Source: Myxococcota bacterium
GTDB lineage: Bacteria > Myxococcota_A > UBA796 > CAJQPC01
Reading direction: 5' to 3'
DNA length: 64,000 nucleotides
NCBI GenBank assembly: GCA_036012755.1
Contig: DASCPX010000179.1
Location: forward strand, 1-64,000
Part shown: in pieces, positions 1 through 64,000 of the stretch
How the letters are laid out: each line of letters opens with the position of its first letter
How positions within the stretch are numbered: the stretch's first letter is position 1
The notes under the pieces: generated by a model
Told to the model about the DNA's origin: nothing
Databases searched by the model: none
Seen by the model: the letters and a program-made list of their open reading frames with translations, nothing else
Program-made: the position numbers and the translations under genes

Positions 1-1
1 G

Positions 2-676
2 AGCCTGGGCAACGTCATCAACATCCGGGACATCCTCGAGGAGGTCCCGGCGGAGGCGCTCAAGCTGCTCTACCTCGGCTCCCACTACCGCTCGCCCCTA
101 CCCTACTCGGCAGCACGGCTGGCGGAGGCGATGGGCGGACTGGACCGGATCTACCTCGCCAAGGAGTCCTGCCTGAAGCTCGGCGCCAAGCCGCCCAAGG
201 CCACGCTGGAGCAGCTGTGCAACGAGGGGCACGGCAAGCTCGTGGAGTTCGTCAACGGCTTCCGGGAGCGCTTCGAACAGGCGATGGACCAGGACTTCAA
301 CACCGCCAAGGCCATCGGAGATCTCTTCGAGCTCGCTCGGGCGCTCAACCGGGCCGCTGACGACAAGTCGCTGAAGAAGCGCGGCGCGGCGCTCTTCGCC
401 AAGGCGCTGGATGCCTTCGAGACCACTGGCGAGGTCCTCGGTATCGGCGCGATGGCGCCCCAGGCCTTCTTCGACGAGTTCAAGCTGAAGCGCCTGGCGT
501 CGATGGGGCTGCCCATCGAGTGGGTGGAGGGCAGGCTCGAAGAGCGCCTCGCGGCGAGAGCAGAGGGCGACTGGGCCAGAGCGGATGCGATACGTGACGA
601 ACTACACAAACGCTGCGTCGTGGTGATGGACGGACCTGGGGGCACTGTCGACTGGCGCATGAGGGCCAGCGGATAG
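2..676 (+). CDS. cysS: Cysteine--tRNA ligase, C-terminal part (5' end outside window)
   Basis: Frame 2 from base 2 reads SLGNVINIRD...LGSHYRSPL...AMDQDFNTAKA...WARADAIRDEL: end of the KMSKSLGN motif, HYRSP and the anticodon-binding domain. Confidence 0.93.
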   Translation, partial: SLGNVINIRDILEEVPAEALKLLYLGSHYRSPLPYSAARLAEAMGGLDRIYLAKESCLKLGAKPPKATLEQLCNEGHGKLVEFVNGFRERFEQAMDQDFNTAKAIGDLFELARALNRAADDKSLKKRGAALFAKALDAFETTGEVLGIGAMAPQAFFDEFKLKRLASMGLPIEWVEGRLEERLAARAEGDWARADAIRDELHKRCVVVMDGPGGTVDWRMRASG

Positions 677-1187
677 AAACCATCCCCCAAGTCATCGAAC
701 GACTCGACGAACTCACCCACCAAAACAGGAGACGACTCTCCCGCCGCGGCTACTTCTCCGCGATGTACCGGGCGATGACCGCTCGCGTGCTCGTGGGCGT
801 CGAGACCGGCCGCTTCCAGGCGCCGGAACGGCTGAGCCGCCTCTGTGTCGTCTTCGCCCGCTTCTACTTCGAGACGCTCGAGGAGCCCACATCAACCTCG
901 ACCTGCCCCAGGCGGTCGAGGAGACCGGCGGCGACCTCGACGAGAAGCTCGGCCGCTTCGATGAAGGCCTCTTCAACTGGTCGGCTCAGCAAGCGCGCAA
1001 GGGCGCCAGGCAGTGCGCCTTGCTCCTCCGCAGCACTGGCCCCGGAGTCCTGCCCTTGATGGCGAACAACGCAGCCTTCCTGGGACGCTTGATCCTCTCC
1101 GTCCGCGCCGACGGGCGCATCGGCGAGACCGACTACCAGGCCCCCGAGCGCATCCCCGAGATCATCGACGACCTCGTCCGGCTCTGA
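676..1187 (+). pseudogene. DUF5995-like gene remnant
   Basis: Frame 1 reads ETIPQVIERLDEL..RGYFSAMYRAMT..GRF..ERLSRLCVVFARFY; the HINLDL motif follows in frame 3 at 888; no start codon; looks internally shortened; stop 1185-1187. Confidence 0.6.
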
Positions 1188-1216
1188 GCAGAGGTCACGC
1201 GCCCGGACCACCTCGC

Positions 1217-2275
1217 CTACTGGACGAGCACCAGGTTGCAGGCGACCTCGGCCAGCTCCTTCTTTCCGTCGCAGGTGGCGTAGCGGACGAGCTCGACGAC
1301 GTGGGCGCCGACCTCGGTGTGGCTGGCGGAGAAGCCGTAGCGGGCTTCCTTCTTCCTCTTGAAGTCCACGATCGCCGCTTCCTTGCCGCTGTCGACGGCC
1401 GCCCAGTCGACGTAGGTGTCGTAGGAGTAGGTGCACCCCTTCTTCGTCTCACGACCGTCGATGCCGATGTAGTGGTAGTGGACCGTCTCGCCGGAGGCGA
1501 AGCTGCAGCCCTGGTTGGGAACACAGGGCTGGACCTCGGCCTCTGACTCCGGGAACTTGTCGGTCTTCATGGCGATGAGGTCCGAGGCGTCCGTGCAGTG
1601 CTCCCACATCAAGCCGGTCTCGTCGGTCTGCACGAACTGGTCCGTGCCGACGGGGTTGCTGTCTTCCTTCACGGCCCCGTTGTAGATGGTCATGTAGTTG
1701 TCGGTGACGCGCAGGAGGCACTTCTTGTCGTTGACCTGGGCGTAGAGCCGCCCCTGGAGCTTGTTGCCCAGGTTGTTGTTGTTGAAGACGAACTGCTCCC
1801 ACTGCTCGCCGCCCTTGTACTTGGCGATGACCTCTCCGGCTTCCTTGATGCCGGCGGCGATCTCCTCGTCGTTGGCGAGGCCCTGGGCGATCTTCGCCAG
1901 CGCCTCCGGGGTGCAGGCGGCCGGATCGCCTTCCTTCTCTGCGACCGTCAGGGCCTGGCACCAGTCCTTGTACTTGGGAGGCTCGAAGCAGGCCCACTCA
2001 CCGGCCTTCTCGAAGCAGTGGTACTCGTAGACATCCGAGTAGCTGCCGACCGTGTACTTGACCTTGAGGGTCCCGCCCTCCTCGTAGAACTTCATGCGCG
2101 TCTGGCGATCCGGAGACCGGACGCCGGAGCCGTCAGCCGCCAGCTTGTTGTAGAGCCAGGTCGTGCCCGCCAGGGTCTCGTTCGTGAGCGCGCAGCCCTC
2201 TTCGGTGGGCTGGTTCAGGTTGAGCCTGTTTGAGCGCTCTTCGCAGGCCGTCAGGGCAGTTAGGAACAGGAGCAT
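1217..2275 (-). CDS. Hypothetical Cys-rich lipoprotein
   Basis: 352 aa, MLLFLTALTAC lipobox, GC-rich coding-like codon use. Confidence 0.8.
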   Translation of the reverse strand: MLLFLTALTACEERSNRLNLNQPTEEGCALTNETLAGTTWLYNKLAADGSGVRSPDRQTRMKFYEEGGTLKVKYTVGSYSDVYEYHCFEKAGEWACFEPPKYKDWCQALTVAEKEGDPAACTPEALAKIAQGLANDEEIAAGIKEAGEVIAKYKGGEQWEQFVFNNNNLGNKLQGRLYAQVNDKKCLLRVTDNYMTIYNGAVKEDSNPVGTDQFVQTDETGLMWEHCTDASDLIAMKTDKFPESEAEVQPCVPNQGCSFASGETVHYHYIGIDGRETKKGCTYSYDTYVDWAAVDSGKEAAIVDFKRKKEARYGFSASHTEVGAHVVELVRYATCDGKKELAEVACNLVLVQ

Positions 2276-2358
2276 CAGCGGGTCCTTGCAAGGCGGGAGG
2301 TGGCGGAGGGTATCACGGGGTTATCGGGCAGCTCGGACTGCCGCCAAGTGGAGGAATG

Positions 2359-3066
2359 ATGCGCGCAGATGGACGCTCGGCCGGAGAGCTGAGGCCCTTG
2401 TCTTTCGAGCCGAACGTGGCTCTTCACGCAGCCGGTAGCTGCATCGTCCGACTGGGCAACACCCACGTCTGGTGCACCGCCTCGGTGGACGAGTTCCTCC
2501 CGAGGTGGCGCCGCGACAGCGGTCTCGGCTGGGTCACCGCCGAGTACCGCATGCTGCCCGCCGCCACGGACACACGGTCCCGCCGCGAGGGAGACCGCAT
2601 CAAGGGGCGAACGGCGGAGATCCAGCGTCTCATCGGCCGGTCGCTGCGAGCCGCCGTGGACTTCCGGATCCTGGGCGAGCACGTCATCACCATCGACTGC
2701 GACGTCCTGCAGGCCGACGGTGGGACGCGCACGGCCGCCGTGACCGGAGGCTACGTGGCGATGGCCCTGGCCTGCCGACAGCTGCGGAACAAAGGTCGGC
2801 TCGTACGCTCCCCGCTGATCCACGAGGTCGCCGCCGTGAGCGTCGGCATCTGCGACGGCGTGGCCCTCTGCGATCTGCCCTATGTCGAGGACAGCACCGC
2901 CGAGGTGGACATGAACGTGGTGATGACCGGCGAAGGGCAGCTCATCGAGGTCCAGGGCACGGCCGAGGGGACCCCCTACACGCGCCAGCAGCTGAGCACC
3001 ATGCTCGACCTCGCGGAGGACGGCATCCGGCAAATGGTGCTGGCCCAGCGTGCGGTGCTCGGGTGA
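2359..3066 (+). CDS. rph: Ribonuclease PH
   Basis: MRADGR..ELRP, GWVTAEYRMLP, EIQRLIGRSLRA, DCDVLQADGGTRTA; GGAGG upstream (alternative ATG at 2356). Confidence 0.96.
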   Translation: MRADGRSAGELRPLSFEPNVALHAAGSCIVRLGNTHVWCTASVDEFLPRWRRDSGLGWVTAEYRMLPAATDTRSRREGDRIKGRTAEIQRLIGRSLRAAVDFRILGEHVITIDCDVLQADGGTRTAAVTGGYVAMALACRQLRNKGRLVRSPLIHEVAAVSVGICDGVALCDLPYVEDSTAEVDMNVVMTGEGQLIEVQGTAEGTPYTRQQLSTMLDLAEDGIRQMVLAQRAVLG

Positions 3067-3647
3067 AGGTCGTCCTCGCCTCCAACAACGCGCACAAGCT
3101 GGAGGAGATCGGGCGAATCCTGACCGGACGCGGTCTCGAGTTGGTTCCGCTGTCGGCCTTCCCCGCGATCCCGGACCCTCCAGAGGACCAGGAGACCTTC
3201 GAGGGAAACGCCCTGCAGAAGGCGCGCTTCGTCTTCGAGCGCAGCGGCCTGCCGGCGCTCGCGGACGACTCCGGGCTGGCCGTGGACGCGCTCGACGGCG
3301 GTCCGGGCGTGCACAGCAAGCGCTTCACCGCAGAGGCCATCGCCCCGACCAACAACGCGAAGCTGCTGCGGGTCCTCGACGGCGTAGAGGTGCGGACGGC
3401 TCGCTTCGTGTGCGCGCTGGCCCTGGTGACCTCATCCGGCGAGGACACGGTGCGCGGAACGGTCGAGGGCTGCATCGGCCACGCTCCCCGCGGCGACAAG
3501 GGCTTCGGCTATGACCCGTTGTTCCTGCCCAACGCGACCCCGGGCCGGACCATGGCCGAGCTCGCCAACGCCGAAAAGGACGCCATCTCCCACAGAGGCG
3601 ATGCGCTCTCCAGGCTCCCCCCGCTCCTGGACCGCCTCCTCCAGTAG
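3063..3647 (+). CDS. rdgB: Non-canonical purine NTP pyrophosphatase (RdgB/HAM1)
   Basis: ASNNAHKLEE, ALADDSGL.VDAL.G.PG, GFGYDPLF, ISHRG; GTGA overlap with rph. Confidence 0.95.
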   Translation: MKVVLASNNAHKLEEIGRILTGRGLELVPLSAFPAIPDPPEDQETFEGNALQKARFVFERSGLPALADDSGLAVDALDGGPGVHSKRFTAEAIAPTNNAKLLRVLDGVEVRTARFVCALALVTSSGEDTVRGTVEGCIGHAPRGDKGFGYDPLFLPNATPGRTMAELANAEKDAISHRGDALSRLPPLLDRLLQ

Positions 3648-3652
3648 GGGTC

Positions 3653-3985
3653 TCAGGGCGTGGACTCAGCCGGCTCGAAGCTCTGCACGTAGGCCACGAC
3701 CTGCGTGATCTGCTCCTCCGAGAGCACGCCGCCCCAGGCGATCATCAGGGGTGAGACGCCCACGCTGGCGCCGCCTTCTGTGACCACCTTCTTCAAGTGA
3801 GCCTCGTCACGGCCCTCCCAGAACGAGGCCTCTGTGAAGTTCGCAGGCTTGGGATCCAGTGCCGCGCCGGCAGGGCCTCCGCCGTCACCTTCCGGGCCGT
3901 GGCAGGTGACGCAGAACTGGGTGTAGACCGCCTTCCCGGGGAGGTCTTCGGCCAGCGCCGTGCTCAGCAAGGCGAAGAGGAACAA
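3653..3985 (-). CDS. Secreted monoheme cytochrome c
   Basis: Signal peptide, CVTCHG motif, PKPANFT, distal Met in LMIAW. Confidence 0.9.
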   Translation of the reverse strand: MFLFALLSTALAEDLPGKAVYTQFCVTCHGPEGDGGGPAGAALDPKPANFTEASFWEGRDEAHLKKVVTEGGASVGVSPLMIAWGGVLSEEQITQVVAYVQSFEPAESTP

Positions 3986-3994
3986 GGGGGCCTC

Positions 3995-5203
3995 CTAGAG
4001 GAAGAAGTGAGCGAACAGGACGACCTCGTCCATGTCCTGGTTGGCGGCGGACAGCAGCGTGCGCGAGTCCTTCGCGGCCTCTTCGGCGCCCGGCACGAAG
4101 GTGTGGCGGTAGAGCACGCGGATCTCGGAGAAGCCGCTCGGGAAGAGCTCGAAGCCAGCTCCAGCCCGGTGCATGAGGTTGGGCGTCAGCGTGATCTCCG
4201 GGTCCCAGGCCTCGTAGAAGAGCTGGAGGTCGAGGCCCTGACGCGGCGCGAAGTCGAGCTCCGTGTAGGTCACGTACGAGGTCGTCAGGGTCTCCGCGGC
4301 GTTGTCCGATGTCCGCCGGTAGTCGGCCTCGGCGAGCACGGTGAACTTGCCGGCTGACAGCATCAGGTAGGGACCAGCTCGAAGATCGAGGGTGCGACGG
4401 TCGAACTCCTGGTAGTTCTCCGTCTCCACCGCGCCCCCCGGCTCGTACCAGCCGCTGGCGCCGAAGGTGAGCATCGCCGGGCCCGGAGACAGGTTCACGT
4501 CCGCCCGGCCAGTGACGGCGGGCTTCCAGTCGGGGTTGAGTCCGCCGGTGAGTGCTGTGCCGTTGATGACCGAGAGGTATGCGTTGAGCTTGCCCGGCGT
4601 GATCCTCACCTCGACCCCGGCCTCGCGCAGGTTCGGCTCGATGCCCAGACCCTCCTCTCGGATGTAGGTGCGGTGGTTCGGCAGCTTCAGCCCGTATGCA
4701 TGTACGAACTGGCCGACCTTGACGTAGCCACCGCTGTCGCCGAGCTGCTTGAGCGCGAAGGCCTCCAGGCTTCCGGAGCCCACGCCGTAGTCGACATAGA
4801 GCGAGAACGACTTCGTGACGCCGAGGGTGAGGTAGACGTCGTCCTGCATGAGGAAGGCCGAGCGCAAGCTCGGGAGCTGGAAGCTCGTCGCCTCGTCCCC
4901 GCTCTCGTCGATGATCTCCCGTGGGAAGGTCGCGATGACCGCACCTCGCACGTCGGTGCCGATGGCCAGGCTGCTGTCTCCGGCGATCCACTCGGTCTGG
5001 AGGTTCGAGGTCTTCTCGGCGTCGCCCGGATCCCAGGGGAGCTGGAACTTCGCGAAGACCTGCTTGCCGTAGGTGTTCCGCTGCCCTCCGCCGGTCGGGT
5101 TGACGTGACAGAGGCTGCAGTTGGTTCCCTGGCGCGCCGCGAAGCGCGGGATGGCCCAGGCCTCGGCCTCCAGGACCGGTCCCTGGCTCTCGAGCCGGAA
5201 GCG
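3995..5203 (-). CDS. Cyc2-like cytochrome c-porin fusion (start and signal peptide missing)
   Basis: The tracked ORF 3995..4951 extends upstream in frame to AWAIPRFAARQGTNCSLCHVNPTGGG (CxxCH at 5119-5105); beta-barrel-like C-terminal part; in-frame TGA at 5206-5204. Confidence 0.7.
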   Translation of the reverse strand, partial: RFRLESQGPVLEAEAWAIPRFAARQGTNCSLCHVNPTGGGQRNTYGKQVFAKFQLPWDPGDAEKTSNLQTEWIAGDSSLAIGTDVRGAVIATFPREIIDESGDEATSFQLPSLRSAFLMQDDVYLTLGVTKSFSLYVDYGVGSGSLEAFALKQLGDSGGYVKVGQFVHAYGLKLPNHRTYIREEGLGIEPNLREAGVEVRITPGKLNAYLSVINGTALTGGLNPDWKPAVTGRADVNLSPGPAMLTFGASGWYEPGGAVETENYQEFDRRTLDLRAGPYLMLSAGKFTVLAEADYRRTSDNAAETLTTSYVTYTELDFAPRQGLDLQLFYEAWDPEITLTPNLMHRAGAGFELFPSGFSEIRVLYRHTFVPGAEEAAKDSRTLLSAANQDMDEVVLFAHFFL

Positions 5204-5342
5204 TCAGAGCTGGTCGAAGAACTGCTCCGGATCGCAGGTCACGTCTGTCGCCACGATGGCCGGAGAGCAGGCGACGATCAACAGCAGCACGGCCTCCAGG
5301 TAACCCGAGCCGTCCGGTGGCATCCTTCGCCGCGGAGGCCAC

Positions 5343-5786
5343 ATGTTGCTGTTGTTGCTCGCCTGCGTCGATGCTCCCGACGACCTCGTGCAGGACGAGA
5401 GCCTGCACCCATGCGCCGTCGACGCCGGTGACCAGGAGCTCCGGCTCTATGACAACGACGGAGCCCTGGTCGTCGCCTGGGACAGCGACGAGATCTGGTC
5501 CCTCGCCGTCACCAGCCCCGACGCGAAGATCGGCAGCTACGGTCGCCTCGAGTCGGGCCGGGTGTCCTGGAGCATCGCCGGCGAGGACTTCAGCGAGCTG
5601 TTGGTCTCTCCGGTCTTCTTCGGCTCGCTTCCAGCCGAGGCAGAGGACTACACTGCCTACATGGGCGGAGTGAGCGATGACCTCGACACCGAGCGCTGCT
5701 ACGAGGTCCAGACCAGCGACCTCCACCACGCCGCCTTCGGGCGACGCCAGTTCCGCCTCTCCGAGCTCCCACACTGGATGAACTGA
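5343..5786 (+). CDS. Hypothetical lipoprotein
   Basis: GGAGG RBS, MLLLLLAC. Confidence 0.75.
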   Translation: MLLLLLACVDAPDDLVQDESLHPCAVDAGDQELRLYDNDGALVVAWDSDEIWSLAVTSPDAKIGSYGRLESGRVSWSIAGEDFSELLVSPVFFGSLPAEAEDYTAYMGGVSDDLDTERCYEVQTSDLHHAAFGRRQFRLSELPHWMN

Positions 5787-6115
5787 GCTGGGAGCTGCGC
5801 ATCGAGGTCGGCGCGACCCACCTCGACCTGGACATCTACGAGCGCCGCGTCGAGATCCTCGCCCGGGGGCCGGGTGAGCTGACGGACGAGATCGGCCAGC
5901 TCCTACGCTTCCGGAGGCCGCTGGTCGGCGAGGTGGACCCGAAGGCTCTGCGAGCACTGCTGATGGGGGCGGAGGCCGGGGCCCTGCTCGCCCGTGTCCA
6001 GGACGGCACGGGCGTCGACATGTTGTGGAGCGGGGACCGCCTGGGCACGTGGACCGAGGACGCCTTCGAGGCTGCCTGCCTGCTGCACGAGGCCGTCGAC
6101 GGGATGACAGAATAG
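5783..6115 (+). CDS. Hypothetical protein, start uncertain
   Basis: Frame of the tracked ORF 5933..6115 stays open and coding-like upstream (LSWELRIEVGATHLDLDIYERR). Confidence 0.4.
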   Translation: MSWELRIEVGATHLDLDIYERRVEILARGPGELTDEIGQLLRFRRPLVGEVDPKALRALLMGAEAGALLARVQDGTGVDMLWSGDRLGTWTEDAFEAACLLHEAVDGMTE

Positions 6116-6119
6116 GGTC

Positions 6120-7766
6120 GTGCTATTCCTGCTGGCCTGCTCGCGACCGGTCGACACCGGGGAGCCCGAGAACACCGAGATCATCGCTGCGGTGGAGCTC
6201 GTCGAGGAGGGCGTCACCACTTGCGCGGCGCCGGGGGATCGAGAGACCGAGGGCATCCTCTGGAGTCCGGACATGAGCGGTGCCTGGGAGGGCGAGCTCC
6301 CAGAGGGCTACGAGCAGACCACCCGCACCTCGCCGGGCATGGCGGTGGCCGACATCGACGGCGACGGCGGGTGGGAGCTCATCTTCTCGAACAAGACCCC
6401 CTCCTTCATCTTCACCTTTGACGAGCTCGGCGACCCGGTGGACGTGACGGATGTCCTCGGTCTGCCGCGAGAGGACTCGGGGGCCTGGGGAGCCTCGACC
6501 GTGGACCTCGACGATGACGGCGACGTCGATGTCTACATGCAGTGCCGAGGGCAGCCGGACCGCCTCTATGTGAACGAGGACGGCGCGCTCGTCGAGAGCG
6601 CCGACGAGGTCTTCGACGAGGTCCTCGACTGGGGAGCCAGCGGCTCGGCGTGGGGAGACATGGACGGTGACGGTGACCTCGATCTCTTCATCGGCACGAC
6701 CGATGGCCCTGGCGGCCAGTCCTACGCGATCCCGATGGAGGGCCCACCGAACTTCATCTACGAGAACCGTGGCGACGAGGGCCTCGTCCTGCGTCCCGAC
6801 CTGCTGCCCCACCAGGCCACCTACTCCTACAGCTTCGGCGCCGCCTGGATCGACCTGGATCTCGACGGGGACATGGACCTCTACCAGATCAACGACCACG
6901 GCGACGCGGCCTACGGAAACCGGGTCCTGATGAACCGCAGCGAGGAGGGCAGCCTCGACTTCGATGACATCGGCGAGTCCGGGCCCTGGTTCCGCGCCTC
7001 TGCGATGGGGCTGGGGATCGGCGACCTCAACGGTGACGACGTCCCGGACCTCTTCATGTCGGACTGGGGCCGCATGGTCCTGCTGGAGAGCGCCGGCGAG
7101 GGTCTCTGGATCGACACGACCGCCGCCCGGGGCTTCGTCGTCGACCCTGCCGACGGGCGCGAGGTGGCCTGGGGAGCTGACCTCGCCGACCTCGACAACG
7201 ACGGCGACCTCGACGCGTTGTCGAGCTTCGGCGTCTCCTACGATGCGGAGAGCCGTGGCCGCGAGCAGCTCGAGAACCAACCCGACGCGCTCTGGCTCCA
7301 GGACGATGACGGGAGCTTCGTCGAGGTCGCCGACTCGTGGGACTTCACCGACCGCTCGGATGGGCGTGCGCTCGCGGTGGTCGATCTCGATGACAACGGC
7401 TGGTTGGACATCGTCAAGCGCCGCCTGGAGCTCCCGCCGCTGTTGCAGTACCAGCGCTGCGGCGAGGCCCACTGGCTGAAGATCCGCCTGGCCCAGGAGG
7501 CCCCGAACGTCAACGCCATCGGCGCCAGGGTGCGCATCGAAGCCGGCGGCAATGAGCAGTGGCGCTCGCTTCACGCCGGCGGAACGAGCCTGGGCTATGG
7601 CGCTCCGCCAGAGCTCCACTTCGGCCTCGGCGATGCCACGACGGTCGACCTCGTCGAGGTCCACTGGCCGGACGGTGCGATCTCGCGGGTCGAGGACGTG
7701 ACCGCGGATCAGCGGGTCTGGCTCGCTCGGGAAGGAGCCCGGAGCGTGGCGGGCATGCCGGACTGA
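6120..7766 (+). CDS. CRTAC1/ASPIC-UnbV family FG-GAP repeat lipoprotein
   Basis: Many DxDxDGDxD repeats; C-terminal NAIGARV...ELHFGLG..V.WPDG. Confidence 0.9.
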   Translation: MLFLLACSRPVDTGEPENTEIIAAVELVEEGVTTCAAPGDRETEGILWSPDMSGAWEGELPEGYEQTTRTSPGMAVADIDGDGGWELIFSNKTPSFIFTFDELGDPVDVTDVLGLPREDSGAWGASTVDLDDDGDVDVYMQCRGQPDRLYVNEDGALVESADEVFDEVLDWGASGSAWGDMDGDGDLDLFIGTTDGPGGQSYAIPMEGPPNFIYENRGDEGLVLRPDLLPHQATYSYSFGAAWIDLDLDGDMDLYQINDHGDAAYGNRVLMNRSEEGSLDFDDIGESGPWFRASAMGLGIGDLNGDDVPDLFMSDWGRMVLLESAGEGLWIDTTAARGFVVDPADGREVAWGADLADLDNDGDLDALSSFGVSYDAESRGREQLENQPDALWLQDDDGSFVEVADSWDFTDRSDGRALAVVDLDDNGWLDIVKRRLELPPLLQYQRCGEAHWLKIRLAQEAPNVNAIGARVRIEAGGNEQWRSLHAGGTSLGYGAPPELHFGLGDATTVDLVEVHWPDGAISRVEDVTADQRVWLAREGARSVAGMPD

Positions 7767-7895
7767 CTCCTCAGAACTGGAAGTTCTGAGTCCCACCTGT
7801 CGATCGAGTGTACATGCGGATCGACAAAGGGCTGTACACGGTCATAGTGGCCTAAAGAGGCCTGGAGAGGCCCGTACCGTGTACAACTTCCTGCG

Positions 7896-8035
7896 GCTCA
7901 GCGGCTCCGCTTGAAGTTCCAGAGTCGGGGTGCTTCACTCTGGGTCCCAGGAGAGCCTTCATGACCCAACGCAGCGTTCTGAATTGGATGGCACTCGGCC
8001 TGTTGGGCCTTGTCGGTTGCCAGCAGGCCCCAGCC
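7896..8035 (+). repeat. ~140-bp repeat, copy 1 (structured leader plus lipoprotein signal)
   Basis: Closely matches 11178-11318; partial third match CTCTGGGTCCCAGGA near 8888. Confidence 0.9.
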
Positions 8036-8140
8036 TACGCAGAACCCACCGGTGCTGCCTCAGGGGCACAACGAAGGGTGCTGCACCCTGTGCTACCAAC
8101 CCAGCTGCCTCTCTCTCACCCCGACCGGACCCACCCTTGA
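7961..8140 (+). CDS. Small lipoprotein or remnant (59 aa)
   Basis: AGGAGA RBS; MTQRSVLNWMALGLLGLVGCQQA; N-terminus paralogous to 11244..11438. Confidence 0.5.
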   Translation: MTQRSVLNWMALGLLGLVGCQQAPAYAEPTGAASGAQRRVLHPVLPTQLPLSHPDRTHP

Positions 8141-8607
8141 ACGACACTGACGACGTCGACATCCGCCCAGAACCTGCAGGTCAACGCGATACCAAGAAGA
8201 AAGAGGAACACCCCGAACGCACGTCGCACCGGACGCGGGGAGGTTTCGAGTAGCCACGTCTGCAGTCGCCAGCTCAGGCGGCCGAAGAAGCCCTGGTAGT
8301 GGGCCGCCAGGCCAGAATGGTCACCATGGCTGCTTCTTGCCATCCAATCCGGATCGATCACATAAAGGACACCGATTGCGGCCAGCGCAGTCGTGAGACC
8401 GCCGAAGAAGATCTCGAGGTCTCCATGGAAGATAGCGAGCCCCACGGTCCCAAGTGGAACGAGGACAAACAGCCCAAACAACACACCGCCTGCGATCCGG
8501 GAGCCCCTCGGGCTGAGGGCCTGGAGGCGGTTCAAAGGGTGCTCGAACGCTTGATCCTCAGGGTGATCGGGGTCTTGCATCCAACGAGTCAAGCACTTTC
8601 GACCCAT
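8116..8607 (-). CDS. Hypothetical membrane protein (island cargo)
   Basis: 163 aa with about three hydrophobic segments; start uncertain. Confidence 0.5.
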   Translation of the reverse strand: MGRKCLTRWMQDPDHPEDQAFEHPLNRLQALSPRGSRIAGGVLFGLFVLVPLGTVGLAIFHGDLEIFFGGLTTALAAIGVLYVIDPDWMARSSHGDHSGLAAHYQGFFGRLSWRLQTWLLETSPRPVRRAFGVFLFLLGIALTCRFWADVDVVSVVQGWVRSG

Positions 8608-8650
8608 GCGGTCAAAGCGACAGCACCTCGAAGGGGAAGACAGTCGGCGA

Positions 8651-8815
8651 ATGCAGCAGCCTCTTCAGGTGGTCCACGCTCCTTGCCCGCAGTGCAACGG
8701 GCCCGCGGTCTTCCGCTGGGTCGGCGGTCGCTGGCTGGGGGCGTGCTGCGCTCCTGGAGCGTGCTGGTGGTCCCGTGCTCTACCCGTGCTGCAGGGGCTC
8801 GATGTCGATGAGTGA
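8651..8815 (+). CDS. Small Cys-rich, Zn-ribbon-like protein
   Basis: MQQPLQVVHAPCPQCNGPAVF...CC..GAC. Confidence 0.3.
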   Translation: MQQPLQVVHAPCPQCNGPAVFRWVGGRWLGACCAPGACWWSRALPVLQGLDVDE

Positions 8816-8936
8816 CCGCTACTGAGTTGGGGCACCCGGGCATCATGCCGGTGCCCTTACTTTTCACGTCGCTGGTCTTCCCCTACGCTCTGGGTCCCAG
8901 GAAAGCCCTCTTCCTGGGCTTCCGTGGAGACTCGCC

Positions 8937-11162
8937 ATGAGGATGCGCTGCTTGTTTGTTTTCCTGGTCGCGACCGGCTGCAAGGACACGGCTTCGGATG
9001 ACACCGGGGGCCCGGTCGACGACGACGGCGACGGGTTCACGGTCGAGGACGGTGACTGTGACGACGCCGACGCGTCCATCCACCCAGGAGCCGAAGACAC
9101 CTGGTACGACGGAGTGGACACCAACTGCGACGAAGCCAGTGACTACGACGCCGACGGCGATGGCCACGACAGCGACGACTACGACGGCGACGACTGTGAC
9201 GACGCGGACGCCACCATCTCCCCCAGTGCAGATGAGATCTGGGACGACGGCATCGACCAGGACTGCGACGGTTTGGCGGATGTCGAAGGCTCTTCCTGCT
9301 CAGCCGACTTCACGGTCACCTTTCCCGATGGCAGCACGACCACGCTCGATGGCTGCGCCGACTGGGACTTCGACGCCTCCTTCGAGTACGACCCGGACGA
9401 CCCACCCGAGGTCATCGACTTCACCTTCACGCTGGGAGCCACAACCGAGGCCGACTTCGACTGTCGGGTGGAGCTGGTCCAGCAGGGCGTGTGCGGCGAG
9501 GGCTACTACGACCAGCGAGACGCCACCACGTCCACCACGCTGGTGCTGCTGGACTGCTCGGGTGTGGCGGACGAATACGAGGGCACCTTCTCGGCGAGCG
9601 AGGGCTACCTGCGAATCGACACGCTCGATGCGGGGTCGGACGCGGGGAGCTTCGCGGGTGAACCCCTGGCGACCACACTCGAAGCCCACCTGCACGTCTG
9701 GACCGCCGGTGGAATCGACCTCGAAGGGGACCTGGCGCTCACGCTGAAGCAGGTGGCCAGCGACGGGGAGGAGCAGCCCGAGTGCGCGGTGACCGATGGG
9801 GATGAGGATGGCGACGGACACGTCGCTGAGACGTACTTCGATGGGGATGACTGTGACGATGAAGATGTGACGGTCCATCCCGGAGCTGTCGACGAGGCCG
9901 CGTCGGACGAGTGCATGCTGGACGGAGATTCGGACGGCTATGGCGATGCCGATCCGCCGGATGGCTTCGATGCCGGTACCGACTGCGACGATGACGATGC
10001 AACCACCTTTCCCGGTGCGGCGGAATCCGAAGATGCATCGGCGTGCATGACGGACGCAGACGCAGACGGCTACGGAGACAACGACCCGGCCGATGGAGTC
10101 GACGCAGGTACCGATTGCGACGACGATGAGGTGACGGTCTATCCAGGAGCCGTCGACGAGGCCGCGTCGGACGAGTGCATGCTGGACGGAGATTCGGACG
10201 GCTATGGCGATGCCGACCCGCCGGATGGCTTCGATGCCGGTACGGACTGCGACGATGACGCCGACCGGGCCTACCCCTACGACTCCAACGGGGATGGGGT
10301 GGAGGACGCCTGTGGTTGGCGAGTGGACGCGGGCGGCCGGCACACCTGCGCTCTGGACTCCGCGGGCTCCATCGTGTGCTGGGGGTGGGACAACCACGAC
10401 CAGGTCTCCGATACGCCGACGGGCAGCGGCTACACCGCAGTGAGCGGGGGCGGCTACCACACCTGTGCCATTGACTCCACGGGCTCCATCGCGTGCTGGG
10501 GGTACGACGACGACGGCCAGGTCTCCGACGCGCCAACCGGCAGCGGCTACACCGCGGTGAGCGCGGGGTCTGGCTCCAGTGATCCAGCAGGGGGAGGGTA
10601 TGGCGTGGGTCGCCACACCTGCGCTCTGGACTCCGCGGGCTCTATCGCGTGCTGGGGGTACGACGACGAAGGCCAAGTCTCCGACGCGCCGACAGGCACC
10701 GGCTACACCGCTGTGAGTGCGGGCTATTACCACACCTGTGCCTTGGACTCCGGGGGCGCCATCGAGTGCTGGGGGCACGACTACCACGACCAGGTCTCCG
10801 ATACGCCGACGGGCAGCGGCTACACCGCAGTGAGCGCGGGCGACCGGCACACCTGCGCTCTGGACTCCGCGGGCTCCATCGAGTGCTGGGGGCAGGACTG
10901 GGTATGGCAGATCTCCGACGCGCCGACGGGCAGCGGCTACACCGCAGTGAGCGCGGGCAACCGGCACACCTGCGCTCTGGACTCCGCGGGCTCCATCGAG
11001 TGCTGGGGGTGGGACGACGGCGGCCAGGTCTCCGACGCGCCAACCGGCAGCGGCTACACCGCCGTGAGCGCGGGCGGCGAACACACCTGTGCCATTGGCT
11101 CCTCGGGCGGCATCAAGTGCTGGGGGAGCGACTCCAAAGGCCAGTGCTCTGACATCCCTTAG
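8937..11162 (+). CDS. Surface lipoprotein with MopE-like metal-binding repeats and RCC1-like propeller
   Basis: LVATGC lipobox; DCDD.D..IHPGA..WYDGVD.NCD repeats; seven HTCALDS.G.I.CWG repeats. Confidence 0.9.
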   Translation: MRMRCLFVFLVATGCKDTASDDTGGPVDDDGDGFTVEDGDCDDADASIHPGAEDTWYDGVDTNCDEASDYDADGDGHDSDDYDGDDCDDADATISPSADEIWDDGIDQDCDGLADVEGSSCSADFTVTFPDGSTTTLDGCADWDFDASFEYDPDDPPEVIDFTFTLGATTEADFDCRVELVQQGVCGEGYYDQRDATTSTTLVLLDCSGVADEYEGTFSASEGYLRIDTLDAGSDAGSFAGEPLATTLEAHLHVWTAGGIDLEGDLALTLKQVASDGEEQPECAVTDGDEDGDGHVAETYFDGDDCDDEDVTVHPGAVDEAASDECMLDGDSDGYGDADPPDGFDAGTDCDDDDATTFPGAAESEDASACMTDADADGYGDNDPADGVDAGTDCDDDEVTVYPGAVDEAASDECMLDGDSDGYGDADPPDGFDAGTDCDDDADRAYPYDSNGDGVEDACGWRVDAGGRHTCALDSAGSIVCWGWDNHDQVSDTPTGSGYTAVSGGGYHTCAIDSTGSIACWGYDDDGQVSDAPTGSGYTAVSAGSGSSDPAGGGYGVGRHTCALDSAGSIACWGYDDEGQVSDAPTGTGYTAVSAGYYHTCALDSGGAIECWGHDYHDQVSDTPTGSGYTAVSAGDRHTCALDSAGSIECWGQDWVWQISDAPTGSGYTAVSAGNRHTCALDSAGSIECWGWDDGGQVSDAPTGSGYTAVSAGGEHTCAIGSSGGIKCWGSDSKGQCSDIP
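10341..11160 (+). repeat. Intragenic 117-bp tandem repeat (about 7 units)
   Basis: CACACCTG(C/T)GC... recurs near 10341, 10458, 10614, 10731, 10848, 10965 and 11082; one unit has a 39-bp insert. Confidence 0.9.
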
Positions 11163-11177
11163 AGGGCACAGCCTCTT

Positions 11178-11318
11178 GCTCAGCGGCTCCACTTGAAGTT
11201 CCAGAGTCGGGGTGCTTCACTCTGGGTCCGCAGGAGAGCCTTCATGACCCAAAGCAGCGTTCTGAGCTGGATGACAGTCGGCCTGGTGGGCCTTGTCGGG
11301 TGCCAGCAGGCACACGCC
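11178..11318 (+). repeat. ~140-bp repeat, copy 2
   Basis: Matches 7896-8035. Confidence 0.9.
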
Positions 11319-11438
11319 CAGTCCGACTCGGAGGAGTGCAAGGGCATTGTCGACCCCACGGAGCGACTCGCGTGCTACGACCGACTCGCCTCAGGGGGCA
11401 TCGAGTTCTGTGGGCACAGGCTCGACAATCATCCGTGA
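11244..11438 (+). CDS. Small lipoprotein with CxxIxDxxERLACYD motif (possibly truncated)
   Basis: AGGAGA RBS, LVGC lipobox. Confidence 0.6.
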   Translation: MTQSSVLSWMTVGLVGLVGCQQAHAQSDSEECKGIVDPTERLACYDRLASGGIEFCGHRLDNHP

Positions 11439-11621
11439 CCGAGGCCCTCGCTCTCTTGGGTCCCACCCAGGGCAGCGTCATCCAGGGGCCTTGGAAGGGG
11501 CAAGCACGTCAGGTCGCAGGGAAGTCAGCAGGCGAAGGGGGCGCGGGCCCCTTTCAGTGCGCCACCGTGTACAACCGCCGTGTACAACCTGCCGAAGATG
11601 CCGCTGGAATGGGGCTCGATG

Positions 11622-13025
11622 TCAGAACTGGAAGTAGAAAAACGGCGCAGCAAGGCCCGCGAAGAGGCTGAGGATCCCCACCGCGCAGACCCCGACAGCT
11701 GCCAGGCCCCAGGGTGGCATCTCGCCGAAGGCCTCGCGGAGCCTGTCCTTGAGGCCGATGGGGGACAGGTGCAGGGCTGCTGCTGCTGCCAGGGCGAGCA
11801 GTCCAGGGACCGCGAGCAGGGAGCCGTCGAACCAGCGGGGATGGAACAGCGCGACGAAGGCGTGGCCGGCCTCCCGGAAGGAGTTGACGTGGAGGAAGAT
11901 CAGGCCGATGCAGAGGGCGTTGAAGGTCACGAAGACCTCGATCCAGCGGCCCCACCAGCTCTTCGCGGGCTTGGGCGCCCACTTCCGCCAGGCGACCAGC
12001 AAGAAGCCGTTCCAGAGGCCCCAGACGGCGAAGGTCCAGCCGGCGCCGTGCCAGAGGCCCCCGAGGAAGAAAGTGAAGACCGTCGCGAACATGGTCCGCG
12101 CCACCCCGTGCTTGGAGCCCCCGAGGGGGAAGTACAGGTAATCCCTCAGGAAGAACGACAGCGTGATGTGCCAGCGCCGCCAGTGCTCCATCGGGGTCCT
12201 GGAGATGAAGGGGCGCCTGAAGTTCTCTGGCAGCGAGAACCCGAACAACAGTGCGGCTCCGATGGCGACGTCGCTGTAGCCGCTGAAGTCGCAGTAGACC
12301 TGGAAGTTCGCGGCCCAGACCGCCAGCAGGGTGTCCAGGGTTCCGAAGGCCGCTGGCTCGTCGAAGTAGGGCCGCACGATGTGGCGGGCCATGGTGTCAG
12401 CCAGGATCATCTTCTTGGCGAGGCCGGCGAGGATGAAGAAGATGCCCTCGCCGAAGGCCCTGTCGTCCAGCCTGGGTCGCGAGGCGAGCTGGGGCAGGAA
12501 CTCCCGGGCGCGGACGATGGGGCCAGCTACCAGCTGTGGGAAGAAGAAGACGAAGACAGCGAAGGACAGGGGGTTCTTCGTCGGCTGGATCTTCCTCCTG
12601 TAGATGTCGACGGTGTAGGACAGCGACTGGAAGGTGTAGAAGCTGATGCCCACCGGCAGCACGGTGCCGATCCGCCCCAGCCTGGTGTCTACGCCACCCG
12701 CCGAGAGCGCCATCTCCGTCGAAGCGAGCAGGAAGTCGCCGTACTTGAAGACGCCGAGCAGGCCGAGGTCGAGGGAGACCGTGAGCGCCAGGAGCTTCTT
12801 GCGGGTGCTCTCCTTGTCGCTGTTGCCGATGAGCCAGCCGAAGACGAAGGAGTTCAGCGTCGAGATCGCGATGAGGAAGAGGTACCAGGGCTGCCAGCTC
12901 GCGTAGAACAGCGCGCTGACGAACAAGAGCCAGATCCACAGCGGCCACTTCCACCGCTCGATGGCGGCGTAGACCGCGTAGACGACGACCAGGAAGACGC
13001 CGAACTCGAAGGTGTTGAACAGCAC
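11622..13025 (-). CDS. MBOAT O-acyltransferase (AlgI/DltB family)
   Basis: LPVGISFYTFQ, FPQLVAGPI, YCDFSGYSD, WRRWHITLS, GLWHGAGW, FFYFQF end. Confidence 0.95.
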   Translation of the reverse strand: MLFNTFEFGVFLVVVYAVYAAIERWKWPLWIWLLFVSALFYASWQPWYLFLIAISTLNSFVFGWLIGNSDKESTRKKLLALTVSLDLGLLGVFKYGDFLLASTEMALSAGGVDTRLGRIGTVLPVGISFYTFQSLSYTVDIYRRKIQPTKNPLSFAVFVFFFPQLVAGPIVRAREFLPQLASRPRLDDRAFGEGIFFILAGLAKKMILADTMARHIVRPYFDEPAAFGTLDTLLAVWAANFQVYCDFSGYSDVAIGAALLFGFSLPENFRRPFISRTPMEHWRRWHITLSFFLRDYLYFPLGGSKHGVARTMFATVFTFFLGGLWHGAGWTFAVWGLWNGFLLVAWRKWAPKPAKSWWGRWIEVFVTFNALCIGLIFLHVNSFREAGHAFVALFHPRWFDGSLLAVPGLLALAAAAALHLSPIGLKDRLREAFGEMPPWGLAAVGVCAVGILSLFAGLAAPFFYFQF

Positions 13026-14071
13026 TAGTGGCTGGCACCCTCCAGGATCGGGGCCACCTGTTCACAGAGCTCGGCGGAGAAGATGGCGGAGCCGCTCGCG
13101 TCGAGGTGATCGGGATCGAGCCAGTGCTCCTTGTCGCTCCTCCAAGTCGAGAGGTTGCCGTCCCAGACCTCGACCCCCGCGCCCTCCATCTCCAGGACGG
13201 CCTGGACGTGGGCCGAGTAGACGTCTCCGGGGATGACGCGGAAGAACTGCGGGTGGAGCGGCATGTTGACGAAGAGCACGGCGACGCCGTTGTCATCCGC
13301 CCACTGGAGCGTCTCCAGCATGCGCCGATGGTTGAGCCCCTCGCCGGTCTCCCAGTCACCGAAGCGCCCGGCGGTGGCCAGGCCCTGGCGCTCGGTGGAC
13401 CACTTTGCCCAGCGGTACGAGGAGAGCTTCGAGAAGGCCTCGTTCTGGTCCGGGCAGGTGGGGTCACCGAAGCAGAACTGACCTCCGCGGTGGTGGGTCA
13501 TCATCCAGCGCAGGCGCTGCTCTTCGTCGAAGCGACCGCTGAGCAAGAGCGCCAGGGTCTCGGGCCCGCGTGCGACGGGCTCCAGCGCGCCGATCACCGT
13601 GCGGACGTTGCGGGCCTCTGCGAGCATCTCCGGCACGTCCGCGACCCGACCTTCGAGGGCGAAGATCCGGAAGTTCTTGTGGTTGTTGTCGTTGAGCGCC
13701 TCTGCTGTGACCCCGATGACGAGCAGCTTCGGGACCCGGTCCGAGACGAGCACGTCCCTGGCCAGGTGCTCCCAGGTGAGCCCGGTCGAGTAGACCCGCG
13801 AGAGGTTCACAGAGCGCGTCTGGCGCCCGAGGGTGTCGCTGAGGCAGGCGTCGAGCGCGGTCGGGCTGACCCCGAAGCTGCCACGGCTGCTCCCGAAGAC
13901 CACGACGTCCAGTGGTCCCTCGACGCCGTGCTGGAAGCTGAAGATGTCGCTCGGCCAGACGATGTTCTGCACGTAGCGCAGGCCCGCTGCTTCGGTCGCT
14001 GCCGAGGTCCCCACGAGCATCACGAGGAACCAGATTAGCGAGGCGACGCCTCTCCACACCGAGGGGCTCAC
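13025..14071 (-). CDS. SGNH/DltD-like partner of the MBOAT
   Basis: N-terminal TM, VFGSSR motif, C-terminal DPDHL (DxxH); coupled to the MBOAT gene. Confidence 0.75.
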   Translation of the reverse strand: MSPSVWRGVASLIWFLVMLVGTSAATEAAGLRYVQNIVWPSDIFSFQHGVEGPLDVVVFGSSRGSFGVSPTALDACLSDTLGRQTRSVNLSRVYSTGLTWEHLARDVLVSDRVPKLLVIGVTAEALNDNNHKNFRIFALEGRVADVPEMLAEARNVRTVIGALEPVARGPETLALLLSGRFDEEQRLRWMMTHHRGGQFCFGDPTCPDQNEAFSKLSSYRWAKWSTERQGLATAGRFGDWETGEGLNHRRMLETLQWADDNGVAVLFVNMPLHPQFFRVIPGDVYSAHVQAVLEMEGAGVEVWDGNLSTWRSDKEHWLDPDHLDASGSAIFSAELCEQVAPILEGASH

Positions 14072-14439
14072 TTGTGCTTGCCCCCTGGCTTCACGCTCTT
14101 CCTGCCGACGCGACGCTGGAGCTTCTTCCGGGTCTCCCTCGCGACGCCCCTGGAGAGTGGGTCCTCGCCACGCTTCGCGGCCTCTGCCATCTCTCGCCAG
14201 ATCTGCTTCTGGAGGTCGCGGTTGGCGTCCTGCTTCTCTCCGACCGCCTGCCCGTTGAGGCCACCTGGGAAGTTCGGCTCTGGCGCCGCGGGGGTTCCGC
14301 TGCCGAGGGCCATCGCCTGGTCCACGTCCACGCGCTCTCCGTGCTGGACTGGGACCAACAAGGCCCCCGCCGCCAGCGAGCCGAAGAGGACCACGACCGC
14401 AAGGACACCGATGCCACGGCCCAGCTGACGGGGGCTCAC
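14068..14439 (-). CDS. Hypothetical membrane-anchored protein
   Basis: GTGA overlaps at both ends; N-terminal TM. Confidence 0.6.
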   Translation of the reverse strand: MSPRQLGRGIGVLAVVVLFGSLAAGALLVPVQHGERVDVDQAMALGSGTPAAPEPNFPGGLNGQAVGEKQDANRDLQKQIWREMAEAAKRGEDPLSRGVARETRKKLQRRVGRKSVKPGGKHK

Positions 14440-14795
14440 GGGAGCCCCTCGGGGAAGGCGCGGCCGGCTGCGACATGGAGCGCCCGGTAGCGCTCGAAGA
14501 GCTCGACGACCGCGGGGTCCTCCAGGCTCGCGGTCTCGGAGGCTGCGGTGATCTGCTCCGGGGTGGGGAGCCCCTCCACGTCGCCGAGCTCGGAGCTCAG
14601 GAAGTGGAAGATCTCCCACAAGGCCGCTTCGCCGGCTGGCGCGGTGTTCCGGGTGGGCCCCCAGCCTCCGCCGAGGCCCTTCTTCGGGCCCCTTCCGTCG
14701 AAGGTCAGCGGGTCGAGCTCGTACAGATCGACGGGGGGCTCCACCGCCGGCCAGTGACTTCCGCTCGAACATGCCAACGACAAGAGGAAGATCAC
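14436..14795 (-). CDS. Hypothetical lipoprotein
   Basis: MIFLLSLAC; GTGA overlap with the upstream gene. Confidence 0.65.
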   Translation of the reverse strand: MIFLLSLACSSGSHWPAVEPPVDLYELDPLTFDGRGPKKGLGGGWGPTRNTAPAGEAALWEIFHFLSSELGDVEGLPTPEQITAASETASLEDPAVVELFERYRALHVAAGRAFPEGLP

Positions 14796-16126
14796 GGCGT
14801 CCAATAACCCCGCTGCCCGAGGAGCTCGCGGCGCTCCTCGCTGACCTCGCCGGAGGCCCTCGGATCCAGCTTCTCGCGCCAGCTGATGAGCTCGTCGCGG
14901 AGGCTCAGGTCGCCTTCCCAGGCAGGTCCGTGGGGATCAGAGGCCTTCATGATCGGGACCAGGAAGGGGTTGTGGGGGGATAGGCCGGAGAACGACAGCC
15001 GCGCTGCGCCGCGGGTCGCGAGGAGCTCGCGGAAGGCGGACTCGGAGAAGACCGTGCGCTCCTTGGGCGGCGCCAGCAGATCACTGCCCGACAGCCCCGC
15101 CGGCGGCGCAAGACCAGTCGCCGCGAACAGCGTCGGGGCGATGTCGACGAGGGAGACCGTCTCGCTGACGCGGCCGGTTCGGCCACCGGGGACGCTGATG
15201 AGTAGCGGCACCCGCACGACGTCCTCGCAGAGGGGGGGGCGGTGGTTGAAGAGGCCGTGCTCCCCAAGGTCCTCGCCGTGGTCGCCGAGCACGACGATGA
15301 TGGTGTCGTCGAGCTTTCCCCGGCTCTCGAGGCCGGCCATCAGCTCTCCGAACCAGGCGTCGCCGTACTGCACGGCCGAGTCGTAGACACCGGCGACGGC
15401 GGCGGCGGCTGTGGGACCGAAGGGCACCCCGCCTTCCCGCTCTCTGGCGCGCGCGGCTGCATCCCATGCGCGCAGGTGGTCCTTGGCGAAGAGGTCACCA
15501 AAGCGCTTGTCCGGGAAGTACTGACCCTCGACCACCCGCGCCGTGCCGGAGTGCCTGCGGGCGACCTCGCCGGCGACGCCCTCTGGGAGGTCGCTGTGCG
15601 GCTTGAGGTAGCGATGGTGGGCGTCGTAGCCATGGACTACCAGGAAGAAGTCGCCGTCGACGTCATCCAGCCAGGCCAGCGCCGGGGGGACGGTGTGGAA
15701 GAAGCTGCCCCAGTCGCGCACGGACTCGTAGGTCCCGAAGCCGTCCTGGAGGCCGAAGACCGGGTCGAGGTGGCCGCCGGCCACGAAAGCCCCGGTCTCG
15801 TAGCCGTAGAGCCCGAAGACCTCGGCCAGGGTCTTCTCCTCGGGGGGGAGCGTGAAGCTGTAGTCGACCGCCCCGATCTCCGAGACGTAGCGCCCGGTGA
15901 ACAGCGCCGCGTGCGAGAAGAGGGTCTCGTTGCTCGGTGCGACCGCGTTGTCGAAGACCAGCGCCGAGCGGGCGAAGGCGTCGAGGTTGGGGGTCAGGCT
16001 GTCGACGTTGCCGTAGGCGCCGAGTCGATCACGCCGCAGGGTGTCGAAGCTCACCACCAGCACGCTCGGGTGCCCAGGCTCTTGCGACTGCGCGGCGCAG
16101 CCCAGCGTCAACGAGAACATCAGCAC
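14792..16126 (-). CDS. Sulfatase-like (alkaline phosphatase superfamily) lipoprotein
   Basis: VSFDTLRRDRLGAYG..TPNLD, SNETLFSHAALFTG, YDAH, GDHGE, VPL. Confidence 0.88.
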   Translation of the reverse strand: MLMFSLTLGCAAQSQEPGHPSVLVVSFDTLRRDRLGAYGNVDSLTPNLDAFARSALVFDNAVAPSNETLFSHAALFTGRYVSEIGAVDYSFTLPPEEKTLAEVFGLYGYETGAFVAGGHLDPVFGLQDGFGTYESVRDWGSFFHTVPPALAWLDDVDGDFFLVVHGYDAHHRYLKPHSDLPEGVAGEVARRHSGTARVVEGQYFPDKRFGDLFAKDHLRAWDAAARAREREGGVPFGPTAAAAVAGVYDSAVQYGDAWFGELMAGLESRGKLDDTIIVVLGDHGEDLGEHGLFNHRPPLCEDVVRVPLLISVPGGRTGRVSETVSLVDIAPTLFAATGLAPPAGLSGSDLLAPPKERTVFSESAFRELLATRGAARLSFSGLSPHNPFLVPIMKASDPHGPAWEGDLSLRDELISWREKLDPRASGEVSEERRELLGQRGYWTP

Positions 16127-16144
16127 GGTGCTAGGGTAGCGGCA

Positions 16145-17941
16145 GTGCTCTTCTCTCTGCTCATCGCTTGCACCGACGAGGCCCCCAGACAGGTCCTGCT
16201 GCCACCCGTAGCGGCCATCTGGGCGGCGGAGCATCGCCACTTCGACAGAGACGGCGACGGCGTCCTGGGCCCGCGGGAGTTCACCCAAGGAGTCCGAAAG
16301 CACACCTCCGGGCTGTCCTTCGCTGCGGGGGACCTCGATCTCGACGGAAGGCTCAGCCTCTCCGAGTTCCGGACGCTGATGGAGACCCGCGAGCCCCGAG
16401 TCCTGGTCGACAAGCGCCTCGATCCGGGGGACCCGAAGCGGCGCCAGACGGAGCAGTTCCAGTTCGTGCCGCGCGAGGGACGGATCCCCGGAGACGAGGG
16501 GCCGGTCGCCACGGAGCGGAAGGGCTTGCCCAACCTCCTGCTCATCTCCATGGACTCGGTGCGGGCGGACCGGACCTCGCCCTACGGCTTTGTGAAGGAC
16601 ACGACCCCCTGGCTCGCTCGCCTGGCCGAGCACGGCGTGGTCTTCGAGACGGTCGGCTCGACCGGAAACGAGTCCGCGTACTCCCACGCCGCGATGCTGA
16701 CCGGGCGCTACCCGAGCGAGATCGCCAGCCCCGACTACCTCACCTACCAGATCCCCGAGGAGGCGACGCTGGTGGGGGAGATCCTCCAGCTCTACGGCTA
16801 CGAGACCGCAGCCTTCCTGGCGGGCGGCCACATCCGCGGCGAGTTCGGTTTCGACCAGGGGTGGCAGACCTTCAGCCACGAGTTGGGCTTCGCGAGCTTC
16901 TGGCACACCACGCCAAAGGCGCTCGAGTGGCTCGACGAGCGCGAGCGGGGCGCGCCCTGGATGCTCATGGTCCACGGCTACGACGCCCACCGCAGCTACA
17001 TCCTGCCCGACCCCTACTACCACCGCTTCACAGCCGGCGGTGGAAGCCCGCTGGCCGAGCACATCGTCCGACGCGGCTACCGCGCCGAGCGCATCTACGG
17101 CGACACCTTCTACGAGGACTTCGAGCTCGAGAGCCTCCAGCACCCCAGCGGGATGTTCATCCTCACGCCCGGGTCCTACGCCCGCCTGGTAGACGAGGCT
17201 GGCGCGCGGGCTGACGGCCAGACGCTCACAGCCGCCGACATCGAGCACCTCCGCGGCCACTACCACGCGATGTTGCGCTACCTCGACCTGCAGCTGGCCC
17301 TCTTCCTCAGCGCCGCAGAGGCCAGCGGCCACTTGGACAACACGCTCATCGTGCTGACCTCTGACCACGGCGAGGACATGCTCGATCACGGCTGGATGAA
17401 CCACCGGACGGGGCTGACCGAGAGCTGCACGCGGGTGCCGCTCGTGGTGCTCGGCCCCGGGGTCGCCGAGGGCGCACGCTCGGAGGAGCTGGTGAGCCTG
17501 CTGGACCTCGTCCCCACGCTGTTGGAGGCAGGCGGCGCGGTGCCCCCCGCGGAGCTTCGAGGTCGCTCGATCTGGCCCGCGCTGCGCGGGGAGGACATGC
17601 CCGATCAGCCGATCTTCTACGAAGGGGTGAACGACCAGGTCGCGGTGCGGACCGCCACCCACAAGCTGGTCTACTCAGGCCTCCCGCTGTCGGATCCTGG
17701 CCACCTCGCTGGTCTGCAGAGCGACGGCCCCGAGCACTTCGCGCTCTACGACCTGCGCAGTGATCCCGGCGAGACCGCAGCGGTAGACGACCCCGCGGTC
17801 TTCGACGCTCTCCGCATGGAGCTCATCGTCTGGAGGGTGGGGCTCGCGACGGCGACGCACGGAATGGACCCCGCCAGCCTGGATCCCGCCATCAGGAGGG
17901 AGATGCAGGACAAGGGCTACTGGGAGTTCGGCGAGGACTGA
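16145..17941 (+). CDS. Sulfatase-like lipoprotein with N-terminal EF-hand pair
   Basis: LIAC; DRDGDGVLGPREF and DLDGRLSLSEF; PNLLLISMDSVRAD, GNESAYSH, SDHGE. Confidence 0.88.
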   Translation: MLFSLLIACTDEAPRQVLLPPVAAIWAAEHRHFDRDGDGVLGPREFTQGVRKHTSGLSFAAGDLDLDGRLSLSEFRTLMETREPRVLVDKRLDPGDPKRRQTEQFQFVPREGRIPGDEGPVATERKGLPNLLLISMDSVRADRTSPYGFVKDTTPWLARLAEHGVVFETVGSTGNESAYSHAAMLTGRYPSEIASPDYLTYQIPEEATLVGEILQLYGYETAAFLAGGHIRGEFGFDQGWQTFSHELGFASFWHTTPKALEWLDERERGAPWMLMVHGYDAHRSYILPDPYYHRFTAGGGSPLAEHIVRRGYRAERIYGDTFYEDFELESLQHPSGMFILTPGSYARLVDEAGARADGQTLTAADIEHLRGHYHAMLRYLDLQLALFLSAAEASGHLDNTLIVLTSDHGEDMLDHGWMNHRTGLTESCTRVPLVVLGPGVAEGARSEELVSLLDLVPTLLEAGGAVPPAELRGRSIWPALRGEDMPDQPIFYEGVNDQVAVRTATHKLVYSGLPLSDPGHLAGLQSDGPEHFALYDLRSDPGETAAVDDPAVFDALRMELIVWRVGLATATHGMDPASLDPAIRREMQDKGYWEFGED

Positions 17942-19851
17942 GTCTTCGAAGGCTTGAAGGCGCTGTAGACGACCCAGCGCCACTGGTCTCGAATTCGTCC
18001 AGAGGGCGTGATCTCGAAGGGATGGGCCCTCCGCACTTCGGCCGGCGCTTCGTGGTAGAGGCGACGGATCTCGTGACGCTGCAGCGACGGCGTCTCGTGG
18101 GTCTCGATCCAGGTGTCGATGTCCTCCCACACGGTGAGCTCGCTGGTCTCGATGTCTACGAAGCCGGCGTCCTCGAGCAGGCGAACGAGGTCTTCTGCCA
18201 GGAAGTTGTTGAAGAACAGGGGCTGCTTCTTCTTCACGATGCGGAAGAACCAGGGCGCGTCGACCGGGCCGTATGGCACCAGCTGGCCAAAGATGAACTG
18301 GCCACCGGGCCGCAGGACGCGGAAGACCTGGGCGACCGGACGCTCCGGGCGCGGGAGGAGGTGGAGGACCTCGCGGTTGCAGACGAGGTCGAAGCTGTCG
18401 TCCGGGAAGGGCATCTCGTAGACGTCGCCCTTCGTGACGTGGTCGAGCCGGGTCTCGGCGAGCGCGATCATCTCGGGCGTGAGGTCCAGGCCCTCGATGT
18501 GACCCACCTGTTCGCGGAAGCTGGCGCCGACGACCCCTGAGCCGCAGCAGATGTCGAGCACGCGGGCGTCCTCTGGCATCTTGCACATCGCGGCGTGGGC
18601 GGACAGCAGGTTCTCGTCTGTGAGCCACACGCAGCTGTCGTGCCAGTTCTTCGAGCGAATGCCGAACTGCTTCCGGTAGATCTCCTTGGAGAGCTTGGTG
18701 TCCACGGCCTGGTAGCGGGCGCGTTCGCTGGCCCTTCGCGCGGCGGCCCGAGCCCTGGAGGCCTCCAGCGCCTTGCCGACGATGGCGGCGGCTACGTCCG
18801 GGTGGGCCTCCATCCAGGCGTCGAGCTCCTTCTCGACCACCCTCTGTACCGCCGCGTGGGCGCCCCCGGATGACAGCATCGTCTTGGTCTGCCCCTCGAA
18901 CTGGGGCTCGGGGAGCGTCACCACCAGGACCGCGACCATGCCCTCGCGGATGTCGTGTCCGGCGATCTCCTCGTCGAGGTCGTCGCTGAGCAGACCCACC
19001 TTGCGCACGTAGCGGTCCACCGACCTCGTCAGCGCCGCCCGGAGCCCGGTGACGTGGGTCCCGCCGTGGCGTGTGTGGATGGTGTTGACGTAGCTGCGGA
19101 GTTCCTCGTGGTAGGTGCGCGTCCACATCAGCGCGACCTCGACCTCGACCTCGTCCCGAGCACCGGAGAGCCGAATCGGTTCCCGGTGCAGGGCGCGAGG
19201 GCCGGCGATGCGCTGGACGAAGCCGGCGACACCGCCCTCCTCCTCGTAGACCTGCTCCGTGCCATCCGGCAGGCTCAGCTCCAGGCGCAGGCCGGGGAGC
19301 AGGAAGGACCACTCTTCGAGGCGCCGGGCGATGGCGGCGAGGTCGACCGCGCCCTCCTCGAAGATCTGGGGGTCGGGGCGCCAGCGGACCACCGTCCCGT
19401 GGTGCTCGGTCGCGCCAAGGTCCTCGCAAGGAGAAGGGAGGCCACGCTGGTAGCGCTGCCGCACGTGCCGGCCCCGGTGGACCTCGACCTCCAGGACCTC
19501 TGAGAGGGCGTTCACGCAGGAGATTCCGACACCGTGGAGGCCGCCGCTGACCGTGTAGCCGCCAGCCTTGTCGAACTTCCCGCCCGAGTGCAGGGTCGTG
19601 AGGACGAGCTCGATCGACTCCAGCGGGATGCCGCGGCCATCGTCGATGACCGTGGTGGTCCCGTCGTGGTCCACCTCGACCCGGATGCGGGTGCAGAATC
19701 CGGCGAGGGCCTCGTCGATGCTGTTCTGGACGACCTCGAGCAGCAGGTGGAGCGCTCCGTCGGGCCCGGTGGAGCCGATGTACATGGCCGGGCGGTGGCG
19801 GACCGCCTCGAGTCCCCCGAGGACACGAATGGAGGTGGCGTCGTACCTCAA
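17917..19851 (-). CDS. GyrB-type GHKL ATPase/transducer fused to a class I SAM-dependent methyltransferase (644 aa)
   Basis: YDATSIRVL.GLEAVR.RP.MYIG, EVVQNSIDE, DDGRGIP, SGGLHGVG, EPQFEGQTK, then VLDICCGSG...FPDDSFD; no Toprim; TTG start overlaps the upstream stop. Confidence 0.88.
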   Translation of the reverse strand: MRYDATSIRVLGGLEAVRHRPAMYIGSTGPDGALHLLLEVVQNSIDEALAGFCTRIRVEVDHDGTTTVIDDGRGIPLESIELVLTTLHSGGKFDKAGGYTVSGGLHGVGISCVNALSEVLEVEVHRGRHVRQRYQRGLPSPCEDLGATEHHGTVVRWRPDPQIFEEGAVDLAAIARRLEEWSFLLPGLRLELSLPDGTEQVYEEEGGVAGFVQRIAGPRALHREPIRLSGARDEVEVEVALMWTRTYHEELRSYVNTIHTRHGGTHVTGLRAALTRSVDRYVRKVGLLSDDLDEEIAGHDIREGMVAVLVVTLPEPQFEGQTKTMLSSGGAHAAVQRVVEKELDAWMEAHPDVAAAIVGKALEASRARAAARRASERARYQAVDTKLSKEIYRKQFGIRSKNWHDSCVWLTDENLLSAHAAMCKMPEDARVLDICCGSGVVGASFREQVGHIEGLDLTPEMIALAETRLDHVTKGDVYEMPFPDDSFDLVCNREVLHLLPRPERPVAQVFRVLRPGGQFIFGQLVPYGPVDAPWFFRIVKKKQPLFFNNFLAEDLVRLLEDAGFVDIETSELTVWEDIDTWIETHETPSLQRHEIRRLYHEAPAEVRRAHPFEITPSGRIRDQWRWVVYSAFKPSKTQSSPNSQ

Positions 19852-20306
19852 TCCCTCAACTCCTTCGCGACAGCCTCGCAGCGGTCCGCGTGGGCTGCCT
19901 TGGCGACTGCGACCGACTCGAACCACGAGGCGATGTCGGGGAAGCCCTCCGCGTGGGCGGTGCGGGCGGCGTCCAGCAGGTCCTCTGTGGCCTCGACCCG
20001 GGCGGCGTCGCGCAGGGCGGCGAGGTTGTCGGCGGTCCCTCGCAGGACCCGGCCGGTCACAGGGTGGCCGGTCTTCTTCAGGAAGTCGAGGTGGCCCTCG
20101 GCGAAGAGCTCGGTGCCCTCCGAGAGCTCGTGCAGCGTGCCCGCGATCTCGTGGAAGCCCTCGATCTCGGCGATGCGAGCGAAGTAGGCATAGAGCACCG
20201 CCGCGCGCGCGTCGTTCGAGAAGAAGCGCCCCAGGCACTCGTGGGTGCGAGTTCCTCTGAGATCCGGGAGGCGACCCTTGGCGGCCTCCCGCGTGCGGTC
20301 GTCCAT
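19848..20306 (-). CDS. Degenerate rubrerythrin (ferritin-like) protein
   Basis: L.G.RT...L...F, YAYFA..A..EG, GHL.FL...G.P.TG, EGF..IA.WFE.....AHA pattern. Confidence 0.8.
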   Translation of the reverse strand: MDDRTREAAKGRLPDLRGTRTHECLGRFFSNDARAAVLYAYFARIAEIEGFHEIAGTLHELSEGTELFAEGHLDFLKKTGHPVTGRVLRGTADNLAALRDAARVEATEDLLDAARTAHAEGFPDIASWFESVAVAKAAHADRCEAVAKELRD

Positions 20307-20313
20307 CGTGGTT

Positions 20314-22014
20314 CTACTTCGCTGCTGTCGTCAGCTGCTTGGCGCCGCAGTCCATGAGGGCGGAGCCGATCGCGGCCTGCTCGGGGGTCCCGCAGTTCTC
20401 GAGCGTGAAGCGCTCCGAGCCCGGCGCGAGGTAGGGGGCGCCGGAGGAGAACTCGGCCCGCCAGCCCTCGCCGGCATAGTCGACGGAGTTCTGCAGACCA
20501 TCATCCGGGTTCCCGGCGTGGTACTCGAAGTGCTCTGGCCAGTGCTCGAAGTCCATCACCGGACCGGGGCAGTAGGCGTCGTAGACCCGCTTGTAGGCGC
20601 GACGGCTCACCTCCTCGGGGAGGCCGTTGTAGTTGAGGAACTCGTCCTCGAGCAGCGCCTGCTCGATGCTGAGCCAGTTGAGATGGTCCACCTCGGACTT
20701 GATGATCCCGTCGCGGAGGCCGTTGTTGTAGATCGACGTCCCAGGCATCGCCGAGAGGTACTTCACGCGGGTGATGTGGTTGTTCTCCTCGGCCCAGGTG
20801 GCGACGTGGTCGAGGCTCTCCTCCGTCTCCCCCGGCAGGCCGACGATGATCAGCGCGCCGTAGCGCAGATCCGCCTCGTAGGTCTTCCTCAAGGAGCGGA
20901 CGGTGATGTTCTCGCTGTTGCCCTTCCGGGCCTCCTTGAGGATGTTCTGGCCCAGGGACTCGACGCCGTAGAGCACGATGTCGCAGCCCGACTTCTTCAT
21001 CGCGGTGAGGCGCTCTGTGTCGACGTCTGAGCAGCGGGTCAGGCAGGTCCAGCGCAGGTCGTGGTCCTGGATGACCTCGCAGATCTCGACGGTCTGGCGC
21101 TTCTGGCTCGTGAAGGTCAGGTCGACGAAGAAGACGAACTCCGTGCCGTACTGCTCCTTCATCCAGCGCAGGTCGCGGTCGAGCTTCTCTGGAGACTTCG
21201 CCCGGACCTGCGGTGTCGTCCGGTAGCAGAAGCTGCAGTCCATCCTGCAGCCGCGGGAGTAGCTAGCGATGACCTGTGGCTGCAGCCCGCGGGGGTCGTT
21301 GGCTTGCGGCCAGAGATCCAGGCGCATCCGGGGAAGGCTGTCGAGGTCCATCATCTGGCCACGCGGGACCGTGCGCAGCATCTGGCCCTCGGGCCCGCGG
21401 AAGGCGATGCCGCGGATCGACGCGAGCTCCCGCGACCAGGCGCCGCGGCGGAAGCTGTCCATGACCTCGAGGATCGTGAGCTCGCCCTCGGACAGCACGG
21501 CCACGTCGACACCGCACCGGGCGAAGAAGGTCTCCGGAACGCTGGTGACCAGCGATCCGCCGAGCACGACCGGGACCTTCGGCAGCTCCGTCTTGCAGAG
21601 GTCCACGAAGGCGCAGACCCAGGGGAAGTTGTCCTCGAAGGTCGCCACACCGACCACGTCGACGCGTTCTCGCTTCAGCGCCTCCCAGGCCTCCCTCATC
21701 GGATCGACGGCGTAGCGGACGTCGATGATGCGGACCGGGTAGCCGGCGTTGTGGAGGACGGTGGAGATGTAGGCGATGCCCTCGTACGGAGAGGTCAGGA
21801 AGAACTCCCACCCCCGAGGCATCGAGAAGGGCGATGGTCCGACGACGAGGGCGATGGCGGGCTTGCCCGTGTCCGTAGAGATGGGGCTCTCGTCCTGGTC
21901 GCGCATCATGCGCATGAGGTGGGCGTCGACCGAGGACACGGCGTCCGTGTACAGCTCCGGGGCCAGGGATGGCTTTCGCGCCACGCGCACCTCCGCAGGC
22001 AGGTGGGAGCCCAC
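20314..22014 (-). CDS. B12-binding-domain radical SAM protein (start uncertain)
   Basis: PYEGIAYISTVL, VVLGG, EGE, SRGCRMDCSFC (CxxxCxxC), FVDLTF, GVES, IVGLPGET. Confidence 0.92.
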   Translation of the reverse strand: MGSHLPAEVRVARKPSLAPELYTDAVSSVDAHLMRMMRDQDESPISTDTGKPAIALVVGPSPFSMPRGWEFFLTSPYEGIAYISTVLHNAGYPVRIIDVRYAVDPMREAWEALKRERVDVVGVATFEDNFPWVCAFVDLCKTELPKVPVVLGGSLVTSVPETFFARCGVDVAVLSEGELTILEVMDSFRRGAWSRELASIRGIAFRGPEGQMLRTVPRGQMMDLDSLPRMRLDLWPQANDPRGLQPQVIASYSRGCRMDCSFCYRTTPQVRAKSPEKLDRDLRWMKEQYGTEFVFFVDLTFTSQKRQTVEICEVIQDHDLRWTCLTRCSDVDTERLTAMKKSGCDIVLYGVESLGQNILKEARKGNSENITVRSLRKTYEADLRYGALIIVGLPGETEESLDHVATWAEENNHITRVKYLSAMPGTSIYNNGLRDGIIKSEVDHLNWLSIEQALLEDEFLNYNGLPEEVSRRAYKRVYDAYCPGPVMDFEHWPEHFEYHAGNPDDGLQNSVDYAGEGWRAEFSSGAPYLAPGSERFTLENCGTPEQAAIGSALMDCGAKQLTTAAK

Positions 22015-22090
22015 ATCCTAACGCGTCGAGGTCGTGGGACGGCGTCAACAGGCTCTCGGAGACGTTAGGCGCCGTCCCTGGAGGATCCCC

Positions 22091-22831
22091 ATGAAGTCCG
22101 ATGGTGCCGATGTCCGCGCCCACTTCACTGCCCGCGCTGCGCACTACGACCGGAGCTCGAACTGGTGCACCGACGACACCCTCGCCGAGGCTACCTGGCG
22201 GTATGCGGCGGCGAAGGCGGACCATCGAGTCCTCGATGTCGCCTGCGGGACCGGCCTGGTGTCGCGAGTGTTCAAGGGACGAGTGAGCGAGATCGTCGGC
22301 GTGGACATCACGCCGGCCATGTACGAGCAGGCGGAACCTCACCTCGATCGCTTCGTCGAAGGCGCTGGCGAGGACCTCCCCTTCGCCGCTGACAGCTTCG
22401 ATCGCGTCGTCTGCCGGCAGGGCACGCAGTTCATGGACGACGCCGCGGCGGTGAGAGAGATGGCCCGCGTGGTGAAGCCAGGCGGTCGTGTCGTGGTCAT
22501 CAACCTCTGCGCCTACGGCGAGCGGGACCGTGACGAGTACTTCGAGGTCCTGCGGTTGCGGAACCCAGCGCGGCGGAACTTCTACATGCGCGAGGATCTC
22601 GTCCACCTCTTCGAGGATGCCGGACTGTCGGTGGATGTCCACGACTTCGTCATCGAAGAGGACGTCGACGCCTGGGCGGACAACAAGGCCATCGGAGCAG
22701 ACCGCCGCGACGGCATCCGCGAGATCTACCGGAACGCCTCGCCGGCCTTCGCCGCGCACCATGCCGTCGAGTTCGACGGCGGGCGGATTCTGGACAGAAT
22801 GTTGTTTGGAATCGCCGTGGGCGACAAGTAG
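22091..22831 (+). CDS. Class I SAM-dependent methyltransferase (UbiE/Methyltransf_11-like)
   Basis: GGAGG RBS; VLDVACGTG, LPFAADSFD, EMARVVKPGG. Confidence 0.92.
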   Translation: MKSDGADVRAHFTARAAHYDRSSNWCTDDTLAEATWRYAAAKADHRVLDVACGTGLVSRVFKGRVSEIVGVDITPAMYEQAEPHLDRFVEGAGEDLPFAADSFDRVVCRQGTQFMDDAAAVREMARVVKPGGRVVVINLCAYGERDRDEYFEVLRLRNPARRNFYMREDLVHLFEDAGLSVDVHDFVIEEDVDAWADNKAIGADRRDGIREIYRNASPAFAAHHAVEFDGGRILDRMLFGIAVGDK

Positions 22832-22864
22832 CGGCTAACCTTCATCCGCGTCCCGGAGGCTCTC

Positions 22865-23872
22865 TTGATCGCGCTCTTCCTCGCCTGCCAGACCCCCACG
22901 ACACAGCCAGAGGTCGAGATCGCGCCCGTCGAGCCAGCGGCCAAGGGCACGACGATGCTCGCCATCAACTTCCCGGTGCAGGAGCAGCGCCTCGTCGAGC
23001 TCGACGCGGAGGGCGAGGTCGTCTGGCAGTTCGTGGTCGGCGACGAGCTGACCTTCAATGGCGACGGGGAGTTGCCGGGGCTGTTGTCCTCGATGGAGGT
23101 CCTGCCGTCCGGCAACGTGCTCTTCACGGTGTTCCTGGTCGGCGTCTTCGAGATCGATCGTGAGGGCGAGATCGTCTGGGAGCACCGGGATCCGGGCGCC
23201 AGCCACGACGTGGACCGACTGGCCAATGGCAACACGCTCTACGCGCGCACCTGGGCAGAAAAAGGCGAGCCCCAGGTCGTCGAGATCGACCCGGAGGGCG
23301 AGGTCGTCTGGAGCTGGGACGGCCTCTCGGCATACGGCGACCACATGGTCTTTGGTGACGTCACCGACGAGGCGGGCGGCTGGATGCACGTCAACGACGT
23401 CGCCCGCGCCGAGGACGGGACGACCATGGTCGTCATCCGCAACTTCAACAAGATCGTCCACCTCGACGACGCCGGCGCCGTGGTCGATGTCTTCACCTTC
23501 CGCAGCCAGGCCGGCGTCTTCGACATCAGCACGCGCGGCCCTGTCGACGGCGAGCGCCCGCACGGCGTCGAGTGGCTCGGTGCCCATCACTTCGTCGCCG
23601 CGACGAGGCGCCCGCATCGCATCGTCGAGGTCAATGGTCGTGACATCGTCTGGAGCTACACGGACGCGCGCCTGGCCGGCATCCGCGACGTCGACCGCCT
23701 GCCCGACGGCAACACGCTGCTGGTGGCGGCCGAAGAGGTCGTCGAGCTCGACGACAGCGGCGCGGTGGTGTGGGAGTGGACCCTCCTGACGGAGGGGTTG
23801 CCAGAGGACATCAACCCGATCCCGGCGATCAGCCGCATCGCAGCTGACGGCACGGTGCTGGACAGGGACTAG
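22865..23872 (+). CDS. Arylsulfotransferase-like beta-propeller lipoprotein
   Basis: MIALFLAC; repeated EID.EGEVVW, HDVDRLANGNTL, WMHVNDV. Confidence 0.7.
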   Translation: MIALFLACQTPTTQPEVEIAPVEPAAKGTTMLAINFPVQEQRLVELDAEGEVVWQFVVGDELTFNGDGELPGLLSSMEVLPSGNVLFTVFLVGVFEIDREGEIVWEHRDPGASHDVDRLANGNTLYARTWAEKGEPQVVEIDPEGEVVWSWDGLSAYGDHMVFGDVTDEAGGWMHVNDVARAEDGTTMVVIRNFNKIVHLDDAGAVVDVFTFRSQAGVFDISTRGPVDGERPHGVEWLGAHHFVAATRRPHRIVEVNGRDIVWSYTDARLAGIRDVDRLPDGNTLLVAAEEVVELDDSGAVVWEWTLLTEGLPEDINPIPAISRIAADGTVLDRD

Positions 23873-23924
23873 TTCCCGCAATCCGAGGTCCCGAACCTCG
23901 TCCACCGTCTCGTTGCGGGAACTA
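23870..23924. repeat. 55-bp element with perfect 12-bp terminal inverted repeats (MITE-like)
   Basis: TAGTTCCCGCAA ... TTGCGGGAACTA, with internal CGAGGT/ACCTCG hairpin. Confidence 0.7.
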
Positions 23925-23959
23925 CGGCACGCGAAGCGGGCCGCCGGGGGGGCGCCGAC

Positions 23960-24116
23960 GGCGCGGGGGGCGGGGCCCCCCAGAGGAGGAAACGAGTGCC
24001 CCCAGCGCCGCGAAGCGGCGGGCGCCCAGCGCCATCGGGAGTCGCGTTGCGACTTCCGATCGGGGGTACTAGACAGCCCGGGGCACCGTTGTTTCCCGTG
24101 GGGGCCCCGCCGCGCC
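23960..24116. repeat. Long imperfect nested palindrome (REP/MITE-like)
   Basis: GGCGGGGCCCCC..AAACGAGTGCCCC pairs with GGGGCACCGTTGTTT..GGGGGCCCCGCC; inner ATCGGGAGTCGC/GCGACTTCCGAT. Confidence 0.65.
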
Positions 24117-24964
24117 TAGCCGAGGACGTAGGCCAGGCGCACGCGACCGGTGTAGATGTGGCCGGCTCCCAGGGCGCGCTTCTCTGCGTCGAAGCTGGGC
24201 AGCGCTGCGTGGAACTCGCCAGCCAGCTGGATCCTCTCCCTCAGGGTCGCCTGGGCTCCGAGGCTGGTGGTCATGCCCACGTAGGGGGCGGTGTTGTTCG
24301 CCAGGTAGGCGTCGTCAGCGACGACGAAGAAGGTCGAGACGTCCTGGACACCGACCGAGAGGTAGGGCTCCACGCGGCCGAGGTCGTAGCCGACCATGCC
24401 GTCGAGCCCGAGGCTCGCCGCGCTGTAGAAGTCCTCGTAGACAGGATCCTCGGGATCGAAGGGGGCGGCGATCTCGCCGACGGTCTTTTGCAGCGTGTGG
24501 TGGTAGCGCAGCCCCACCGACAGCCCGCTGTCCATGGGGATCCCAACGCCAATCTCGCCGGAGAGGATCACGTTTCGCGTGCCCGCCACCGGCAGAGGGG
24601 GCACGTAGCCGAGGGTGCCGTAGACAACGGCCGGACCGAGCTCGGGCATGGCGAAGCTCAGTCGGAAGCGCGGAGCTGCGGGGGTCTTGTTCGGGTCTTC
24701 CGTCTTCTCGCCGTCCAGGACGAGTCGACGCGAGCAGGACAGCGGCGGAATGCCGAGGACCTCGACACCGATGGCGCTGGTTCCGGGCTCGTGTGGAACC
24801 GGGGCGTGGACGGCAGAGAAGCTGGTGGCCAGCGCCGGGTAGTTCTGGAGGAAGTTCTGCTGCCCGGTCTCCTCGAGCGCGGGCTGCTCGATGAGCTCGC
24901 CGGAGTCGTCGAGGCAGGCGGGATCAACAGAAGCAAGGGCCTGAGAGGCCATGAGCAGGAGCAT
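24116..24964 (-). CDS. Secreted, probable outer-membrane beta-barrel protein
   Basis: MLLLMASQALA signal; amphipathic strands, ends RVRLAYVLG. Confidence 0.7.
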   Translation of the reverse strand: MLLLMASQALASVDPACLDDSGELIEQPALEETGQQNFLQNYPALATSFSAVHAPVPHEPGTSAIGVEVLGIPPLSCSRRLVLDGEKTEDPNKTPAAPRFRLSFAMPELGPAVVYGTLGYVPPLPVAGTRNVILSGEIGVGIPMDSGLSVGLRYHHTLQKTVGEIAAPFDPEDPVYEDFYSAASLGLDGMVGYDLGRVEPYLSVGVQDVSTFFVVADDAYLANNTAPYVGMTTSLGAQATLRERIQLAGEFHAALPSFDAEKRALGAGHIYTGRVRLAYVLG

Positions 24965-25785
24965 CAGTCGCAGTCCTCCGATGCAGCACCGGCGGTGATC
25001 CAGTCGTGCACGGTCTGGATCTCCTCGTCGGCGAGCTTGTCGTAGCCAGGGGCGGGCATGACATCGCCCTCGTCGTCTCCCAGGGTGTGGCTGAGTTTGC
25101 GGTACATCAGCGAGGCCTCCGGATAGCCGGGGACGACGAGGATGGCGCCCACCACGACCTGGGATGGGGCTTGGTACAGCGCGGTGTAGGGGTCTGTCTC
25201 GAGATCGATGTAGCTGTAGTCGGGGCCGGCGAACGAGTCGTGGCAGTCCGTGCAGCTCCCCGAGCCCCCGATGATGTCGGCGACCGCACACCAGCTCCCG
25301 GGGACATCGGTGTCGGTGTCCGCGTCGGTGTCGGCGTCGGTGTCCGCGTCGGTGTCCGCGTCGGTGTCCGCGTCGCCCTCTGAGCAGTCGCCGCTGGCGC
25401 CCTCGTCGATCCACCGTCCGACGAGGTCGATCTTGGCCTGGGGCAGCTGGCTTGGCGGGGGCATGCTTCCGCCGTCTTCCTGAGTGCCGCTCAACTTCGC
25501 CCAGAGCAGCGAGTCCTCCTTGTTGCCCGGAGTGACGAGGACCACGCCATAGACCCCGGTCACGTCGACGGTGGCCCCGTGGGGGTCGGTCTCCAGGTCG
25601 AGACCGGACTGCGCGGTCGCGGCGTCGTGGCAGGAGCTGAGACAGCTCTCGGTGAAGATCTGTTCCACACCGCAGAACCCCTCCTCGACCGGGTCACCAC
25701 CGGTGTCGGGCAAGGGGCCGAAGAAGGTGTCGTCGCAGGCGGTGAGCACGATAAGCCCCCCCGCGACCAGGAGCCTCGGGCGCAT
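24964..25785 (-). CDS. Two-domain c-type cytochrome-like lipoprotein
   Basis: VLTAC lipobox; CLSSCH and CTDCH each followed by LDL..DP..V.PG...SL..KL...MP; DADT linker. Confidence 0.8.
   Translation of the reverse strand: MRPRLLVAGGLIVLTACDDTFFGPLPDTGGDPVEEGFCGVEQIFTESCLSSCHDAATAQSGLDLETDPHGATVDVTGVYGVVLVTPGNKEDSLLWAKLSGTQEDGGSMPPPSQLPQAKIDLVGRWIDEGASGDCSEGDADTDADTDADTDADTDADTDTDVPGSWCAVADIIGGSGSCTDCHDSFAGPDYSYIDLETDPYTALYQAPSQVVVGAILVVPGYPEASLMYRKLSHTLGDDEGDVMPAPGYDKLADEEIQTVHDWITAGAASEDCD
25307..25374. repeat. 12-bp tandem repeat encoding the DADT linker
   Basis: (GTCGGTGTCCGC)n. Confidence 0.85.
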
Positions 25786-25854
25786 GGGAATCTCCATCTG
25801 AGCGGGACTCTAGCACGCAAGCCAGCAGGTCGGACGCGGGCTACCTTGGGGAGC

Positions 25855-26388
25855 ATGTTCCTGCTCATCGCCTGTGCCCAGCCTCAGCCGAACGACTCCG
25901 ACTCCGGGCCTGAGACGCCTGTGCGCTCGGCCAGCGCGAGCATCTCGGTGAGCTCGGGCGACTCCAAGACCGTGACGGACCCGGACGGGGCGGAGGGCCC
26001 GGGCAACGTGACGGACGCGGGCCACATCGAGCAGGCCATCTACGACATCCGGGAGTCGTTGCTCGGCGACCACATCGAGGTGACGCTCGAGGGCACCTCA
26101 GCCGGCGTGGGCCCGGGCGACACCTGCCGGGACTTCGACAACCAGGTCGACAGCGTGGGCGGCTGCGACTGGTTCTCCCTCGGCTCGGGCGAGCTGACGA
26201 GCTCTGGCGGAGACACGCTCTACACTTCCGGACAGTGGACCGAGGCCGGCGGCACCTTGGAGGTGACCGGGCTGCGCACCGACGACTCCGGCACCTACAT
26301 CAGCTTCGAGTTCGAGATGGCGCTCGTCACGGCCAACGCCGAGGCCACCGTGACCGGCGAGGTCGTCGACGCCTGGATCACGCCCTGA
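25855..26388 (+). CDS. Hypothetical lipoprotein
   Basis: MFLLIAC; coding-like codon use. Confidence 0.75.
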   Translation: MFLLIACAQPQPNDSDSGPETPVRSASASISVSSGDSKTVTDPDGAEGPGNVTDAGHIEQAIYDIRESLLGDHIEVTLEGTSAGVGPGDTCRDFDNQVDSVGGCDWFSLGSGELTSSGGDTLYTSGQWTEAGGTLEVTGLRTDDSGTYISFEFEMALVTANAEATVTGEVVDAWITP

Positions 26389-26397
26389 GCTGCTGTC

Positions 26398-26634
26398 TCA
26401 ACTCTTGACGAGGACCAGCAGGCCCTCGATCTGGCGGGCCTCTGCGCCGTCCTCGACGCCCACCGCGTCATGCCCGAAGCGGGTGAGGCGCCGCAGGAGG
26501 GTCTTCCGGACGAGCGCCTCGTCCTCCACGAGGAGGATCCGCCCCCGCGCCCTTCGAGTCTCCTGGTCAGAGTCTGCGGGCCGCGGCGTCCCTCCGTCGG
26601 GCTCGGGCTTCTTTTCCGCCAGGAGCATCGCCAC
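26398..26634 (-). pseudogene. Response-regulator receiver-domain fragment
   Basis: RILLVEDEALVR..L...L...G..V..VEDG.EA, ends before the phosphoacceptor Asp. Confidence 0.55.
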
Positions 26635-26718
26635 ATGGTCGCACTTGGAAGCCGATCGAGCGAGCCCAATCCGACCTCTACGTGCCGATGTCGCCCATCG
26701 CGATTAGTTCGCCCTCAT

Positions 26719-26792
26719 CGGGGAGTAGCTCAGTCTGGTAGAGCGGGAGCTTTGGGAGCTTCAGGCCGCAGGTTCGAATCCTGTTTCCCCGA
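26719..26792 (+). tRNA. tRNA-Pro (TGG), CCA not encoded
   Basis: CGGGGAG/TTCCCCG acceptor stem, AGCTCAGTCTGGTAGAGC D-arm, GGAGC-TTTGGGA-GCTTC anticodon arm, GGTTCGAATCC T-arm. Confidence 0.96.
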
Positions 26793-27075
26793 CTTGATCC
26801 CGCAGCAACAGCTGCGGGATTTCATCGCGCCCGCTGGGCGTGATGAATCGGGGAGACTGGATTCGAATAGAGGGAGGCGGCGGCGCAGCAGCCGCGAGAC
26901 GTCCTGGAAGGACGGCGCAGCCGACCGAACGGCCCGCAGGGAGGCGTCCCGGACGGACGACGACAGGAGGGCGAATCCTGTTTCCCCGACTTGATCCCGC
27001 AGCAACAGCTGCGGGATTTCATCGCGCCCGCTGGGCGTGATGAATCGGGGAGACTGGATTCGAATAGAGGGAGGC
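26775..27075 (+). repeat. Two identical 104-bp tRNA-linked palindromic repeats
   Basis: 26775-26878 equals 26972-27075. Confidence 0.92.
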
Positions 27076-27288
27076 ATCGGCCTGCGACTCGGAGCTGCTG
27101 CGAGAGCTCCAGGCGGACCGCGAGGAGCTCGCCCTCGCCTTCATGGACGCCCGCGTCCTGATGGAGGCGGCTGTGGTGGAGGAGTCAGGCGGCAAGGGAG
27201 CGGGACCAGATCGCTTCTCCGAGGCCCACGAGCGCCTCTGCGCGGGGCTGGCGGCGGCGGGCCAGGCTGGCGACGAGGGGCTCTGTCC

Positions 27289-28518
27289 CTAGAGGACCAG
27301 CCTCTCCACCCGCTCCAACAGGCCCGCCAGGTGGCGAGTGAAGCGCACCGCCGCGGCGCCGTCGATGACCCGGTGGTCGTAGGACAGTGACAGCGGCAGC
27401 ATCGTCCGCGGCTGGAAGGCCTGGCCGTCCCAGACCGGCTTCACCGCGGCCCGCGAGACCCCTAGGATGGCCACCTCAGGGGCGTTGATCACAGGCGAGA
27501 AGCCCGTGCCCCCGATGGAGCCGAGGCTGGAGATCGTGAAGGTGCCGCCCCGGAGGTCCTCTGGAGCCAGGCCGCCCGCGCGCGCCTTGGCGCCGAGCTC
27601 GCCCAGCTCGAGGGCGATGTCCCGGAGTGACTTCTGGTCCACGTCGCGGATGACGGGCACGACGAGCCCGTCGGGGGTGTCCACCGCGAAGCCGATGTGG
27701 AAGTACTTCTTGAGCACGACGCGGTCGTCGAAGGTGAGGAAGGCGTTGAAGCGAGGGAACTCCTTCAGCGTCCGCGCCACGGCCCGGATCAGGAAGGACA
27801 GCGGCGTGAGCTTCGCCCCGTGGGCCTGCGCGTCGGTCTTCAGGGCCCTGCGCACCGTCTCCAGATCGGTGATGTCTACCTCGTCGTGCTGGGTGACGTG
27901 CGGGATGTTCACCCATGCCGCGTGCAGCCGCTGGCCGGCGATCCTCTGGATCCGGGACAGGGGCTCCACCTCGATGGGGCCGAAGCGAGAGAAGTCCACC
28001 GCGGGCAGCTGCGGCAGGGCCCCTCCGGTCCCACCACCCCTCATGACCGACTTGACGTGGGCCGCTACGTCCGCTCGCGTGATCCGGCCACGCACGCCGC
28101 CTCCCCGGACCTCTCCGAGATCGACGCCGAGCTGTCGGGCGAAGAGCCGCACCGAGGGGGCTGCAGGCGCTCGTTGGTGCCGGGCTGCAGGGCTTGGGTC
28201 AGCAGGTGGAGCCTCGGGAATCGGCTCGGTGACCTCGGAGGAAGCCAGCTCCGGCGGGGGCGCATCGACCACAGGCACAGCGAGCTCCAAGAGCGCCACG
28301 AGGTCTCCCTTCGAGACACGGTCGCCGACGCTCACCTCCAGCGCGCGGACGACCCCGGGGAAGGGACTCGGGACCTCCAGCGCCGCCTTGTCGGCCTCCA
28401 CCGTGATCAGTCCCTGCTCCGCGGTGACCGCATCGCCTTCTCGGACGAGGACCTCGATGACCTCGACGTCAGCGAGGTCGCCGAGGTCGGGGAGGTGGAT
28501 CTCCGTGGGCTGGCTCAT
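27289..28518 (-). CDS. aceF: Pyruvate dehydrogenase E2 (one lipoyl domain)
   Basis: VEADKAALEVP lipoyl motif, AAPSVR..AR, IPHVTQHDE, LSYDHRVIDGA. Confidence 0.93.
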   Translation of the reverse strand: MSQPTEIHLPDLGDLADVEVIEVLVREGDAVTAEQGLITVEADKAALEVPSPFPGVVRALEVSVGDRVSKGDLVALLELAVPVVDAPPPELASSEVTEPIPEAPPADPSPAARHQRAPAAPSVRLFARQLGVDLGEVRGGGVRGRITRADVAAHVKSVMRGGGTGGALPQLPAVDFSRFGPIEVEPLSRIQRIAGQRLHAAWVNIPHVTQHDEVDITDLETVRRALKTDAQAHGAKLTPLSFLIRAVARTLKEFPRFNAFLTFDDRVVLKKYFHIGFAVDTPDGLVVPVIRDVDQKSLRDIALELGELGAKARAGGLAPEDLRGGTFTISSLGSIGGTGFSPVINAPEVAILGVSRAAVKPVWDGQAFQPRTMLPLSLSYDHRVIDGAAAVRFTRHLAGLLERVERLVL

Positions 28519-28525
28519 CGTCTCC

Positions 28526-31183
28526 TCAGAGGGTGGAGGGATCCGCCCGGTCCGGGTCGCATCCGGACCTCGCGATGGCGTCACGGACGACGCTCGCGTC
28601 GAGCCGGCCCTCGGCTTCGAGAGCAGAGAGCGCCGCGACGACGAAGGCATCGCGCCCGACCTCGAAGAAGCTGCGGAGCTTCTCTCGAGCATCGCTCCGT
28701 CCGTAGCCGTCGGTCCCCAGAACGGTGTAGCGGCCGGGAACCCAGGGTCGGATCTGCTCGGCGAAGGCGGCGACGTAGTCGGTGGCGGCCACGAAGGGAC
28801 CCTCGATGCCCTCGAAGCAGGCGGTGATCCACGGCACCTTGGGGTCTTCTCCGGGGTGGAGCCGGTTCCAGCGATCACAGCTCCGTCCCTCTCGCGCGAG
28901 CAGGGTGAAGCTGGGGGCGCTCCACACATCCGCCGCCACGCCGTAGCTCTGGAGCATCTCCGCGGCAGCGATGGCCTCGCGCAGGATCGCGCCGGAGCCG
29001 AGGAGCTGCACCCGCGGTCCCGACACGCCAGCGCTCTTCTCGAGCGCGTACAGCCCCCGGAGGATGCCCTCCTCCGCGCCCTCGGGGAGCGCCGGGTGGG
29101 CGTAGTTCTCGTTCATGCAGGTGACGTAGTAGTAGACGTCCTGCCGATCGACGTACATCCGCCGGAGCCCGTCGTGGATGATCACGGCCAGCTCGTAGGC
29201 GAAGGTCGGATCATAGGGACGGCAGCTGGGATGCGCGGCCGCCAGCACGTGGCTCTGCCCGTCTCCGTGCTGGAGACCCTCTCCGTTGAGCGTCGTCCGG
29301 CCGCTGGTGCACCCGATCAAGAAACCGCGCGCGCGAATGTCACCTGCCGCCCAGCAGAGGTCGCCGACACGCTGGAAGCCGAACATCGAGTAGAAGGCGT
29401 AGAAGGGGATCATCGCCAGGCCGGAGCTGGCGTAGCTCGTGCCCGCAGCGATCCACGAGCACATCGCGCCGGCTTCGTTGATGCCCTCTTCCAGGATCTG
29501 GCCGTCGGTCGCCTCCCGGTAGAAGGCGAGCTGGTCGCGGTCCTGGGGCTCGTAGTTCTGCCCGCAGCTGGAGTAGATGCCGAGCTGCCGGAACATCCCC
29601 TCCATGCCGAAGGTACGGGCCTCGTCCGGGATGATGGGGACGATCCGCTCTCCGATGTTCCGGTCACGGGCGAGCACTCGGAGGAGGCGGACGAAAGCCA
29701 TCGTCGTCGAGAACTCGCGCTCGCCCGAGTCCTCCAACAGGGCAGCGAAAGCCTCCAGCGGGGGGACCTCGAGCGGCGGCGCGGTGTCGAGGCGCTGTGG
29801 AAGGTAGCCACCAAGGGCCTCGCGGCGCTCTCGGAGGTAGAGCATCTCCGGCGAGTCCGCTGGTGGCTCGTACAGCGGCACCTGGCTGATGTCCTCGTCC
29901 GGGATCGGGATGTTGTAGCGGCTGCGGAAGGCCTTCAGCCCGTCCTCGTCCAGCTTCTTCATCTGGTGCGCGCCCATCACGCCCTGGCTGGAAGCACCCA
30001 GGCCGTAGCCCTTGATGGTCTTGGCGAGGATGACGGTCGGCCGGCCCACCGAGCGAGTCACCGCCCGGTGGTAGGCGGCGTAGACCTTGCGGTGGTCGTG
30101 GCCTCCGCGGTTGAGGCGCCAGACCTCCTCGTCGCTCATGTTGGCGACGAGCTCCATGAGCTCCGGGTGCCTGCCGAAGAAGTGCTCGCGCACGAAGGCG
30201 CCGTCGTTGGCCTTGTAGGCCTGGTACTCGCCGTCGACACACTCGTTCATCAGCCGGACGAGCAAGCCCTCCCGGTCCCGAGCCAACAGCGGATCCCAGC
30301 GCGAGCCCCAGACGACCTTGATCACATTCCAGCCGTTGCCACGGAAGTCGGCCTCGAGCTCCTGGATGATCTTGCCCGTGCCTCGAACAGGCCCGTCGAG
30401 CCGCTGCAGGTTGCAGTTGATCACGAAGACGAGGTTGTCGAGGCCCTCTCGAGCGGCCAGCGAGATCGCCGCCATCGACTCCGGCTCGTCCATCTCGCCG
30501 TCCCCGAGGAAGGCCCACACCTTGCGGTCGGTGGGCTCGGCGAGGCCGCGGTTCTCGAGGTAACGAAGGAAGCGCGCGAGGTAGATCGCCATCAACGGGC
30601 CCAGGCCCATCGAGACAGTAGGGAACTGCCAGTACTCCGGCATCAGCCAGGGATGCGGGTAGGAGGAGAGCCCCTCCAGGTCCACCTCCTCCCTGAAGGC
30701 GAGCAGCTGCTTTCGGGTGAGGCGGCCCTCCAGGAAGGAGCGAGCGTAGATCCCGGGGGACGAATGGCCCTGGATGAAGACGAGGTCCCCAGGGTGCGCC
30801 TCCGAGGGCGCGCGCCAGAAGTGGTTGAAGCCGACCTCGTAGAGCACGGCGGCGGACTGGTAGGTGGCGATGTGTCCGCCGAGGTGGGTGCCCTTGGCGT
30901 TGGCGTGGACCACCATCGCCATGGCGTTCCACCTGATGTAGGCCTCGATCCGCTTCTCCAGCGAGCGATCCCCCGGGTAGCGCGGCTCCCGGCCGGGGAG
31001 GATCGTGTTCACGTAGGCCGTGGTCGCGCGGTACGGAAGGTGCGCTCCACGGCGTCGAGCGCGGTCGATCAGCTGGTCGAGCAGGTAGTGGGCGCGCGCT
31101 GGTCCGTGGAGCTCGATCACCGCCTCCAGCGAGTCGAGCCAGTCTCGGGTCTCCTCCGGATCGATGTCAGCGCGGTCGTTCAC
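28526..31183 (-). CDS. aceE: Pyruvate dehydrogenase E1, homodimeric type
   Basis: DIDPEETRDWL, GGHIATYQS, FPTVSMGLGP, GDGEMDEPES, YSMFGFQR, GEGLQH. Confidence 0.97.
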   Translation of the reverse strand: MNDRADIDPEETRDWLDSLEAVIELHGPARAHYLLDQLIDRARRRGAHLPYRATTAYVNTILPGREPRYPGDRSLEKRIEAYIRWNAMAMVVHANAKGTHLGGHIATYQSAAVLYEVGFNHFWRAPSEAHPGDLVFIQGHSSPGIYARSFLEGRLTRKQLLAFREEVDLEGLSSYPHPWLMPEYWQFPTVSMGLGPLMAIYLARFLRYLENRGLAEPTDRKVWAFLGDGEMDEPESMAAISLAAREGLDNLVFVINCNLQRLDGPVRGTGKIIQELEADFRGNGWNVIKVVWGSRWDPLLARDREGLLVRLMNECVDGEYQAYKANDGAFVREHFFGRHPELMELVANMSDEEVWRLNRGGHDHRKVYAAYHRAVTRSVGRPTVILAKTIKGYGLGASSQGVMGAHQMKKLDEDGLKAFRSRYNIPIPDEDISQVPLYEPPADSPEMLYLRERREALGGYLPQRLDTAPPLEVPPLEAFAALLEDSGEREFSTTMAFVRLLRVLARDRNIGERIVPIIPDEARTFGMEGMFRQLGIYSSCGQNYEPQDRDQLAFYREATDGQILEEGINEAGAMCSWIAAGTSYASSGLAMIPFYAFYSMFGFQRVGDLCWAAGDIRARGFLIGCTSGRTTLNGEGLQHGDGQSHVLAAAHPSCRPYDPTFAYELAVIIHDGLRRMYVDRQDVYYYVTCMNENYAHPALPEGAEEGILRGLYALEKSAGVSGPRVQLLGSGAILREAIAAAEMLQSYGVAADVWSAPSFTLLAREGRSCDRWNRLHPGEDPKVPWITACFEGIEGPFVAATDYVAAFAEQIRPWVPGRYTVLGTDGYGRSDAREKLRSFFEVGRDAFVVAALSALEAEGRLDASVVRDAIARSGCDPDRADPSTL

Positions 31184-31199
31184 GTCTTCGCAGTGGGTG

Positions 31200-31979
31200 T
31201 CATCGGACAGTCCACGTGGTCCCCGCGCTCAGCAGGTCCTGGAGCGACCCCTCCCGCCCACGCGCCGTGCCCGCCACCAGCTCGTCATAGGTGTCGAGGC
31301 GCTCTCTGAAGAACACCCCCATCGGGACCGGGAAGCCCTCCGCCGGGTCCATGCGTGACAGGGCCTGGGCCAGGGCCAGGCTGCCCTCGTCGTGGACCAG
31401 GCAGCGATCGGGCTCCGACTCGAGCTCGATGACCTCCAGGTCGAGGCCCTTGGCGGCGAGCCCCCAGCGCTTGCCCCAGGCCAGGGGCTCCCCGTGCTTC
31501 AGGTAGAGCACCCGTTGGTCTCGATGGCCGCGGGCGACAGTGCCGTCGAAGGCGCCGTCGTTGAAGATGTTGCAGTTCTGGTAGACCTCGACGAAAGACG
31601 TCCCGGCGTGCTCCTTGCCCTTCAGCAGTGTCTCCCTGAGGTGGGCGGTGAAGACCGCAGCCGAGCGGGCCACGAAGGTGCATCCCGAGCCCAGCGCGAG
31701 GCTGGCCGGATTGACCGGTCGATCAAGCGATCCGTGAGGTGATGACCTGGTCCTCTTGCCCAACTCGGAGGTCGGCGAGAACTGGCCCTTGGTCAGCCCG
31801 TAGACCCGGTTGTTGAACATCACCACGTTGACGTCGGGGTTCCGGCGGAACAGGTGGATGATGTGGTTGCCACCTATGGCCAGGGCGTCCCCAGAGTCGC
31901 CGGCGAAGCGGACGACCACTTGTTCGAAGTGTCTCTCGGACCTCTGCGGTCCAGTCTTCCGGGCTCGTTCGGCCGTCAT
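31200..31979 (-). pseudogene. korA'-'korB in-frame chimera (2-oxoacid:ferredoxin oxidoreductase remnant)
   Basis: Alpha-subunit start VVVRFAGDSGD joined directly to beta-subunit DALAIGGNH...NNRVYGLTKGQFSPTS. Confidence 0.85.
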
Positions 31980-32050
31980 GGTCTGCGTTGATCTCCGATT
32001 GTTGACTAAATAGTATTCGATGAGCTATGAAGCATCAACCCTGACCTGCT

Positions 32051-32350
32051 TTGAAGGCCGAATTCGACAGCGTCGACACCGACGTCCTCGGGATCTCCAA
32101 GGACTCGCTGTTGTCACATCACAGGTTCGTCGCCAGGCACGGGCTCACTACGCCTCTGCTCAGCGACCCGGACTTCGCGGTCCACGTGGCCTATGGCACG
32201 TGGGTGGAGAAGAAGAACTTCGGCGTCACCCACTGGGGCGCCCAGCGGACCACCTTCCTGATCGACGAGGACGGGGTCATCGAGCGCGTCTGGCGCAAGG
32301 TCCGCGTGAAGGGCCACGTCGACGAGGTGCTCGAGGCCGCCCGGAGCTAG
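32051..32350 (+). pseudogene. bcp: 5'-truncated BCP/PrxQ peroxiredoxin
   Basis: VLGISKD..SH..F, LLSDPD, RTTFLIDEDG, V.VKGH..EVL; peroxidatic Cys region absent; in-frame TGA at 32042. Confidence 0.8.
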
Positions 32351-32370
32351 AGCTAGGGCCAGGTGCCGCC

Positions 32371-32838
32371 CTACCGGCTCAGCTCGGGCAGGTTCTGGAG
32401 GTAGCGGCCGACGCGCCGCTGCAGCTGCGGCTCCGCTTGGAGGAGGTCCGCGAGGGTGCACTGGGCCAGGAAGGCGTGGACCATCTGGTCCACCCCCGAC
32501 CACAGGGCGCGAATGCTGCAGTCGCCGTCGTGAACGCAGCCGTCCTCCGCCGACCGCTTGCCCTCGCAGGGTGTGTTGAGGCGCTCATCCAGCGCTTCGA
32601 GCACATCGCTCAGCCTGATCTCCCCTGGCATCCCCACGAGGGTGTACCCGCCCTTCTGACCCCTGGTGCTCGAGACCAGCCCAGCCTCTCGCAAGAGCCG
32701 CATGAGCTTGCCGACGTAAGGCCGAGACAGGTTCTCCCGCTCGGCGATCGCAGCGATGGTCACGCAAGCCGATGGCTCGCACCGCGCCACCGCGAGCAGA
32801 CACCGGAGGCCGTATTCGTCCTGCGCCGTGAGCCTCAT
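32371..32838 (-). CDS. Rrf2 family transcriptional regulator with three candidate Fe-S Cys
   Basis: EYGLRCL, IAERENLS..YV.KL...L..AGLV.STRG..GGY; three C-terminal Cys. Confidence 0.92.
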   Translation of the reverse strand: MRLTAQDEYGLRCLLAVARCEPSACVTIAAIAERENLSRPYVGKLMRLLREAGLVSSTRGQKGGYTLVGMPGEIRLSDVLEALDERLNTPCEGKRSAEDGCVHDGDCSIRALWSGVDQMVHAFLAQCTLADLLQAEPQLQRRVGRYLQNLPELSR

Positions 32839-32986
32839 GGCGACAGGATGCTGAAACACCACCGAAAGGTCAACTTTCATGCTCGGCGCTGTCCGTCGGA
32901 TGACAATTTGCCCACATACGGACAACCTGGTCGGCCAAAGGACCGGCCACCCATAGGGTCGACAAACAGCCTCACGGAGAACCACC

Positions 32987-33562
32987 ATGATCTCGTCCCC
33001 CGAACTCCCCTACTCCCTCGACGCCCTCGAGCCCCACATCTCCAAGGAGACCCTCGAGTACCACTGGGGCAGGCACCACCGCGCCTACGCCCGCAAGCTC
33101 AACGCCCAGATCGAAGGGACCGCGTTCGCAGAGCTCGACCTGGAGGACATCGTCCACCAGGCCCAGGGCGGCATGTTCAACAACGCCGCCCAGGTGTGGA
33201 ACCACAGCTTCTACTGGGAGTGCATGAGCCCCAACGGCGGTGGAGCCCCGACCGGCGCGCTGGCAGAGGCCATCGACTCCGCCTTTGGCTCCTTCGAGGA
33301 GTTCAAGGCCGCCTTCACGAAGACGGCGCTGACCACCTTCGGCTCTGGCTGGGCCTGGCTCGTCCGGAACGACAGCGGCGAGCTCGCCCTCGTGAGCACC
33401 AGCAACGCCCGCACCCCCCTTTTCGACAGCGTCCCGCTCTTGACCTGCGATGTCTGGGAGCACGCCTACTACGTCGATCGTCGCAACGCGCGAGGCGCCT
33501 ACGTCGAGGCCTTCTGGAACCTGGTCGACTGGGACCGCGTCGCCGCCCGCTTCGGGGCCTGA
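32987..33562 (+). CDS. sodB: Fe superoxide dismutase
   Basis: [37 protein letters not shown]. Confidence 0.95.
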
Positions 33563-33619
33563 GACCACCGGGCCAGCGCTGAAGCGGGTGCAGAATGGTC
33601 AGCGTCGACAGGAGCGACG

Positions 33620-35125
33620 TTGCTGGAGTCCCTGCTCCTACGAGTCACCAAAGCGAGCCGCCGTCACGCCTGGCTGGTCATCATCGGCTCGGTGGTCGCC
33701 TGCCTGTCGCTGGGCGCCCTGGTGACCACGGTGCCGATCAACCTGACCCTGCTGTCGATCATCGACAAGGACGATCCGGAGGTCGCGCACTTCTTCGAGG
33801 TCTCGGACTCGCTGAGGACCCTCCACCGGATGCTGCTGTTGGTGGAGGGACCGGAACAGCAGCTGGATCCTGCTCTCGAGGAGCTCGGCCCGGCGCTGGA
33901 GGAGCTGCCCGAGGTGGCCGAGGTGCGAGCGGAGCGGCCGCTGGACTGGCTGGAGGCGCGGGCCCCCTACCTCGTCGAGCGGAGGGTCTTCGACGACTGG
34001 GTGCGCGTGGCGCTCTCGCCCGGGGACGAGCAGTCGACCGAGCGTCTGAGGGCCGGTCTGGCCAGGGTCGCCGCTGTGGGGGTTCGCCACCCGGTGGCGG
34101 TCACGATCGTGGCCCTGGGCCTAGTGGTCGCCGCGCTCGCGGGGCTGCCCCGCTTCGAGCTCGAGACCGACCTCGAGAAGGTCTTCAGCCGAGACCTGCC
34201 GGCCCTGGAGACAGGCGACAGGATCAAGGAGATCTACGGCGTGGACACCCAGCCCTGGATCGTGATCACCGACACGCTGGACGAGGCCAGGGCGGTGACA
34301 GGGGCCCTCGAGGCGACGCCGACCTTCGGGACAGCCCACAGCGCCGCGACCCTGCTGCCCGACGATCTCACAGAGCGCCAGCGCATCCTCCGCCAGAGCC
34401 TCCCTGCGATGATCCAAGCGCAGACCGGCATCACCGGGGCGCTGGTCCAGGCCGCCCTGAAGGGAGCGCCCACCCCGGCGGATCTGCTCGAGTCCTTGAA
34501 GAGATCCCTGATGACCCCGGACGGCCGCTTCATCGTGCGGGCCTACGCGGCGGACCCCTCGCTGGACGGAAGGGACGCCAGGGACCGGCGCCTCGTCGCC
34601 CAGGCCATCGCTCCGGAAGCCACCGGCATGGGGGTCGTCCTGGAGCAGACCGCAGGGGGAGACCGGCCCTGGCTGAAGTGGGTCTTCGTCGCGATCCTGG
34701 GTTTCGTCCTCGCCGTGTTGGCGCTGGACCTACGGTCTGTGCGCTGGATGATCGTGGCGGTCTCGCCAGTGGTCTTCGGGACCATCTGCTGCGTCGGTGT
34801 CTTCTGCTGGGTGGGCATCCCCTTCAACGTCGACACCGTGCTGGTCATGCCGCTGTTGATCGGCCTTGGGGTGGACGACGGCATCCACGAGGTCCACAGG
34901 ATTCGGCAAATGGGGGGACCACCGGACAAAGCCGCCGTGTCCGTCGGCAGGGCGATCACGATGACCACGCTCACCACCATCGCGTCGGTGACCGCGTTCC
35001 TCTTCAGCGATCACAGGGGCCTGGAGTCCCTGGCCCTGGTGCTGATCATCGGCCTGCCGCTCTGCCTCGCCGCGACGCTCTTGCTGGTGCCCGCCCTGAC
35101 CCTGCTCACGAGGCCTCCGCGATGA
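33620..35125 (+). CDS. MMPL/RND family transporter, apparently internally deleted
   Basis: Two N-terminal-type TM starts but only one TM bundle (IGLGVDDGIH, GRAITMTTLTT); 501 aa. Confidence 0.7.
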   Translation: MLESLLLRVTKASRRHAWLVIIGSVVACLSLGALVTTVPINLTLLSIIDKDDPEVAHFFEVSDSLRTLHRMLLLVEGPEQQLDPALEELGPALEELPEVAEVRAERPLDWLEARAPYLVERRVFDDWVRVALSPGDEQSTERLRAGLARVAAVGVRHPVAVTIVALGLVVAALAGLPRFELETDLEKVFSRDLPALETGDRIKEIYGVDTQPWIVITDTLDEARAVTGALEATPTFGTAHSAATLLPDDLTERQRILRQSLPAMIQAQTGITGALVQAALKGAPTPADLLESLKRSLMTPDGRFIVRAYAADPSLDGRDARDRRLVAQAIAPEATGMGVVLEQTAGGDRPWLKWVFVAILGFVLAVLALDLRSVRWMIVAVSPVVFGTICCVGVFCWVGIPFNVDTVLVMPLLIGLGVDDGIHEVHRIRQMGGPPDKAAVSVGRAITMTTLTTIASVTAFLFSDHRGLESLALVLIIGLPLCLAATLLLVPALTLLTRPPR

Positions 35126-36150
35126 GGGCGGCGCTGCCAGCGCTGTGGTGCCTCCTGGCCGCCGTGCTGTTCGGCGGATCGACCCCGGCGACCAAGGCGC
35201 TGGTGGCGGAGTCCAGCCCGCTGGTGCTGGCCGGGCTCCTGTACCTGGGCGCCGCCGCGGCGGTCCTCCCCTTCTCTCTCCGAGGAGGCTCCAGCCGCTG
35301 GCGTGCCCCGCGGAACCTCGGTCGGCTCGGTGGGGCTGTGCTCTTCGGCGGCATCCTGGGCCCCGCGGCGCTGCTCTACGGCCTGTCCATGGCGCCGGCC
35401 GCCAGTGTCGCCCTCTGGCTGAACCTGGAGACCGTCGCCACGGCCGTGCTGGCCTGGGTCTTCTTCCGAGAGAACCTCGCGGCGCCCACCTGGCTGGCCA
35501 ACCTCGGCGTCGTCCTCGCAGGGGCCCTGTTGATCCTCCCGGACGGGGTCACCCTCGGTCCGGCTGCCGCCCTGTTGGCCCTGGCCTGCATCTGCTGGGG
35601 CCTGGACAACAACCTCACGGCCATCATCGACGGCTTCACGCCGGAGCAGTCGACCTTCGCCAAGGGGCTGGTGGCTGGGAGCTTCAACCTCGGGCTCGCG
35701 ATGCTGCTCGGCCACGATCTGCCAGGCTGGACCTCGCTGATCGCGACGCTGGCGGTGGGGGCGCTGGGCTACGGCGCCAGCATCGTGCTGTACATCCGGG
35801 GGGCCCAGCACCTCGGCGCGACGCGCTCGCAGATGCTCTTCGCCACCGCACCGGTCTTCGGTCTCGCCGGCGCCTGGCTGGTCCTCGGCGAGCCCATCGA
35901 GCTGGTCCAGATCGCCGCGGCGGCAGTGCTCGCGGTCGCCCTGGTCGTGATGCTGCGCGCTCGACACGCACACCGCCACACCCACGCCTCGACGGTGCAC
36001 ACCCACCTCCACAGGCACGACGACGGCCACCACGACCACGCCCACGAGGACTTCCCGGCGGAGGGCTGGCACACCCACGAGCACGAACACGGGCCCCTCG
36101 CTCACAGTCACCCCCACCAGCCGGACCTCCACCACCGCCACCATCACTGA
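35122..36150 (+). CDS. DMT/EamA transporter with His-rich C-terminal tail
   Basis: LFGGSTP..K, LAGLLYLG, WGLDNNLT, tail H.H.H..HPHQPDLHHRHHH. Confidence 0.9.
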   Translation: MRAALPALWCLLAAVLFGGSTPATKALVAESSPLVLAGLLYLGAAAAVLPFSLRGGSSRWRAPRNLGRLGGAVLFGGILGPAALLYGLSMAPAASVALWLNLETVATAVLAWVFFRENLAAPTWLANLGVVLAGALLILPDGVTLGPAAALLALACICWGLDNNLTAIIDGFTPEQSTFAKGLVAGSFNLGLAMLLGHDLPGWTSLIATLAVGALGYGASIVLYIRGAQHLGATRSQMLFATAPVFGLAGAWLVLGEPIELVQIAAAAVLAVALVVMLRARHAHRHTHASTVHTHLHRHDDGHHDHAHEDFPAEGWHTHEHEHGPLAHSHPHQPDLHHRHHH

Positions 36151-36222
36151 GGGCGGTCCGCTGAGGTCGCCTCAATTGTAGCGACTGGAATCGTGTTCGG
36201 CGTCGTTCTGTTATCGATGCGA

Positions 36223-38769
36223 ATGGTCTTCCTCCTTACGCTCGGCTGCAACAAAGATGTCCCTCTCGAGACAGGCGAGGGGCTCTTCCGCGCCGGCTGT
36301 CCCATCGCTGGAGAGGCCCACGCCCGGGTCCTGGCCGACCCGGAGGAGCGGCCCTTCGGCTCCGACGCCATCGCCAAGCCCGGCGACGTCGTGCTGCTCA
36401 ACGAGGAGGCTGCCTGGGTGATCGGCGACCCCACCGCCCCGGTCACCTACATCGACTACGGCGGGAACCCGGTGGACGCGATCCGCGTGAAGGACTGCGA
36501 GCAGCTCGCCGACGAGCGCTTCGGAGAGCTCGGCTTCCTCGTCGGAGAGCTCCACCTCGACGACTGGCAGACCTCGGTCCTGCGCATGTTCGAGGGCGAG
36601 TCCATGACCATCGTCGAGGACGGGAGCGACGGGGGTGCCGCGGTCGTCGAGGTCTACGGCCGTGACGCGCGCTTCTACCTCGTCGAGCTCACCTTGCTGG
36701 AGGAGGCCTACCTCGACGGCAAGGAGCTCTGGCCCGCTGAGCCCTTCGGCCTGGAGATGACGGTCCGCTACACGCTGGAGCCCAACGACCCGGTGCTGCA
36801 GACAGAGGTCCTCTTCGAGGGCACCTCCAGCGAGACCCACGAGCTCATGGCGGCGCTCATCGAGTTCCCCACGGACCGCGGGCGGCGGGTCACCTTCGCG
36901 GACAGCGCAGCCTCCATGGCCGGCTTCACGATGGACCTTGGCGTGCCCTGGGTGGGCACCAGCGACGGGCTGTCCTCGACGGCCATCACCATCCCGGACG
37001 CCAGGCTCTCGCGGATGGGCATCTCCGGTGTCACCGTGCTCGTCGACGCCGACATGGCTCTGGAACCCTTCCCCATCGCAGAGGGTGACGTCGGTTCCAT
37101 GCAGGCGCTGTTGTCGGTGGGCGCCGGCGGAACCTCTGAGGCCACCTGCGCCTTGTCCGCCCACAACCCCGAGCCGATCCCGGGCAAGCCCGTCGCCGTC
37201 GTCCGGGTCTCCGGGTCGGCACCTGGGGCCGACCTGGTCGAGGTCTGGGCACCCAACAACTCCGGCGTGCTGGACCTCCTCGACACCGTCGCCGTCACCG
37301 ACGGGGGTGTCTTCGACACCTGGCTCACGGACCTCGGGGAGGGGCTGAGCCTCCGCGCCGTCGGCGAGGGGCGCAACGACGGCGCCTTCGTCGACCTCGA
37401 CGGTGACGTGAGTGACCTCGAGCTGCCCGTGGAGCCTCGTGGGGACCTGGGTGTCTTCGTCGTCGACTCCGACGGCGAGCCCATCACGACGCGGGTCCAG
37501 CTCCAGGGCGAGACCTCGAGCGTCCACTACCCCCTCTCCGGCGAGCTCGTCCACGTGCCACCAGGCACCTACGACGTCTACGTCAGCAAGGGCTACGAGT
37601 GGGAGATCTGGGAGGGAGTCGTCAGCGTCCCCGGCACCCTGAGCATCAGCCTCGAACAGGTGGTGGAGCACCCCGGCTGGAGATCCACCGACAGCCACAT
37701 CCACAACGAGCCCAGCGCCGACTCCAGGGTGCTCCCGGAAGACCGGGCGCGCACCGTGGCCGCCGCCGGACTCGACGGCATCGTGACCACCGACCACGAG
37801 GCGATCGTGGACCTGTCCTGGGCCGCGCTCGCGGTGGACGAGGAGCCCACCTTCCTCCTGGGCTCCGAGATCACCGCCACCTTCCCCGAGCACAGCAACG
37901 CCTGGCCCTTCCCGGTCGTCGAGGACCACCCTCGCGGCGACCCGGTGGACTGGTACGAGCTCGGCTTCCCGGGCATCTACGCCGCCACCCGTGCCCGCGG
38001 GGCAGAGGTCATCCAGATCAACCACGCCCGGGTCAACGGCGAGTGCGGCATCCTCTGCGTGCTCGACTGGGACCGCGCGAGCGAGCCCGGCATGGACGCC
38101 GCGCGCTTCCTCGTCGAGGGCGAGGTCTGGTCCTGGGACTTCGACGCCTTCGAGGTGCTCAACTCCACGCGCTGTCCCTTCCTCGACCCCGCGGATCCCC
38201 GCCACACCGGCGCCTTCACCGACTGGCTCGCCTTCCACAACCTCGGGCACCGCGTCACCGGCATGGCGGTCACGGACGCCCACGGGCTGGACATGCCCGG
38301 AGTCCCCCGGACCTACCTGGACGTGGAGACCCACGGCGACGAGGTCACCGCCACCCTCGCCGGAGCCGCCGTCATGAGCGCCGGCGCCTTCGCCGAGGTG
38401 TCGATCGGCGAGGTGGGACCTGGCGGAACCACGAGCTCGACGACCTTGGACATAGTGGTGCGAGCCCTGCCACAGATCGACGTCACAGAGGTGATGGTGC
38501 TCGCCAACTGCGAGCTCGTCGAGACGCTCTCCGCCACAGACCCCTACGAGGTCGACAAGCTCTCGACCAGGCTGGAGCTCGAGCTGGAAGAGGACAGCCA
38601 CGTCGTCGTCCTCGGCTTCGGCGAGCTGCGCATGCCGACGGGACTCGGGGACGACTACGACCCGGCGACCGTGCCGCGCTTCATCTCGAACCCGATCTTC
38701 GTGGACCTCGACGGCGACGGCTGGACGCCCCCCGGTCCGCGGGACTGCTGGACGCCGCTGGCCCTGTGA
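36223..38769 (+). CDS. CehA/McbA-like PHP-domain metallohydrolase lipoprotein
   Basis: LTLGC; DSHIHNEPSADS, TTDHE, GSEIT, INHAR, EVLN, TDAH, SNPIFVD. Confidence 0.8.
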   Translation: MVFLLTLGCNKDVPLETGEGLFRAGCPIAGEAHARVLADPEERPFGSDAIAKPGDVVLLNEEAAWVIGDPTAPVTYIDYGGNPVDAIRVKDCEQLADERFGELGFLVGELHLDDWQTSVLRMFEGESMTIVEDGSDGGAAVVEVYGRDARFYLVELTLLEEAYLDGKELWPAEPFGLEMTVRYTLEPNDPVLQTEVLFEGTSSETHELMAALIEFPTDRGRRVTFADSAASMAGFTMDLGVPWVGTSDGLSSTAITIPDARLSRMGISGVTVLVDADMALEPFPIAEGDVGSMQALLSVGAGGTSEATCALSAHNPEPIPGKPVAVVRVSGSAPGADLVEVWAPNNSGVLDLLDTVAVTDGGVFDTWLTDLGEGLSLRAVGEGRNDGAFVDLDGDVSDLELPVEPRGDLGVFVVDSDGEPITTRVQLQGETSSVHYPLSGELVHVPPGTYDVYVSKGYEWEIWEGVVSVPGTLSISLEQVVEHPGWRSTDSHIHNEPSADSRVLPEDRARTVAAAGLDGIVTTDHEAIVDLSWAALAVDEEPTFLLGSEITATFPEHSNAWPFPVVEDHPRGDPVDWYELGFPGIYAATRARGAEVIQINHARVNGECGILCVLDWDRASEPGMDAARFLVEGEVWSWDFDAFEVLNSTRCPFLDPADPRHTGAFTDWLAFHNLGHRVTGMAVTDAHGLDMPGVPRTYLDVETHGDEVTATLAGAAVMSAGAFAEVSIGEVGPGGTTSSTTLDIVVRALPQIDVTEVMVLANCELVETLSATDPYEVDKLSTRLELELEEDSHVVVLGFGELRMPTGLGDDYDPATVPRFISNPIFVDLDGDGWTPPGPRDCWTPLAL

Positions 38770-40631
38770 TCGTCGCCCGCGACGTCGAGGTCGCCTTTGG
38801 AGACCGGCGGGTGCTGCGGGGCTGCGACCTCGTCGTGCAGCCTGCAGACCGGATCGGGCTCGTTGGAGCCAACGGCTGCGGGAAGTCGACCCTGTTGCGC
38901 TGCCTGTCAGGGGACGTCCACCCGGACTCGGGCACCGTGTCGGTGAGCGGGCGGCTCTCCTCCCTGTCCCAGGAACCCCGACTCGACGGACACACCGTGG
39001 GGGACTGCGTCGCCGCCGCCGTCGCCTGGCACGCCAGGCTCCTCGACGACTACCACCGGGCGCTCTCGGAAGAGGACTTCGAGACCAGCAGCGCCCTCCA
39101 GGATCGACTGGACCACGTCGGCTGGGAGGCCGGCCATCGAGTCGACGCGATGCTGGACCGGCTGGGGGCCCCTCCGACCGAGGCGGTCATCGCCCAGCTC
39201 TCCGGGGGGGAGCGCCGGAGGGTGGCGCTGGCGCTGGCGCTGCTCGGTCAGCCTGCCGTGCTGCTGCTGGACGAGCCCACCAACCACCTCGACGTGGGAG
39301 CCGTGGAGTGGCTCCAGAGCTGGCTCTCGGGCTTCCGGGGGGCGCTCGTGCTGGTCACCCACGACCGCTACCTGCTGGAGGCTGTCGTCGACCGGATCGT
39401 CGAGGTCGAGAGGGGCAGGATCGTCAGCTACGAGGGCAGCTACACGGACTACCTCCTGGCTCGGGCGGAGCGCCAGGCCCAACAGGAGCAGGCCCAGAAC
39501 CGGCGGCTGAGGCTGATCGCGCGGGAAGCGGCCTGGGCAGCGCGCTCACCGGCTGCTCGCAGCACGAAGCAGAAGGCTCGCCTGGAGCGCCTGGATGCCT
39601 TGCAGAGCCAGGAGCAGGTCGAGTTCGACCGCGGCTTCGACCTGGATCTGTCGACCGGACAGCGCCGCAGCGGCGTGGTGCTGGAGGTCATCGGGGTCCA
39701 CAAGGCCTACGGGGGCCGGGAGCTCCTCTGTGGCCTGGACCTCTCGCTGTCACCTGGCGAGCGCATCGGCGTGCTCGGCGCCAACGGCTCGGGAAAGTCC
39801 ACGCTGCTGCAGATCCTGACTGGCACCCTCGGCCCCGACGCCGGCGAGGTCGTGCGTGCCTCGAGGGTGGACGTGGCGCTGCTGGATCAGCACCGGACCG
39901 GGCTCGAGGCTCCAGACGGCTCGGACTGGACCGTCTTCGAGGCCGCCGGGGGTGGCGCCTCTGTGGTGACCCTGGCCGCGAAGCAAGGCGCCAGCTGGCA
40001 GCGCTCGGGTGGACGCGGCGCCCGGACCGTGGGCGTAGCGAACTTCCTGGAGCGCTTCCTCTTCCCACGCGAGGCCCTCGAGATGCCCGTCAGCAGGCTC
40101 TCCGGCGGCGAGCGAGCCCGCCTGTTGCTGGCGAAGCTGTTGTTGCGCGGCGCTGGAGTCCTGCTCCTCGACGAGCCGACCAACGACCTCGACCTGCTCA
40201 CCCTGAGGGTGCTCGAGGAGGCGCTGTTGTCCTTCGACGGTGCGGTGGTGGTCGTGACACACGACCGAGCCTTCCTCGACCGCGTGTGCACCGGGCTGTT
40301 GCACTTCGGACCCGCTGGGCCGACCCGCTACGCCTCGCGATCGCAGATCCCTCGCCTCGCCCCGGCGCCACAGGACGAGGAGAAACCTCGCCAGCCGGAG
40401 AGGCCCAAGACGAAGAAGCGCTCATGGAGACAGCGGCAGGAGTTCGAGGCCCTGCCCGGCCGCATCGAGCAGGCCGAGGCCGAGCACGCTGAGCTGGCCA
40501 AGGTCCTCGCGGCCCCGGAGACCTACACCAGGCCGCCGGTCGAGGTCGCGGCGCTGACCACGAAGCTCGCGGAGCTGGAGGTGGCGATCGAGGCCCTGTA
40601 CGAGCGCTGGGGTGAGCTCGAGGACCAGTGA
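38766..40631 (+). CDS. ABC-F family ATPase (Uup-like)
   Basis: Two Walker A (GANGCGKST, GANGSGKST), two LSGGE, LDEPTN, THDR; coiled-coil C-terminal domain. Confidence 0.93.
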   Translation: MIVARDVEVAFGDRRVLRGCDLVVQPADRIGLVGANGCGKSTLLRCLSGDVHPDSGTVSVSGRLSSLSQEPRLDGHTVGDCVAAAVAWHARLLDDYHRALSEEDFETSSALQDRLDHVGWEAGHRVDAMLDRLGAPPTEAVIAQLSGGERRRVALALALLGQPAVLLLDEPTNHLDVGAVEWLQSWLSGFRGALVLVTHDRYLLEAVVDRIVEVERGRIVSYEGSYTDYLLARAERQAQQEQAQNRRLRLIAREAAWAARSPAARSTKQKARLERLDALQSQEQVEFDRGFDLDLSTGQRRSGVVLEVIGVHKAYGGRELLCGLDLSLSPGERIGVLGANGSGKSTLLQILTGTLGPDAGEVVRASRVDVALLDQHRTGLEAPDGSDWTVFEAAGGGASVVTLAAKQGASWQRSGGRGARTVGVANFLERFLFPREALEMPVSRLSGGERARLLLAKLLLRGAGVLLLDEPTNDLDLLTLRVLEEALLSFDGAVVVVTHDRAFLDRVCTGLLHFGPAGPTRYASRSQIPRLAPAPQDEEKPRQPERPKTKKRSWRQRQEFEALPGRIEQAEAEHAELAKVLAAPETYTRPPVEVAALTTKLAELEVAIEALYERWGELEDQ

Positions 40632-40724
40632 GCATGGTGCTCGATGGCCAGCGGGACGTGCAGTCTTGGCGACCCTGACGCGCAGCCTCCACCAAATGGC
40701 ACACAAGCGTGCTGGGACCCGAGC

Positions 40725-40997
40725 TCAGTCCTCGTCCCCGTCGTCCTCGTCGTCGTCCTCGTCGTTCTTCGCGCTCTCCTTCGACGATCCGGCCCTTTGG
40801 TGTGACCTCCGCCTCCCAGCGCTCACCCTCGGCGGTCTTCACCTCGACGTCGTAGACCCTCCCTCCCGCTCGGCCTCGAGGAAGGTGCAGCCGGGCCACT
40901 TGTCCTCGACGGCTTTCTTCACGGCGTCGGGGAGCTCGGAGATCGGGACGGGGACCTCGTCTTCGGCAAGCGCGAGGGTCAAGAGGAGGGGGAACAT
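40725..40997 (-). pseudogene. PepSY-like secreted protein with two frameshifts
   Basis: MFPLLLTLALA..ELPDAVKKAV..KWPG, shifts to VYDVEVK...EAEVT.KGRIV, shifts again to an acidic tail. Confidence 0.65.
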
Positions 40998-41505
40998 GAG
41001 CCCAGCCTACCGTGCCGTTGGATTCCGACTGCTCATGTGTCCACGAAAACGGGTCAGCTTCAACTCCAAGGATATCGCTTTGCGATCGCCCATCTGAACA
41101 TAGTCGCCGCCATGCGAGGCTACCTGCGATGCGGCGCACAGCGCCTCCGCCCCGTTTCCGCTACTCGTAGAAAGCGTCACTCCTACCACCCTGCTACCCC
41201 TTGGTTTGCACCTTCATGACACGCCGATCGCGGGGCGGCCGTCGTGGACGAGCTGACCTACGCCGGATTCCTCGACGAGTAGGGACGGCGGCGCTCCTGG
41301 GTGGAGCTGCCAGTGAACCAGCACCGTCCCTCGGAGCAGCGCCACTCGTGGCGGCTGTGCGGCCTGATCGACTGATCGACCGATTGACTCAGCGCGGCAC
41401 GGAGGTAGCACGTGCTACCGCGGGCTCGACGCTCCGGACCCCACGGGCCGAGGTCGAGAGTCCCGCGCGGGGTGCTAGGCTGCGCGCCATGGAGGACCGA
41501 CACCG

Positions 41506-42720
41506 TTGAGCCGCAGCGACGTCCTGCGGGTGGCTGGCCTCCTGCTGCTGGCCGTCTTGATGATGTCCTCCTACGAGATCGCCCGGCCGGCGGCGGAGTC
41601 GCTGTTCGTCGGGGTCCACGGGGTAGAGGACATCCCGAAGGCCTGGCTGGCGGTGGCGCTCGGCGTGACCCTGACTGTGATGGTCTACAACCGCCTGGTT
41701 CGCTGGCTCAGGCTCGACCGGGTCTACGGCGGGGCCGCCCTGGTGAGCGTGGCGCTGTTGGCAGCGATCCAGGGGGTCCGAGCCCTCGAGTTGCCAGGCT
41801 ACGCCTACCTCTTCTACGTCTGGAAGGACGTCTACATCGTCGTGCTCGTCGAGGCCTTCTGGAGCATCTCGAACCAGCTCTTCGACCTGCGCTCCGCGCG
41901 CAAGCTCTATGGCCTCTTCTGCGCAGCGGGCTCCATCGGAGCGATCCTCGGCGCCAGGCTGCTCCGCTGGGGCACGGGCCTGTGGGGCACAGAGGACGCC
42001 ATCTGGATGGTCGCGCCGCTGTTGATCGCGACATCCCTGGTCGCCTTCGCCCTGGGAGCAGTGACGACGATTCCATCGCCGAAACAGAAGGAGCAGGTCG
42101 ACTTCGGCGTCGGCCTGTCCCTGCTGAGAGCCAGTCGCTACCTGGTGCTGCTGCTCCTGCTCGTGCTCGTCGGCCAGGTCCTGATGAACCTCCTGGACTT
42201 CCAGTTCCAGGACATCACGGCGACGGCCTACCCCGACACCGACGAGCGCACCGCGGCGGTCTCGAAGGTCTACGAGGCCATCAGCTACGGCGCCCTGGCG
42301 CTCCAGGTGACGACCGCCCTGGTCATCCGGCTGGTGGGCGTCCGCGGCGTGCTCGTGGGTGTGCCAGCGCTCTTCGGCGCCGCCTCGCTGGCCCTGTTGT
42401 TCAGCCCGGCGTTCCTGGTCGCGGCCTCGGCGAAGGTGACCTCGAAGGTGCTGGACTACTCGGTCTTCCGAGCGGCGAAGGAGATGCTGTACCTGCCTCT
42501 CACATACACGGAGAAGACCCAGGGCAAGGCGCTCATCGACATCCTCACCTACCGCCTGGCGAAGGGGGGAGCGGCCCTGTTGATCCAGGCGCTTCTGGCC
42601 CTTGGTCTGGCCGCGATCGTCGCCCCGATGAGTGTCTTGTTCGCCGTCTGCTGGGGGGTCATCGCGCTGTTGTTGGTCCGACGCTACCGGCTCTTGACCA
42701 GCGAGAAGAACTCCGGCTGA
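41506..42720 (+). CDS. MFS transporter, Tlc/NTT (ATP/ADP translocase)-like
   Basis: YEIARPAAESLF, FWS..N.LF....ARKLYG, LDYSVFRAAKEMLY.P, K..ID...YR. Confidence 0.85.
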   Translation: MSRSDVLRVAGLLLLAVLMMSSYEIARPAAESLFVGVHGVEDIPKAWLAVALGVTLTVMVYNRLVRWLRLDRVYGGAALVSVALLAAIQGVRALELPGYAYLFYVWKDVYIVVLVEAFWSISNQLFDLRSARKLYGLFCAAGSIGAILGARLLRWGTGLWGTEDAIWMVAPLLIATSLVAFALGAVTTIPSPKQKEQVDFGVGLSLLRASRYLVLLLLLVLVGQVLMNLLDFQFQDITATAYPDTDERTAAVSKVYEAISYGALALQVTTALVIRLVGVRGVLVGVPALFGAASLALLFSPAFLVAASAKVTSKVLDYSVFRAAKEMLYLPLTYTEKTQGKALIDILTYRLAKGGAALLIQALLALGLAAIVAPMSVLFAVCWGVIALLLVRRYRLLTSEKNSG

Positions 42721-43157
42721 GCGACCCTTGCCCAGTCCTCTGTGGAGATGAGCAGGGAGTCGGTCGAGGTCCCAGCGGTGAAGGCCACGACGTCCACATC
42801 GAGCAGGCCGGTGTCGGCCACGAGCCGGAAAGGCAACAGCGGCCGGCCGAAGGGCGGGATGCGCCCGCGGACCAGGCCGAGCGCCTCGAGCTCCTCTGGC
42901 CGCGCGAAGCGGAGCTTCTGGGAGCGCAGCTGCCGCCGCACCAGGCCGTTGTCGGTCCGGCGGTCCGTGCGCACGGCGACCACCGTGAGCTCGCCGCGGA
43001 TCTTCATCAACAGCGCCTTGCACCCATGTGACAGCGGCTCCCCACGCAGCTCGGAGATGTGCTCGGAGCTGGTTGCCTCCGCGTGGCGGCGGTGCTCGAC
43101 GGCGACCCCCTCCGACTCCAACCAGTCCAGGGTCCGCTGCAGGAGGCTGGTCGTCAT
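42684..43157 (-). CDS. YbaK/ProX aminoacyl-tRNA editing family protein
   Basis: KALLMK, LRFA..EEL, GRIPPFG, FTAG....S. Confidence 0.88.
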   Translation of the reverse strand: MTTSLLQRTLDWLESEGVAVEHRRHAEATSSEHISELRGEPLSHGCKALLMKIRGELTVVAVRTDRRTDNGLVRRQLRSQKLRFARPEELEALGLVRGRIPPFGRPLLPFRLVADTGLLDVDVVAFTAGTSTDSLLISTEDWARVAQPEFFSLVKSR

Positions 43158-43233
43158 CGCCCGGACAATATCTGGTCCCTCCCCCGGCGATCCTCTGGTT
43201 AGCGAAAATCGACCTGAGAAAGGAGAACCCGGG

Positions 43234-43915
43234 AGGCATACGCAAACAACAAGTTCTGCTGGCACGGCTGCATCAGCACGGACGTCGAGGTGGCCAAGTC
43301 CTTCTACAGCGAGGTCATGGGGTGGAGCCACGTCACCCAGCAGATGGGGGACGACAGCGTGACGATGCTGGCCAACAACGGCATCCCCCGCGCCCGCCCC
43401 GCACAGCCGCGTGCGGGTCCAACGCCGGAGTCGTCCTGATCCCGCCGACCGACATCGCCCCCGGTAGCTACAGCGTCGTGCAGAGCCCCTCCGGCGCGGT
43501 CTGTTGCCTCTTCCGCGAGATCGACGAGGCCACGGCAGAAGACGCGCCCAACGACGTGGGCGGCGTCGCCTGGGTAGAGCTCAACAGCACGGACATCACG
43601 GCGGACATCGCCTGGCTCGAGGCCGCCCTGGGCATCACCTACAAGGAGATGCCCATGCCCGACGGCGGCACCTACTACCTGCTGGAGTCCGGCGGTGAGT
43701 CCATCGGCGCCGGTGCGATGACGACCCCGAACGAGAACGTCCCGGCTTGCTGGATGATCTGGTTCTCCGTCACGAGCGTGGACGAGACGCTTCAGCGCGC
43801 CGCGAACAACGGCGGCGCCACGGTCATGCCCCCGATGGACATGCCCGGTGTCGGAAGGCTCGCGGCGATCAGTGACAGCACCGGTGGGGTCTTCGGGATC
43901 ATCCAGGGCGAGTAG
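43234..43915 (+). pseudogene. Two-domain VOC/glyoxalase protein, disrupted
   Basis: AAGGAGA RBS then AGGCATAC (ATG apparently missing its T); KFCWH..STD...AKSFYSEVMGW; frame change with lost sequence near 43395; second domain intact. Confidence 0.75.
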
Positions 43916-43955
43916 AACGCCTTGGCGGCCCGTGTAACGGTGTTACATATCCCGT

Positions 43956-44507
43956 ATGGATGTTACAACTCGACTCCGCGACGCCATCAACAAGGGCGAG
44001 CTGAAGGCCGACGAGCTCACTGCGCGCAAGGTCGCCGCCTACCTCGGGCGCAGCACGAGCCTCGTCTACCACCACTACGGAAGCCTCGACGGGCTGCTCT
44101 TCGCCGTGGCCCAGGAGGGCTACGGGCTCCTCGGCGAGCGGCTCCTCGGCGCCCTCGACGGGGGGCTTCCGGCGCTGGCGCGGACCTATGTCCGCTTCGG
44201 CCTCGACTACCCAGAGCTCTACGGGCTCATGTTCGAGCGCCGCTACGACTGGGCGGCCCTGCGCGAGCGCGGAGCATGCTCCGACAGCCCGGGCATGGGC
44301 CTCTGGCACCAGGCCGTGGCCACCCTGGCCGAGGCTGGAAGCAGCTCGCCAGAGGCCGACGCGCGCGTGCTCCTGGCGAGCCTCCACGGGACCGTGTCCC
44401 TGGCGCTGTCCGGGCGCGCCAACGTCGGCGACCTCGACCGGACCGACCGCGAGGTCGCCCTCTTGTCCGCAACGCGCATCGCAGCGCTCATCACTGGAGA
44501 CCGCTGA
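43956..44507 (+). CDS. TetR family regulator (WHG-type C-terminal domain)
   Basis: LTARKVA..LG.S.S.VYHHY.S.DGL; YVRF....PELY.LMF; LHG. Confidence 0.88.
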   Translation: MDVTTRLRDAINKGELKADELTARKVAAYLGRSTSLVYHHYGSLDGLLFAVAQEGYGLLGERLLGALDGGLPALARTYVRFGLDYPELYGLMFERRYDWAALRERGACSDSPGMGLWHQAVATLAEAGSSSPEADARVLLASLHGTVSLALSGRANVGDLDRTDREVALLSATRIAALITGDR

Positions 44508-45682
44508 TGATCGACTCCACCTACGAGCTGCCCAACGGCCAGATCCTGCCGAACCGCATCGCGAAGTCCGCGATGAGCGAGCGCCTGAGCAAGGACGGAA
44601 GCCCCGTGCCCGAGCTCGTGCATCTCTACGAGCAGTGGGCCGCCGGGGGCACCGGGCTCCTCATCACCGGCAACGTCATGGTCGATCGCCGCCACCTCGG
44701 CGAGAGCGGCAACGTCATCGTCGAGGACGACCGCGACCTCGAGGCGCTCAGGGCCTGGGCGCAGGCCGCGCAGTCCGGGGGCGGCCGGGTCTGGATGCAG
44801 ATCAACCACCCGGGCCGCCAGAGCCCGCGTCACGTCAACCGCCAGCCAGTGGCGCCGAGCGCGGTGTCCATAGACATCCCCGGAGCCTTCGTGGCCCCTC
44901 GCGAGCTCGAGATAGACGAGGTCTGGGACATCGTCGAGCGCTTCGCAAGCACCGCTGAGGTCGCGCAGCGGGCTGGCTTCGACGGTGTGCAGATCCACGG
45001 CGCCCACGGCTACCTCGTGAGCCAGTTCCTCTCCCCTCGCACCAACCAGCGCGAGGACATGTGGGGGGGCGACGACACCCGGCGGCGCCGCTTCCTCCTC
45101 GAGCTCGTCCGGGCAATCGTCGCCCGCACCGGTCCGGACTTCGCCGTCGGCGTGAAGCTCAACTCGGCCGACTTCCAGAAGGGCGGCTTCAGCGAAGAGG
45201 CCAGCCTGGCCGTCGTCAAGGCGCTGGAGGCAGAGGGCATCGACCTCATCGAGGTGAGCGGAGGCACCTACGAGTCCGCCGTCATGTTCGAGGAGACCCA
45301 GCCCCAGCACGACAGCTCGATCAAGCGCGAGGCCTTCTTCCTCGACTTCGCCCACACCGTCCGAGCCAACTGCGGCCTGCCGATCCTCGTGACCGGCGGC
45401 TTCCGCACCCTCGACGGCATGGAGGACGCGCTCGCCAGCGGCGCTACGGACCTCATCGGCATGGCCCGACCGCTCGCCGCCGAGCCCGACCTCCCCCAGC
45501 GCCTGATGACCAGGGACTCGACCGCGGCCCGCCCGATCAAGCTCGCGACTGGCCACAAGACCCTCGACGCCTTGATCCAGGGGGGCTGGTACCAGCTCCA
45601 GATCAAGCGCATGGCGGCCGGCAAGGCGCCCGATCCCTCTCTCTGGCGGGTCTGCGCGGTCCTCCAAGCGGTCGCCGGATAG
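44507..45682 (+). CDS. NADH:flavin oxidoreductase (Old Yellow Enzyme family)
   Basis: NRIAKSAMSE, GFDGVQIHGAHGYL.SQFLSP..N.R.D.WGG, EVSGGTYE. Confidence 0.93.
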   Translation: MIDSTYELPNGQILPNRIAKSAMSERLSKDGSPVPELVHLYEQWAAGGTGLLITGNVMVDRRHLGESGNVIVEDDRDLEALRAWAQAAQSGGGRVWMQINHPGRQSPRHVNRQPVAPSAVSIDIPGAFVAPRELEIDEVWDIVERFASTAEVAQRAGFDGVQIHGAHGYLVSQFLSPRTNQREDMWGGDDTRRRRFLLELVRAIVARTGPDFAVGVKLNSADFQKGGFSEEASLAVVKALEAEGIDLIEVSGGTYESAVMFEETQPQHDSSIKREAFFLDFAHTVRANCGLPILVTGGFRTLDGMEDALASGATDLIGMARPLAAEPDLPQRLMTRDSTAARPIKLATGHKTLDALIQGGWYQLQIKRMAAGKAPDPSLWRVCAVLQAVAG

Positions 45683-45685
45683 TCG

Positions 45686-46933
45686 ATGCCCATGAGTCGC
45701 CTGGTCCACCGCGATGTCCTGGATACGCAGGGCTGTCCCCTCCCCTGGGTGCCGCCAGAGCGACCGAGTGAGCCCTTGCTGCCCGGCTCGGACGAGGACG
45801 ACGTGCTCGTCGACCAGCCGCCTCCTCCTCCCGGAGACGCAGCCCAGCCCTGGCTCATCGAGCTCTCGGAGAGGCTGCGCGAGCTCACGGGCCTGCCTCC
45901 CTACGAGCTCGTGGTGGACCCCGCCCCACAGCTCCGCCGCGGACTGTGCACCGGGCGGGTGTGGATGATCGATGGCGTGGCTCGGTGGGTCTGGCTGTCT
46001 CCCTGCCCCAACGCCGACCGGGCGGAGATCGCCGCCACGCTCGCCCACGAGCTTGCCCACCCGCTCACCAACAGCGGCCACGACCGCCACTTCAAGCAGA
46101 CGCTGGTGGATCTGGCCCGAGCCGCCTGGGGCGATGAGTTCTTCGAGCACGCCGACAGCGCCCTCCCCTACAGCGAGGTCGACCGCTGGCTCGTCACCGG
46201 CGTCCGTGCGGCCCTCGCAAAGCGGCCTCCGCCACGACCCCGGACCTCGGACGAGGGAAACACCGCGCGGCTGGTCACGCGCATCCGCAAGCTCCAGGCC
46301 CTGGCCGCCAGCCAGCCCGGCCAGCCAGAGGCCATCGCCGCGAGCGCGAGAGCCAACGACCTCGTCACCCTCTACGGCCTGGGCGGCTACCAGGTCCAGC
46401 TCGAGACGGGCATCGACGACCAGATGGTCGACCGCTGGGTGTTGCTCAAGCCCCGCGTCGTGTGGCAGCGCCACCTGTGCCACGCCATCGCCCGCTTCTT
46501 CGGCGTCTTCAGCCTCTCGATGGCCCGCGCCGGCCGCATGCACTTCTTCGGTCGACACGCCGACGTGGTAGCCACCGCCTACCTCGTCGAGGTCACGCTC
46601 GGGGCCATCGAGCGCGGCTCGGACCAGCACATCGCCCAGTGGAAGAAGAGCCGCCGCCGCCGCGGCCACACCCGCAGCGAGCGCGTCGCCTTCTGCGGCT
46701 CGGCCACCGTCGCCTTCGCAGAGAAGCTCGCCGAACTGAAGGACCGCCGCGCCCACGAAGACATCGAAGAGGCCAGGGCCTTCGCGGGCCTGGAGCATCG
46801 GAGTCGCGGCATCCGCTGGACGACGGCCCGCCGCACGACCGTGACCCACAACGACGCCGGCGTGCGGCTCGGAAGGTCCCTCGAGGTGGTGCGCGGGATG
46901 GGCTCGGGCAAGCAGCCGCGCCGGCTACGCTGA
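45686..46933 (+). CDS. HExxH zincin-like domain plus DUF2786-like domain protein
   Basis: TLAHELAH...GH...F; RIRKL.ALA.S...PEA..A..RA..L...Y.L. Confidence 0.75.
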   Translation: MPMSRLVHRDVLDTQGCPLPWVPPERPSEPLLPGSDEDDVLVDQPPPPPGDAAQPWLIELSERLRELTGLPPYELVVDPAPQLRRGLCTGRVWMIDGVARWVWLSPCPNADRAEIAATLAHELAHPLTNSGHDRHFKQTLVDLARAAWGDEFFEHADSALPYSEVDRWLVTGVRAALAKRPPPRPRTSDEGNTARLVTRIRKLQALAASQPGQPEAIAASARANDLVTLYGLGGYQVQLETGIDDQMVDRWVLLKPRVVWQRHLCHAIARFFGVFSLSMARAGRMHFFGRHADVVATAYLVEVTLGAIERGSDQHIAQWKKSRRRRGHTRSERVAFCGSATVAFAEKLAELKDRRAHEDIEEARAFAGLEHRSRGIRWTTARRTTVTHNDAGVRLGRSLEVVRGMGSGKQPRRLR

Positions 46934-46986
46934 GGCCAGGCGCTCTCAGCGAGCACAACGGGGGCTCTCGAGGGGTACCATTCGGC

Positions 46987-48654
46987 ATGCTCTGGACGAC
47001 CACCGCGCTCGCGGCGACGCTGCAGGTCCCTCAGGACTATCCAACGATCCAAGCGGCGATCGACGCGGCCGAGGTCGGCGACTTCGTCGAGGTCTACGAG
47101 GGCAACTACACAGAAGACCTCGACATCGACATCGACATCGAGATCGGCGCCGACGGCGGCCAGGTCGAGGTCGTCGGGACCCACGTCGTGACGGACGACC
47201 TCCGCATCAGCGGCGTCGACTTCACGGGCAACGGCCACGACCCCTGCTTCAGGGTCACGGGCGAGACGCTGTACATCGCCATGAGCCAGATCGTCGGCTG
47301 CGGCGGCGCCATCATCGCAACTGGAACGGACATCACCGTGCAGGGCTCGGCGTTGACGAGCAACAGCTCCTACGGGGGCGTCGGAGGTGTCGACCTCGTC
47401 GGCGGCGACCTCTACGTGTTCGACTCCAGCCTGACCGGGAACACCACGACCTACGGCAACACCGGCGCCATCGAGGTCGAAGGCGGCGACGTCGAGCTCG
47501 AGAGCTCCTCGTTGTCCAACAACCACGGCTACGGCGGCGGGGGCGCACTCGGCGTGGTCGGGGACCTTATCGTCACCGACACGAGCTTCTCGGGGGACGG
47601 GACGACCTACGGCTCGGGGGGTGCCATCCTCGTCACCGGGGGCGATGTGCTCATCGAGGGCTCCAGCTTCAGCTCCACCTCGGCCTACGGAGGGGGCGGG
47701 GCCGTAGCGGTGCGGGGCGGCGACCTCGAGGTGGTCTCGACGACCTTCGAGGACACCCAGACGACCTACGGGGTCGGGGGCGCCCTCGAGTGGTCCGACG
47801 GTGACTTCCTGGTGCTCGACGGCGTGGTCGCCAGCAACGGCAGCGCCTACGGTGGAGGCGGCCTGATCTTCGGCAGCGGGACGAGCATCACCGTCTCGAA
47901 GACCCAGCTGTCCTCTGGCTCGACGACATACGGGAACGGGGGCGCGCTCCATCTCACCGGCACCTCCGTCGAGCTGCATCGACTCTGGATCGAGGACGGC
48001 GCCTGCAGGGACGGAGGAGGAGGACTCTACGTCGACGCAGACAGCACGGAGATGACCAACTCGGTGGTCCTGGACAGCACCGCGCTCCTCGGCGGGGGCG
48101 TCTACCTCGCTGGGGACGTGGCGGAGGTCTACAACAACGACTTCCTCGCCAACGCCGCCAGCTCCGCCGCCGACAACGTCTTCCTCGCCGCCGGGTCTGC
48201 CGAGTTCGTCAACAACATCGTCGCGGGCTCCGAGAGCACCAGCCCGATGACGGCCAACGGCAGCGTCGAGTACGGACACAACGCCTGGTTCGACAACCTC
48301 GAGGACACGGACTTCGCCGCCGACACCGACGTGAACGAGGACTGCGACTTCGTCCAGTATTCCAGCGACCTCCACCTCTCGGAGGGCAGCCCCTGCATCG
48401 ACGCGGGCACCCCGGAGCTCTCGGACCCGGACGGCTCGGTGAGCGACATCGGGGCCTTCGGCGGACCCGGGGCGGAGTGGGAGGGAGAGACCGACACCGG
48501 CGACACCGGAGGGGACACAGGCGACACGAGCGACACCGGAGATGGGGACGACGGCGACGACGTCGGCGTGCGCGCTTTCTGCGGCTGCCGCTCCAACAAC
48601 AGCGCGATCCTGATCCTCGGACTCCTGCCGCTGTTGTTCCGCCGCCAGGGCTGA
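46987..48654 (+). CDS. Right-handed beta-helix surface protein with MYXO-CTERM-like tail
   Basis: VPQDYPTIQAAID, YGxGGA repeats, SPCIDAG..D.DG..SDIGAFGG, CGC..hydrophobic..RR. Confidence 0.85.
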   Translation: MLWTTTALAATLQVPQDYPTIQAAIDAAEVGDFVEVYEGNYTEDLDIDIDIEIGADGGQVEVVGTHVVTDDLRISGVDFTGNGHDPCFRVTGETLYIAMSQIVGCGGAIIATGTDITVQGSALTSNSSYGGVGGVDLVGGDLYVFDSSLTGNTTTYGNTGAIEVEGGDVELESSSLSNNHGYGGGGALGVVGDLIVTDTSFSGDGTTYGSGGAILVTGGDVLIEGSSFSSTSAYGGGGAVAVRGGDLEVVSTTFEDTQTTYGVGGALEWSDGDFLVLDGVVASNGSAYGGGGLIFGSGTSITVSKTQLSSGSTTYGNGGALHLTGTSVELHRLWIEDGACRDGGGGLYVDADSTEMTNSVVLDSTALLGGGVYLAGDVAEVYNNDFLANAASSAADNVFLAAGSAEFVNNIVAGSESTSPMTANGSVEYGHNAWFDNLEDTDFAADTDVNEDCDFVQYSSDLHLSEGSPCIDAGTPELSDPDGSVSDIGAFGGPGAEWEGETDTGDTGGDTGDTSDTGDGDDGDDVGVRAFCGCRSNNSAILILGLLPLLFRRQG

Positions 48655-49322
48655 TGGACCTGCTCCGCCGCAGCATCGCCGAGGCCGTTGGCACATTCGC
48701 GCTGGTCTTCGCCGGCTGCGGCGCGATCGTGGTCGAGGCGCAGACCGGGGCCCTCGGCCACGCGGGCGTCTCGGCGGTCTTCGGCCTGGTGATCGCCGTG
48801 ATGGTCTTCGCGGTCGGCCACATCAGCGGAGCCCACTTCAACCCTGGGGTCACCATCGCCTTCGCCCTGATCGGCGAGTTCCGCTGGAGAGAGGCCCCCG
48901 CCTACATCGCCGCCCAGGTCGCCGCCGCGGTGATCGCTGCCCTGGGCGTCGCCCACCTGATCGGGATGGACGCCCACCTCGGCGCGACCCTGCCCGCCGT
49001 CGAGCTCCTGCCCACGGCCCTGCTCGAGGTCGTCATGACCTTCTTCCTGATGTTCGTCATCACGGCCGTGGCGACGGACAGCCGGGCCTCTGGCAAGGTG
49101 GCCGCCCTCGCCATCGGGGGGACGGTGGGCCTCTGCGCGCTCTTCGGCGGTCCCCTGACCGGGGCCTCGCTGAACCCCGCCCGAAGCCTCGGCCCGGCGC
49201 TGGTCGGCGGCACGCTGGAGTCCCTCTGGCTCTACATCCTCGCCCCCATCGTCGGGGCGAGCCTGGGAGCGCTCGCCTACCGCTTCGTCCAGGGACAGCC
49301 GAAGACGGATGCGGCTGCGTAG
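48654..49322 (+). CDS. MIP family channel (NIP-like aquaporin)
   Basis: AE..GTF.LVF.G.G, HISGAHFNPGVT, GASLNPARSLGP. Confidence 0.93.
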   Translation: MDLLRRSIAEAVGTFALVFAGCGAIVVEAQTGALGHAGVSAVFGLVIAVMVFAVGHISGAHFNPGVTIAFALIGEFRWREAPAYIAAQVAAAVIAALGVAHLIGMDAHLGATLPAVELLPTALLEVVMTFFLMFVITAVATDSRASGKVAALAIGGTVGLCALFGGPLTGASLNPARSLGPALVGGTLESLWLYILAPIVGASLGALAYRFVQGQPKTDAAA

Positions 49323-49331
49323 AATCCGCGG

Positions 49332-51647
49332 ATGCAGATGCTGTGGATCGCCCCCCTGCTCGCGGGGCCGCTTGATGACGAGCTGAAGACCGTCTGCCGC
49401 GAGGCATGGATCGCCTCCCTCGATGCCACGGCCTACCCGCCGTCTCCCTACCTGGGGCCCCACGAGCTCCCGGCCACCATCGAGATCGAGACCAGCTACC
49501 AGGCCTTCAACGACTACTACTACTTCGCCCTGGTCGACGGGAAGATCTGGTACAAGCCCCGCTTCAAGCGCCCGGCTGGAGAGCCGGAGATCGCGACGAA
49601 GCTGCCCTGGAAGCTCCTGGGCCACGACGAGGGGCTGCCCTACCGGCTGGAGGATCCCGAGCTCGACACGTCATGGGCCGACGGCGAGCGCGGCGGCTGG
49701 GTCTCCGACCGCCACTTCGAGAACAGCGACGACTGGAAGAGCTTCATGGACCCGAACCTCTGGCATGGGGCCGGGCTGTGGCCCCACGACGACCCGATCG
49801 AGCTGGATGCGGACTTCCCGAGCGCCGCCAGCATCGTCGCCATCACCGCCGACGCCGACGAGCTCGCGGTGCTCTCCAACAACCGCCAGATGTTCTACCG
49901 GCGCAAGTTCGCCAACATCTTCGTGCCGGACGAGTGGATGTACGGCTGGGGTCAGTCAAAGGACCTGCCCGTCTACTTCCCGCGCCACCTCACCGGCAAC
50001 CGGGGCTGGTCCCTGGGGCGCATCACGGCGCCGGGGGTCGGCTACAAGGAGGGCCCCGACGGCCGCATCTTCGAGTGGGGCCCGGCAGCCGTCTCGATGG
50101 AGACGATGGTCTGGCTGGCCGCAGACGGACGAGTGATCTACTACCTCGACTCGGGCACTCCCCCCGAGATCGTGCACTTCGTCGAGCCGCCCCTTCGGGG
50201 TCAATGGCGCGGGGTGTCGATCAACGCCGCGGCCTCGACCGTGATGGTCATGGACCGCTTCGGAGCCGTCCAGACCAAGATCGCCGACTTCGACCTGCTC
50301 GGGTCCACGCCGACGCACCCCTACTGCTACTTCGAGGAGTGCGACGACGAGCCCTTCTACAAGCCCGGCGACATCCGCAGCGGCATGTCCGACATCCGCC
50401 TCCCCTCGGAGGGCTGGCAACTCCACCCCCCCGTCCTGCCGCCAGAGGCCTGGGACGAGGACAACTGGCTCTCAGAGGCCATCACCATCCTCCAGACCGG
50501 CAAGGGCAACGCAGAGCGAGAGCTGCGCATCGTCGGCATGCGCGAAGGCGTGCTCGGCTCCTTCCACAAGAAGCTGGACGCAGGGAGCTGGTCCTTCCGG
50601 CCTGCCCCCCACGGAGACAAGGCCTTCGAGGAGGGCCGCCGCCTCGCGCTCGTGGACCTCTCCCGGTACGGCGGAGCCAAGGCCTTCGCCGATCTGCACG
50701 CCGGGGAGCCCGTCGTCGACAAGCAGCTCGTCGGTCGCCTCGATCTGGGCGGCCGGGTCTTCGAGCTCGAGGTCGACGACTTCAACCCGCAGGCATCGCC
50801 CTGGCACATCACCATCCGCCACGGGGACATCGAGCTCCCCATGGAGCTCCACGTCGTGCAAGCGTGGAACCCCTACATGCCGCCTCACCCAGAGGACATC
50901 CACATCGTCACCTACGAGGGCACCCTGGCCTTCGAGTCGGTGGCCCTGATGCGAGAGCTCGACGGGCTCTACGATGAGCACGGGCGCGCCTTGACGCAGC
51001 TGGTCCAGAGGTCGAAGAACAACAAGTTCGCCCTGGTCGTCAACACCACGGAGGCGGGCATCTGGTTCCGAACCAAGTTCGAGGACCGCACTGGTCCGAT
51101 CGAAGCCATCGCCGTCCTCCCTCGCCTGGCGTTGAAGGAGGACGACCTCGCCGCCTGGGAGGCCCATGTCTGGACACTTTTGTCCGATCACATGGGCTGG
51201 CGCGACGCGGTCGATGGCCTCGACACCCTCCGCCCGGAGGCCACCTGCGAGCCGGCGAACCTGCGCTGGGCGGCGGAGGTGCTGAAGCTGGAGCGCGACA
51301 TCGACGGCGACCTCGACGGCATCAAGAGCGTGCGCAACGAGGCGAGGCGCTTTGCCCGCTTCACCTTCTCCACCAGCGGCTTCTTCTACGCCACCGGCAT
51401 CAAGGCGGTCGACGCCGCCTTGGACCACTCCCGCGCGAACCGGAATGACGACGTTCGCCCCAACGAGCTCCGATTCAACGTCATCGTCGGCGTCAGCGAG
51501 CGCATCCCCTACCTCGCGAAGAACATCTCCAGACTTCACGCGGACCGCTACCGCCTGGCGAAGGGGGAGCGTCAGCGGGTGGACGATGATCTCGACGCGC
51601 TGGTCGATCACGCCGAGGCGATCGGGAAAGTCTGCGAACAACGCTGA
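49332..51647 (+). CDS. Large hypothetical protein (771 aa)
   Basis: Long ORF with coding-like codon use; no family recognised. Confidence 0.8.
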   Translation: MQMLWIAPLLAGPLDDELKTVCREAWIASLDATAYPPSPYLGPHELPATIEIETSYQAFNDYYYFALVDGKIWYKPRFKRPAGEPEIATKLPWKLLGHDEGLPYRLEDPELDTSWADGERGGWVSDRHFENSDDWKSFMDPNLWHGAGLWPHDDPIELDADFPSAASIVAITADADELAVLSNNRQMFYRRKFANIFVPDEWMYGWGQSKDLPVYFPRHLTGNRGWSLGRITAPGVGYKEGPDGRIFEWGPAAVSMETMVWLAADGRVIYYLDSGTPPEIVHFVEPPLRGQWRGVSINAAASTVMVMDRFGAVQTKIADFDLLGSTPTHPYCYFEECDDEPFYKPGDIRSGMSDIRLPSEGWQLHPPVLPPEAWDEDNWLSEAITILQTGKGNAERELRIVGMREGVLGSFHKKLDAGSWSFRPAPHGDKAFEEGRRLALVDLSRYGGAKAFADLHAGEPVVDKQLVGRLDLGGRVFELEVDDFNPQASPWHITIRHGDIELPMELHVVQAWNPYMPPHPEDIHIVTYEGTLAFESVALMRELDGLYDEHGRALTQLVQRSKNNKFALVVNTTEAGIWFRTKFEDRTGPIEAIAVLPRLALKEDDLAAWEAHVWTLLSDHMGWRDAVDGLDTLRPEATCEPANLRWAAEVLKLERDIDGDLDGIKSVRNEARRFARFTFSTSGFFYATGIKAVDAALDHSRANRNDDVRPNELRFNVIVGVSERIPYLAKNISRLHADRYRLAKGERQRVDDDLDALVDHAEAIGKVCEQR

Positions 51648-51699
51648 GGTCCGGCCGCCTTCGATCCGATCACCAGGATGAGAAGAACGCAGGACGAAG

Positions 51700-52395
51700 G
51701 TGATTCTCGCGCTGCTGATGACGAACACCGCCTTCGCGCTAGACCGCGACGACGACGGACTGCGGAACAAGCTCGACGCCTGTCCGAGGCTGGCCGAGGA
51801 CCTCGACGGCTGGGAGGACGAAGACGGCTGCCCAGAGCCGACCAACGTGCAGATCAAGGTCCGCGACACCGACGGCTACTTCTACACCAGCGCCCCCTGG
51901 GCGCTCGGAGAGGACATCGGACAGGCTGGCGATGAGCGCGACCTGGAAGCCGGGGAGCACACGTTCTGGGTCGAGGGCTACCCCTCCACCGTGGTGGTTC
52001 CAGAGGGCCCACCGGCCTCGATCTACCTGGAGATACCTGCCCCCAGAGGGGAGCTCGCCGTCCGGGCGGTCGACATCATGGGCAACCTTGTGGAGGCCGA
52101 CTTCATCGCGGACGGGCCGGGTCGCGTGGGAGCCCGCTGCAACCGCGACGTGCTCATCCGACCGGGCACCTGGCAGGTCCGGGTGACCGCGCCTGGATAC
52201 GACCCGATCCATGGCCGGGTCTGGGTGCGAGAGGACGACAAGATCACCGTCCTGGCACTGATGCGACCCACCACGCGGGATCGCGACGGGGACGGAGTCC
52301 CGGACGACATCGACTACTGCCCCGACCAGCAAGAGGACGTCGACGGCCACGAGGACACCGACGGCTGCCCCGACGGGGCCGACGTCGAGCTCTGA
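51700..52395 (+). CDS. Secreted protein with thrombospondin type 3-like Ca-binding repeats
   Basis: D.D.DG....D.CP...ED.DG.ED.DGCP at both ends. Confidence 0.8.
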   Translation: MILALLMTNTAFALDRDDDGLRNKLDACPRLAEDLDGWEDEDGCPEPTNVQIKVRDTDGYFYTSAPWALGEDIGQAGDERDLEAGEHTFWVEGYPSTVVVPEGPPASIYLEIPAPRGELAVRAVDIMGNLVEADFIADGPGRVGARCNRDVLIRPGTWQVRVTAPGYDPIHGRVWVREDDKITVLALMRPTTRDRDGDGVPDDIDYCPDQQEDVDGHEDTDGCPDGADVEL

Positions 52396-52411
52396 GTCTC
52401 GCGGATCTGAG

Positions 52412-53052
52412 TCACCTGGCGGGGGGGCGCGACTGGCCGGAGCCGTTGTCTCCCCAGCACTCGATGGCGTCCGCGCTGTCGAGCCCGCAAGCATGTCCAC
52501 GTCCGACATCCAGCTCGACGAATGTGCCTTCGACAGCCCTGTTCAGCTCGCCCCAGCACGTGGCCGCGCCGGCCGAGTCCAGGGCGCAGGCAGAGTCCCC
52601 TCCGGCCGCCAGGTAGACGAAGTCAGAACCGGCGGGAACCGAGGTCACGACCGGCCCGCGCCCCCAACACGTGACCACACCGTCGCCCTGGAGGGCGCAG
52701 ACATGGTCGTCGCCCACGGCGAGATGGGTGAAGGAGCCCTCTGGAACCTCGGCCTCGAGGTCGAGTCCCGAATCGGCCCCGCCCAGGGACTCCCAACAGG
52801 CCAAGGTCCCGTCGGTGGCGACTCCGCACACCCGAGGAGCGTCCCCACCGCTACCTGCGTGAAGGTGCCGTCGGCAGCGCGGGCGTCTCCCCAGGCGCCC
52901 CAGCAGCTCATGGCGCCCGATGCCTCGAGACCACAGGCCATGCCATAGCCCGAGGCGACCTGGACGAGTTCGACATCGGGAACGTCGAGCTGACCCAATC
53001 CGTACCACCCCCAGCAAACCGTCGCAGGGCTGAGCGCGGCGCAGGAGTGCAC
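52412..53052 (-). pseudogene. RCC1-like repeat protein, frameshifted and 5'-damaged
   Basis: CWG repeats split between ORFs 52645..53052 and 52412..53017; frame switch near 52845. Confidence 0.7.
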
Positions 53053-53251
53053 GGCACCAGCCGAGATGCGCGGAGCGACCGCCGGAGCGGACTCCGACGT
53101 GTGTTCACTGTCGTCCTGAGCAGGTGGTTCGCCAGGTCCGGGGCCATCGGCCTAGCATGCCAGCAACAATGTCAGCGCGTTCATCCAGACCCCCTATCGG
53201 GCGAGTTGTCAGTAGAGCCGGACGATACCAGCGATCCAGCGGGACAGCCGC

Positions 53252-54640
53252 CTAGGGCATCGCCTCCAAGAGCGCCGCGTAGTCGGACTCCCAGAGGGGC
53301 TCGATCTCCCATTCGTCCGAGTAGCCCTGCCACAGCCAGATACCGACGAAGGGGGCGTACTCGGTGGAGATCTCGACCAGGCTGGTGTTGTCCTCGACCG
53401 AGTAGCCGCCGTAGAAGGTGACCCCGTAGTTCGGCAGCTCGTCGTGGAAGGTGGAGAAGTAGCTCCGCGTCAGGCCGTGGGGGCCGCCGAAGTGGTTCAC
53501 GAAGGCGAGGTCCTCTTCGAAGAGCCCCAGCCGCCGGTCGCCGTAGGCCTTGCCGAGGACGCCGTCGGTGTTGTAGGGGCTGCGAATGCTGGAGTCCGCG
53601 GCGTAGGCCCAGATCCAGTTGTCCTCGCAGGCGGCGACCACGTCGTCGGTGCAGTCCTCGCCGTAGTGGTAGGCGAGCCAGTCGTAGTCGACGACGTTGT
53701 CCGCGGCGTAGTCCGCGATGACGAGGTAGTCGCCGGCGTTGTCGTGGAGGTACTGCGACATCGTCCAGATGGCCTCTGCGTCGCGATCCTTCGATGACCA
53801 GGGCACGCCCTCGTAGACAGCGTTGAGCGGCTCGTCCGAGATGTAGAAGCCGACCAGGTTCTGCAGCCGCGGATCCGTGGGATCCACCAGCAGGCCACCC
53901 TCCCCGAAGAGCACCGCCTCCAGGAACTCGAGGTCCGCCTCGGCGTCTTCGAGCGCGATCTCCAGGGTGTCTCCGTCCTCGCACCAGGTGAGCCCATCCC
54001 CGTCGAGGTGCTCGCCAGGAGACAGCACGGTGTCGGCGGCGTCGAGATCGCAGTAGTCGGGGAGCTCGTTGATGACCGACTGCACTCCCTTCTGGAAGGT
54101 GTGGACGTCGACGACGAGCTTCATGTTGCCGCCGGTGTACTCCTCCAGGAGCTCGAGCTGCTCCCAGACGTCCGTCGCGAAGGGCTTCGCCAACTCCGAG
54201 TGGCTGCCGCCGAGCACCATCGTGACGGCCTCGTCCCCACCCCAGTGACCCATCCACATGCGCTTCAGATCCCAGGGATCGTTGGGGAAGTACCACAACA
54301 GCGCGCCCGTGACGTTGGGTGTCTCCTCGTAGACGTCGAAGGCCACCTCCTCCGAGCGTCCCTCCGGCGTCTCGATCCAGAGGCTGTGGGTGCCGGCGAC
54401 GAGCGCGGTGTCCAGCACCGAGACCCCATCTACGACTGGGAACTCGCCCAGCTCGGCCCAGGTGACAGCGTCGACGTCGAGGTCGACCTCGGCCGTGATC
54501 AGCCCGGACTCGAAGGTGTGGAGCTTGTTGATGTGTCCGAAGCGGTCCAGGTCGAGGACCCGGAGCTCGGCCACGACGGGGAGCTCCTCGACCGGTGGAT
54601 TCTCGGGATCGACGGAGCCGGTGCAGGCGAGCAAGAGCAT
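53252..54640 (-). CDS. Hypothetical acidic lipoprotein (possible glycoside-hydrolase-like fold)
   Basis: MLLLAC; GFYISDEP motif. Confidence 0.75.
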   Translation of the reverse strand: MLLLACTGSVDPENPPVEELPVVAELRVLDLDRFGHINKLHTFESGLITAEVDLDVDAVTWAELGEFPVVDGVSVLDTALVAGTHSLWIETPEGRSEEVAFDVYEETPNVTGALLWYFPNDPWDLKRMWMGHWGGDEAVTMVLGGSHSELAKPFATDVWEQLELLEEYTGGNMKLVVDVHTFQKGVQSVINELPDYCDLDAADTVLSPGEHLDGDGLTWCEDGDTLEIALEDAEADLEFLEAVLFGEGGLLVDPTDPRLQNLVGFYISDEPLNAVYEGVPWSSKDRDAEAIWTMSQYLHDNAGDYLVIADYAADNVVDYDWLAYHYGEDCTDDVVAACEDNWIWAYAADSSIRSPYNTDGVLGKAYGDRRLGLFEEDLAFVNHFGGPHGLTRSYFSTFHDELPNYGVTFYGGYSVEDNTSLVEISTEYAPFVGIWLWQGYSDEWEIEPLWESDYAALLEAMP

Positions 54641-54668
54641 GAGAATTCCTAACGCAGGGACACCGTGG

Positions 54669-55853
54669 TCAGTCGGATTCCCCGCCCAGCACGCTCGAGA
54701 CGTGGTCGTGCAGCCTGCGGCCCCGCCTGTGCTTCGGGTTCAGGCTGATGAGCCTGCCGAGGATGGTCCAGGCGTCGAGGTGGTCGCCGCCGTCGTAGGC
54801 GATGCGCGCGAGCACGTAGAGAGCGTCACCCTTGCGGTCCACGCGGGAGATCTTCTCGGCGAGCTGGACGGCCTGCATCTTCCGGTCCGCCTCCGGCCTG
54901 GAGGCGTCCTTGTAGATCGCGTAGGCCATCCACGCGGCGTTCCGAGGCTGTCCCGGGAAGCGCTTGTTGGCCTTCGCGAAGCACTTGACCGCCTCGCCGT
55001 AGACCTCTGCCTTCAGGCGCCTCATGCCGGCGGCGTAGCCATCCTCTGCCGAGACGTCATCTGCTGGCCCGAGGGCCGATCCACCTCGAATCCCCTCCGC
55101 GGCGAACTCCAGCCGCTTGATGATTCGACGAGCCAGATCCTGGCCATCCCCAGCGAGCCGCGGATCGACGTCGAAGGCCTGGAAGTGGCCGATCTGACGG
55201 GCGATGGCGCTCTCGATGACCGCCTCGTCGTCCGAGGGGCGAAGCTCGAAGACGCTCCAGTCATCAGACGACTGCACCCTCGCCCAGGCATCTCGCAGCC
55301 GGCCGAGGTCCCCGGAGTCGACCGCGGGAGCCACGGCCCCCTGGAGCCGGAGCACACCCATCAACAACAGGGCGCAGATCTCGTCGAGGACCTCTCGACG
55401 GACCTCGCGCGGGATCTCCATCGTGGCGCGGAGCTGCATCTCCTCGCGCATGACCCGCTCCACGACCTTCTTCGTGGCGTAGCGGAGCGGTAGCTTGCCT
55501 CCCCATTGCCCGGCGGGGCCAGGGACGAGGCAGTCACGACTACGCCCCTTGAGGACACGGCGACTGGCGGCCTTTCGCGCCGCGAACCACAGCTCGTTGG
55601 CCAAGAACCCGGCGGTCTTCTCCAGCGGGACGTGAGCCTCGAGGTGCTCGGGCGGGTCGTCCTGGTAGAGGCCGTGGACGAGGGCCTGGAGATCCTCTCC
55701 GGTGGGCGGCTCGCCCTGGACGAGCCGCGCCTCGCCGCCCCGCCACCGCAGGAACCCGGTTCGCTCCTCCGCCCAGAAGCGGGCGAAGGTCTCCAGGACC
55801 GCCGGGACCGGTGCCCGGTCGGCGTGTTGGCAGATGGGCCGGGCGCGAGGCAT
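54669..55853 (-). CDS. Hypothetical protein with degenerate J-domain-like segment and TPR-like C-terminus
   Basis: ERTG.L, DDWSVFEL..., helical TPR-like repeats; no HPD motif. Confidence 0.65.
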   Translation of the reverse strand: MPRARPICQHADRAPVPAVLETFARFWAEERTGFLRWRGGEARLVQGEPPTGEDLQALVHGLYQDDPPEHLEAHVPLEKTAGFLANELWFAARKAASRRVLKGRSRDCLVPGPAGQWGGKLPLRYATKKVVERVMREEMQLRATMEIPREVRREVLDEICALLLMGVLRLQGAVAPAVDSGDLGRLRDAWARVQSSDDWSVFELRPSDDEAVIESAIARQIGHFQAFDVDPRLAGDGQDLARRIIKRLEFAAEGIRGGSALGPADDVSAEDGYAAGMRRLKAEVYGEAVKCFAKANKRFPGQPRNAAWMAYAIYKDASRPEADRKMQAVQLAEKISRVDRKGDALYVLARIAYDGGDHLDAWTILGRLISLNPKHRRGRRLHDHVSSVLGGESD

Positions 55854-55875
55854 CGCCCTGACCCTACGCTGCGAA

Positions 55876-57531
55876 TCAGCCGCGGTGTCGGATGTCGCGA
55901 CCGGCGATCATGAAGACCGCCTGCTCGGCGAGGTTGGTGGCGTGGTCGCCCATCCGCTCCAGCGTGCGAGCGATGGCGGCAACGTGGATGCCTGGCTCGA
56001 CCACCTTCGGGTCCCGACGCATGGCCTCCAGCACCGCTCGGTCGAAGTGGTGGTAGAGCGCGTCGACCTCGTCGTCCCGGGCCAGGACGGCGCGAGCGCG
56101 GTCGACGTCCTCGCGCACGAAGGCGTCGATGGCGCCTCGGACCATGTCCTGGACGGTCGCGGCCATCTTCGGGATCGGATCGACCGGGCCGGGCCGCTCT
56201 GCCCCACCCAGCGCGAGGACGCGCTCGCTGACGTTCACCGCAAGGTCCGCGATGCGCTCCAGGTCCGTGACCATCTTCAGCGTCGCCGCCAGGAAACGAA
56301 GCTCGGTCGAGGGCCGCTCGGCGCCGAGCAGGGCCAGGCACAGCTGGTCGACCCGGAGTTCGTCCTCGTTGACGGCCTCGTCCGCCGAGATGGTCTCGCG
56401 AGCCAGCTCGAGATCGCGCTCGACGTAGGCCCGCGTGGCGCTCGCGATCATCTCCTCGACACGTCCGGCCATCAGCAGCAGGCTCTCGCGAATGGCCTCG
56501 ACGGTCTCTGGCGCCGCGAACGGGGCGCGGGCCGGGAACACGATCTCATCGCTCGCCTGCTCGACCGGGTGGCGTGTCTCGGCGACGGCATCAGAGGTCG
56601 CTGCGGGGAGCTCGACCCAGAACACCGAGCCCTGGGGTCGATTGGCCTCGACGCCGACACGTCCGCCCATCGTCAAGACCAGGTGGCGCACGATCGACAG
56701 GCCCAGACCGGTGCCCCCGAGCTCCCTGGAGCGCCCCGGGTCGACCCGGTAGAACCGCTCGAAGACACGCTGTCGGTGGTGGGGTTCGATGCCGGCTCCC
56801 TCGTCGCGGATCTCGATGCGGATGGAGCGGCCACGGGGCTCCGCGCGCAACGAGACGCCTCCGTCGGTGTACTTGCAGGCGTTGTCGACGAGGTTCACGA
56901 GGACCTGCTCCAGGGCGCGGTCGTCCGCAACCGCGATCCGACCCTCTGGCAGATCGACGTCCAGCCGCCCGTACTCGGTGCCCAGTCGGCGCCCGAGGTC
57001 GCGCAGGCTGACGGGCCGGAGATCCAGGGGATCGCGGCCCTCCTCGATGCGCGCCAGGTCGAGCAGGTCCACGACCAGGGCGTTGAGCCGATCGGCGTTC
57101 CGGGCGATGGCCTCGACGAAGGGCTGGGGCTGCTCCTCGAGGGCACCGTCGAGCAGGGCCTCGGCGTTGGCCCGAATGACAGCCACCGGCGTCCGCAGCT
57201 CGTGGGAGACATTGGCGACGAAGTCTCGGCGAACCGTCTCCAGCTGGCGAAGGCGGGTGTGGTCGCGGAGCACGAGCACCGTGCCGTCGGGCAGAGGGGT
57301 GGCGCGCAGGTACAGCGAGCGCCCGTCTGGCATGTCGAACTCTCCCTCCGAGTCGGGGAGCAGCGCGTGGGCGGCGGGGCTGCGAAGGACATCGACGAGC
57401 TTGTGACCGACCAGCGGGCCGACGAGGAGCTCGCCGGCGGCCTCGTTCGCGTGCACGATGCGGCCCTCTCCGTCCAAGGCGACGACCGCGTCCCCGAGGC
57501 TCTGGAGGATTCCATCGAAGCGCGCAGGCAT
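55876..57531 (-). CDS. PhoR-like PAS histidine kinase fused to PhoU
   Basis: RRDFVANVSHELRTP, NLVDNA.KY, FERFYRVD..RSR..GGTGLGL, then LLLMAG.VE.MI, D..VN..E..VD, DLERIAD, LERMGDHATN.AE. Confidence 0.9.
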   Translation of the reverse strand: MPARFDGILQSLGDAVVALDGEGRIVHANEAAGELLVGPLVGHKLVDVLRSPAAHALLPDSEGEFDMPDGRSLYLRATPLPDGTVLVLRDHTRLRQLETVRRDFVANVSHELRTPVAVIRANAEALLDGALEEQPQPFVEAIARNADRLNALVVDLLDLARIEEGRDPLDLRPVSLRDLGRRLGTEYGRLDVDLPEGRIAVADDRALEQVLVNLVDNACKYTDGGVSLRAEPRGRSIRIEIRDEGAGIEPHHRQRVFERFYRVDPGRSRELGGTGLGLSIVRHLVLTMGGRVGVEANRPQGSVFWVELPAATSDAVAETRHPVEQASDEIVFPARAPFAAPETVEAIRESLLLMAGRVEEMIASATRAYVERDLELARETISADEAVNEDELRVDQLCLALLGAERPSTELRFLAATLKMVTDLERIADLAVNVSERVLALGGAERPGPVDPIPKMAATVQDMVRGAIDAFVREDVDRARAVLARDDEVDALYHHFDRAVLEAMRRDPKVVEPGIHVAAIARTLERMGDHATNLAEQAVFMIAGRDIRHRG

Positions 57532-57601
57532 GGAGACCGCTATCGCGTCAAGCTGTAGTCAAGCGTATACACTGCTCGTATACACACTGTATAGTCCGCC
57601 C

Positions 57602-57663
57602 GCGTCACGGGTCGGCTTCGAAGAGGACCTCCGGACGGCCTCCTCGAAGCCGACTCGTCACGC
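57602..57663. terminator. Long hairpin (terminator or REP-like)
   Basis: CGGGTCGGCTTCGA ... TCGAAGCCGACTCG immediately after the stop at 57670; no U-tract. Confidence 0.5.
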
Positions 57664-57669
57664 TGGCTC

Positions 57670-59466
57670 TCAGGGGCAGGGCCAGTCGAAGGACCGACTG
57701 TTGTCCTCTGGGCTGCAGTCGCCATAGACCTCGGCCGGGTCGACGGTGACCTGGAGCTCGTCCCCCCAGTCGCGCTTGGACAGCCACATCTCGTCGGTCC
57801 ACACGGCCTCGCCTGCTCCGAGCTCGGGGATGATCACCACCGTGGACCCGATGGCGACCTCGACGTCCACGACGTCCAGCAGGCCGCGGTTCTCGATGGA
57901 GAAGGCCACCAGCACCTCAGAGGCCTGGGCGTCGAGATCACAGGCCTCCAGGCACCACTCGAGGCCCCCGACCCGGAGATCGGGGAGCCAGTGGGCGGGG
58001 CCGAGCTCTGTGCCGCCGGCGCGGAAGCTGTTGTGGAGGGTCCAGTTCTCGACAGGATCGACCGGGATCAGCCCGTCGTTGGTGACGTTCGTGATGTGGT
58101 ACGCGAACTGGTTCCAGACGGGCCGCGCGGGGGCCCAGCTACCGCCGATGTCGCCGATGACCGTGATGCCGTTCCAGCCGCTGAAGGCGTAGTTGTTGGA
58201 GGCGACGATGATCTCGGTGGAGTCGTCGTTGTCGACGTCGGCGATGAGGGGGTACTCGTACAGGGTGCCGCTGGCGTGGCCTTCCTGGGCCATCTCGATG
58301 GCGCCGGTCGCCCCGTCGAAGATCCAGAGGGTGTGCTCGTCGGCGTAGACGACCTCTGCGTTGCCGTCGCCTTCGAAGTCGAAGACGCTGGAGCCGGTCA
58401 CCGACGAGGAGTAGTCGCTCACCGGGTTGGACCACAAGACCTCGCCGTTGGTGTCGAAGACCGTGTAGTAGGCGAGGCCAGCGACGCCGACCTCGGGCAG
58501 CCCGTCCCCGTCGAAGTCCGCCACGGTCGGGGCCCCACCGGTGCCGCCGCCGGGGATGGCGGTGGACCAGCCCCAGACCCCGTCGAGGCGGGTGACCGTG
58601 ACCAGGCTGCCACCGGCCCGGACGTGCTCGGGCATGCCGTCGCCGTCGAAGTCGGCCACCGCGGGGATGCCGTCGGTCCCGGTGTCGCTCCAGAGGATCG
58701 AGCCGTCGAGCTCGTAGATGGTGTTGCCGGCGACGACCTCGAGCAGGCCATCGTCGTCCATGTCGACCGCGAAGCTCATGTTTCGGCCCACTCCCCCGGC
58801 CCCAACTGCGAGCACCGTGCCGTCGAAGCCGATGATCGTGCGCCCGAAGACGACCTCTGAGAGCCCGTCGCCGTCGAGGTCGGCCATCGCGGGGCAGCCG
58901 ACGGAGTAGAGCTCTGTGCCGGCGGCCCACTTGAAGACGGGCTGCCCGCCGATGATCTCGAAGCAGACGACGCCAGCAGAGGTGCCAGCGACGCAGAGCT
59001 CTGGGATGCCGTCGGCCTCCAGATCGCCGATGGCGACGCCGCTGGCGCTGTAGATCCCGTGCCCCTCCGCCCCGGAGGTGGCGAAGTGCATGGCTCCGCC
59101 GTCACCGCTGATGGCGTTGAGCACCCCGGCGCTGGTGTAGGCGCCGCCGGAGAAGGTGGTGAAGACCACGTCGGGGATGTCGTCCTGGTCGACATCACCG
59201 TCACCGTCATCGTCCGTGAGATTGCCGATGGCGGGGGTGGACATGATGTCGTCCCAGCCGGGGCTCAGCGTGTTGGTGGTCCACTGCCACTCGATGACCG
59301 GGTCGAAGCTGCCTACCCCTGGCTCGTTCATGCAGGTGTCGTCGATGTCGACGGAGTAGTCCCCACGCTCGAGCGGATCCTCGCAGATGGGCACGTCCTC
59401 GCCCGGGGAGACATCCGCGGCGCTGGAGAGCTCGTAGTCGGAGCAGGCGAGACAGAGAAGGAGCAT
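57670..59466 (-). CDS. FG-GAP/VCBS repeat lipoprotein with CARDB-like C-terminus
   Basis: MLLLCLAC; AD.DGDG.PE repeats, SSVFDFEGDG.AEVVYADE, WNQFAY.ITN. Confidence 0.88.
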   Translation of the reverse strand: MLLLCLACSDYELSSAADVSPGEDVPICEDPLERGDYSVDIDDTCMNEPGVGSFDPVIEWQWTTNTLSPGWDDIMSTPAIGNLTDDDGDGDVDQDDIPDVVFTTFSGGAYTSAGVLNAISGDGGAMHFATSGAEGHGIYSASGVAIGDLEADGIPELCVAGTSAGVVCFEIIGGQPVFKWAAGTELYSVGCPAMADLDGDGLSEVVFGRTIIGFDGTVLAVGAGGVGRNMSFAVDMDDDGLLEVVAGNTIYELDGSILWSDTGTDGIPAVADFDGDGMPEHVRAGGSLVTVTRLDGVWGWSTAIPGGGTGGAPTVADFDGDGLPEVGVAGLAYYTVFDTNGEVLWSNPVSDYSSSVTGSSVFDFEGDGNAEVVYADEHTLWIFDGATGAIEMAQEGHASGTLYEYPLIADVDNDDSTEIIVASNNYAFSGWNGITVIGDIGGSWAPARPVWNQFAYHITNVTNDGLIPVDPVENWTLHNSFRAGGTELGPAHWLPDLRVGGLEWCLEACDLDAQASEVLVAFSIENRGLLDVVDVEVAIGSTVVIIPELGAGEAVWTDEMWLSKRDWGDELQVTVDPAEVYGDCSPEDNSRSFDWPCP

Positions 59467-59578
59467 GCCGGGAGAAGATTGCAAAGCACGTGCCCGATTG
59501 CACGGGCTGTTTCGGCTCGAAACCGGGGCCGCCTTGTCCCAGGTGGGGTGTCCGGATCCCGGTGCTACCTTCACGCCC

Positions 59579-61210
59579 GTGCTCACTGTCCTCTTCGCCT
59601 GCACCGGCTCGGCCGTCGTCAGTACCTTCCTTGGCGAGGACTCCGAACCGCCCATCGTCGAGGACACGGCGCCTCCAGAACAGATCCCAGGCGCTGCCGC
59701 GAGCTCGCCCTGCTCCTCGCTCTACGACCCGGAGACGCTGGCCACCTTCGAGCTCGACATCGATCCGGAGATCTGGGAGGACATCGAGGACGACTACGCC
59801 AGCGGCCGCAAGGACTACCACCCGGCTGTCTTTCGCTACGGCGAGGACGTCATCGACGTGCAGGTCCGGCTCAAGGGCAACCCGAACTTCAGCTGGATCA
59901 GCGACAAGTTCCAGTTCGTGATCAGCTTCAACGAGGACGACCCGGAGGGCCGCTACGAGGGTGTTCGCAAGATCGCCCTGGACTCGAGCTGGTACGAGCC
60001 CACGCTGTTGCGCGACCGGCTGGCGTGGACGCTGTTGCGCGGGCTCGAGGACGTCCCCGCGGCCTGCGCGAACAACGCGAAGCTGGTGATCAACGGCGAG
60101 TACTACGGGCTCTACGCGAACATCGAGTACTTCGACCGCGAGTACCTCGAGCGCAACTTCGGCAAGTCCTACGCCGACGGCACCCTGTGGAAGTACGGCA
60201 TCGAGGCCAAGACCAACGAGGGTCAGTCGGACTCGACCATCGTGCGCCGCTTCGCCACCGCCTCCTCCGTCGAGGCGCTCGAGGACATCGGCGACGTCGC
60301 CCAGTGGCAGCGGGGCTGGGCGATCGAGGGAGTGCTCGGCAACGACGACGGCTACTGGTGCTGCCAGCACAACTTCTACCTCTACGAGCACCCGACCCGG
60401 GGGGTGCTCTTCGCGAACTGGGACCTCGACGACGCCTGGGACGTGACGCCCTACGATCTCGACCCCCGCGATGGCTACGGGCATGGCCTCTACAACGGCA
60501 ACGCCTGGCGACAGGTGATGAGCGACTCGGAGTCGGCGCCCCGCCACGTCGACGAGGTCGAGTACATCGCGGAGGCATACGACAGCGAGGAGCTCGTCGC
60601 CTTGGTCGAGGCATGGTCCGAGCAGAACCACGAGGCCTTCCGAGACGACCCCTCGCGCAGTGTCGGCTGGCAGGAGCACCTCGAGGCCGTCGAGCGATTC
60701 AAGGGCTACATCGTGCAACGCGACCACTACCTGGAGAGCTGGGTGCGCTGCGAGCGCGGCGAGGACGAGGACCTCGACGGCGACGGCTACGGGCCTTGCG
60801 AGGACAAGGACGACACCCGCGCCGACCTGAACCCCGGGGCCTCCGAGACCTGCAACGGCCTGGACGACGACGGCGACACGCTGATCGACGAGGGGGCCGG
60901 CTGCGACTCCTGCCTGCGCCGGGACTTCTTCACGCGGCAGCTGCTCTTCTGCGACGACGTCCGGGACTGGAACGCGGCGCTGGCCTACTGCGAAGGACAG
61001 GACGCGACCCTCTTTTCGCCCTCGACCACCGCGGACGTCTACCTGACCTACTTCTACACGTGGCCGAACTTCGACGACTGGTACGTCACCCAGGCTGGCG
61101 AGGACGGCCTCGGCACCTGCCCGGCGTGGAGCCCCAGCACCACGAACTGGGTGAACGACGACTGCGAAGAGGCCCACGCCTTCATCTGCAGCATCGACCA
61201 GGCGGGCTGA
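59579..61210 (+). CDS. CotH kinase family lipoprotein with MopE repeat and C-type-lectin-like tail
   Basis: VRLKGN, L.INGEYYGLY..IE, N.DGY...HNFYLY, WDLD; NPGASETCNGLDDD; W.NDDC...HAFIC. Confidence 0.85.
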   Translation: MLTVLFACTGSAVVSTFLGEDSEPPIVEDTAPPEQIPGAAASSPCSSLYDPETLATFELDIDPEIWEDIEDDYASGRKDYHPAVFRYGEDVIDVQVRLKGNPNFSWISDKFQFVISFNEDDPEGRYEGVRKIALDSSWYEPTLLRDRLAWTLLRGLEDVPAACANNAKLVINGEYYGLYANIEYFDREYLERNFGKSYADGTLWKYGIEAKTNEGQSDSTIVRRFATASSVEALEDIGDVAQWQRGWAIEGVLGNDDGYWCCQHNFYLYEHPTRGVLFANWDLDDAWDVTPYDLDPRDGYGHGLYNGNAWRQVMSDSESAPRHVDEVEYIAEAYDSEELVALVEAWSEQNHEAFRDDPSRSVGWQEHLEAVERFKGYIVQRDHYLESWVRCERGEDEDLDGDGYGPCEDKDDTRADLNPGASETCNGLDDDGDTLIDEGAGCDSCLRRDFFTRQLLFCDDVRDWNAALAYCEGQDATLFSPSTTADVYLTYFYTWPNFDDWYVTQAGEDGLGTCPAWSPSTTNWVNDDCEEAHAFICSIDQAG

Positions 61211-61419
61211 GACAGCGTGTCGGCGATGGCCGGCGACGTCGCGCTCGATTGACACCCTGTCCCGTTCCGGGGCCAGATCCGGCCCGGAGGGGCTGGCACG
61301 GGGCTTGCGAAGGAAGATGAGCAGTGGCGCGACCCGCCGCCCCCCGAAAAAGCGATACGCATGGGCAGCCCTCTCACGTCTCCGAAACCGGGATGGGCAA
61401 AACGGAATGGGGCGGCGGG

Positions 61420-61788
61420 TCAGCCCTCTATTCCAAGGCGCTCCCCGGTCGTGTAGAGCCAGGCGCCGCCTACCTTCTCGAAGCGTGAGCGCTCCCGGAA
61501 GCTGGCGTCCTTGCCGCCCTGCTCCAGCGTGGCCGTGAAGGTGACGGTGTCGCCGCGAGCCTCCTCGACCACCAGGCGCGAAAAGCGTGTGCTGCGCACG
61601 AAGGCCTCGACCTGCTCGCGCGGGGGCACCGGGGTCTGGGTGCGCAAGACGTGGTCGATGTGCCCCATGGCGTAGGCCGAGTACCGCGAGCGCATCAGCG
61701 CCTCGGGGGTCGGCGCCAGCGCGCCCTGGTGCCAGGGGCGGCAGCAGCGCTTGTAGGTCTTGCCGGAGCGACAGGGACAGCGAGCCAT
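61420..61788 (-). CDS. ychJ: YchJ/SEC-C motif protein
   Basis: CPC.SG..Y..CC.P.H.G..APT.EALMRSRYSAY; ERS.F....W.Y..G. Confidence 0.9.
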   Translation of the reverse strand: MARCPCRSGKTYKRCCRPWHQGALAPTPEALMRSRYSAYAMGHIDHVLRTQTPVPPREQVEAFVRSTRFSRLVVEEARGDTVTFTATLEQGGKDASFRERSRFEKVGGAWLYTTGERLGIEG

Positions 61789-61862
61789 GCGAGAGAGTAC
61801 TGAGTTTCGATGGGGGGCACCCCTTGGAAGTGCGACACCATCCTGCCATCTACCATCGCGCC

Positions 61863-62554
61863 ATGAAACGCAGGACCTTTCTCGCTGGTCTCGGTGCCGT
61901 GCCCCTCGCCTGGAGGAAGGCACCCCTGAAGGCATCGAAGGGGCCGGCGGTCTGCCCGATGCCAGCGGCGTGATCACCCTGGACGCGATGATCATGGACG
62001 GGGACACGCTCGACTGCGGCGGTGTCGGCAGCCTCCAGGACATCCCCCGGGCCATCTCGGTCGCGAGGGACGTGATGGAGAAGACCCGCCACGTGTTGCT
62101 CGTCGGCGAAGGCGCGCGCCAGTTCGCCATCCGCGAGGGCCACGAGGTGGAGGCGCTGCACTCGGAGAACTCCCGGCGCCGCTACCGCGCGTGGCTCGAG
62201 GAAAAAGGCAGCGAGCGGCCCTTCTGGGAGCTCCACGAGGCCGACCACGACACGGTCGGCATGGTGGGAGTGTCAGGCGGATCCTGTGCCGTCGGGCTGT
62301 CGACCTCCGGGCTGGCCTGGAAGCTGCCCGGTCGGGTGGGAGACTCCCCGCTGGTCGGCTCCGGGGGCTACGCCGACAGCGAGGTCGGGGCGGTCGCCGC
62401 CACCGGCATCGGCGAGCACATCATCCGCGTGGCGGGCTCACACAGCGTGGTCGAGGGCATGCGGCGGGGCCTCGAGCCCCGCGAGGGCTTCGTGATGGCG
62501 ATCCAGCGAGGCGACGAGGAGGCCGCGCTCTACGAGGTGCCCCCTACGCCATGA
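61863..62554 (+). pseudogene. Type 2 asparaginase/glycosylasparaginase, disrupted
   Basis: Tat signal MKRRTFL in one frame; GGLPD.SG..TLDA.IMDG, HDTVG, STSG...K.PGRVGDSP in another; N- and C-terminal segments missing. Confidence 0.8.
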
Positions 62555-62591
62555 GGGAGCGGGTGGGGCTCTGGCGCCTGGCCTGAAGGCC

Positions 62592-63317
62592 TCAGCGACC
62601 CATGGAAGCGAGCCCGATGAGGCTGGCTTCGAAGTCACCCGAGCTGCCGGACAGCTCTTGTAGGACCCCGGCAAAGTCCGGAAGAGGCGGCGGGCGATAG
62701 GCGCGGCGCGAGTGCTGGACAGACACCGGCGCCGCGGCCGGAGTGCCGCCCACCGGGGCCTCCTCGGACTCGGCGCAGAGACAGACGGCCTCCATCGGGG
62801 GGGCGAACTCGAGCCGCATCCTCGCCAGCGCACGGCTCACCCGCATGCGCGCGGTGCCCGAGCGGATGCCGAAGACCTCGCCCAGCTCCCCGTAGTCGAG
62901 GCCGTGGACGAAGCGTAGCTGGATCATCGCGCGAGGGACCTCGCCCAGTACATCCAGCGCGCGACGCACCGCGTCCCGGTTCTGCACCATCCAGCTGGGC
63001 AGAGGGCTGTCGTCGATAGGCCCCTCCAGGTCGACCTGGTCGTCGAGCTCGACCGGAGCGCGCTGCAGCCGGCGGAGGTGGTCCAGGCAGCGGTTTCGAG
63101 CGATGGCGAGGATCCAGGTCCTGGCGCTGGCCTCGCCCCGGAACTCGGGCAGCCCGGCGAAGGCCTTGATGAAGACGTCCTGGGCCAGGTCCTCGCCCTC
63201 CGAGCCCGCCATCGCGCAGCAGAGGCCGCGGACCTCGGGCGCGTGGTGACGGACGAGCCAGGTGCCAGCTGCCTTGCGGTCGCCTCGTTTCAAGTGGTCG
63301 CGGAATGCCTGGTCCAT
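62592..63317 (-). CDS. ECF sigma factor with C-terminal extension
   Basis: EDLAQDVFIKAF..L..FRGEAS.RTWI..IARNRC.D; L.Y.E......GT...RVSRA. Confidence 0.9.
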   Translation of the reverse strand: MDQAFRDHLKRGDRKAAGTWLVRHHAPEVRGLCCAMAGSEGEDLAQDVFIKAFAGLPEFRGEASARTWILAIARNRCLDHLRRLQRAPVELDDQVDLEGPIDDSPLPSWMVQNRDAVRRALDVLGEVPRAMIQLRFVHGLDYGELGEVFGIRSGTARMRVSRALARMRLEFAPPMEAVCLCAESEEAPVGGTPAAAPVSVQHSRRAYRPPPLPDFAGVLQELSGSSGDFEASLIGLASMGR

Positions 63318-63330
63318 GCCCACGAAGGTA

Positions 63331-63448
63331 GACGAGCGGGAGCCAGAAACGTCACATCGCTCCAGAAGAAACCTGGAAAACCGTTCAACTTCAAGAACTT
63401 GCACATCCACTTCTAGATGCATGTGACAGCACGATCCGAGGGCTCGTC
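63331..63448. promoter_or_regulatory. Divergent ECF-type promoters TGTGAC-N16/17-CGTC
   Basis: Minus strand GTGAC 63355-63351 and CGTC 63334-63331; plus strand GTGAC 63423-63427 and CGTC 63445-63448. Confidence 0.6.
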
Positions 63449-63477
63449 CAATCGGTGAACCCAACACGGAGTCCTCG

Positions 63478-64000
63478 ATGAAGTTCCAGATCAAGCACGA
63501 CCGCCTCGTCCTTCCCACCGGGCTGTCGATCACCTTCCAGCGCACCCTGCGCATCTCCGATGACGACAAGACCTGGCCGCTGCCCCCGGGCTTCGGCGCC
63601 TTCCCCCTCCGCCGGGTCGACGACTACGCCGACACGGTGCCCCAGAGCTGGCGAGAGCAGGGCGGCGTCTTCCTGCCGATGTACCAGCGCGAAGCGATGT
63701 GGATGAGCATCAGCTGCTGGCCGCCTCATGCCCTGAAGGTCGGCATCGGCAAGGTCTGCGCGCTCACTGGCGAGCAGTGGTCAGAGGACCTCCATCGCCA
63801 CCCCCAGGACTACCTCGTGTCCCCTCCCCAGCCCTGGCTCGACGGCATCTGCGTCGGCGACGGCCGCGTCCGCCAGTTCGTGGCCATGCCCCTGGGCAGC
63901 GGAACCACGGTCGAGGGCCAGGTCACCGGCGAGGAGACCGTCGGCGGGCTCCAGCTCCAGGTCGTCCCGCCCAAGCCCGGGGTCTTCGCGAGCCAGGTCT
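63478..64000 (+). CDS. Conserved hypothetical protein (3' end outside window)
   Basis: FQRTLRI.DD...PLPPG.G.FPL, GGVFLPMYQREAMW, QDY.V.P.QPWLDG, RQFVAMPLG.G.TVE.QVTG; a family recalled from actinobacteria and fungi. Confidence 0.85.
   Translation, partial: MKFQIKHDRLVLPTGLSITFQRTLRISDDDKTWPLPPGFGAFPLRRVDDYADTVPQSWREQGGVFLPMYQREAMWMSISCWPPHALKVGIGKVCALTGEQWSEDLHRHPQDYLVSPPQPWLDGICVGDGRVRQFVAMPLGSGTTVEGQVTGEETVGGLQLQVVPPKPGVFASQV

What the first reader, a model, noticed from the sequence alone, without database searches (positions are those of the whole stretch)
17917..19851. GyrB ATPase clamp fused to a SAM methyltransferase instead of Toprim
Seen: the first ~385 aa are a GyrB-like N-terminal fragment with intact GHKL motifs (ExxxNxxDE, DxGRG, GGLHGVG, QTK). 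At the helix that normally leads into Toprim (ASRARAAARRA) the frame runs straight into a complete class I methyltransferase. The gene is translationally coupled (TTGA overlap) to a ferritin-like gene, with no recF, dnaN or gyrA nearby. Known: GyrB needs Toprim and GyrA to act as a gyrase, and its ATPase domain is the aminocoumarin binding site. Inference: either an ATP-gated dimerising methyltransferase, or a target-mimic that binds a gyrase-ATPase inhibitor and methylates it (resistance or tailoring). I know of no described protein with this architecture.
Basis: partly seen in the sequence, partly recalled or inferred. Interest (0 to 1): 0.9.

Follow-up and report, generated by a model that had tools for sequence, protein, structure and literature searches.

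The report
Gyrase-ATPase methyltransferase of sulfamate pathway
The gene is a real fusion of a gyrase-type ATP clamp to a methyltransferase, but it belongs to a family (NucP/AcmP) already known from Streptomyces, where it is genetically needed to build the rare sulfamate group of two antibiotics, and its chemistry is still unknown.

Summary
Observation confirmed; the claim of novelty is not. Window 17917-19851 (-) encodes 644 aa: a GyrB 43K-type ATPase and transducer (residues 1-385, all ATP and dimerisation residues kept), a 15-residue linker, then a class I SAM methyltransferase. There is no Toprim. It is not an artefact: at least 225 non-redundant relatives share the architecture, contigs from three runs bridge the junction, and the genome has separate gyrB, gyrA and parE/parC-like genes. 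The protein is 49% identical over its full length to the single gyrase::methyltransferase protein of the nucleocidin producers Streptomyces virens and S. calvus. [quoted passage not shown] The neighbours match too: NucQ-like pseudo-rubrerythrin (translationally coupled), NucJ-like B12-radical SAM and NucL-like methyltransferase. NucK-, NucN- and NucO-like genes lie on another contig. Best reading: an ATP-gated dimeric methyltransferase subunit of a sulfamoyl-forming enzyme set in a marine Myxococcota-like genome, with an unknown acceptor. The gyrase-inhibitor decoy idea has no support. This scan found the same family twice before on other DNA.

The parts
17917..19851 (-). NucP/AcmP-type gene: GyrB ATPase-transducer fused to a class I SAM methyltransferase (644 aa plus stop)
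   Evidence: 49% identity over the full length to the S. virens/S. calvus protein
18697..19851 (-). residues 1-385: GHKL ATPase domain plus transducer domain (GyrB 43K equivalent), ending in the long helix 351-378
   Evidence: Pfam HATPase_c 31-159 and DNA_gyraseB 207-376; Foldseek TM 0.90-0.93 to GyrB 43K fragments; catalytic residues at least 95% conserved in 225 members
18688..18732 (-). residues 374-388: junction and flexible linker, at the place where GyrB continues into Toprim
   Evidence: pLDDT below 50 at 374-388; the gyrB model ends at position 392 of 639; bridged by contigs of three runs
17950..18687 (-). residues 389-634: class I SAM-dependent methyltransferase domain (motif I LDICCGSGVVG, 432-442)
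   Evidence: Methyltransf_11 at 432-521; nearest solved chains are BH2331 1vl5 and YcgJ 1xxl; 74% mean column identity across 6 phylum-spanning copies
19848..20306 (-). NucQ/AcmQ-like pseudo-rubrerythrin (152 aa); its stop overlaps the start of the fusion gene
   Evidence: Pfam Rubrerythrin 27 bits; NCBIfam rubrerythrin 61 bits against a cut-off of 200; directly upstream of the fusion gene in 26 of 27 loci examined
20314..22014 (-). NucJ/AcmJ-like B12-binding radical SAM enzyme (566 aa)
   Evidence: B12-binding plus Radical_SAM; 59-64% identical copies beside the fusion gene in L004-L008, 38% in L009
22034..22831 (+). NucL/AcmL-like class I methyltransferase (265 aa), a paralogue of the fused methyltransferase domain (about 30% identity)
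   Evidence: a relative fused to a B12-radical SAM enzyme exists (P0255)
22865..23872 (+). arylsulfotransferase-like beta-propeller protein (335 aa); context gene, not shown to belong to the set
   Evidence: Pfam Arylsulfotrans 5.8e-15; not found with this query in 5 other cassette-bearing genomes
14792..16120 (-). sulfatase-family lipoprotein-like gene (442 aa) with T-x-x-S-H-A where sulfatases have C-x-P-S-R-A; possible NucG/AcmG counterpart
   Evidence: Pfam Sulfatase 4.9e-33; motif; start; only about 28% identical to the G genes of the Streptomyces loci
16130..17941 (+). second sulfatase-family gene with EF-hands (start not fixed); convergent with the fusion gene and overlapping its 3' end by 25 nt
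   Evidence: Pfam Sulfatase 2.6e-35 and EF-hand; motif; no ATG/GTG/TTG found at the expected start

Best explanation
The gene encodes a member of the NucP/AcmP family. This is a protein in which the ATP-operated N-terminal clamp of DNA gyrase subunit B (GHKL ATPase plus transducer) has lost Toprim and the GyrA-binding part and instead carries a class I SAM-dependent methyltransferase on a flexible linker. It is not a topoisomerase. It is made together with a pseudo-rubrerythrin (NucQ-like, translationally coupled), and it sits beside a B12-radical SAM enzyme (NucJ-like) and a paralogous methyltransferase (NucL-like). The same genome carries, on another contig, the sulfotransferase (NucK-like), the sulfotransferase-like protein (NucO-like) and the amidinotransferase-fold protein (NucN-like). 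Together these correspond to seven of the nine cluster genes (J, K, L, N, O, P, Q; a sulfatase-family G candidate is also present, no clear nucI counterpart) that Streptomyces needs to make the sulfamoyl group (O-SO2-NH2) of nucleocidin. Shown: the architecture, family membership, the conserved gene partnership, and intact ATPase and SAM-binding motifs. Inferred: ATP binding closes the two N-terminal domains into a dimer as in GyrB, so that the two C-terminal helices bring two methyltransferase domains together. ATP turnover thereby gates a SAM-dependent step on an anionic sulfur-bearing intermediate. That step would be cryptic, because no methyl group remains in the known products. Also inferred: this marine Myxococcota-like organism puts a sulfamoyl or related S-N group on an acceptor that is not yet known.
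For: Architecture and motifs. Family size: the best 120 hits of each of two searches all carry HATPase_c, DNA_gyraseB and Methyltransf domains with no Toprim listed, and 225 members of 600-700 aa were aligned. Link to NucP: 49% identity over residues 3-634 to P0133 of S. virens, whose 90% cluster holds the S. calvus proteins, and 49% to the Frankia casuarinae protein ABD11137.1. Frankia sp. CcI3 Francci3_1761 is the best match that PMC4257720 lists for AcmP. PMC10946740 states that nucP has no paralogue in producer genomes and that nucI, G, J, K, L, N, O, Q and P are each needed for sulfamylation. Gene partnership: J, L and Q lie beside P in 6 of 6 loci from four phyla. K, O and N also lie there in L004, L007, L008 and L009; L005 has K and O, and L006 has O. 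Q is directly upstream of P in 19 of 20 further loci of the window's phylum. K, N and O homologues (39-47% identity) are on contig C72 of the same genome. An APS kinase scores over its cut-off, so PAPS can be made. ATPase integrity: Y3, I8, E39, N43, D46, E47, D70, G72-G74, K92, Y99, G104-G109, T153 and Q321-K323 are at least 95% conserved, and only 2 positions are family-specific against gyrB. One origin of the fusion is not rejected: 29 NucP-type ATPase modules sit on one side of a branch from 40 gyrB/parE modules, including this genome's own, with support 100/100.
Against: No biochemical activity of any NucP-type protein is in the papers I could read, so ATP gating, dimerisation and the methyl acceptor are inference. 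Known sulfamates carry no methyl group, so the need for two methyltransferases and a B12-radical SAM enzyme is unexplained. Here the set is split over two contigs of a metagenome-assembled genome (95.95% complete, 1.62% contamination), so co-function of the two loci is assumed. No nucleoside-pathway genes were seen in the stretches scanned. A clear NucI counterpart was not identified, and the flanking sulfatase-family genes are only about 28% identical to the Streptomyces G genes. I did not see an accession for NucP itself. P0133 is equated with NucP from the paper's description plus its 'no paralogues' statement.
Confidence: 0.7

Rival explanations
1. Same pathway, different job. The fusion protein services the B12-radical SAM enzyme, for example by ATP-dependent reactivation or SAM-dependent re-methylation of its cobalamin, with the pseudo-rubrerythrin as a redox partner. 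It would not act on the sulfur intermediate itself.
For: It is always found with a B12-radical SAM enzyme. Both methyltransferase domains give weak hits to the NCBIfam 'corrinoid protein-associated methyltransferase CpaM' model (2.6e-10 and 1.6e-11, far below the cut-off). A relative of the NucL-type methyltransferase is fused to a B12-radical SAM enzyme (P0255).
Against: From general knowledge, class B radical SAM methylases re-methylate their own cobalamin with SAM, and known corrinoid reactivases are not GHKL ATPases. J was within the fetched stretch in only 14 of 20 phylum loci. The Rosetta-stone fusion involves the L-type domain, not the P-type domain.
Confidence: 0.12
2. Outside actinomycetes the cassette makes something other than a sulfamate. 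It could be another sulfated or S-N/S-C product, or a modification of a cell-surface polymer, so the Streptomyces phenotype does not transfer.
For: No nucleoside genes were seen in either locus. Instead there are many exported sulfatase-family and EF-hand proteins, arylsulfotransferase-like proteins and SPFH/Band 7 genes. The gene is common in the window's order (f6 11 of 12, f3 6 of 8 genomes), which fits a lineage trait better than a sporadic antibiotic.
Against: Seven genes (J, K, L, N, O, P, Q) travel together across Actinomycetota, Pseudomonadota, Gemmatimonadota, Bdellovibrionota and the window's phylum at 37-64% identity. This argues for one conserved chemistry.
Confidence: 0.15
3. One reading: a decoy of the gyrase ATPase that binds an aminocoumarin-like inhibitor and methylates it (self-resistance or tailoring).
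For: The ATP pocket, which is the aminocoumarin site in GyrB (solved complexes 1kij and 6eng appear among the fold matches), is fully conserved.
Against: Conservation of that pocket is equally expected for an ATPase. The N-terminal strap and the QTK lysine, needed for hydrolysis but not for drug binding, are conserved too. None of the genes Pfam-scanned around it, in the window and in 4 of the 27 loci examined (L004-L007), belongs to a gyrase-inhibitor pathway; the other loci were checked only by tblastn for the cassette genes. The nucP deletion has a biosynthetic phenotype, loss of sulfamylation.
Confidence: 0.03
4. A nucleic-acid-directed enzyme: the clamp still captures a DNA or RNA duplex, as GyrB captures the T-segment, and the methyltransferase modifies it.
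For: The transducer domain and the long C-terminal helices that line the GyrB cavity are retained.
Against: The methyltransferase is of the small-molecule type 11 kind. Its nearest relatives are BH2331/YcgJ, MitM and phosphoethanolamine N-methyltransferases, and it gave no Pfam match to any DNA methylase family (one sub-threshold match to rRNA methyltransferase AviRa: 17.2 bits, cut-off 25.7). PADLOC gave only a generic methyltransferase hit. The partners are metabolic enzymes.
Confidence: 0.04

Closest known systems
NucP (nucleocidin cluster, Streptomyces calvus / S. virens)
   Same: Same domain order (GHKL ATPase, transducer, class I methyltransferase, no Toprim). 49% identity over residues 3-634 to the S. 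virens protein. Same partners: NucQ-like, NucJ-like and NucL-like genes adjacent, NucK/N/O-like genes in the genome.
   Different: The host is a marine Myxococcota-like genome (runs are marine metagenomes). The set is split over two contigs. No nucleoside or fluorination genes were seen. The protein is about 14 residues shorter at the N-terminus and lacks 8 residues after DDGRGIP. I did not see NucP's accession, so the identification is by description.
AcmP (ascamycin/dealanylascamycin cluster, Streptomyces sp. JCM9888)
   Same: 658 aa, annotated 'DNA topoisomerase II', next to AcmQ (rubrerythrin, 155 aa), with AcmJ 557 aa and AcmL 250 aa. These lengths match the window's 644, 152, 566 and 265 aa. 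Its listed best match, Frankia sp. CcI3, corresponds to a Frankia casuarinae protein that is 49% identical to the window protein.
   Different: The AcmP sequence itself was not compared. The acm cluster also holds PAPS genes and alanyl-tRNA-synthetase-like genes, which are absent here.
DNA gyrase subunit B, 43 kDa N-terminal fragment (e.g. E. coli 1ei1/4wub, M. tuberculosis 3zkb)
   Same: Same fold (TM 0.90-0.93, rmsd about 2 A, 42-46% identity) and the same ATP-binding, hydrolysis and strap residues.
   Different: No Toprim or C-terminal GyrA-binding region. It scores 402 bits against the gyrB cut-off of 882.4. It forms a separate branch from gyrB/parE (support 100/100).
BH2331 (1vl5) / YcgJ (1xxl) type-11 SAM methyltransferases
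   Same: They are the nearest solved relatives of the C-terminal domain (E 2.5e-13 and 1.1e-12). They align through the C-terminal extension as well as the Rossmann core.
   Different: They are stand-alone proteins of unknown function. The fusion family has its own invariant residues (QFGIRSxxWH, KKKQPL, WEDID..W, WRW).

Membership tests
NucP/AcmP (gyrase-ATPase::methyltransferase of sulfamoyl biosynthesis) | GHKL ATPase plus GyrB transducer followed by a class I methyltransferase, without Toprim | tested here: met
   Pfam and NCBIfam; model and fold search
NucP/AcmP (gyrase-ATPase::methyltransferase of sulfamoyl biosynthesis) | Full-length sequence similarity to the protein of nucleocidin producers | tested here: met
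   49% identity over residues 3-634 to P0133 (S. virens), whose cluster includes S. calvus proteins. P0133 is equated with NucP from the description in PMC10946740, not from an accession.
NucP/AcmP (gyrase-ATPase::methyltransferase of sulfamoyl biosynthesis) | Pseudo-rubrerythrin (NucQ/AcmQ) gene paired with it | tested here: met
   TTGA overlap in the window; Q directly upstream in 26 of 27 loci
NucP/AcmP (gyrase-ATPase::methyltransferase of sulfamoyl biosynthesis) | Co-occurrence with the other sulfamylation genes (J, L, K, N, O; G, I) | tested here: met
   J and L are in the window. K, N and O are on contig C72. G is represented only by distant sulfatase-family genes. No clear NucI counterpart was found.
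NucP/AcmP (gyrase-ATPase::methyltransferase of sulfamoyl biosynthesis) | Required for formation of the sulfamoyl group | not testable with these tools
   Genetic evidence exists only for S. calvus (PMC10946740)
DNA gyrase subunit B (TIGR01059) | ATPase and transducer domains with catalytic residues | tested here: met
DNA gyrase subunit B (TIGR01059) | Toprim domain and C-terminal GyrA-binding region; score over the curated cut-off | tested here: not met
   The match covers model positions 1-392 of 639 only, at 402 bits against 882.4. A true gyrB (980 bits) is on C16.
Class I SAM-dependent methyltransferase (Methyltransf_11) | Rossmann-type core with SAM motif I and an acidic residue at the end of strand 2 | tested here: met
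   74.7 bits against a cut-off of 21.2. LDxCCGSGVVG and GLD456 are invariant in 23 sequences and at least 95% conserved in 225. The roles of the motifs are recalled from general knowledge.

The most novel reading that the evidence does not exclude
The sulfamoyl-forming cassette is far more widespread than the two known Streptomyces antibiotics. In marine Myxococcota it may put a sulfamoyl (or other S-N) group on a non-nucleoside acceptor. The NucP-type enzyme may use a gyrase ATP clamp for chemistry, coupling ATP turnover to a SAM-dependent activation step in S-N bond formation. That would be a use of the GyrB ATPase with no precedent outside DNA topology.
Probability: 0.25. Interest if true: 0.8.

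Novelty: new member of a known kind. Interest (0 to 1): 0.45.

Why it matters
[quoted passage not shown] Sulfamoyl nucleosides are potent inhibitors of aminoacyl-tRNA synthetases and are being explored as antimalarial leads (abstracts). The NucP-type protein is the oddest member of the required set, a DNA-gyrase ATPase recruited into small-molecule biosynthesis. This window adds no new kind of protein. The session does show four things:
- The fusion arose on one branch, apart from gyrB/parE.
- It keeps a complete ATPase.
- It is almost always coupled to the pseudo-rubrerythrin.
- It travels with six other genes through several phyla.

It was found in 30 of 401 genomes sampled in the window's phylum and in 10 of 301 Streptomyces species genomes. 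That points to undiscovered sulfamate-type metabolites outside actinomycetes, and it offers many orthologues for biochemistry.

Tried and rejected
- **Complex prediction** of the fusion protein (A1) with the pseudo-rubrerythrin (A2): the verdict was 'no answer' (score 0.00). This says nothing for or against binding.
- **Methyltransferase domain folded alone** from a 6-row alignment: a poor model (pLDDT 52), so it was not used for a fold search. The Foldseek search of the full model returned only GyrB/ParE chains among those listed, so no structural neighbours of the methyltransferase domain were obtained.
- **PADLOC**: only generic methyltransferase and radical SAM hits, so a defence-system reading was dropped.
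- **The look-up of sequencing runs**: no RNA holder listed. X7 has no listed piece across the linker.
- **The search for related loci in genome contigs**: only 6 of the 80 loci kept carried the fusion. The rest were ordinary gyrB, because one search pattern was the gyrB motif.
- **Arylsulfotransferase-like neighbour**: not found with this query in 5 other cassette-bearing genomes, so I did not equate it with NucI/AcmI.
- **Paper searches** for the architecture or for newer enzymology: they returned only PMC10946740 and PMC4257720 as papers that mention the protein. Pasternak et al. (cited there as ref. 19) is not in the library, and the supplements of PMC10946740 (Figure S3 on NucQ) were not opened.
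- **Considered and rejected**: assembly chimera, pseudogene, and a truncated gyrB left by deletion. The reasons are the conserved full-length relatives and the contigs that bridge the junction.


Full report
**What is there.** The minus-strand ORF 17917..19851 translates to 644 residues without stops. Its TTG start overlaps the TGA stop of the upstream gene 19848..20306 (TTGA), and an AAGGAG lies 8 nt upstream.

- Pfam finds HATPase_c (31-159), DNA_gyraseB (207-376) and Methyltransf_11 (432-521), and no Toprim.
- NCBIfam's gyrB model matches only its positions 1-392 of 639, at 402 bits against a cut-off of 882.4.
- An AlphaFold model from a 23-row alignment has mean pLDDT 86. It shows two well-folded modules joined by a low-confidence stretch at 374-388, right after a long helix at 351-378.
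- Foldseek places residues 1-385 on GyrB 43K ATPase fragments (M. tuberculosis 3zkb, E. coli 1ei1/4wub, T. thermophilus 1kij) with TM 0.90-0.93 normalised to the target, rmsd about 2 A and 42-46% identity.

**Not an artefact.** The genome holds a separate gyrB (C16, 980 bits, over the cut-off), gyrA (C137, 1126 bits) and an adjacent parC/parE-like pair on C9. Logan contigs from three runs cover the linker (nt about 18688-18732) with no differences: X1 record 3 (18221-20400), X3 record 8 (18221-18909) and X5 record 15 (18425-18909). X1 and X3 may be source samples. X5 is another sample of X3's study.

More tellingly, the best 120 hits of two database searches all list HATPase_c, DNA_gyraseB and methyltransferase domains with no Toprim, at 52-100% identity and 88-100% query coverage.

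**It is a known family.** Two earlier notes of this scan and a paper search made in the same turn pointed to the nucleocidin cluster. I checked this in three ways.

- *The knockout paper.* PMC10946740 (sections 7 and 9 read) reports that deletion of any of nucI, G, J, K, L, N, O, Q or P abolishes sulfamylation but not fluorination. [quoted passage not shown] It also states that these genes have no paralogues in producer genomes, and that NucQ is a 'pseudo-rubrerythrin' lacking two of six iron ligands.
- *The ascamycin table.* PMC4257720 (table passage) lists AcmP (658 aa, 'DNA topoisomerase II'), AcmQ (155 aa, rubrerythrin), AcmJ (557 aa), AcmL (250 aa), AcmK (356 aa), AcmN (319 aa) and AcmO (444 aa).
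- *Sequence comparison.* A search seeded with a Streptomyces copy returned a 661-aa S. virens protein (P0133). Its 90% cluster contains the S. calvus proteins. The window protein is 49% identical to it over residues 3-634. It is also 49% identical to the Frankia casuarinae protein; Frankia sp. CcI3 is the source of AcmP's listed best match. I did not see an accession for NucP itself, so the identification rests on the paper's description and its 'no paralogues' statement.

**The neighbourhood agrees.** In all 6 full-length loci from genome contigs, the B12-radical SAM gene, the second methyltransferase and the rubrerythrin-like gene lie beside the fusion gene. These loci are a proteobacterial MAG, three Streptomyces, a Gemmatimonadetes MAG and a Bdellovibrionales MAG.

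Gene orders (Pfam and tblastn):

| Locus | Order |
|---|---|
| L004 | K J ? L Q P O N |
| L005 | G, HTH, J K L Q P O |
| L006 | Q P J L O G |
| L007 / L008 | G J K L Q P O N, DUF6027, second B12-radical SAM |
| L009 | N O J L K Q P |

In 20 further loci from the window's phylum, the counts within the fetched stretch (at most 20 kb, some cut by contig ends) were:

| Gene | Loci with it |
|---|---|
| Q directly upstream of P | 19 of 20 (not found in L101 at my thresholds) |
| J | 14 of 20 |
| O | 13 of 20 |
| N | 12 of 20 |
| L (at least 40% identity) | 12 of 20 |
| K | 11 of 20 |

Q's stop overlaps P's start, or lies within 3 nt of it, in 6 of the 7 loci inspected base by base.

In the window's own genome the set is split. 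P, Q, J and L are here. K and N (adjacent) and O lie on contig C72 at 39-47% identity to the copies of other loci, among sulfatase-family, EF-hand, SPFH/Band 7 and arylsulfotransferase-like genes. An APS kinase scoring over its cut-off is present, so PAPS can be made.

**Evolution and spread.**
- In a careful IQ-TREE of ATPase-transducer modules, 29 NucP-type rows and 40 gyrB/parE rows fall on opposite sides of one branch, with support 100/100. The gyrB/parE rows include this genome's own two. I used 40 of the 73 gyrB loci that gave a long HSP, plus 22 chosen family proteins. The gyrB rows are those most like the query, so the root and the donor lineage are not addressed.
- The methyltransferase-domain profile found the gene in 30 of 401 genomes sampled from the window's phylum. 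These are concentrated in its own order (f6 11 of 12, f3 6 of 8, f1 5 of 11), and all lie in open frames of at least 540 aa, apart from one extra stand-alone paralogue.
- The same profile found it in 10 of 301 species genomes of the genus of locus L007, a Streptomyces.
- In the 50%-identity library the tight family collapses to about seven representatives, of which three are full length and the others are shorter pieces or possibly stand-alone forms.
- More distant relatives of the methyltransferase domain occur fused to other members of the same gene set. P0255 is a B12-radical SAM::methyltransferase, 38% identical to the window's J and 42% to its L. P0267 is a sulfatase::methyltransferase.

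**How it probably works.** Across 225 family members, every residue that GyrB uses to bind and hydrolyse ATP is at least 95% conserved (assignment of roles is recalled from the GyrB literature). These are:
- the catalytic glutamate E39;
- N43, D70, and the GRG and GxHGxG loops;
- K92, Y99 and T153;
- the transducer QTK lysine K323;
- the N-terminal strap residues Y3 and I8, which reach into the partner's site.

Only two positions of the ATPase-transducer part are family-specific against gyrB. The module is therefore under selection as a working, dimerising ATPase, not as a mere binding domain.

The fusion point is exactly where the 43K fragment ends. In the GyrB dimer the two C-terminal helices converge at this point (recalled). 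ATP-driven closure should therefore bring the two methyltransferase domains together.

The methyltransferase domain keeps its SAM motif (LDxCCGSGVVG and the acidic D456). It also carries many invariant basic and aromatic residues (R399, R493, R537, K540-542, R592, R625, W403, W534, W575, W624, W626). I read these as a pocket for an anionic substrate, but that is inference.

What is methylated is unknown, and why a pathway whose known products have no methyl group needs it is also unknown. I commit to an ATP-gated dimeric methyltransferase subunit of the sulfamoyl-forming enzyme set, as a cryptic step. I give about 0.9 to family membership, about 0.6 to sulfamoyl-type chemistry in this organism, and about 0.25 to the specific gating mechanism.

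**Rivals.**
- A cobalamin-servicing role for the B12-radical SAM partner is possible (weak CpaM-model hits; the J::L fusion).
- The product here may not be a sulfamate, since no nucleoside genes were seen.
An ATPase needs that pocket anyway.
- A nucleic-acid target is unlikely, given the small-molecule type of the methyltransferase and the metabolic partners.

**Verdict.** This is a real and intact gene, and a new member of a known but biochemically unexplored family. The same family was found twice before by this scan on other DNA. Its interest lies in the open enzymology and in the breadth of the cassette outside actinomycetes, not in the architecture being undescribed.

Noticed in passing
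window 14792-16120 (-) and about 16130-17941 (+); L005 1203-2366, L007 2783-3937: The sulfatase-family genes beside the cassette have T-x-x-S-H-A where canonical sulfatases have the formylglycine motif C-x-P-S-R-A. This holds in both window copies and in the G genes of two Streptomyces loci, which suggests a Thr-nucleophile subfamily rather than true sulfatases. The second window copy also carries EF-hands.
   Followed up: partly
proteins P0255 and P0267 (one search hits): Rosetta-stone fusions among members of the same gene set. P0255 is a B12-binding radical SAM::methyltransferase, 38% identical to the window's J and 42% to its L. P0267 is a sulfatase::methyltransferase.
   Followed up: partly
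L084 (G000:C72) 5904-9924; L006 11634-13426: Tandem SPFH/Band 7 genes (one fused to an EamA transporter) lie next to cassette genes, both in this genome's second locus and in the Gemmatimonadetes locus.
   Followed up: no
window 19606-19629 region (after DDGRGIP, residues 70-76): The window protein and its three closest relatives (P0003, P0005, P0007) lack 8 residues of the loop that follows the GRGIP motif. The other 19 aligned family members and GyrB have them.
   Followed up: no
L084 16984-19382 and window 22034-23872: An arylsulfotransferase-like beta-propeller gene occurs twice in this genome, each time next to cassette-linked genes. It was not found with this query in 5 other cassette-bearing genomes.
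   Followed up: partly
G087:C14:9211-9936 (L100 about 8812-9537): One relative has a stand-alone 252-aa methyltransferase directly downstream of the fusion gene. It scores 266 bits on the profile of the fused domain, and resembles stand-alone proteins P0236 and P0237 (42-43% identical to the fused domain).
   Followed up: no
G000:C157:2674-3186: A second APS-kinase-like match in the genome contains one in-frame TAG.
   Followed up: no
window 11622-14476 (-): An MBOAT acyltransferase gene is followed by a 483-aa ORF with no Pfam match, just beyond the sulfatase-family genes. Its relation to the cassette is unknown.
   Followed up: no

Follow-up and report, generated by a model that had tools for sequence, protein, structure and literature searches.

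Four genes on a Myxococcota contig, encoding a B12-dependent radical SAM enzyme (J), a pseudo-rubrerythrin (Q), a GyrB ATPase-methyltransferase fusion (P) and a second SAM methyltransferase (L), probably represent the NucJ, NucQ, NucP and NucL part of the nine-gene nucleocidin/ascamycin sulfamylation sub-cluster. Based on sequence comparison, we put the probability of this reading, in which the full set is predicted to build a sulfamate (R-O-SO2-NH2), at roughly three in four. As the same gene set is found in Streptomyces sulfamate makers, the Myxococcota organism is likely to make a sulfamate compound too. The initial annotation presented the locus as a candidate novel one, however, this kind of locus is already known: PMC10946740 and PMC4257720 describe J-Q-P-L genetically within the sulfamylation sub-cluster. 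The genes of the locus and its flanks within the window, the whole 64,000-nucleotide stretch that was analysed, are as follows, with coordinates at the locus fixed by GC3 frame analysis, translations and sequence.

14792..16120, minus strand: second 'sulfatase'-domain lipoprotein with an MFSLTLGC lipobox, diverging from the following gene
16145..17941, plus strand: lipoprotein combining an EF-hand pair with an alkaline-phosphatase-superfamily 'sulfatase' domain, convergent with the fusion gene
17917..19851, minus strand: GyrB-methyltransferase fusion (NucP/AcmP-type), 644 aa, TTG start
19848..20306, minus strand: pseudo-rubrerythrin (NucQ/AcmQ-type), 152 aa
20314..22014, minus strand: B12 radical SAM enzyme (NucJ/AcmJ-type), 566 aa
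22034..22831, plus strand: second SAM methyltransferase (NucL/AcmL-type), divergent, probable start at 22091 giving 246 aa
22865..23872, plus strand: ASST-like beta-propeller lipoprotein with an LFLAC lipobox, 33 bp past the second methyltransferase gene

A 7 bp gap separates the stop of the radical SAM gene from the rubrerythrin-like gene, whose stop overlaps the start of the fusion gene by 4 bp (TTGA). The second methyltransferase likely starts at M20 (22091), since its orthologs align from residues 18–28. GC3 frames, translations and Pfam confirmed the coordinates, the gap, the overlap and all five domain calls made initially. No NRPS, PKS or precursor-like families were present among the 41 window ORFs scanned, which agrees with the initial annotation. 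At Rfam gathering thresholds no riboswitch was detected in the window or in four related loci (L084, L070, L083 and L092), where the only hits were rRNA and one tRNA.

The functional background comes from knockouts in S. calvus and S. virens, where nucG, I, J, K, L, N, O, P and Q, together with PAPS genes, were each needed for sulfamylation and for no other trait that was measured (PMC10946740). The same paper gives the gene order as G, N, I, orf6, J, K, L, Q, P, O with overlaps at Q/P, P/O and J/K. It describes NucP/AcmP as a 'gyrase with C-terminal methyltransferase', NucQ as a 'pseudo-rubrerythrin' lacking a rubredoxin domain, NucL as a SAM methyltransferase and NucN as an amidinotransferase, whilst NucK has a strong Sulfotransfer_3 match and NucO a weak one (region 226–310, E 2.6e-8) with a CurM-like fold. 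It also cites an earlier study that had assigned nucK, nucN and nucO to fluorination, and this 2023 knockout study closes by noting that the manner and timing of amine insertion cannot be read from its results. NucI/AcmI, of ~300 aa, is annotated as a 'sulfatase' or 'acylsulfatase'. Protein sizes in PMC4257720 are AcmG 480, AcmJ 557 (566 for window J), AcmK 356, AcmL 250, AcmN 319, AcmO 444, AcmP 658 (annotated as 'DNA topoisomerase II') and AcmQ 155 aa.

The window proteins J, Q, P and L match NucJ/AcmJ, NucQ/AcmQ, NucP/AcmP and NucL/AcmL in architecture, size and, for Q-P, gene order, and the Q-to-P overlap is common to the window and S. calvus nucQ/nucP. The Streptomyces counterparts have the accessions WP_142191286 (NucJ), WP_142191288 (NucQ), WP_142191289 (NucP) and WP_202432158 (NucL). 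Five peptides of 8–10 residues encoded by published S. calvus primers each matched the expected window protein at 6–8 of 8–9 residues. Two of these lie in J (residues 256–264 and 454–461) and two in L (residues 156–163 and 210–217), and the fifth is the NucP C-terminal peptide RWCVYSLRK, which reads RWVVYSAFK in the window. Orthology to the Nuc/Acm proteins is thus argued from architecture, size, gene order and five short peptides, because no full-length Nuc/Acm sequence was compared.

The radical SAM protein J combines Pfam Radical_SAM (1.3e-23) and B12-binding (6.8e-17) matches with the motif CRMDCSFC at residues 256–263 (CxxxCxxC), which together place it among class B cobalamin-dependent enzymes. 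An N-terminal B12-binding domain followed by a CxxxCxxC core is shared by window J, NucJ/AcmJ, HpnJ, BchE, TokK and CloN6. Solved relatives matched at E 6e-11 or weaker. J scored under every cut-off of the named NCBIfam models, the best being HpnJ with 143.8 bits against a cut-off of 577.6, hence a hopanoid or brGDGT-type lipid methylation pathway was rejected. The end product of the nuc/acm pathways is a sulfamate without a methyl group.

Window Q matches Pfam Rubrerythrin (6.7e-06), has no rubredoxin domain and aligns with sulerythrin at E 2e-23. Together with NucQ/AcmQ and sulerythrin (PDB 1J30, 7O8D), it shares a four-helix-bundle rubrerythrin domain of ~150 aa. Sulerythrin is a real di-metal protein, whereas in window Q the di-iron ligands E53, H56, E92 and E126 are replaced, a loss of four of the seven sulerythrin ligands. 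None of the 35 family members examined keeps any of these four; E126 becomes R or K there, and E20 (as D/E), E95 (as D/E) and H129 are mostly conserved, so the initial description of a 'dead' rubrerythrin stands. For NucQ itself, PMC10946740 counts two of six ligands missing. The possibility that the rubrerythrin is the long-leader precursor of a RiPP cluster was considered and rejected, because its C-terminus is short and no GG-type core was seen.

The fusion protein P has Pfam matches to DNA_gyraseB (8.5e-50), HATPase_c (1.5e-13) and Methyltransf_11 (9.6e-21). Residues 1–383 form a GyrB N-terminal GHKL ATPase and transducer, followed by a conserved linker and a C-terminal class I SAM methyltransferase (approximately residues 425–640). 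The T. thermophilus GyrB 43K fragment was matched in the PDB over residues 1–376 (E 8e-94), and the GHKL fold, N-terminal arm, ATP lid and QTK loop of this 43-kDa fragment of DNA gyrase B are all kept in the fusion. DNA gyrase B continues into Toprim and C-terminal domains, whereas the fusion carries a methyltransferase in their place: the GyrB match stops at residue 383, and neither Toprim nor DNA_gyraseB_C (the GyrA-binding tail) was matched in the fusion protein. Across 61 family sequences E39, N43, D70, the G-loop, Q321 and K323 never vary, and the N-terminal dimerisation arm varies little or not at all; the SAM-binding residues of P are invariant too. Given this strict conservation of ATPase residues, the chemistry probably involves ATP turnover. 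The methyltransferase domain resembles small-molecule methyltransferases, on which basis a DNA methyltransferase clamp was rejected. One natural GyrB-MT-MT fusion was found (P0005, 900 aa).

NucP (S. calvus/S. virens), AcmP (Streptomyces sp. JCM9888) and window P share a GyrB-like part with a C-terminal SAM methyltransferase in ~650 aa, a preceding, overlapping pseudo-rubrerythrin gene and the same set of partner genes. Window P differs from NucP/AcmP in its marine Myxococcota MAG host, in having partners split over contigs and in an 8-residue deletion after GRGIP.

The GyrB-derived domain bears on a different idea, which follows the analogy drawn initially with CloN6/gyrB-R and cystobactamid: the locus would make, modify or confer resistance to a gyrase inhibitor, and the shortened GyrB would act as a decoy or protect the producer. 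Residues 3–383 are 46% identical to the genome's own GyrB and keep the ATP pocket targeted by aminocoumarins, and aminocoumarin clusters contain B12 radical SAM methylases, where CloN6 and gyrB-R, like the window genes, place such an enzyme together with a GyrB-related gene. However, gyrB-R is a complete resistant gyrase subunit, whereas the window GyrB part is truncated and fused; without Toprim and tail it cannot form a gyrase, resistant or otherwise, and the genome carries two separate full-length GyrB/ParE-type genes besides the fusion. A passive decoy would need neither the invariant ATPase residues nor the conserved N-terminal arm. Enzymes building an aminocoumarin or other inhibitor scaffold were found in none of the loci, and the Streptomyces homologs are needed for sulfamylated adenosine analogues acting on protein synthesis, not gyrase (the known cassette products are nucleoside sulfamates that inhibit protein synthesis; review PMC9113183). 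The analogy therefore finds no backing in the present evidence, and we regard a gyrase-directed role as extremely improbable.

The sulfamylation reading also predicts partner genes, and matching families in relatives were identified by synteny. Outside the window, contig C72 of the same genome carries intact genes for two sulfotransferases (K with a clear and O with a weak Sulfotransfer_3 match), the ADI/DDAH-like N and the alkaline-phosphatase (AP)-superfamily 'sulfatase' G. The K-like family (347 aa, Sulfotransfer_3 E 9e-34) has CurM/olefin-synthase sulfotransferases as closest solved relatives, the O-like family (470 aa) matches Sulfotransfer_3 weakly over the stretch 192–309 (E 1.2e-7), and DDAH is the closest solved relative of the N-like family (319 aa). 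The G-like protein (C72:38929-40380) is 61% identical to its family representative, a 'sulfatase' of ~489 aa, with Thr replacing the formylglycine Cys. Two APS kinase genes are also present in the genome. The candidate for I is the only recurrent family left, a Cys-rich protein of ~240–330 aa with no Pfam match, placed by elimination; its copy in this genome lies on a third contig and is 50% identical to that in a same-genus genome. In contrast to the nuc/acm clusters, no halogenase, glucosyltransferase, PNP or APRT genes lie near the locus, and no nucleoside-tailoring gene was seen near the set.

The cassette is split over at least two contigs here. As an alternative, the window locus could be a decaying remnant that is broken up and no longer working. 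Set against the same-genus genome G002, this locus lacks the K-, N- and I-like genes that lie there between J and L, as well as the O-like gene that follows P; the 8 residues absent after GRGIP are present in most members of the fusion family. Nevertheless, the four window genes and the four on C72 are open and full length with intact catalytic motifs, the window copies are 72–81% identical to their G002 orthologs without frame breaks, and GC3 in the locus (0.83–0.93) is the same as in neighbouring genes. We therefore consider decay very unlikely.

The genes co-occur very strongly in other genomes. Among 58 loci seeded with the methyltransferase domain, some of which coincide with a separate 17-locus set, 55 carried a near full-length fusion gene, and these 55 also contained Q (53), J (39), L (25), O (23), N (23), a G-like gene (20) and K (18). 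In 53 of 54 loci, the gene immediately preceding the fusion gene is the rubrerythrin gene, and we propose a P-Q partnership from this adjacency. Of 40 relatives, the same 17 had orthologs of J (58–77% identity), P, O and N, and none of these was found in the other 23, although these relatives are kin and not independent. The initial annotation had staked its proposal of a functionally linked biosynthetic or modification module on homologs occurring together in other genomes; they do so decisively, and the proposal is strengthened.

The fusion is present in 59 of 154 genomes of the order, within which the cassette looks vertically inherited. Presence in ~40% of one order's genomes also fits a physiological role other than that of an antibiotic. 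The fusion was further found in Acidobacteriota MAGs, Azospirillum sp. B506 and Sorangium sp. So ce1128, the last with at least J-Q-P-L. In Azospirillum sp. B506 and in a Pyrinomonadaceae MAG, the genes form a compact operon on one strand in the order L-K-J-O-Q-P-N; the Azospirillum copy, locus L084, spans approximately positions 1141–9550. The fusion belongs to an ESM Atlas cluster of 74 members, with Actinomycetota the commonest phylum among the 34 of known phylum. Three full-length representatives at 50% identity come from Ca. Wallbacteria and Bdellovibrionales MAGs, where they are named 'methyltransferase domain-containing protein', and no Streptomyces-named member appeared in this cluster-representative search. 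A tblastn search of the methyltransferase domain against PLSDB plasmids gave no match.

On the other side of the divergent pair, the second methyltransferase (Methyltransf_11, 1.6e-21) is a paralog of the fusion's methyltransferase domain (33% identity), and the family found by synteny measures ~246–265 aa. Methyltransferase profile matches were generic throughout, and an arsenic or quinone methylation pathway was rejected. The adjacent ASST-like lipoprotein has a partial Arylsulfotrans match (5.8e-15, 55.6 bits, profile positions 25–209 of 374), and a search for a solved relative found none. It is absent from related loci (0/17 and 0/58), and a paralog (42%) adjoins the other cassette half on C72; it is a lineage-specific neighbour outside the conserved cassette and was wrongly counted as a module member at first. 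S1 sulfatases carry a Cys/Ser-x-Pro-x-Arg formylglycine motif, and the 16145..17941 protein has a Ser (ESAYSH) at this position. This protein is a paralog of the NucG-like enzyme, with its closest paralogs (42–43%) in the C72 cassette half. MBOAT genes adjoin the set in the window and three other loci, and a GDSL-like gene occurs at four related loci.

Such neighbours raise the question of whether, in these Gram-negative lineages, the same set instead decorates an envelope component or macromolecule with sulfate and methyl groups, rather than making a soluble sulfamate. The target could be a lipid, a polysaccharide or a protein, for instance the rubrerythrin-like one. Membrane and periplasmic parts are linked to the set (SPFH proteins, an EamA-SPFH fusion and an AP-superfamily enzyme with a TM anchor), both cassette halves in this genome are bordered by several 'sulfatase' and ASST-like lipoproteins, and the MBOAT and GDSL-like genes and the vertical inheritance within one order fit the same picture, as does the GyrB clamp of type IIA topoisomerases, which normally encloses a polyanionic polymer. 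However, the genome holds at least 25 'sulfatase' paralogs, so that their adjacency is weak evidence, the most compact operons (L084 and L070) carry no membrane parts, and the methyltransferase domains resemble those acting on small molecules. The sole experimental data on the set link all nine genes to a nucleoside sulfamate, and we judge envelope decoration to be unlikely.

For sulfamate formation, we propose that the PAPS-dependent sulfotransferase K would sulfate a hydroxyl group and that the sulfate ester would then be activated, through the CurM-like sulfotransferase O, through methylation or ATP consumption, or through a combination of these. Amination of the ester may draw nitrogen from a guanidino donor via the DDAH/ADI-like N. 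P could act as an ATP-gated dimer that joins two methyltransferase domains, in the way that the GyrB N-gate joins Toprim domains, and Q would be its obligate partner. A radical step would fall to J. The simplest predicted product is a 5'-O-sulfamoyl nucleoside, which the linked EamA-SPFH membrane proteins may export in these Myxococcota. A bolder proposal combines two claims: that Myxococcota across the order, along with Acidobacteriota, Azospirillum and Sorangium, make a nucleoside-sulfamate toxin or signal, and that P and Q would be the S-N bond-forming machine, working by ATP-gated dimerisation, cryptic methyl transfer and arginine nitrogen. As a whole this is tentative, a possibility we would not favour over its failure in one part or another. 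If true, sulfamate natural products would be no actinomycete rarity, with a marine and freshwater Myxococcota order inheriting the cassette; a 2021 review lists just eight sulfonamides and sulfamates of natural origin, each of them from an actinomycete.

The locus brings no new kind of system; a search of non-subscription literature found no paper linking ascamycin to myxobacteria or describing the enzymology. Our results add that the B12 radical SAM enzyme, pseudo-rubrerythrin, GyrB-methyltransferase fusion and second methyltransferase are a tightly co-inherited unit far beyond Streptomyces. The minimal seven-gene, single-strand operon of the cultured strain Azospirillum sp. B506 is convenient for reconstitution, as is the locus of Sorangium sp. 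So ce1128, likewise a cultured strain. The metagenomes containing DNA of the locus were marine, seawater and vent samples.

The window has a G+C content of ~68%, so that ORF lists were full of shadow frames, and real genes were told from these by third-position GC. The initial annotation of the locus was correct in every detail, including the gene calls, the spacing of the genes and the following Pfam domains:

20314..22014, minus strand: B12 radical SAM enzyme (NucJ/AcmJ-like, J), 566 aa, Pfam B12-binding and Radical_SAM
19848..20306, minus strand: rubrerythrin-like protein (NucQ/AcmQ-like, Q), 152 aa, Pfam Rubrerythrin
17917..19851, minus strand: GyrB-methyltransferase fusion (NucP/AcmP-like, P), 644 aa, Pfam HATPase_c, DNA_gyraseB and Methyltransf_11
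22034..22831, plus strand, divergent from the three minus-strand genes: second methyltransferase (NucL/AcmL-like, L), Pfam Methyltransf_11
22865..23872, plus strand, 33 bp after the second methyltransferase: ASST-like lipoprotein, partial Pfam Arylsulfotrans match

The ATG of the rubrerythrin-like gene lies 7 bp past the stop of the radical SAM gene, and the fusion gene, which starts with TTG, overlaps the TGA of the rubrerythrin-like gene by 4 bp. The second methyltransferase likely starts at 22091, as ortholog alignments begin at residues 18–28.

Radical SAM orthologs (58–77% identity) were detected in 17 of 40 same-order relatives, and up to 20 kb was fetched around each. The fusion and rubrerythrin genes lay inside the fetched stretch at nine of these 17 loci and the second methyltransferase at seven. 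Clustering of neighbours revealed further recurrent families, namely a clear (K) and a second, weak (O) Sulfotransfer_3 protein, an ADI/DDAH-like enzyme (N), a Cys-rich protein that no Pfam family matches, an EamA-SPFH fusion, and a membrane-anchored ‘sulfatase’ in which Thr replaces the formylglycine Cys (G). As a second, independent seed, the fusion's methyltransferase domain (alignment A1) was scanned against one genome per species, giving 58 loci, some of which coincide with the 17 radical SAM loci. Most of these come from Myxococcota MAGs, the rest from MAGs of Pyrinomonadaceae, Ca. Angelobacter and Acidobacteriaceae and from Azospirillum sp. B506 and Sorangium sp. So ce1128. Of the 58, 55 contain a fusion gene of nearly full length; the rubrerythrin gene accompanies it in 53 of these 55 and lies immediately upstream in 53 of the 54 where the flank is long enough. 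The remaining counts are lower bounds because many loci are short: radical SAM gene (at least 39/55), second methyltransferase (at least 25/55), weak sulfotransferase and ADI-like genes (at least 23/55 each), Thr-‘sulfatase’ (at least 20/55) and clear sulfotransferase (at least 18/55). Azospirillum sp. B506 and one Pyrinomonadaceae MAG each carry seven genes in one same-strand operon. The Azospirillum operon (L-K-J-O-Q-P-N, positions 1141–9550 of the fetched locus) begins ~530 bp past the 23S-5S end of an rRNA operon (positions 1–608).

Within the order, 59 of 154 genomes (26 of the 61 high-quality ones) encode the fusion, each as a single copy; phylum-wide sampling found it in 29 of 401 genomes, 25 from this order and four from two other families belonging to the same class. 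For the genes of the radical SAM enzyme, the fusion, the weak sulfotransferase and the ADI-like enzyme the pattern is clearly all-or-none: an identical set of 17 among the 40 relatives carries all four and the other 23 carry none, although these relatives are not independent. Homologs thus do co-occur in other genomes, the point on which the initial annotation had staked its reading of a linked module, and the module is real and co-inherited.

A literature search on the domain combination led to the nucleocidin/ascamycin clusters of Streptomyces. According to Wojnowska et al. 2023 (PMC10946740), sulfamylation is lost and fluorination kept when any one of nucG, I, J, K, L, N, O, Q or P is deleted, and PAPS is required for the sulfamate group. 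The same paper describes NucQ as a ‘pseudo-rubrerythrin’ with missing iron ligands and no rubredoxin domain, NucL as a SAM methyltransferase, NucK as a strong Sulfotransfer_3 protein, NucO as a weak one (region 226–310, E 2.6e-8) with a CurM-like fold, and NucN as an amidinotransferase, with gene overlaps at nucQ/nucP, nucP/nucO and nucJ/nucK. Protein sizes in Zhao et al. 2014 (PMC4257720), where a homologous row of genes in Frankia sp. CcI3 is also pointed out, agree with the families found here by neighbour analysis (AcmG 480, AcmJ 557, AcmK 356, AcmL 250, AcmN 319, AcmO 444, AcmP 658 and AcmQ 155 aa). At sequence level, published S. calvus verification primers internal to nuc genes were translated and compared with the window proteins. 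Five of these short peptides matched at 6–8 of 8–9 residues:

radical SAM enzyme, residues 256–264: CKMDCSFCY
radical SAM enzyme, residues 454–461: LHEDEFLNVS
fusion C-terminus, residues 625–633: RWCVYSLRK
second methyltransferase, residues 156–163: VNLCAYDE
second methyltransferase, residues 210–217: DVDVWSDN

Furthermore, 74 proteins belong to the ESM Atlas cluster containing the fusion; a phylum is recorded for 34 of them, most often Actinomycetota. The locus is therefore probably a further member of the already known nucleocidin/ascamycin-type set. The novelty proposed by the initial annotation does not hold, and its analogy with gyrase-inhibitor clusters is not supported.

The rubrerythrin-like protein best matches sulerythrin (E 2e-23), yet the positions of all seven sulerythrin metal ligands read D, T, F, gap, E, K and H. 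Ligands E53, H56, E92 and E126 are kept as a set in none of 35 relatives, and the E126 position is R or K in 33 of them. The radical SAM enzyme, which possesses CRMDCSFC and a B12 domain, scored far under the cut-off of every named NCBIfam model.

Residues 1–376 of the fusion align with the T. thermophilus GyrB 43-kDa fragment (E 8e-94), and this part is 46% identical to the GyrB of the same genome, which also encodes a second full-length GyrB/ParE-type gene. Neither a Toprim nor a C-terminal GyrB domain was found in the fusion protein. Across the family alignment (n = 61), invariant positions comprise E39 and N43 (general base and Mg ligand), the adenine-binding D70, the glycine-rich ATP lid, transducer Q321 and K323, the SAM-binding motif LDVCCGSG and, in the C-terminal extension, many further residues; Y3 and I8 of the N-terminal arm are at least 90% conserved. 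Conservation of this kind, as read from the alignment, fits an active ATP-driven dimerising module coupled to an active methyltransferase and does not fit a decoy. The nearest solved relatives of the methyltransferase domain are small-molecule-type enzymes of unassigned function (BH2331, YcgJ). The window fusion lacks eight residues after GRGIP (~residues 77–80; window 19560–19620) that are present in the family consensus and canonical GyrB. One 900-aa protein cluster (P0005) carries the GyrB-ATPase, methyltransferase and second methyltransferase in one chain; P and L are here either naturally fused or joined by read-through in the gene call.

Partners in the same genome were located by tblastn of the whole assembly. 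A second cassette half lies on another contig (C72, ~31.4–48.4 kb), where within 20 kb there are an O-like weak sulfotransferase, a ‘sulfatase’, an EamA-SPFH protein, two SPFH proteins, the G-like Thr-‘sulfatase’, an N-like ADI-like enzyme, a K-like clear sulfotransferase, two more ‘sulfatases’ (three further paralogs in all) and a 42%-identical paralog of the window ASST-like lipoprotein. The Cys-rich protein has a candidate counterpart on a third contig (C59). In another genome of the same genus these genes are together in one place around J-Q-P, hence the set has come apart in the lineage of the window. The window's genome also has two APS kinase genes.

As the set seems to be complete and intact in this genome, a sulfamate product is predicted by analogy with Streptomyces. 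K would sulfate a hydroxyl group from PAPS and O would activate the sulfate ester as a leaving group, much as sulfation serves activation in its relatives, the CurM and olefin-synthase sulfotransferases. Nitrogen may be delivered by N from a guanidino compound; the N-like enzyme is nearer to DDAH and arginine dihydrolases than to any other solved structure. PF02274 formerly took its name from amidinotransferases, and the label given to NucN would follow from that. P may form a dimer gated by ATP, with Q as a constant partner, J would perform a radical step, and both methyl transfers would be cryptic because the final sulfamate group has no methyl. No published test of any of these proposed steps (K, O, N, P-Q, J) was found in the literature search or in a review (PMC9113183). 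The simplest guess for the product is 5'-O-sulfamyladenosine, since S. calvus itself produces this plain form, according to the abstract of PMC8694766.

The ASST-like lipoprotein is not part of the set, its gene being found at none of the 17 radical SAM loci and absent from all related loci; it recurs in this genome beside the C72 half, with ‘sulfatase’ lipoproteins. The two window ‘sulfatases’ are closest to C72 paralogs (40–43%) and to cassette-adjacent copies in several other genomes. Ser or Thr replaces the formylglycine Cys of S1 sulfatases in all three proteins inspected (both window copies and the G-like family representative). As at least 25 alkaline-phosphatase-superfamily ‘sulfatase’ paralogs in this genome match the window copy (E < 1e-15), the window ‘sulfatases’ are possible lineage-specific accessories only.

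Just beyond these two genes are an MBOAT acyltransferase gene and a 523-aa ORF without a Pfam family (11622–13061 and 13025–14596, both minus strand). MBOAT homologs (32–34% identity) come after the second methyltransferase in three fetched loci (L045, L053, L057), and three closer paralogs occur elsewhere in the same genome. At gathering thresholds Rfam matches nothing in the window but one tRNA gene (26719–26792, plus strand). In this genome of free-living type, an ORF at 41479–42720 (plus strand) encodes a TLC ATP/ADP-transporter domain, matched over only the C-terminal portion of the profile (E 1.3e-23), and at 55876–57558 (minus strand) a histidine kinase (HisKA and HATPase_c) is fused to two PhoU domains.
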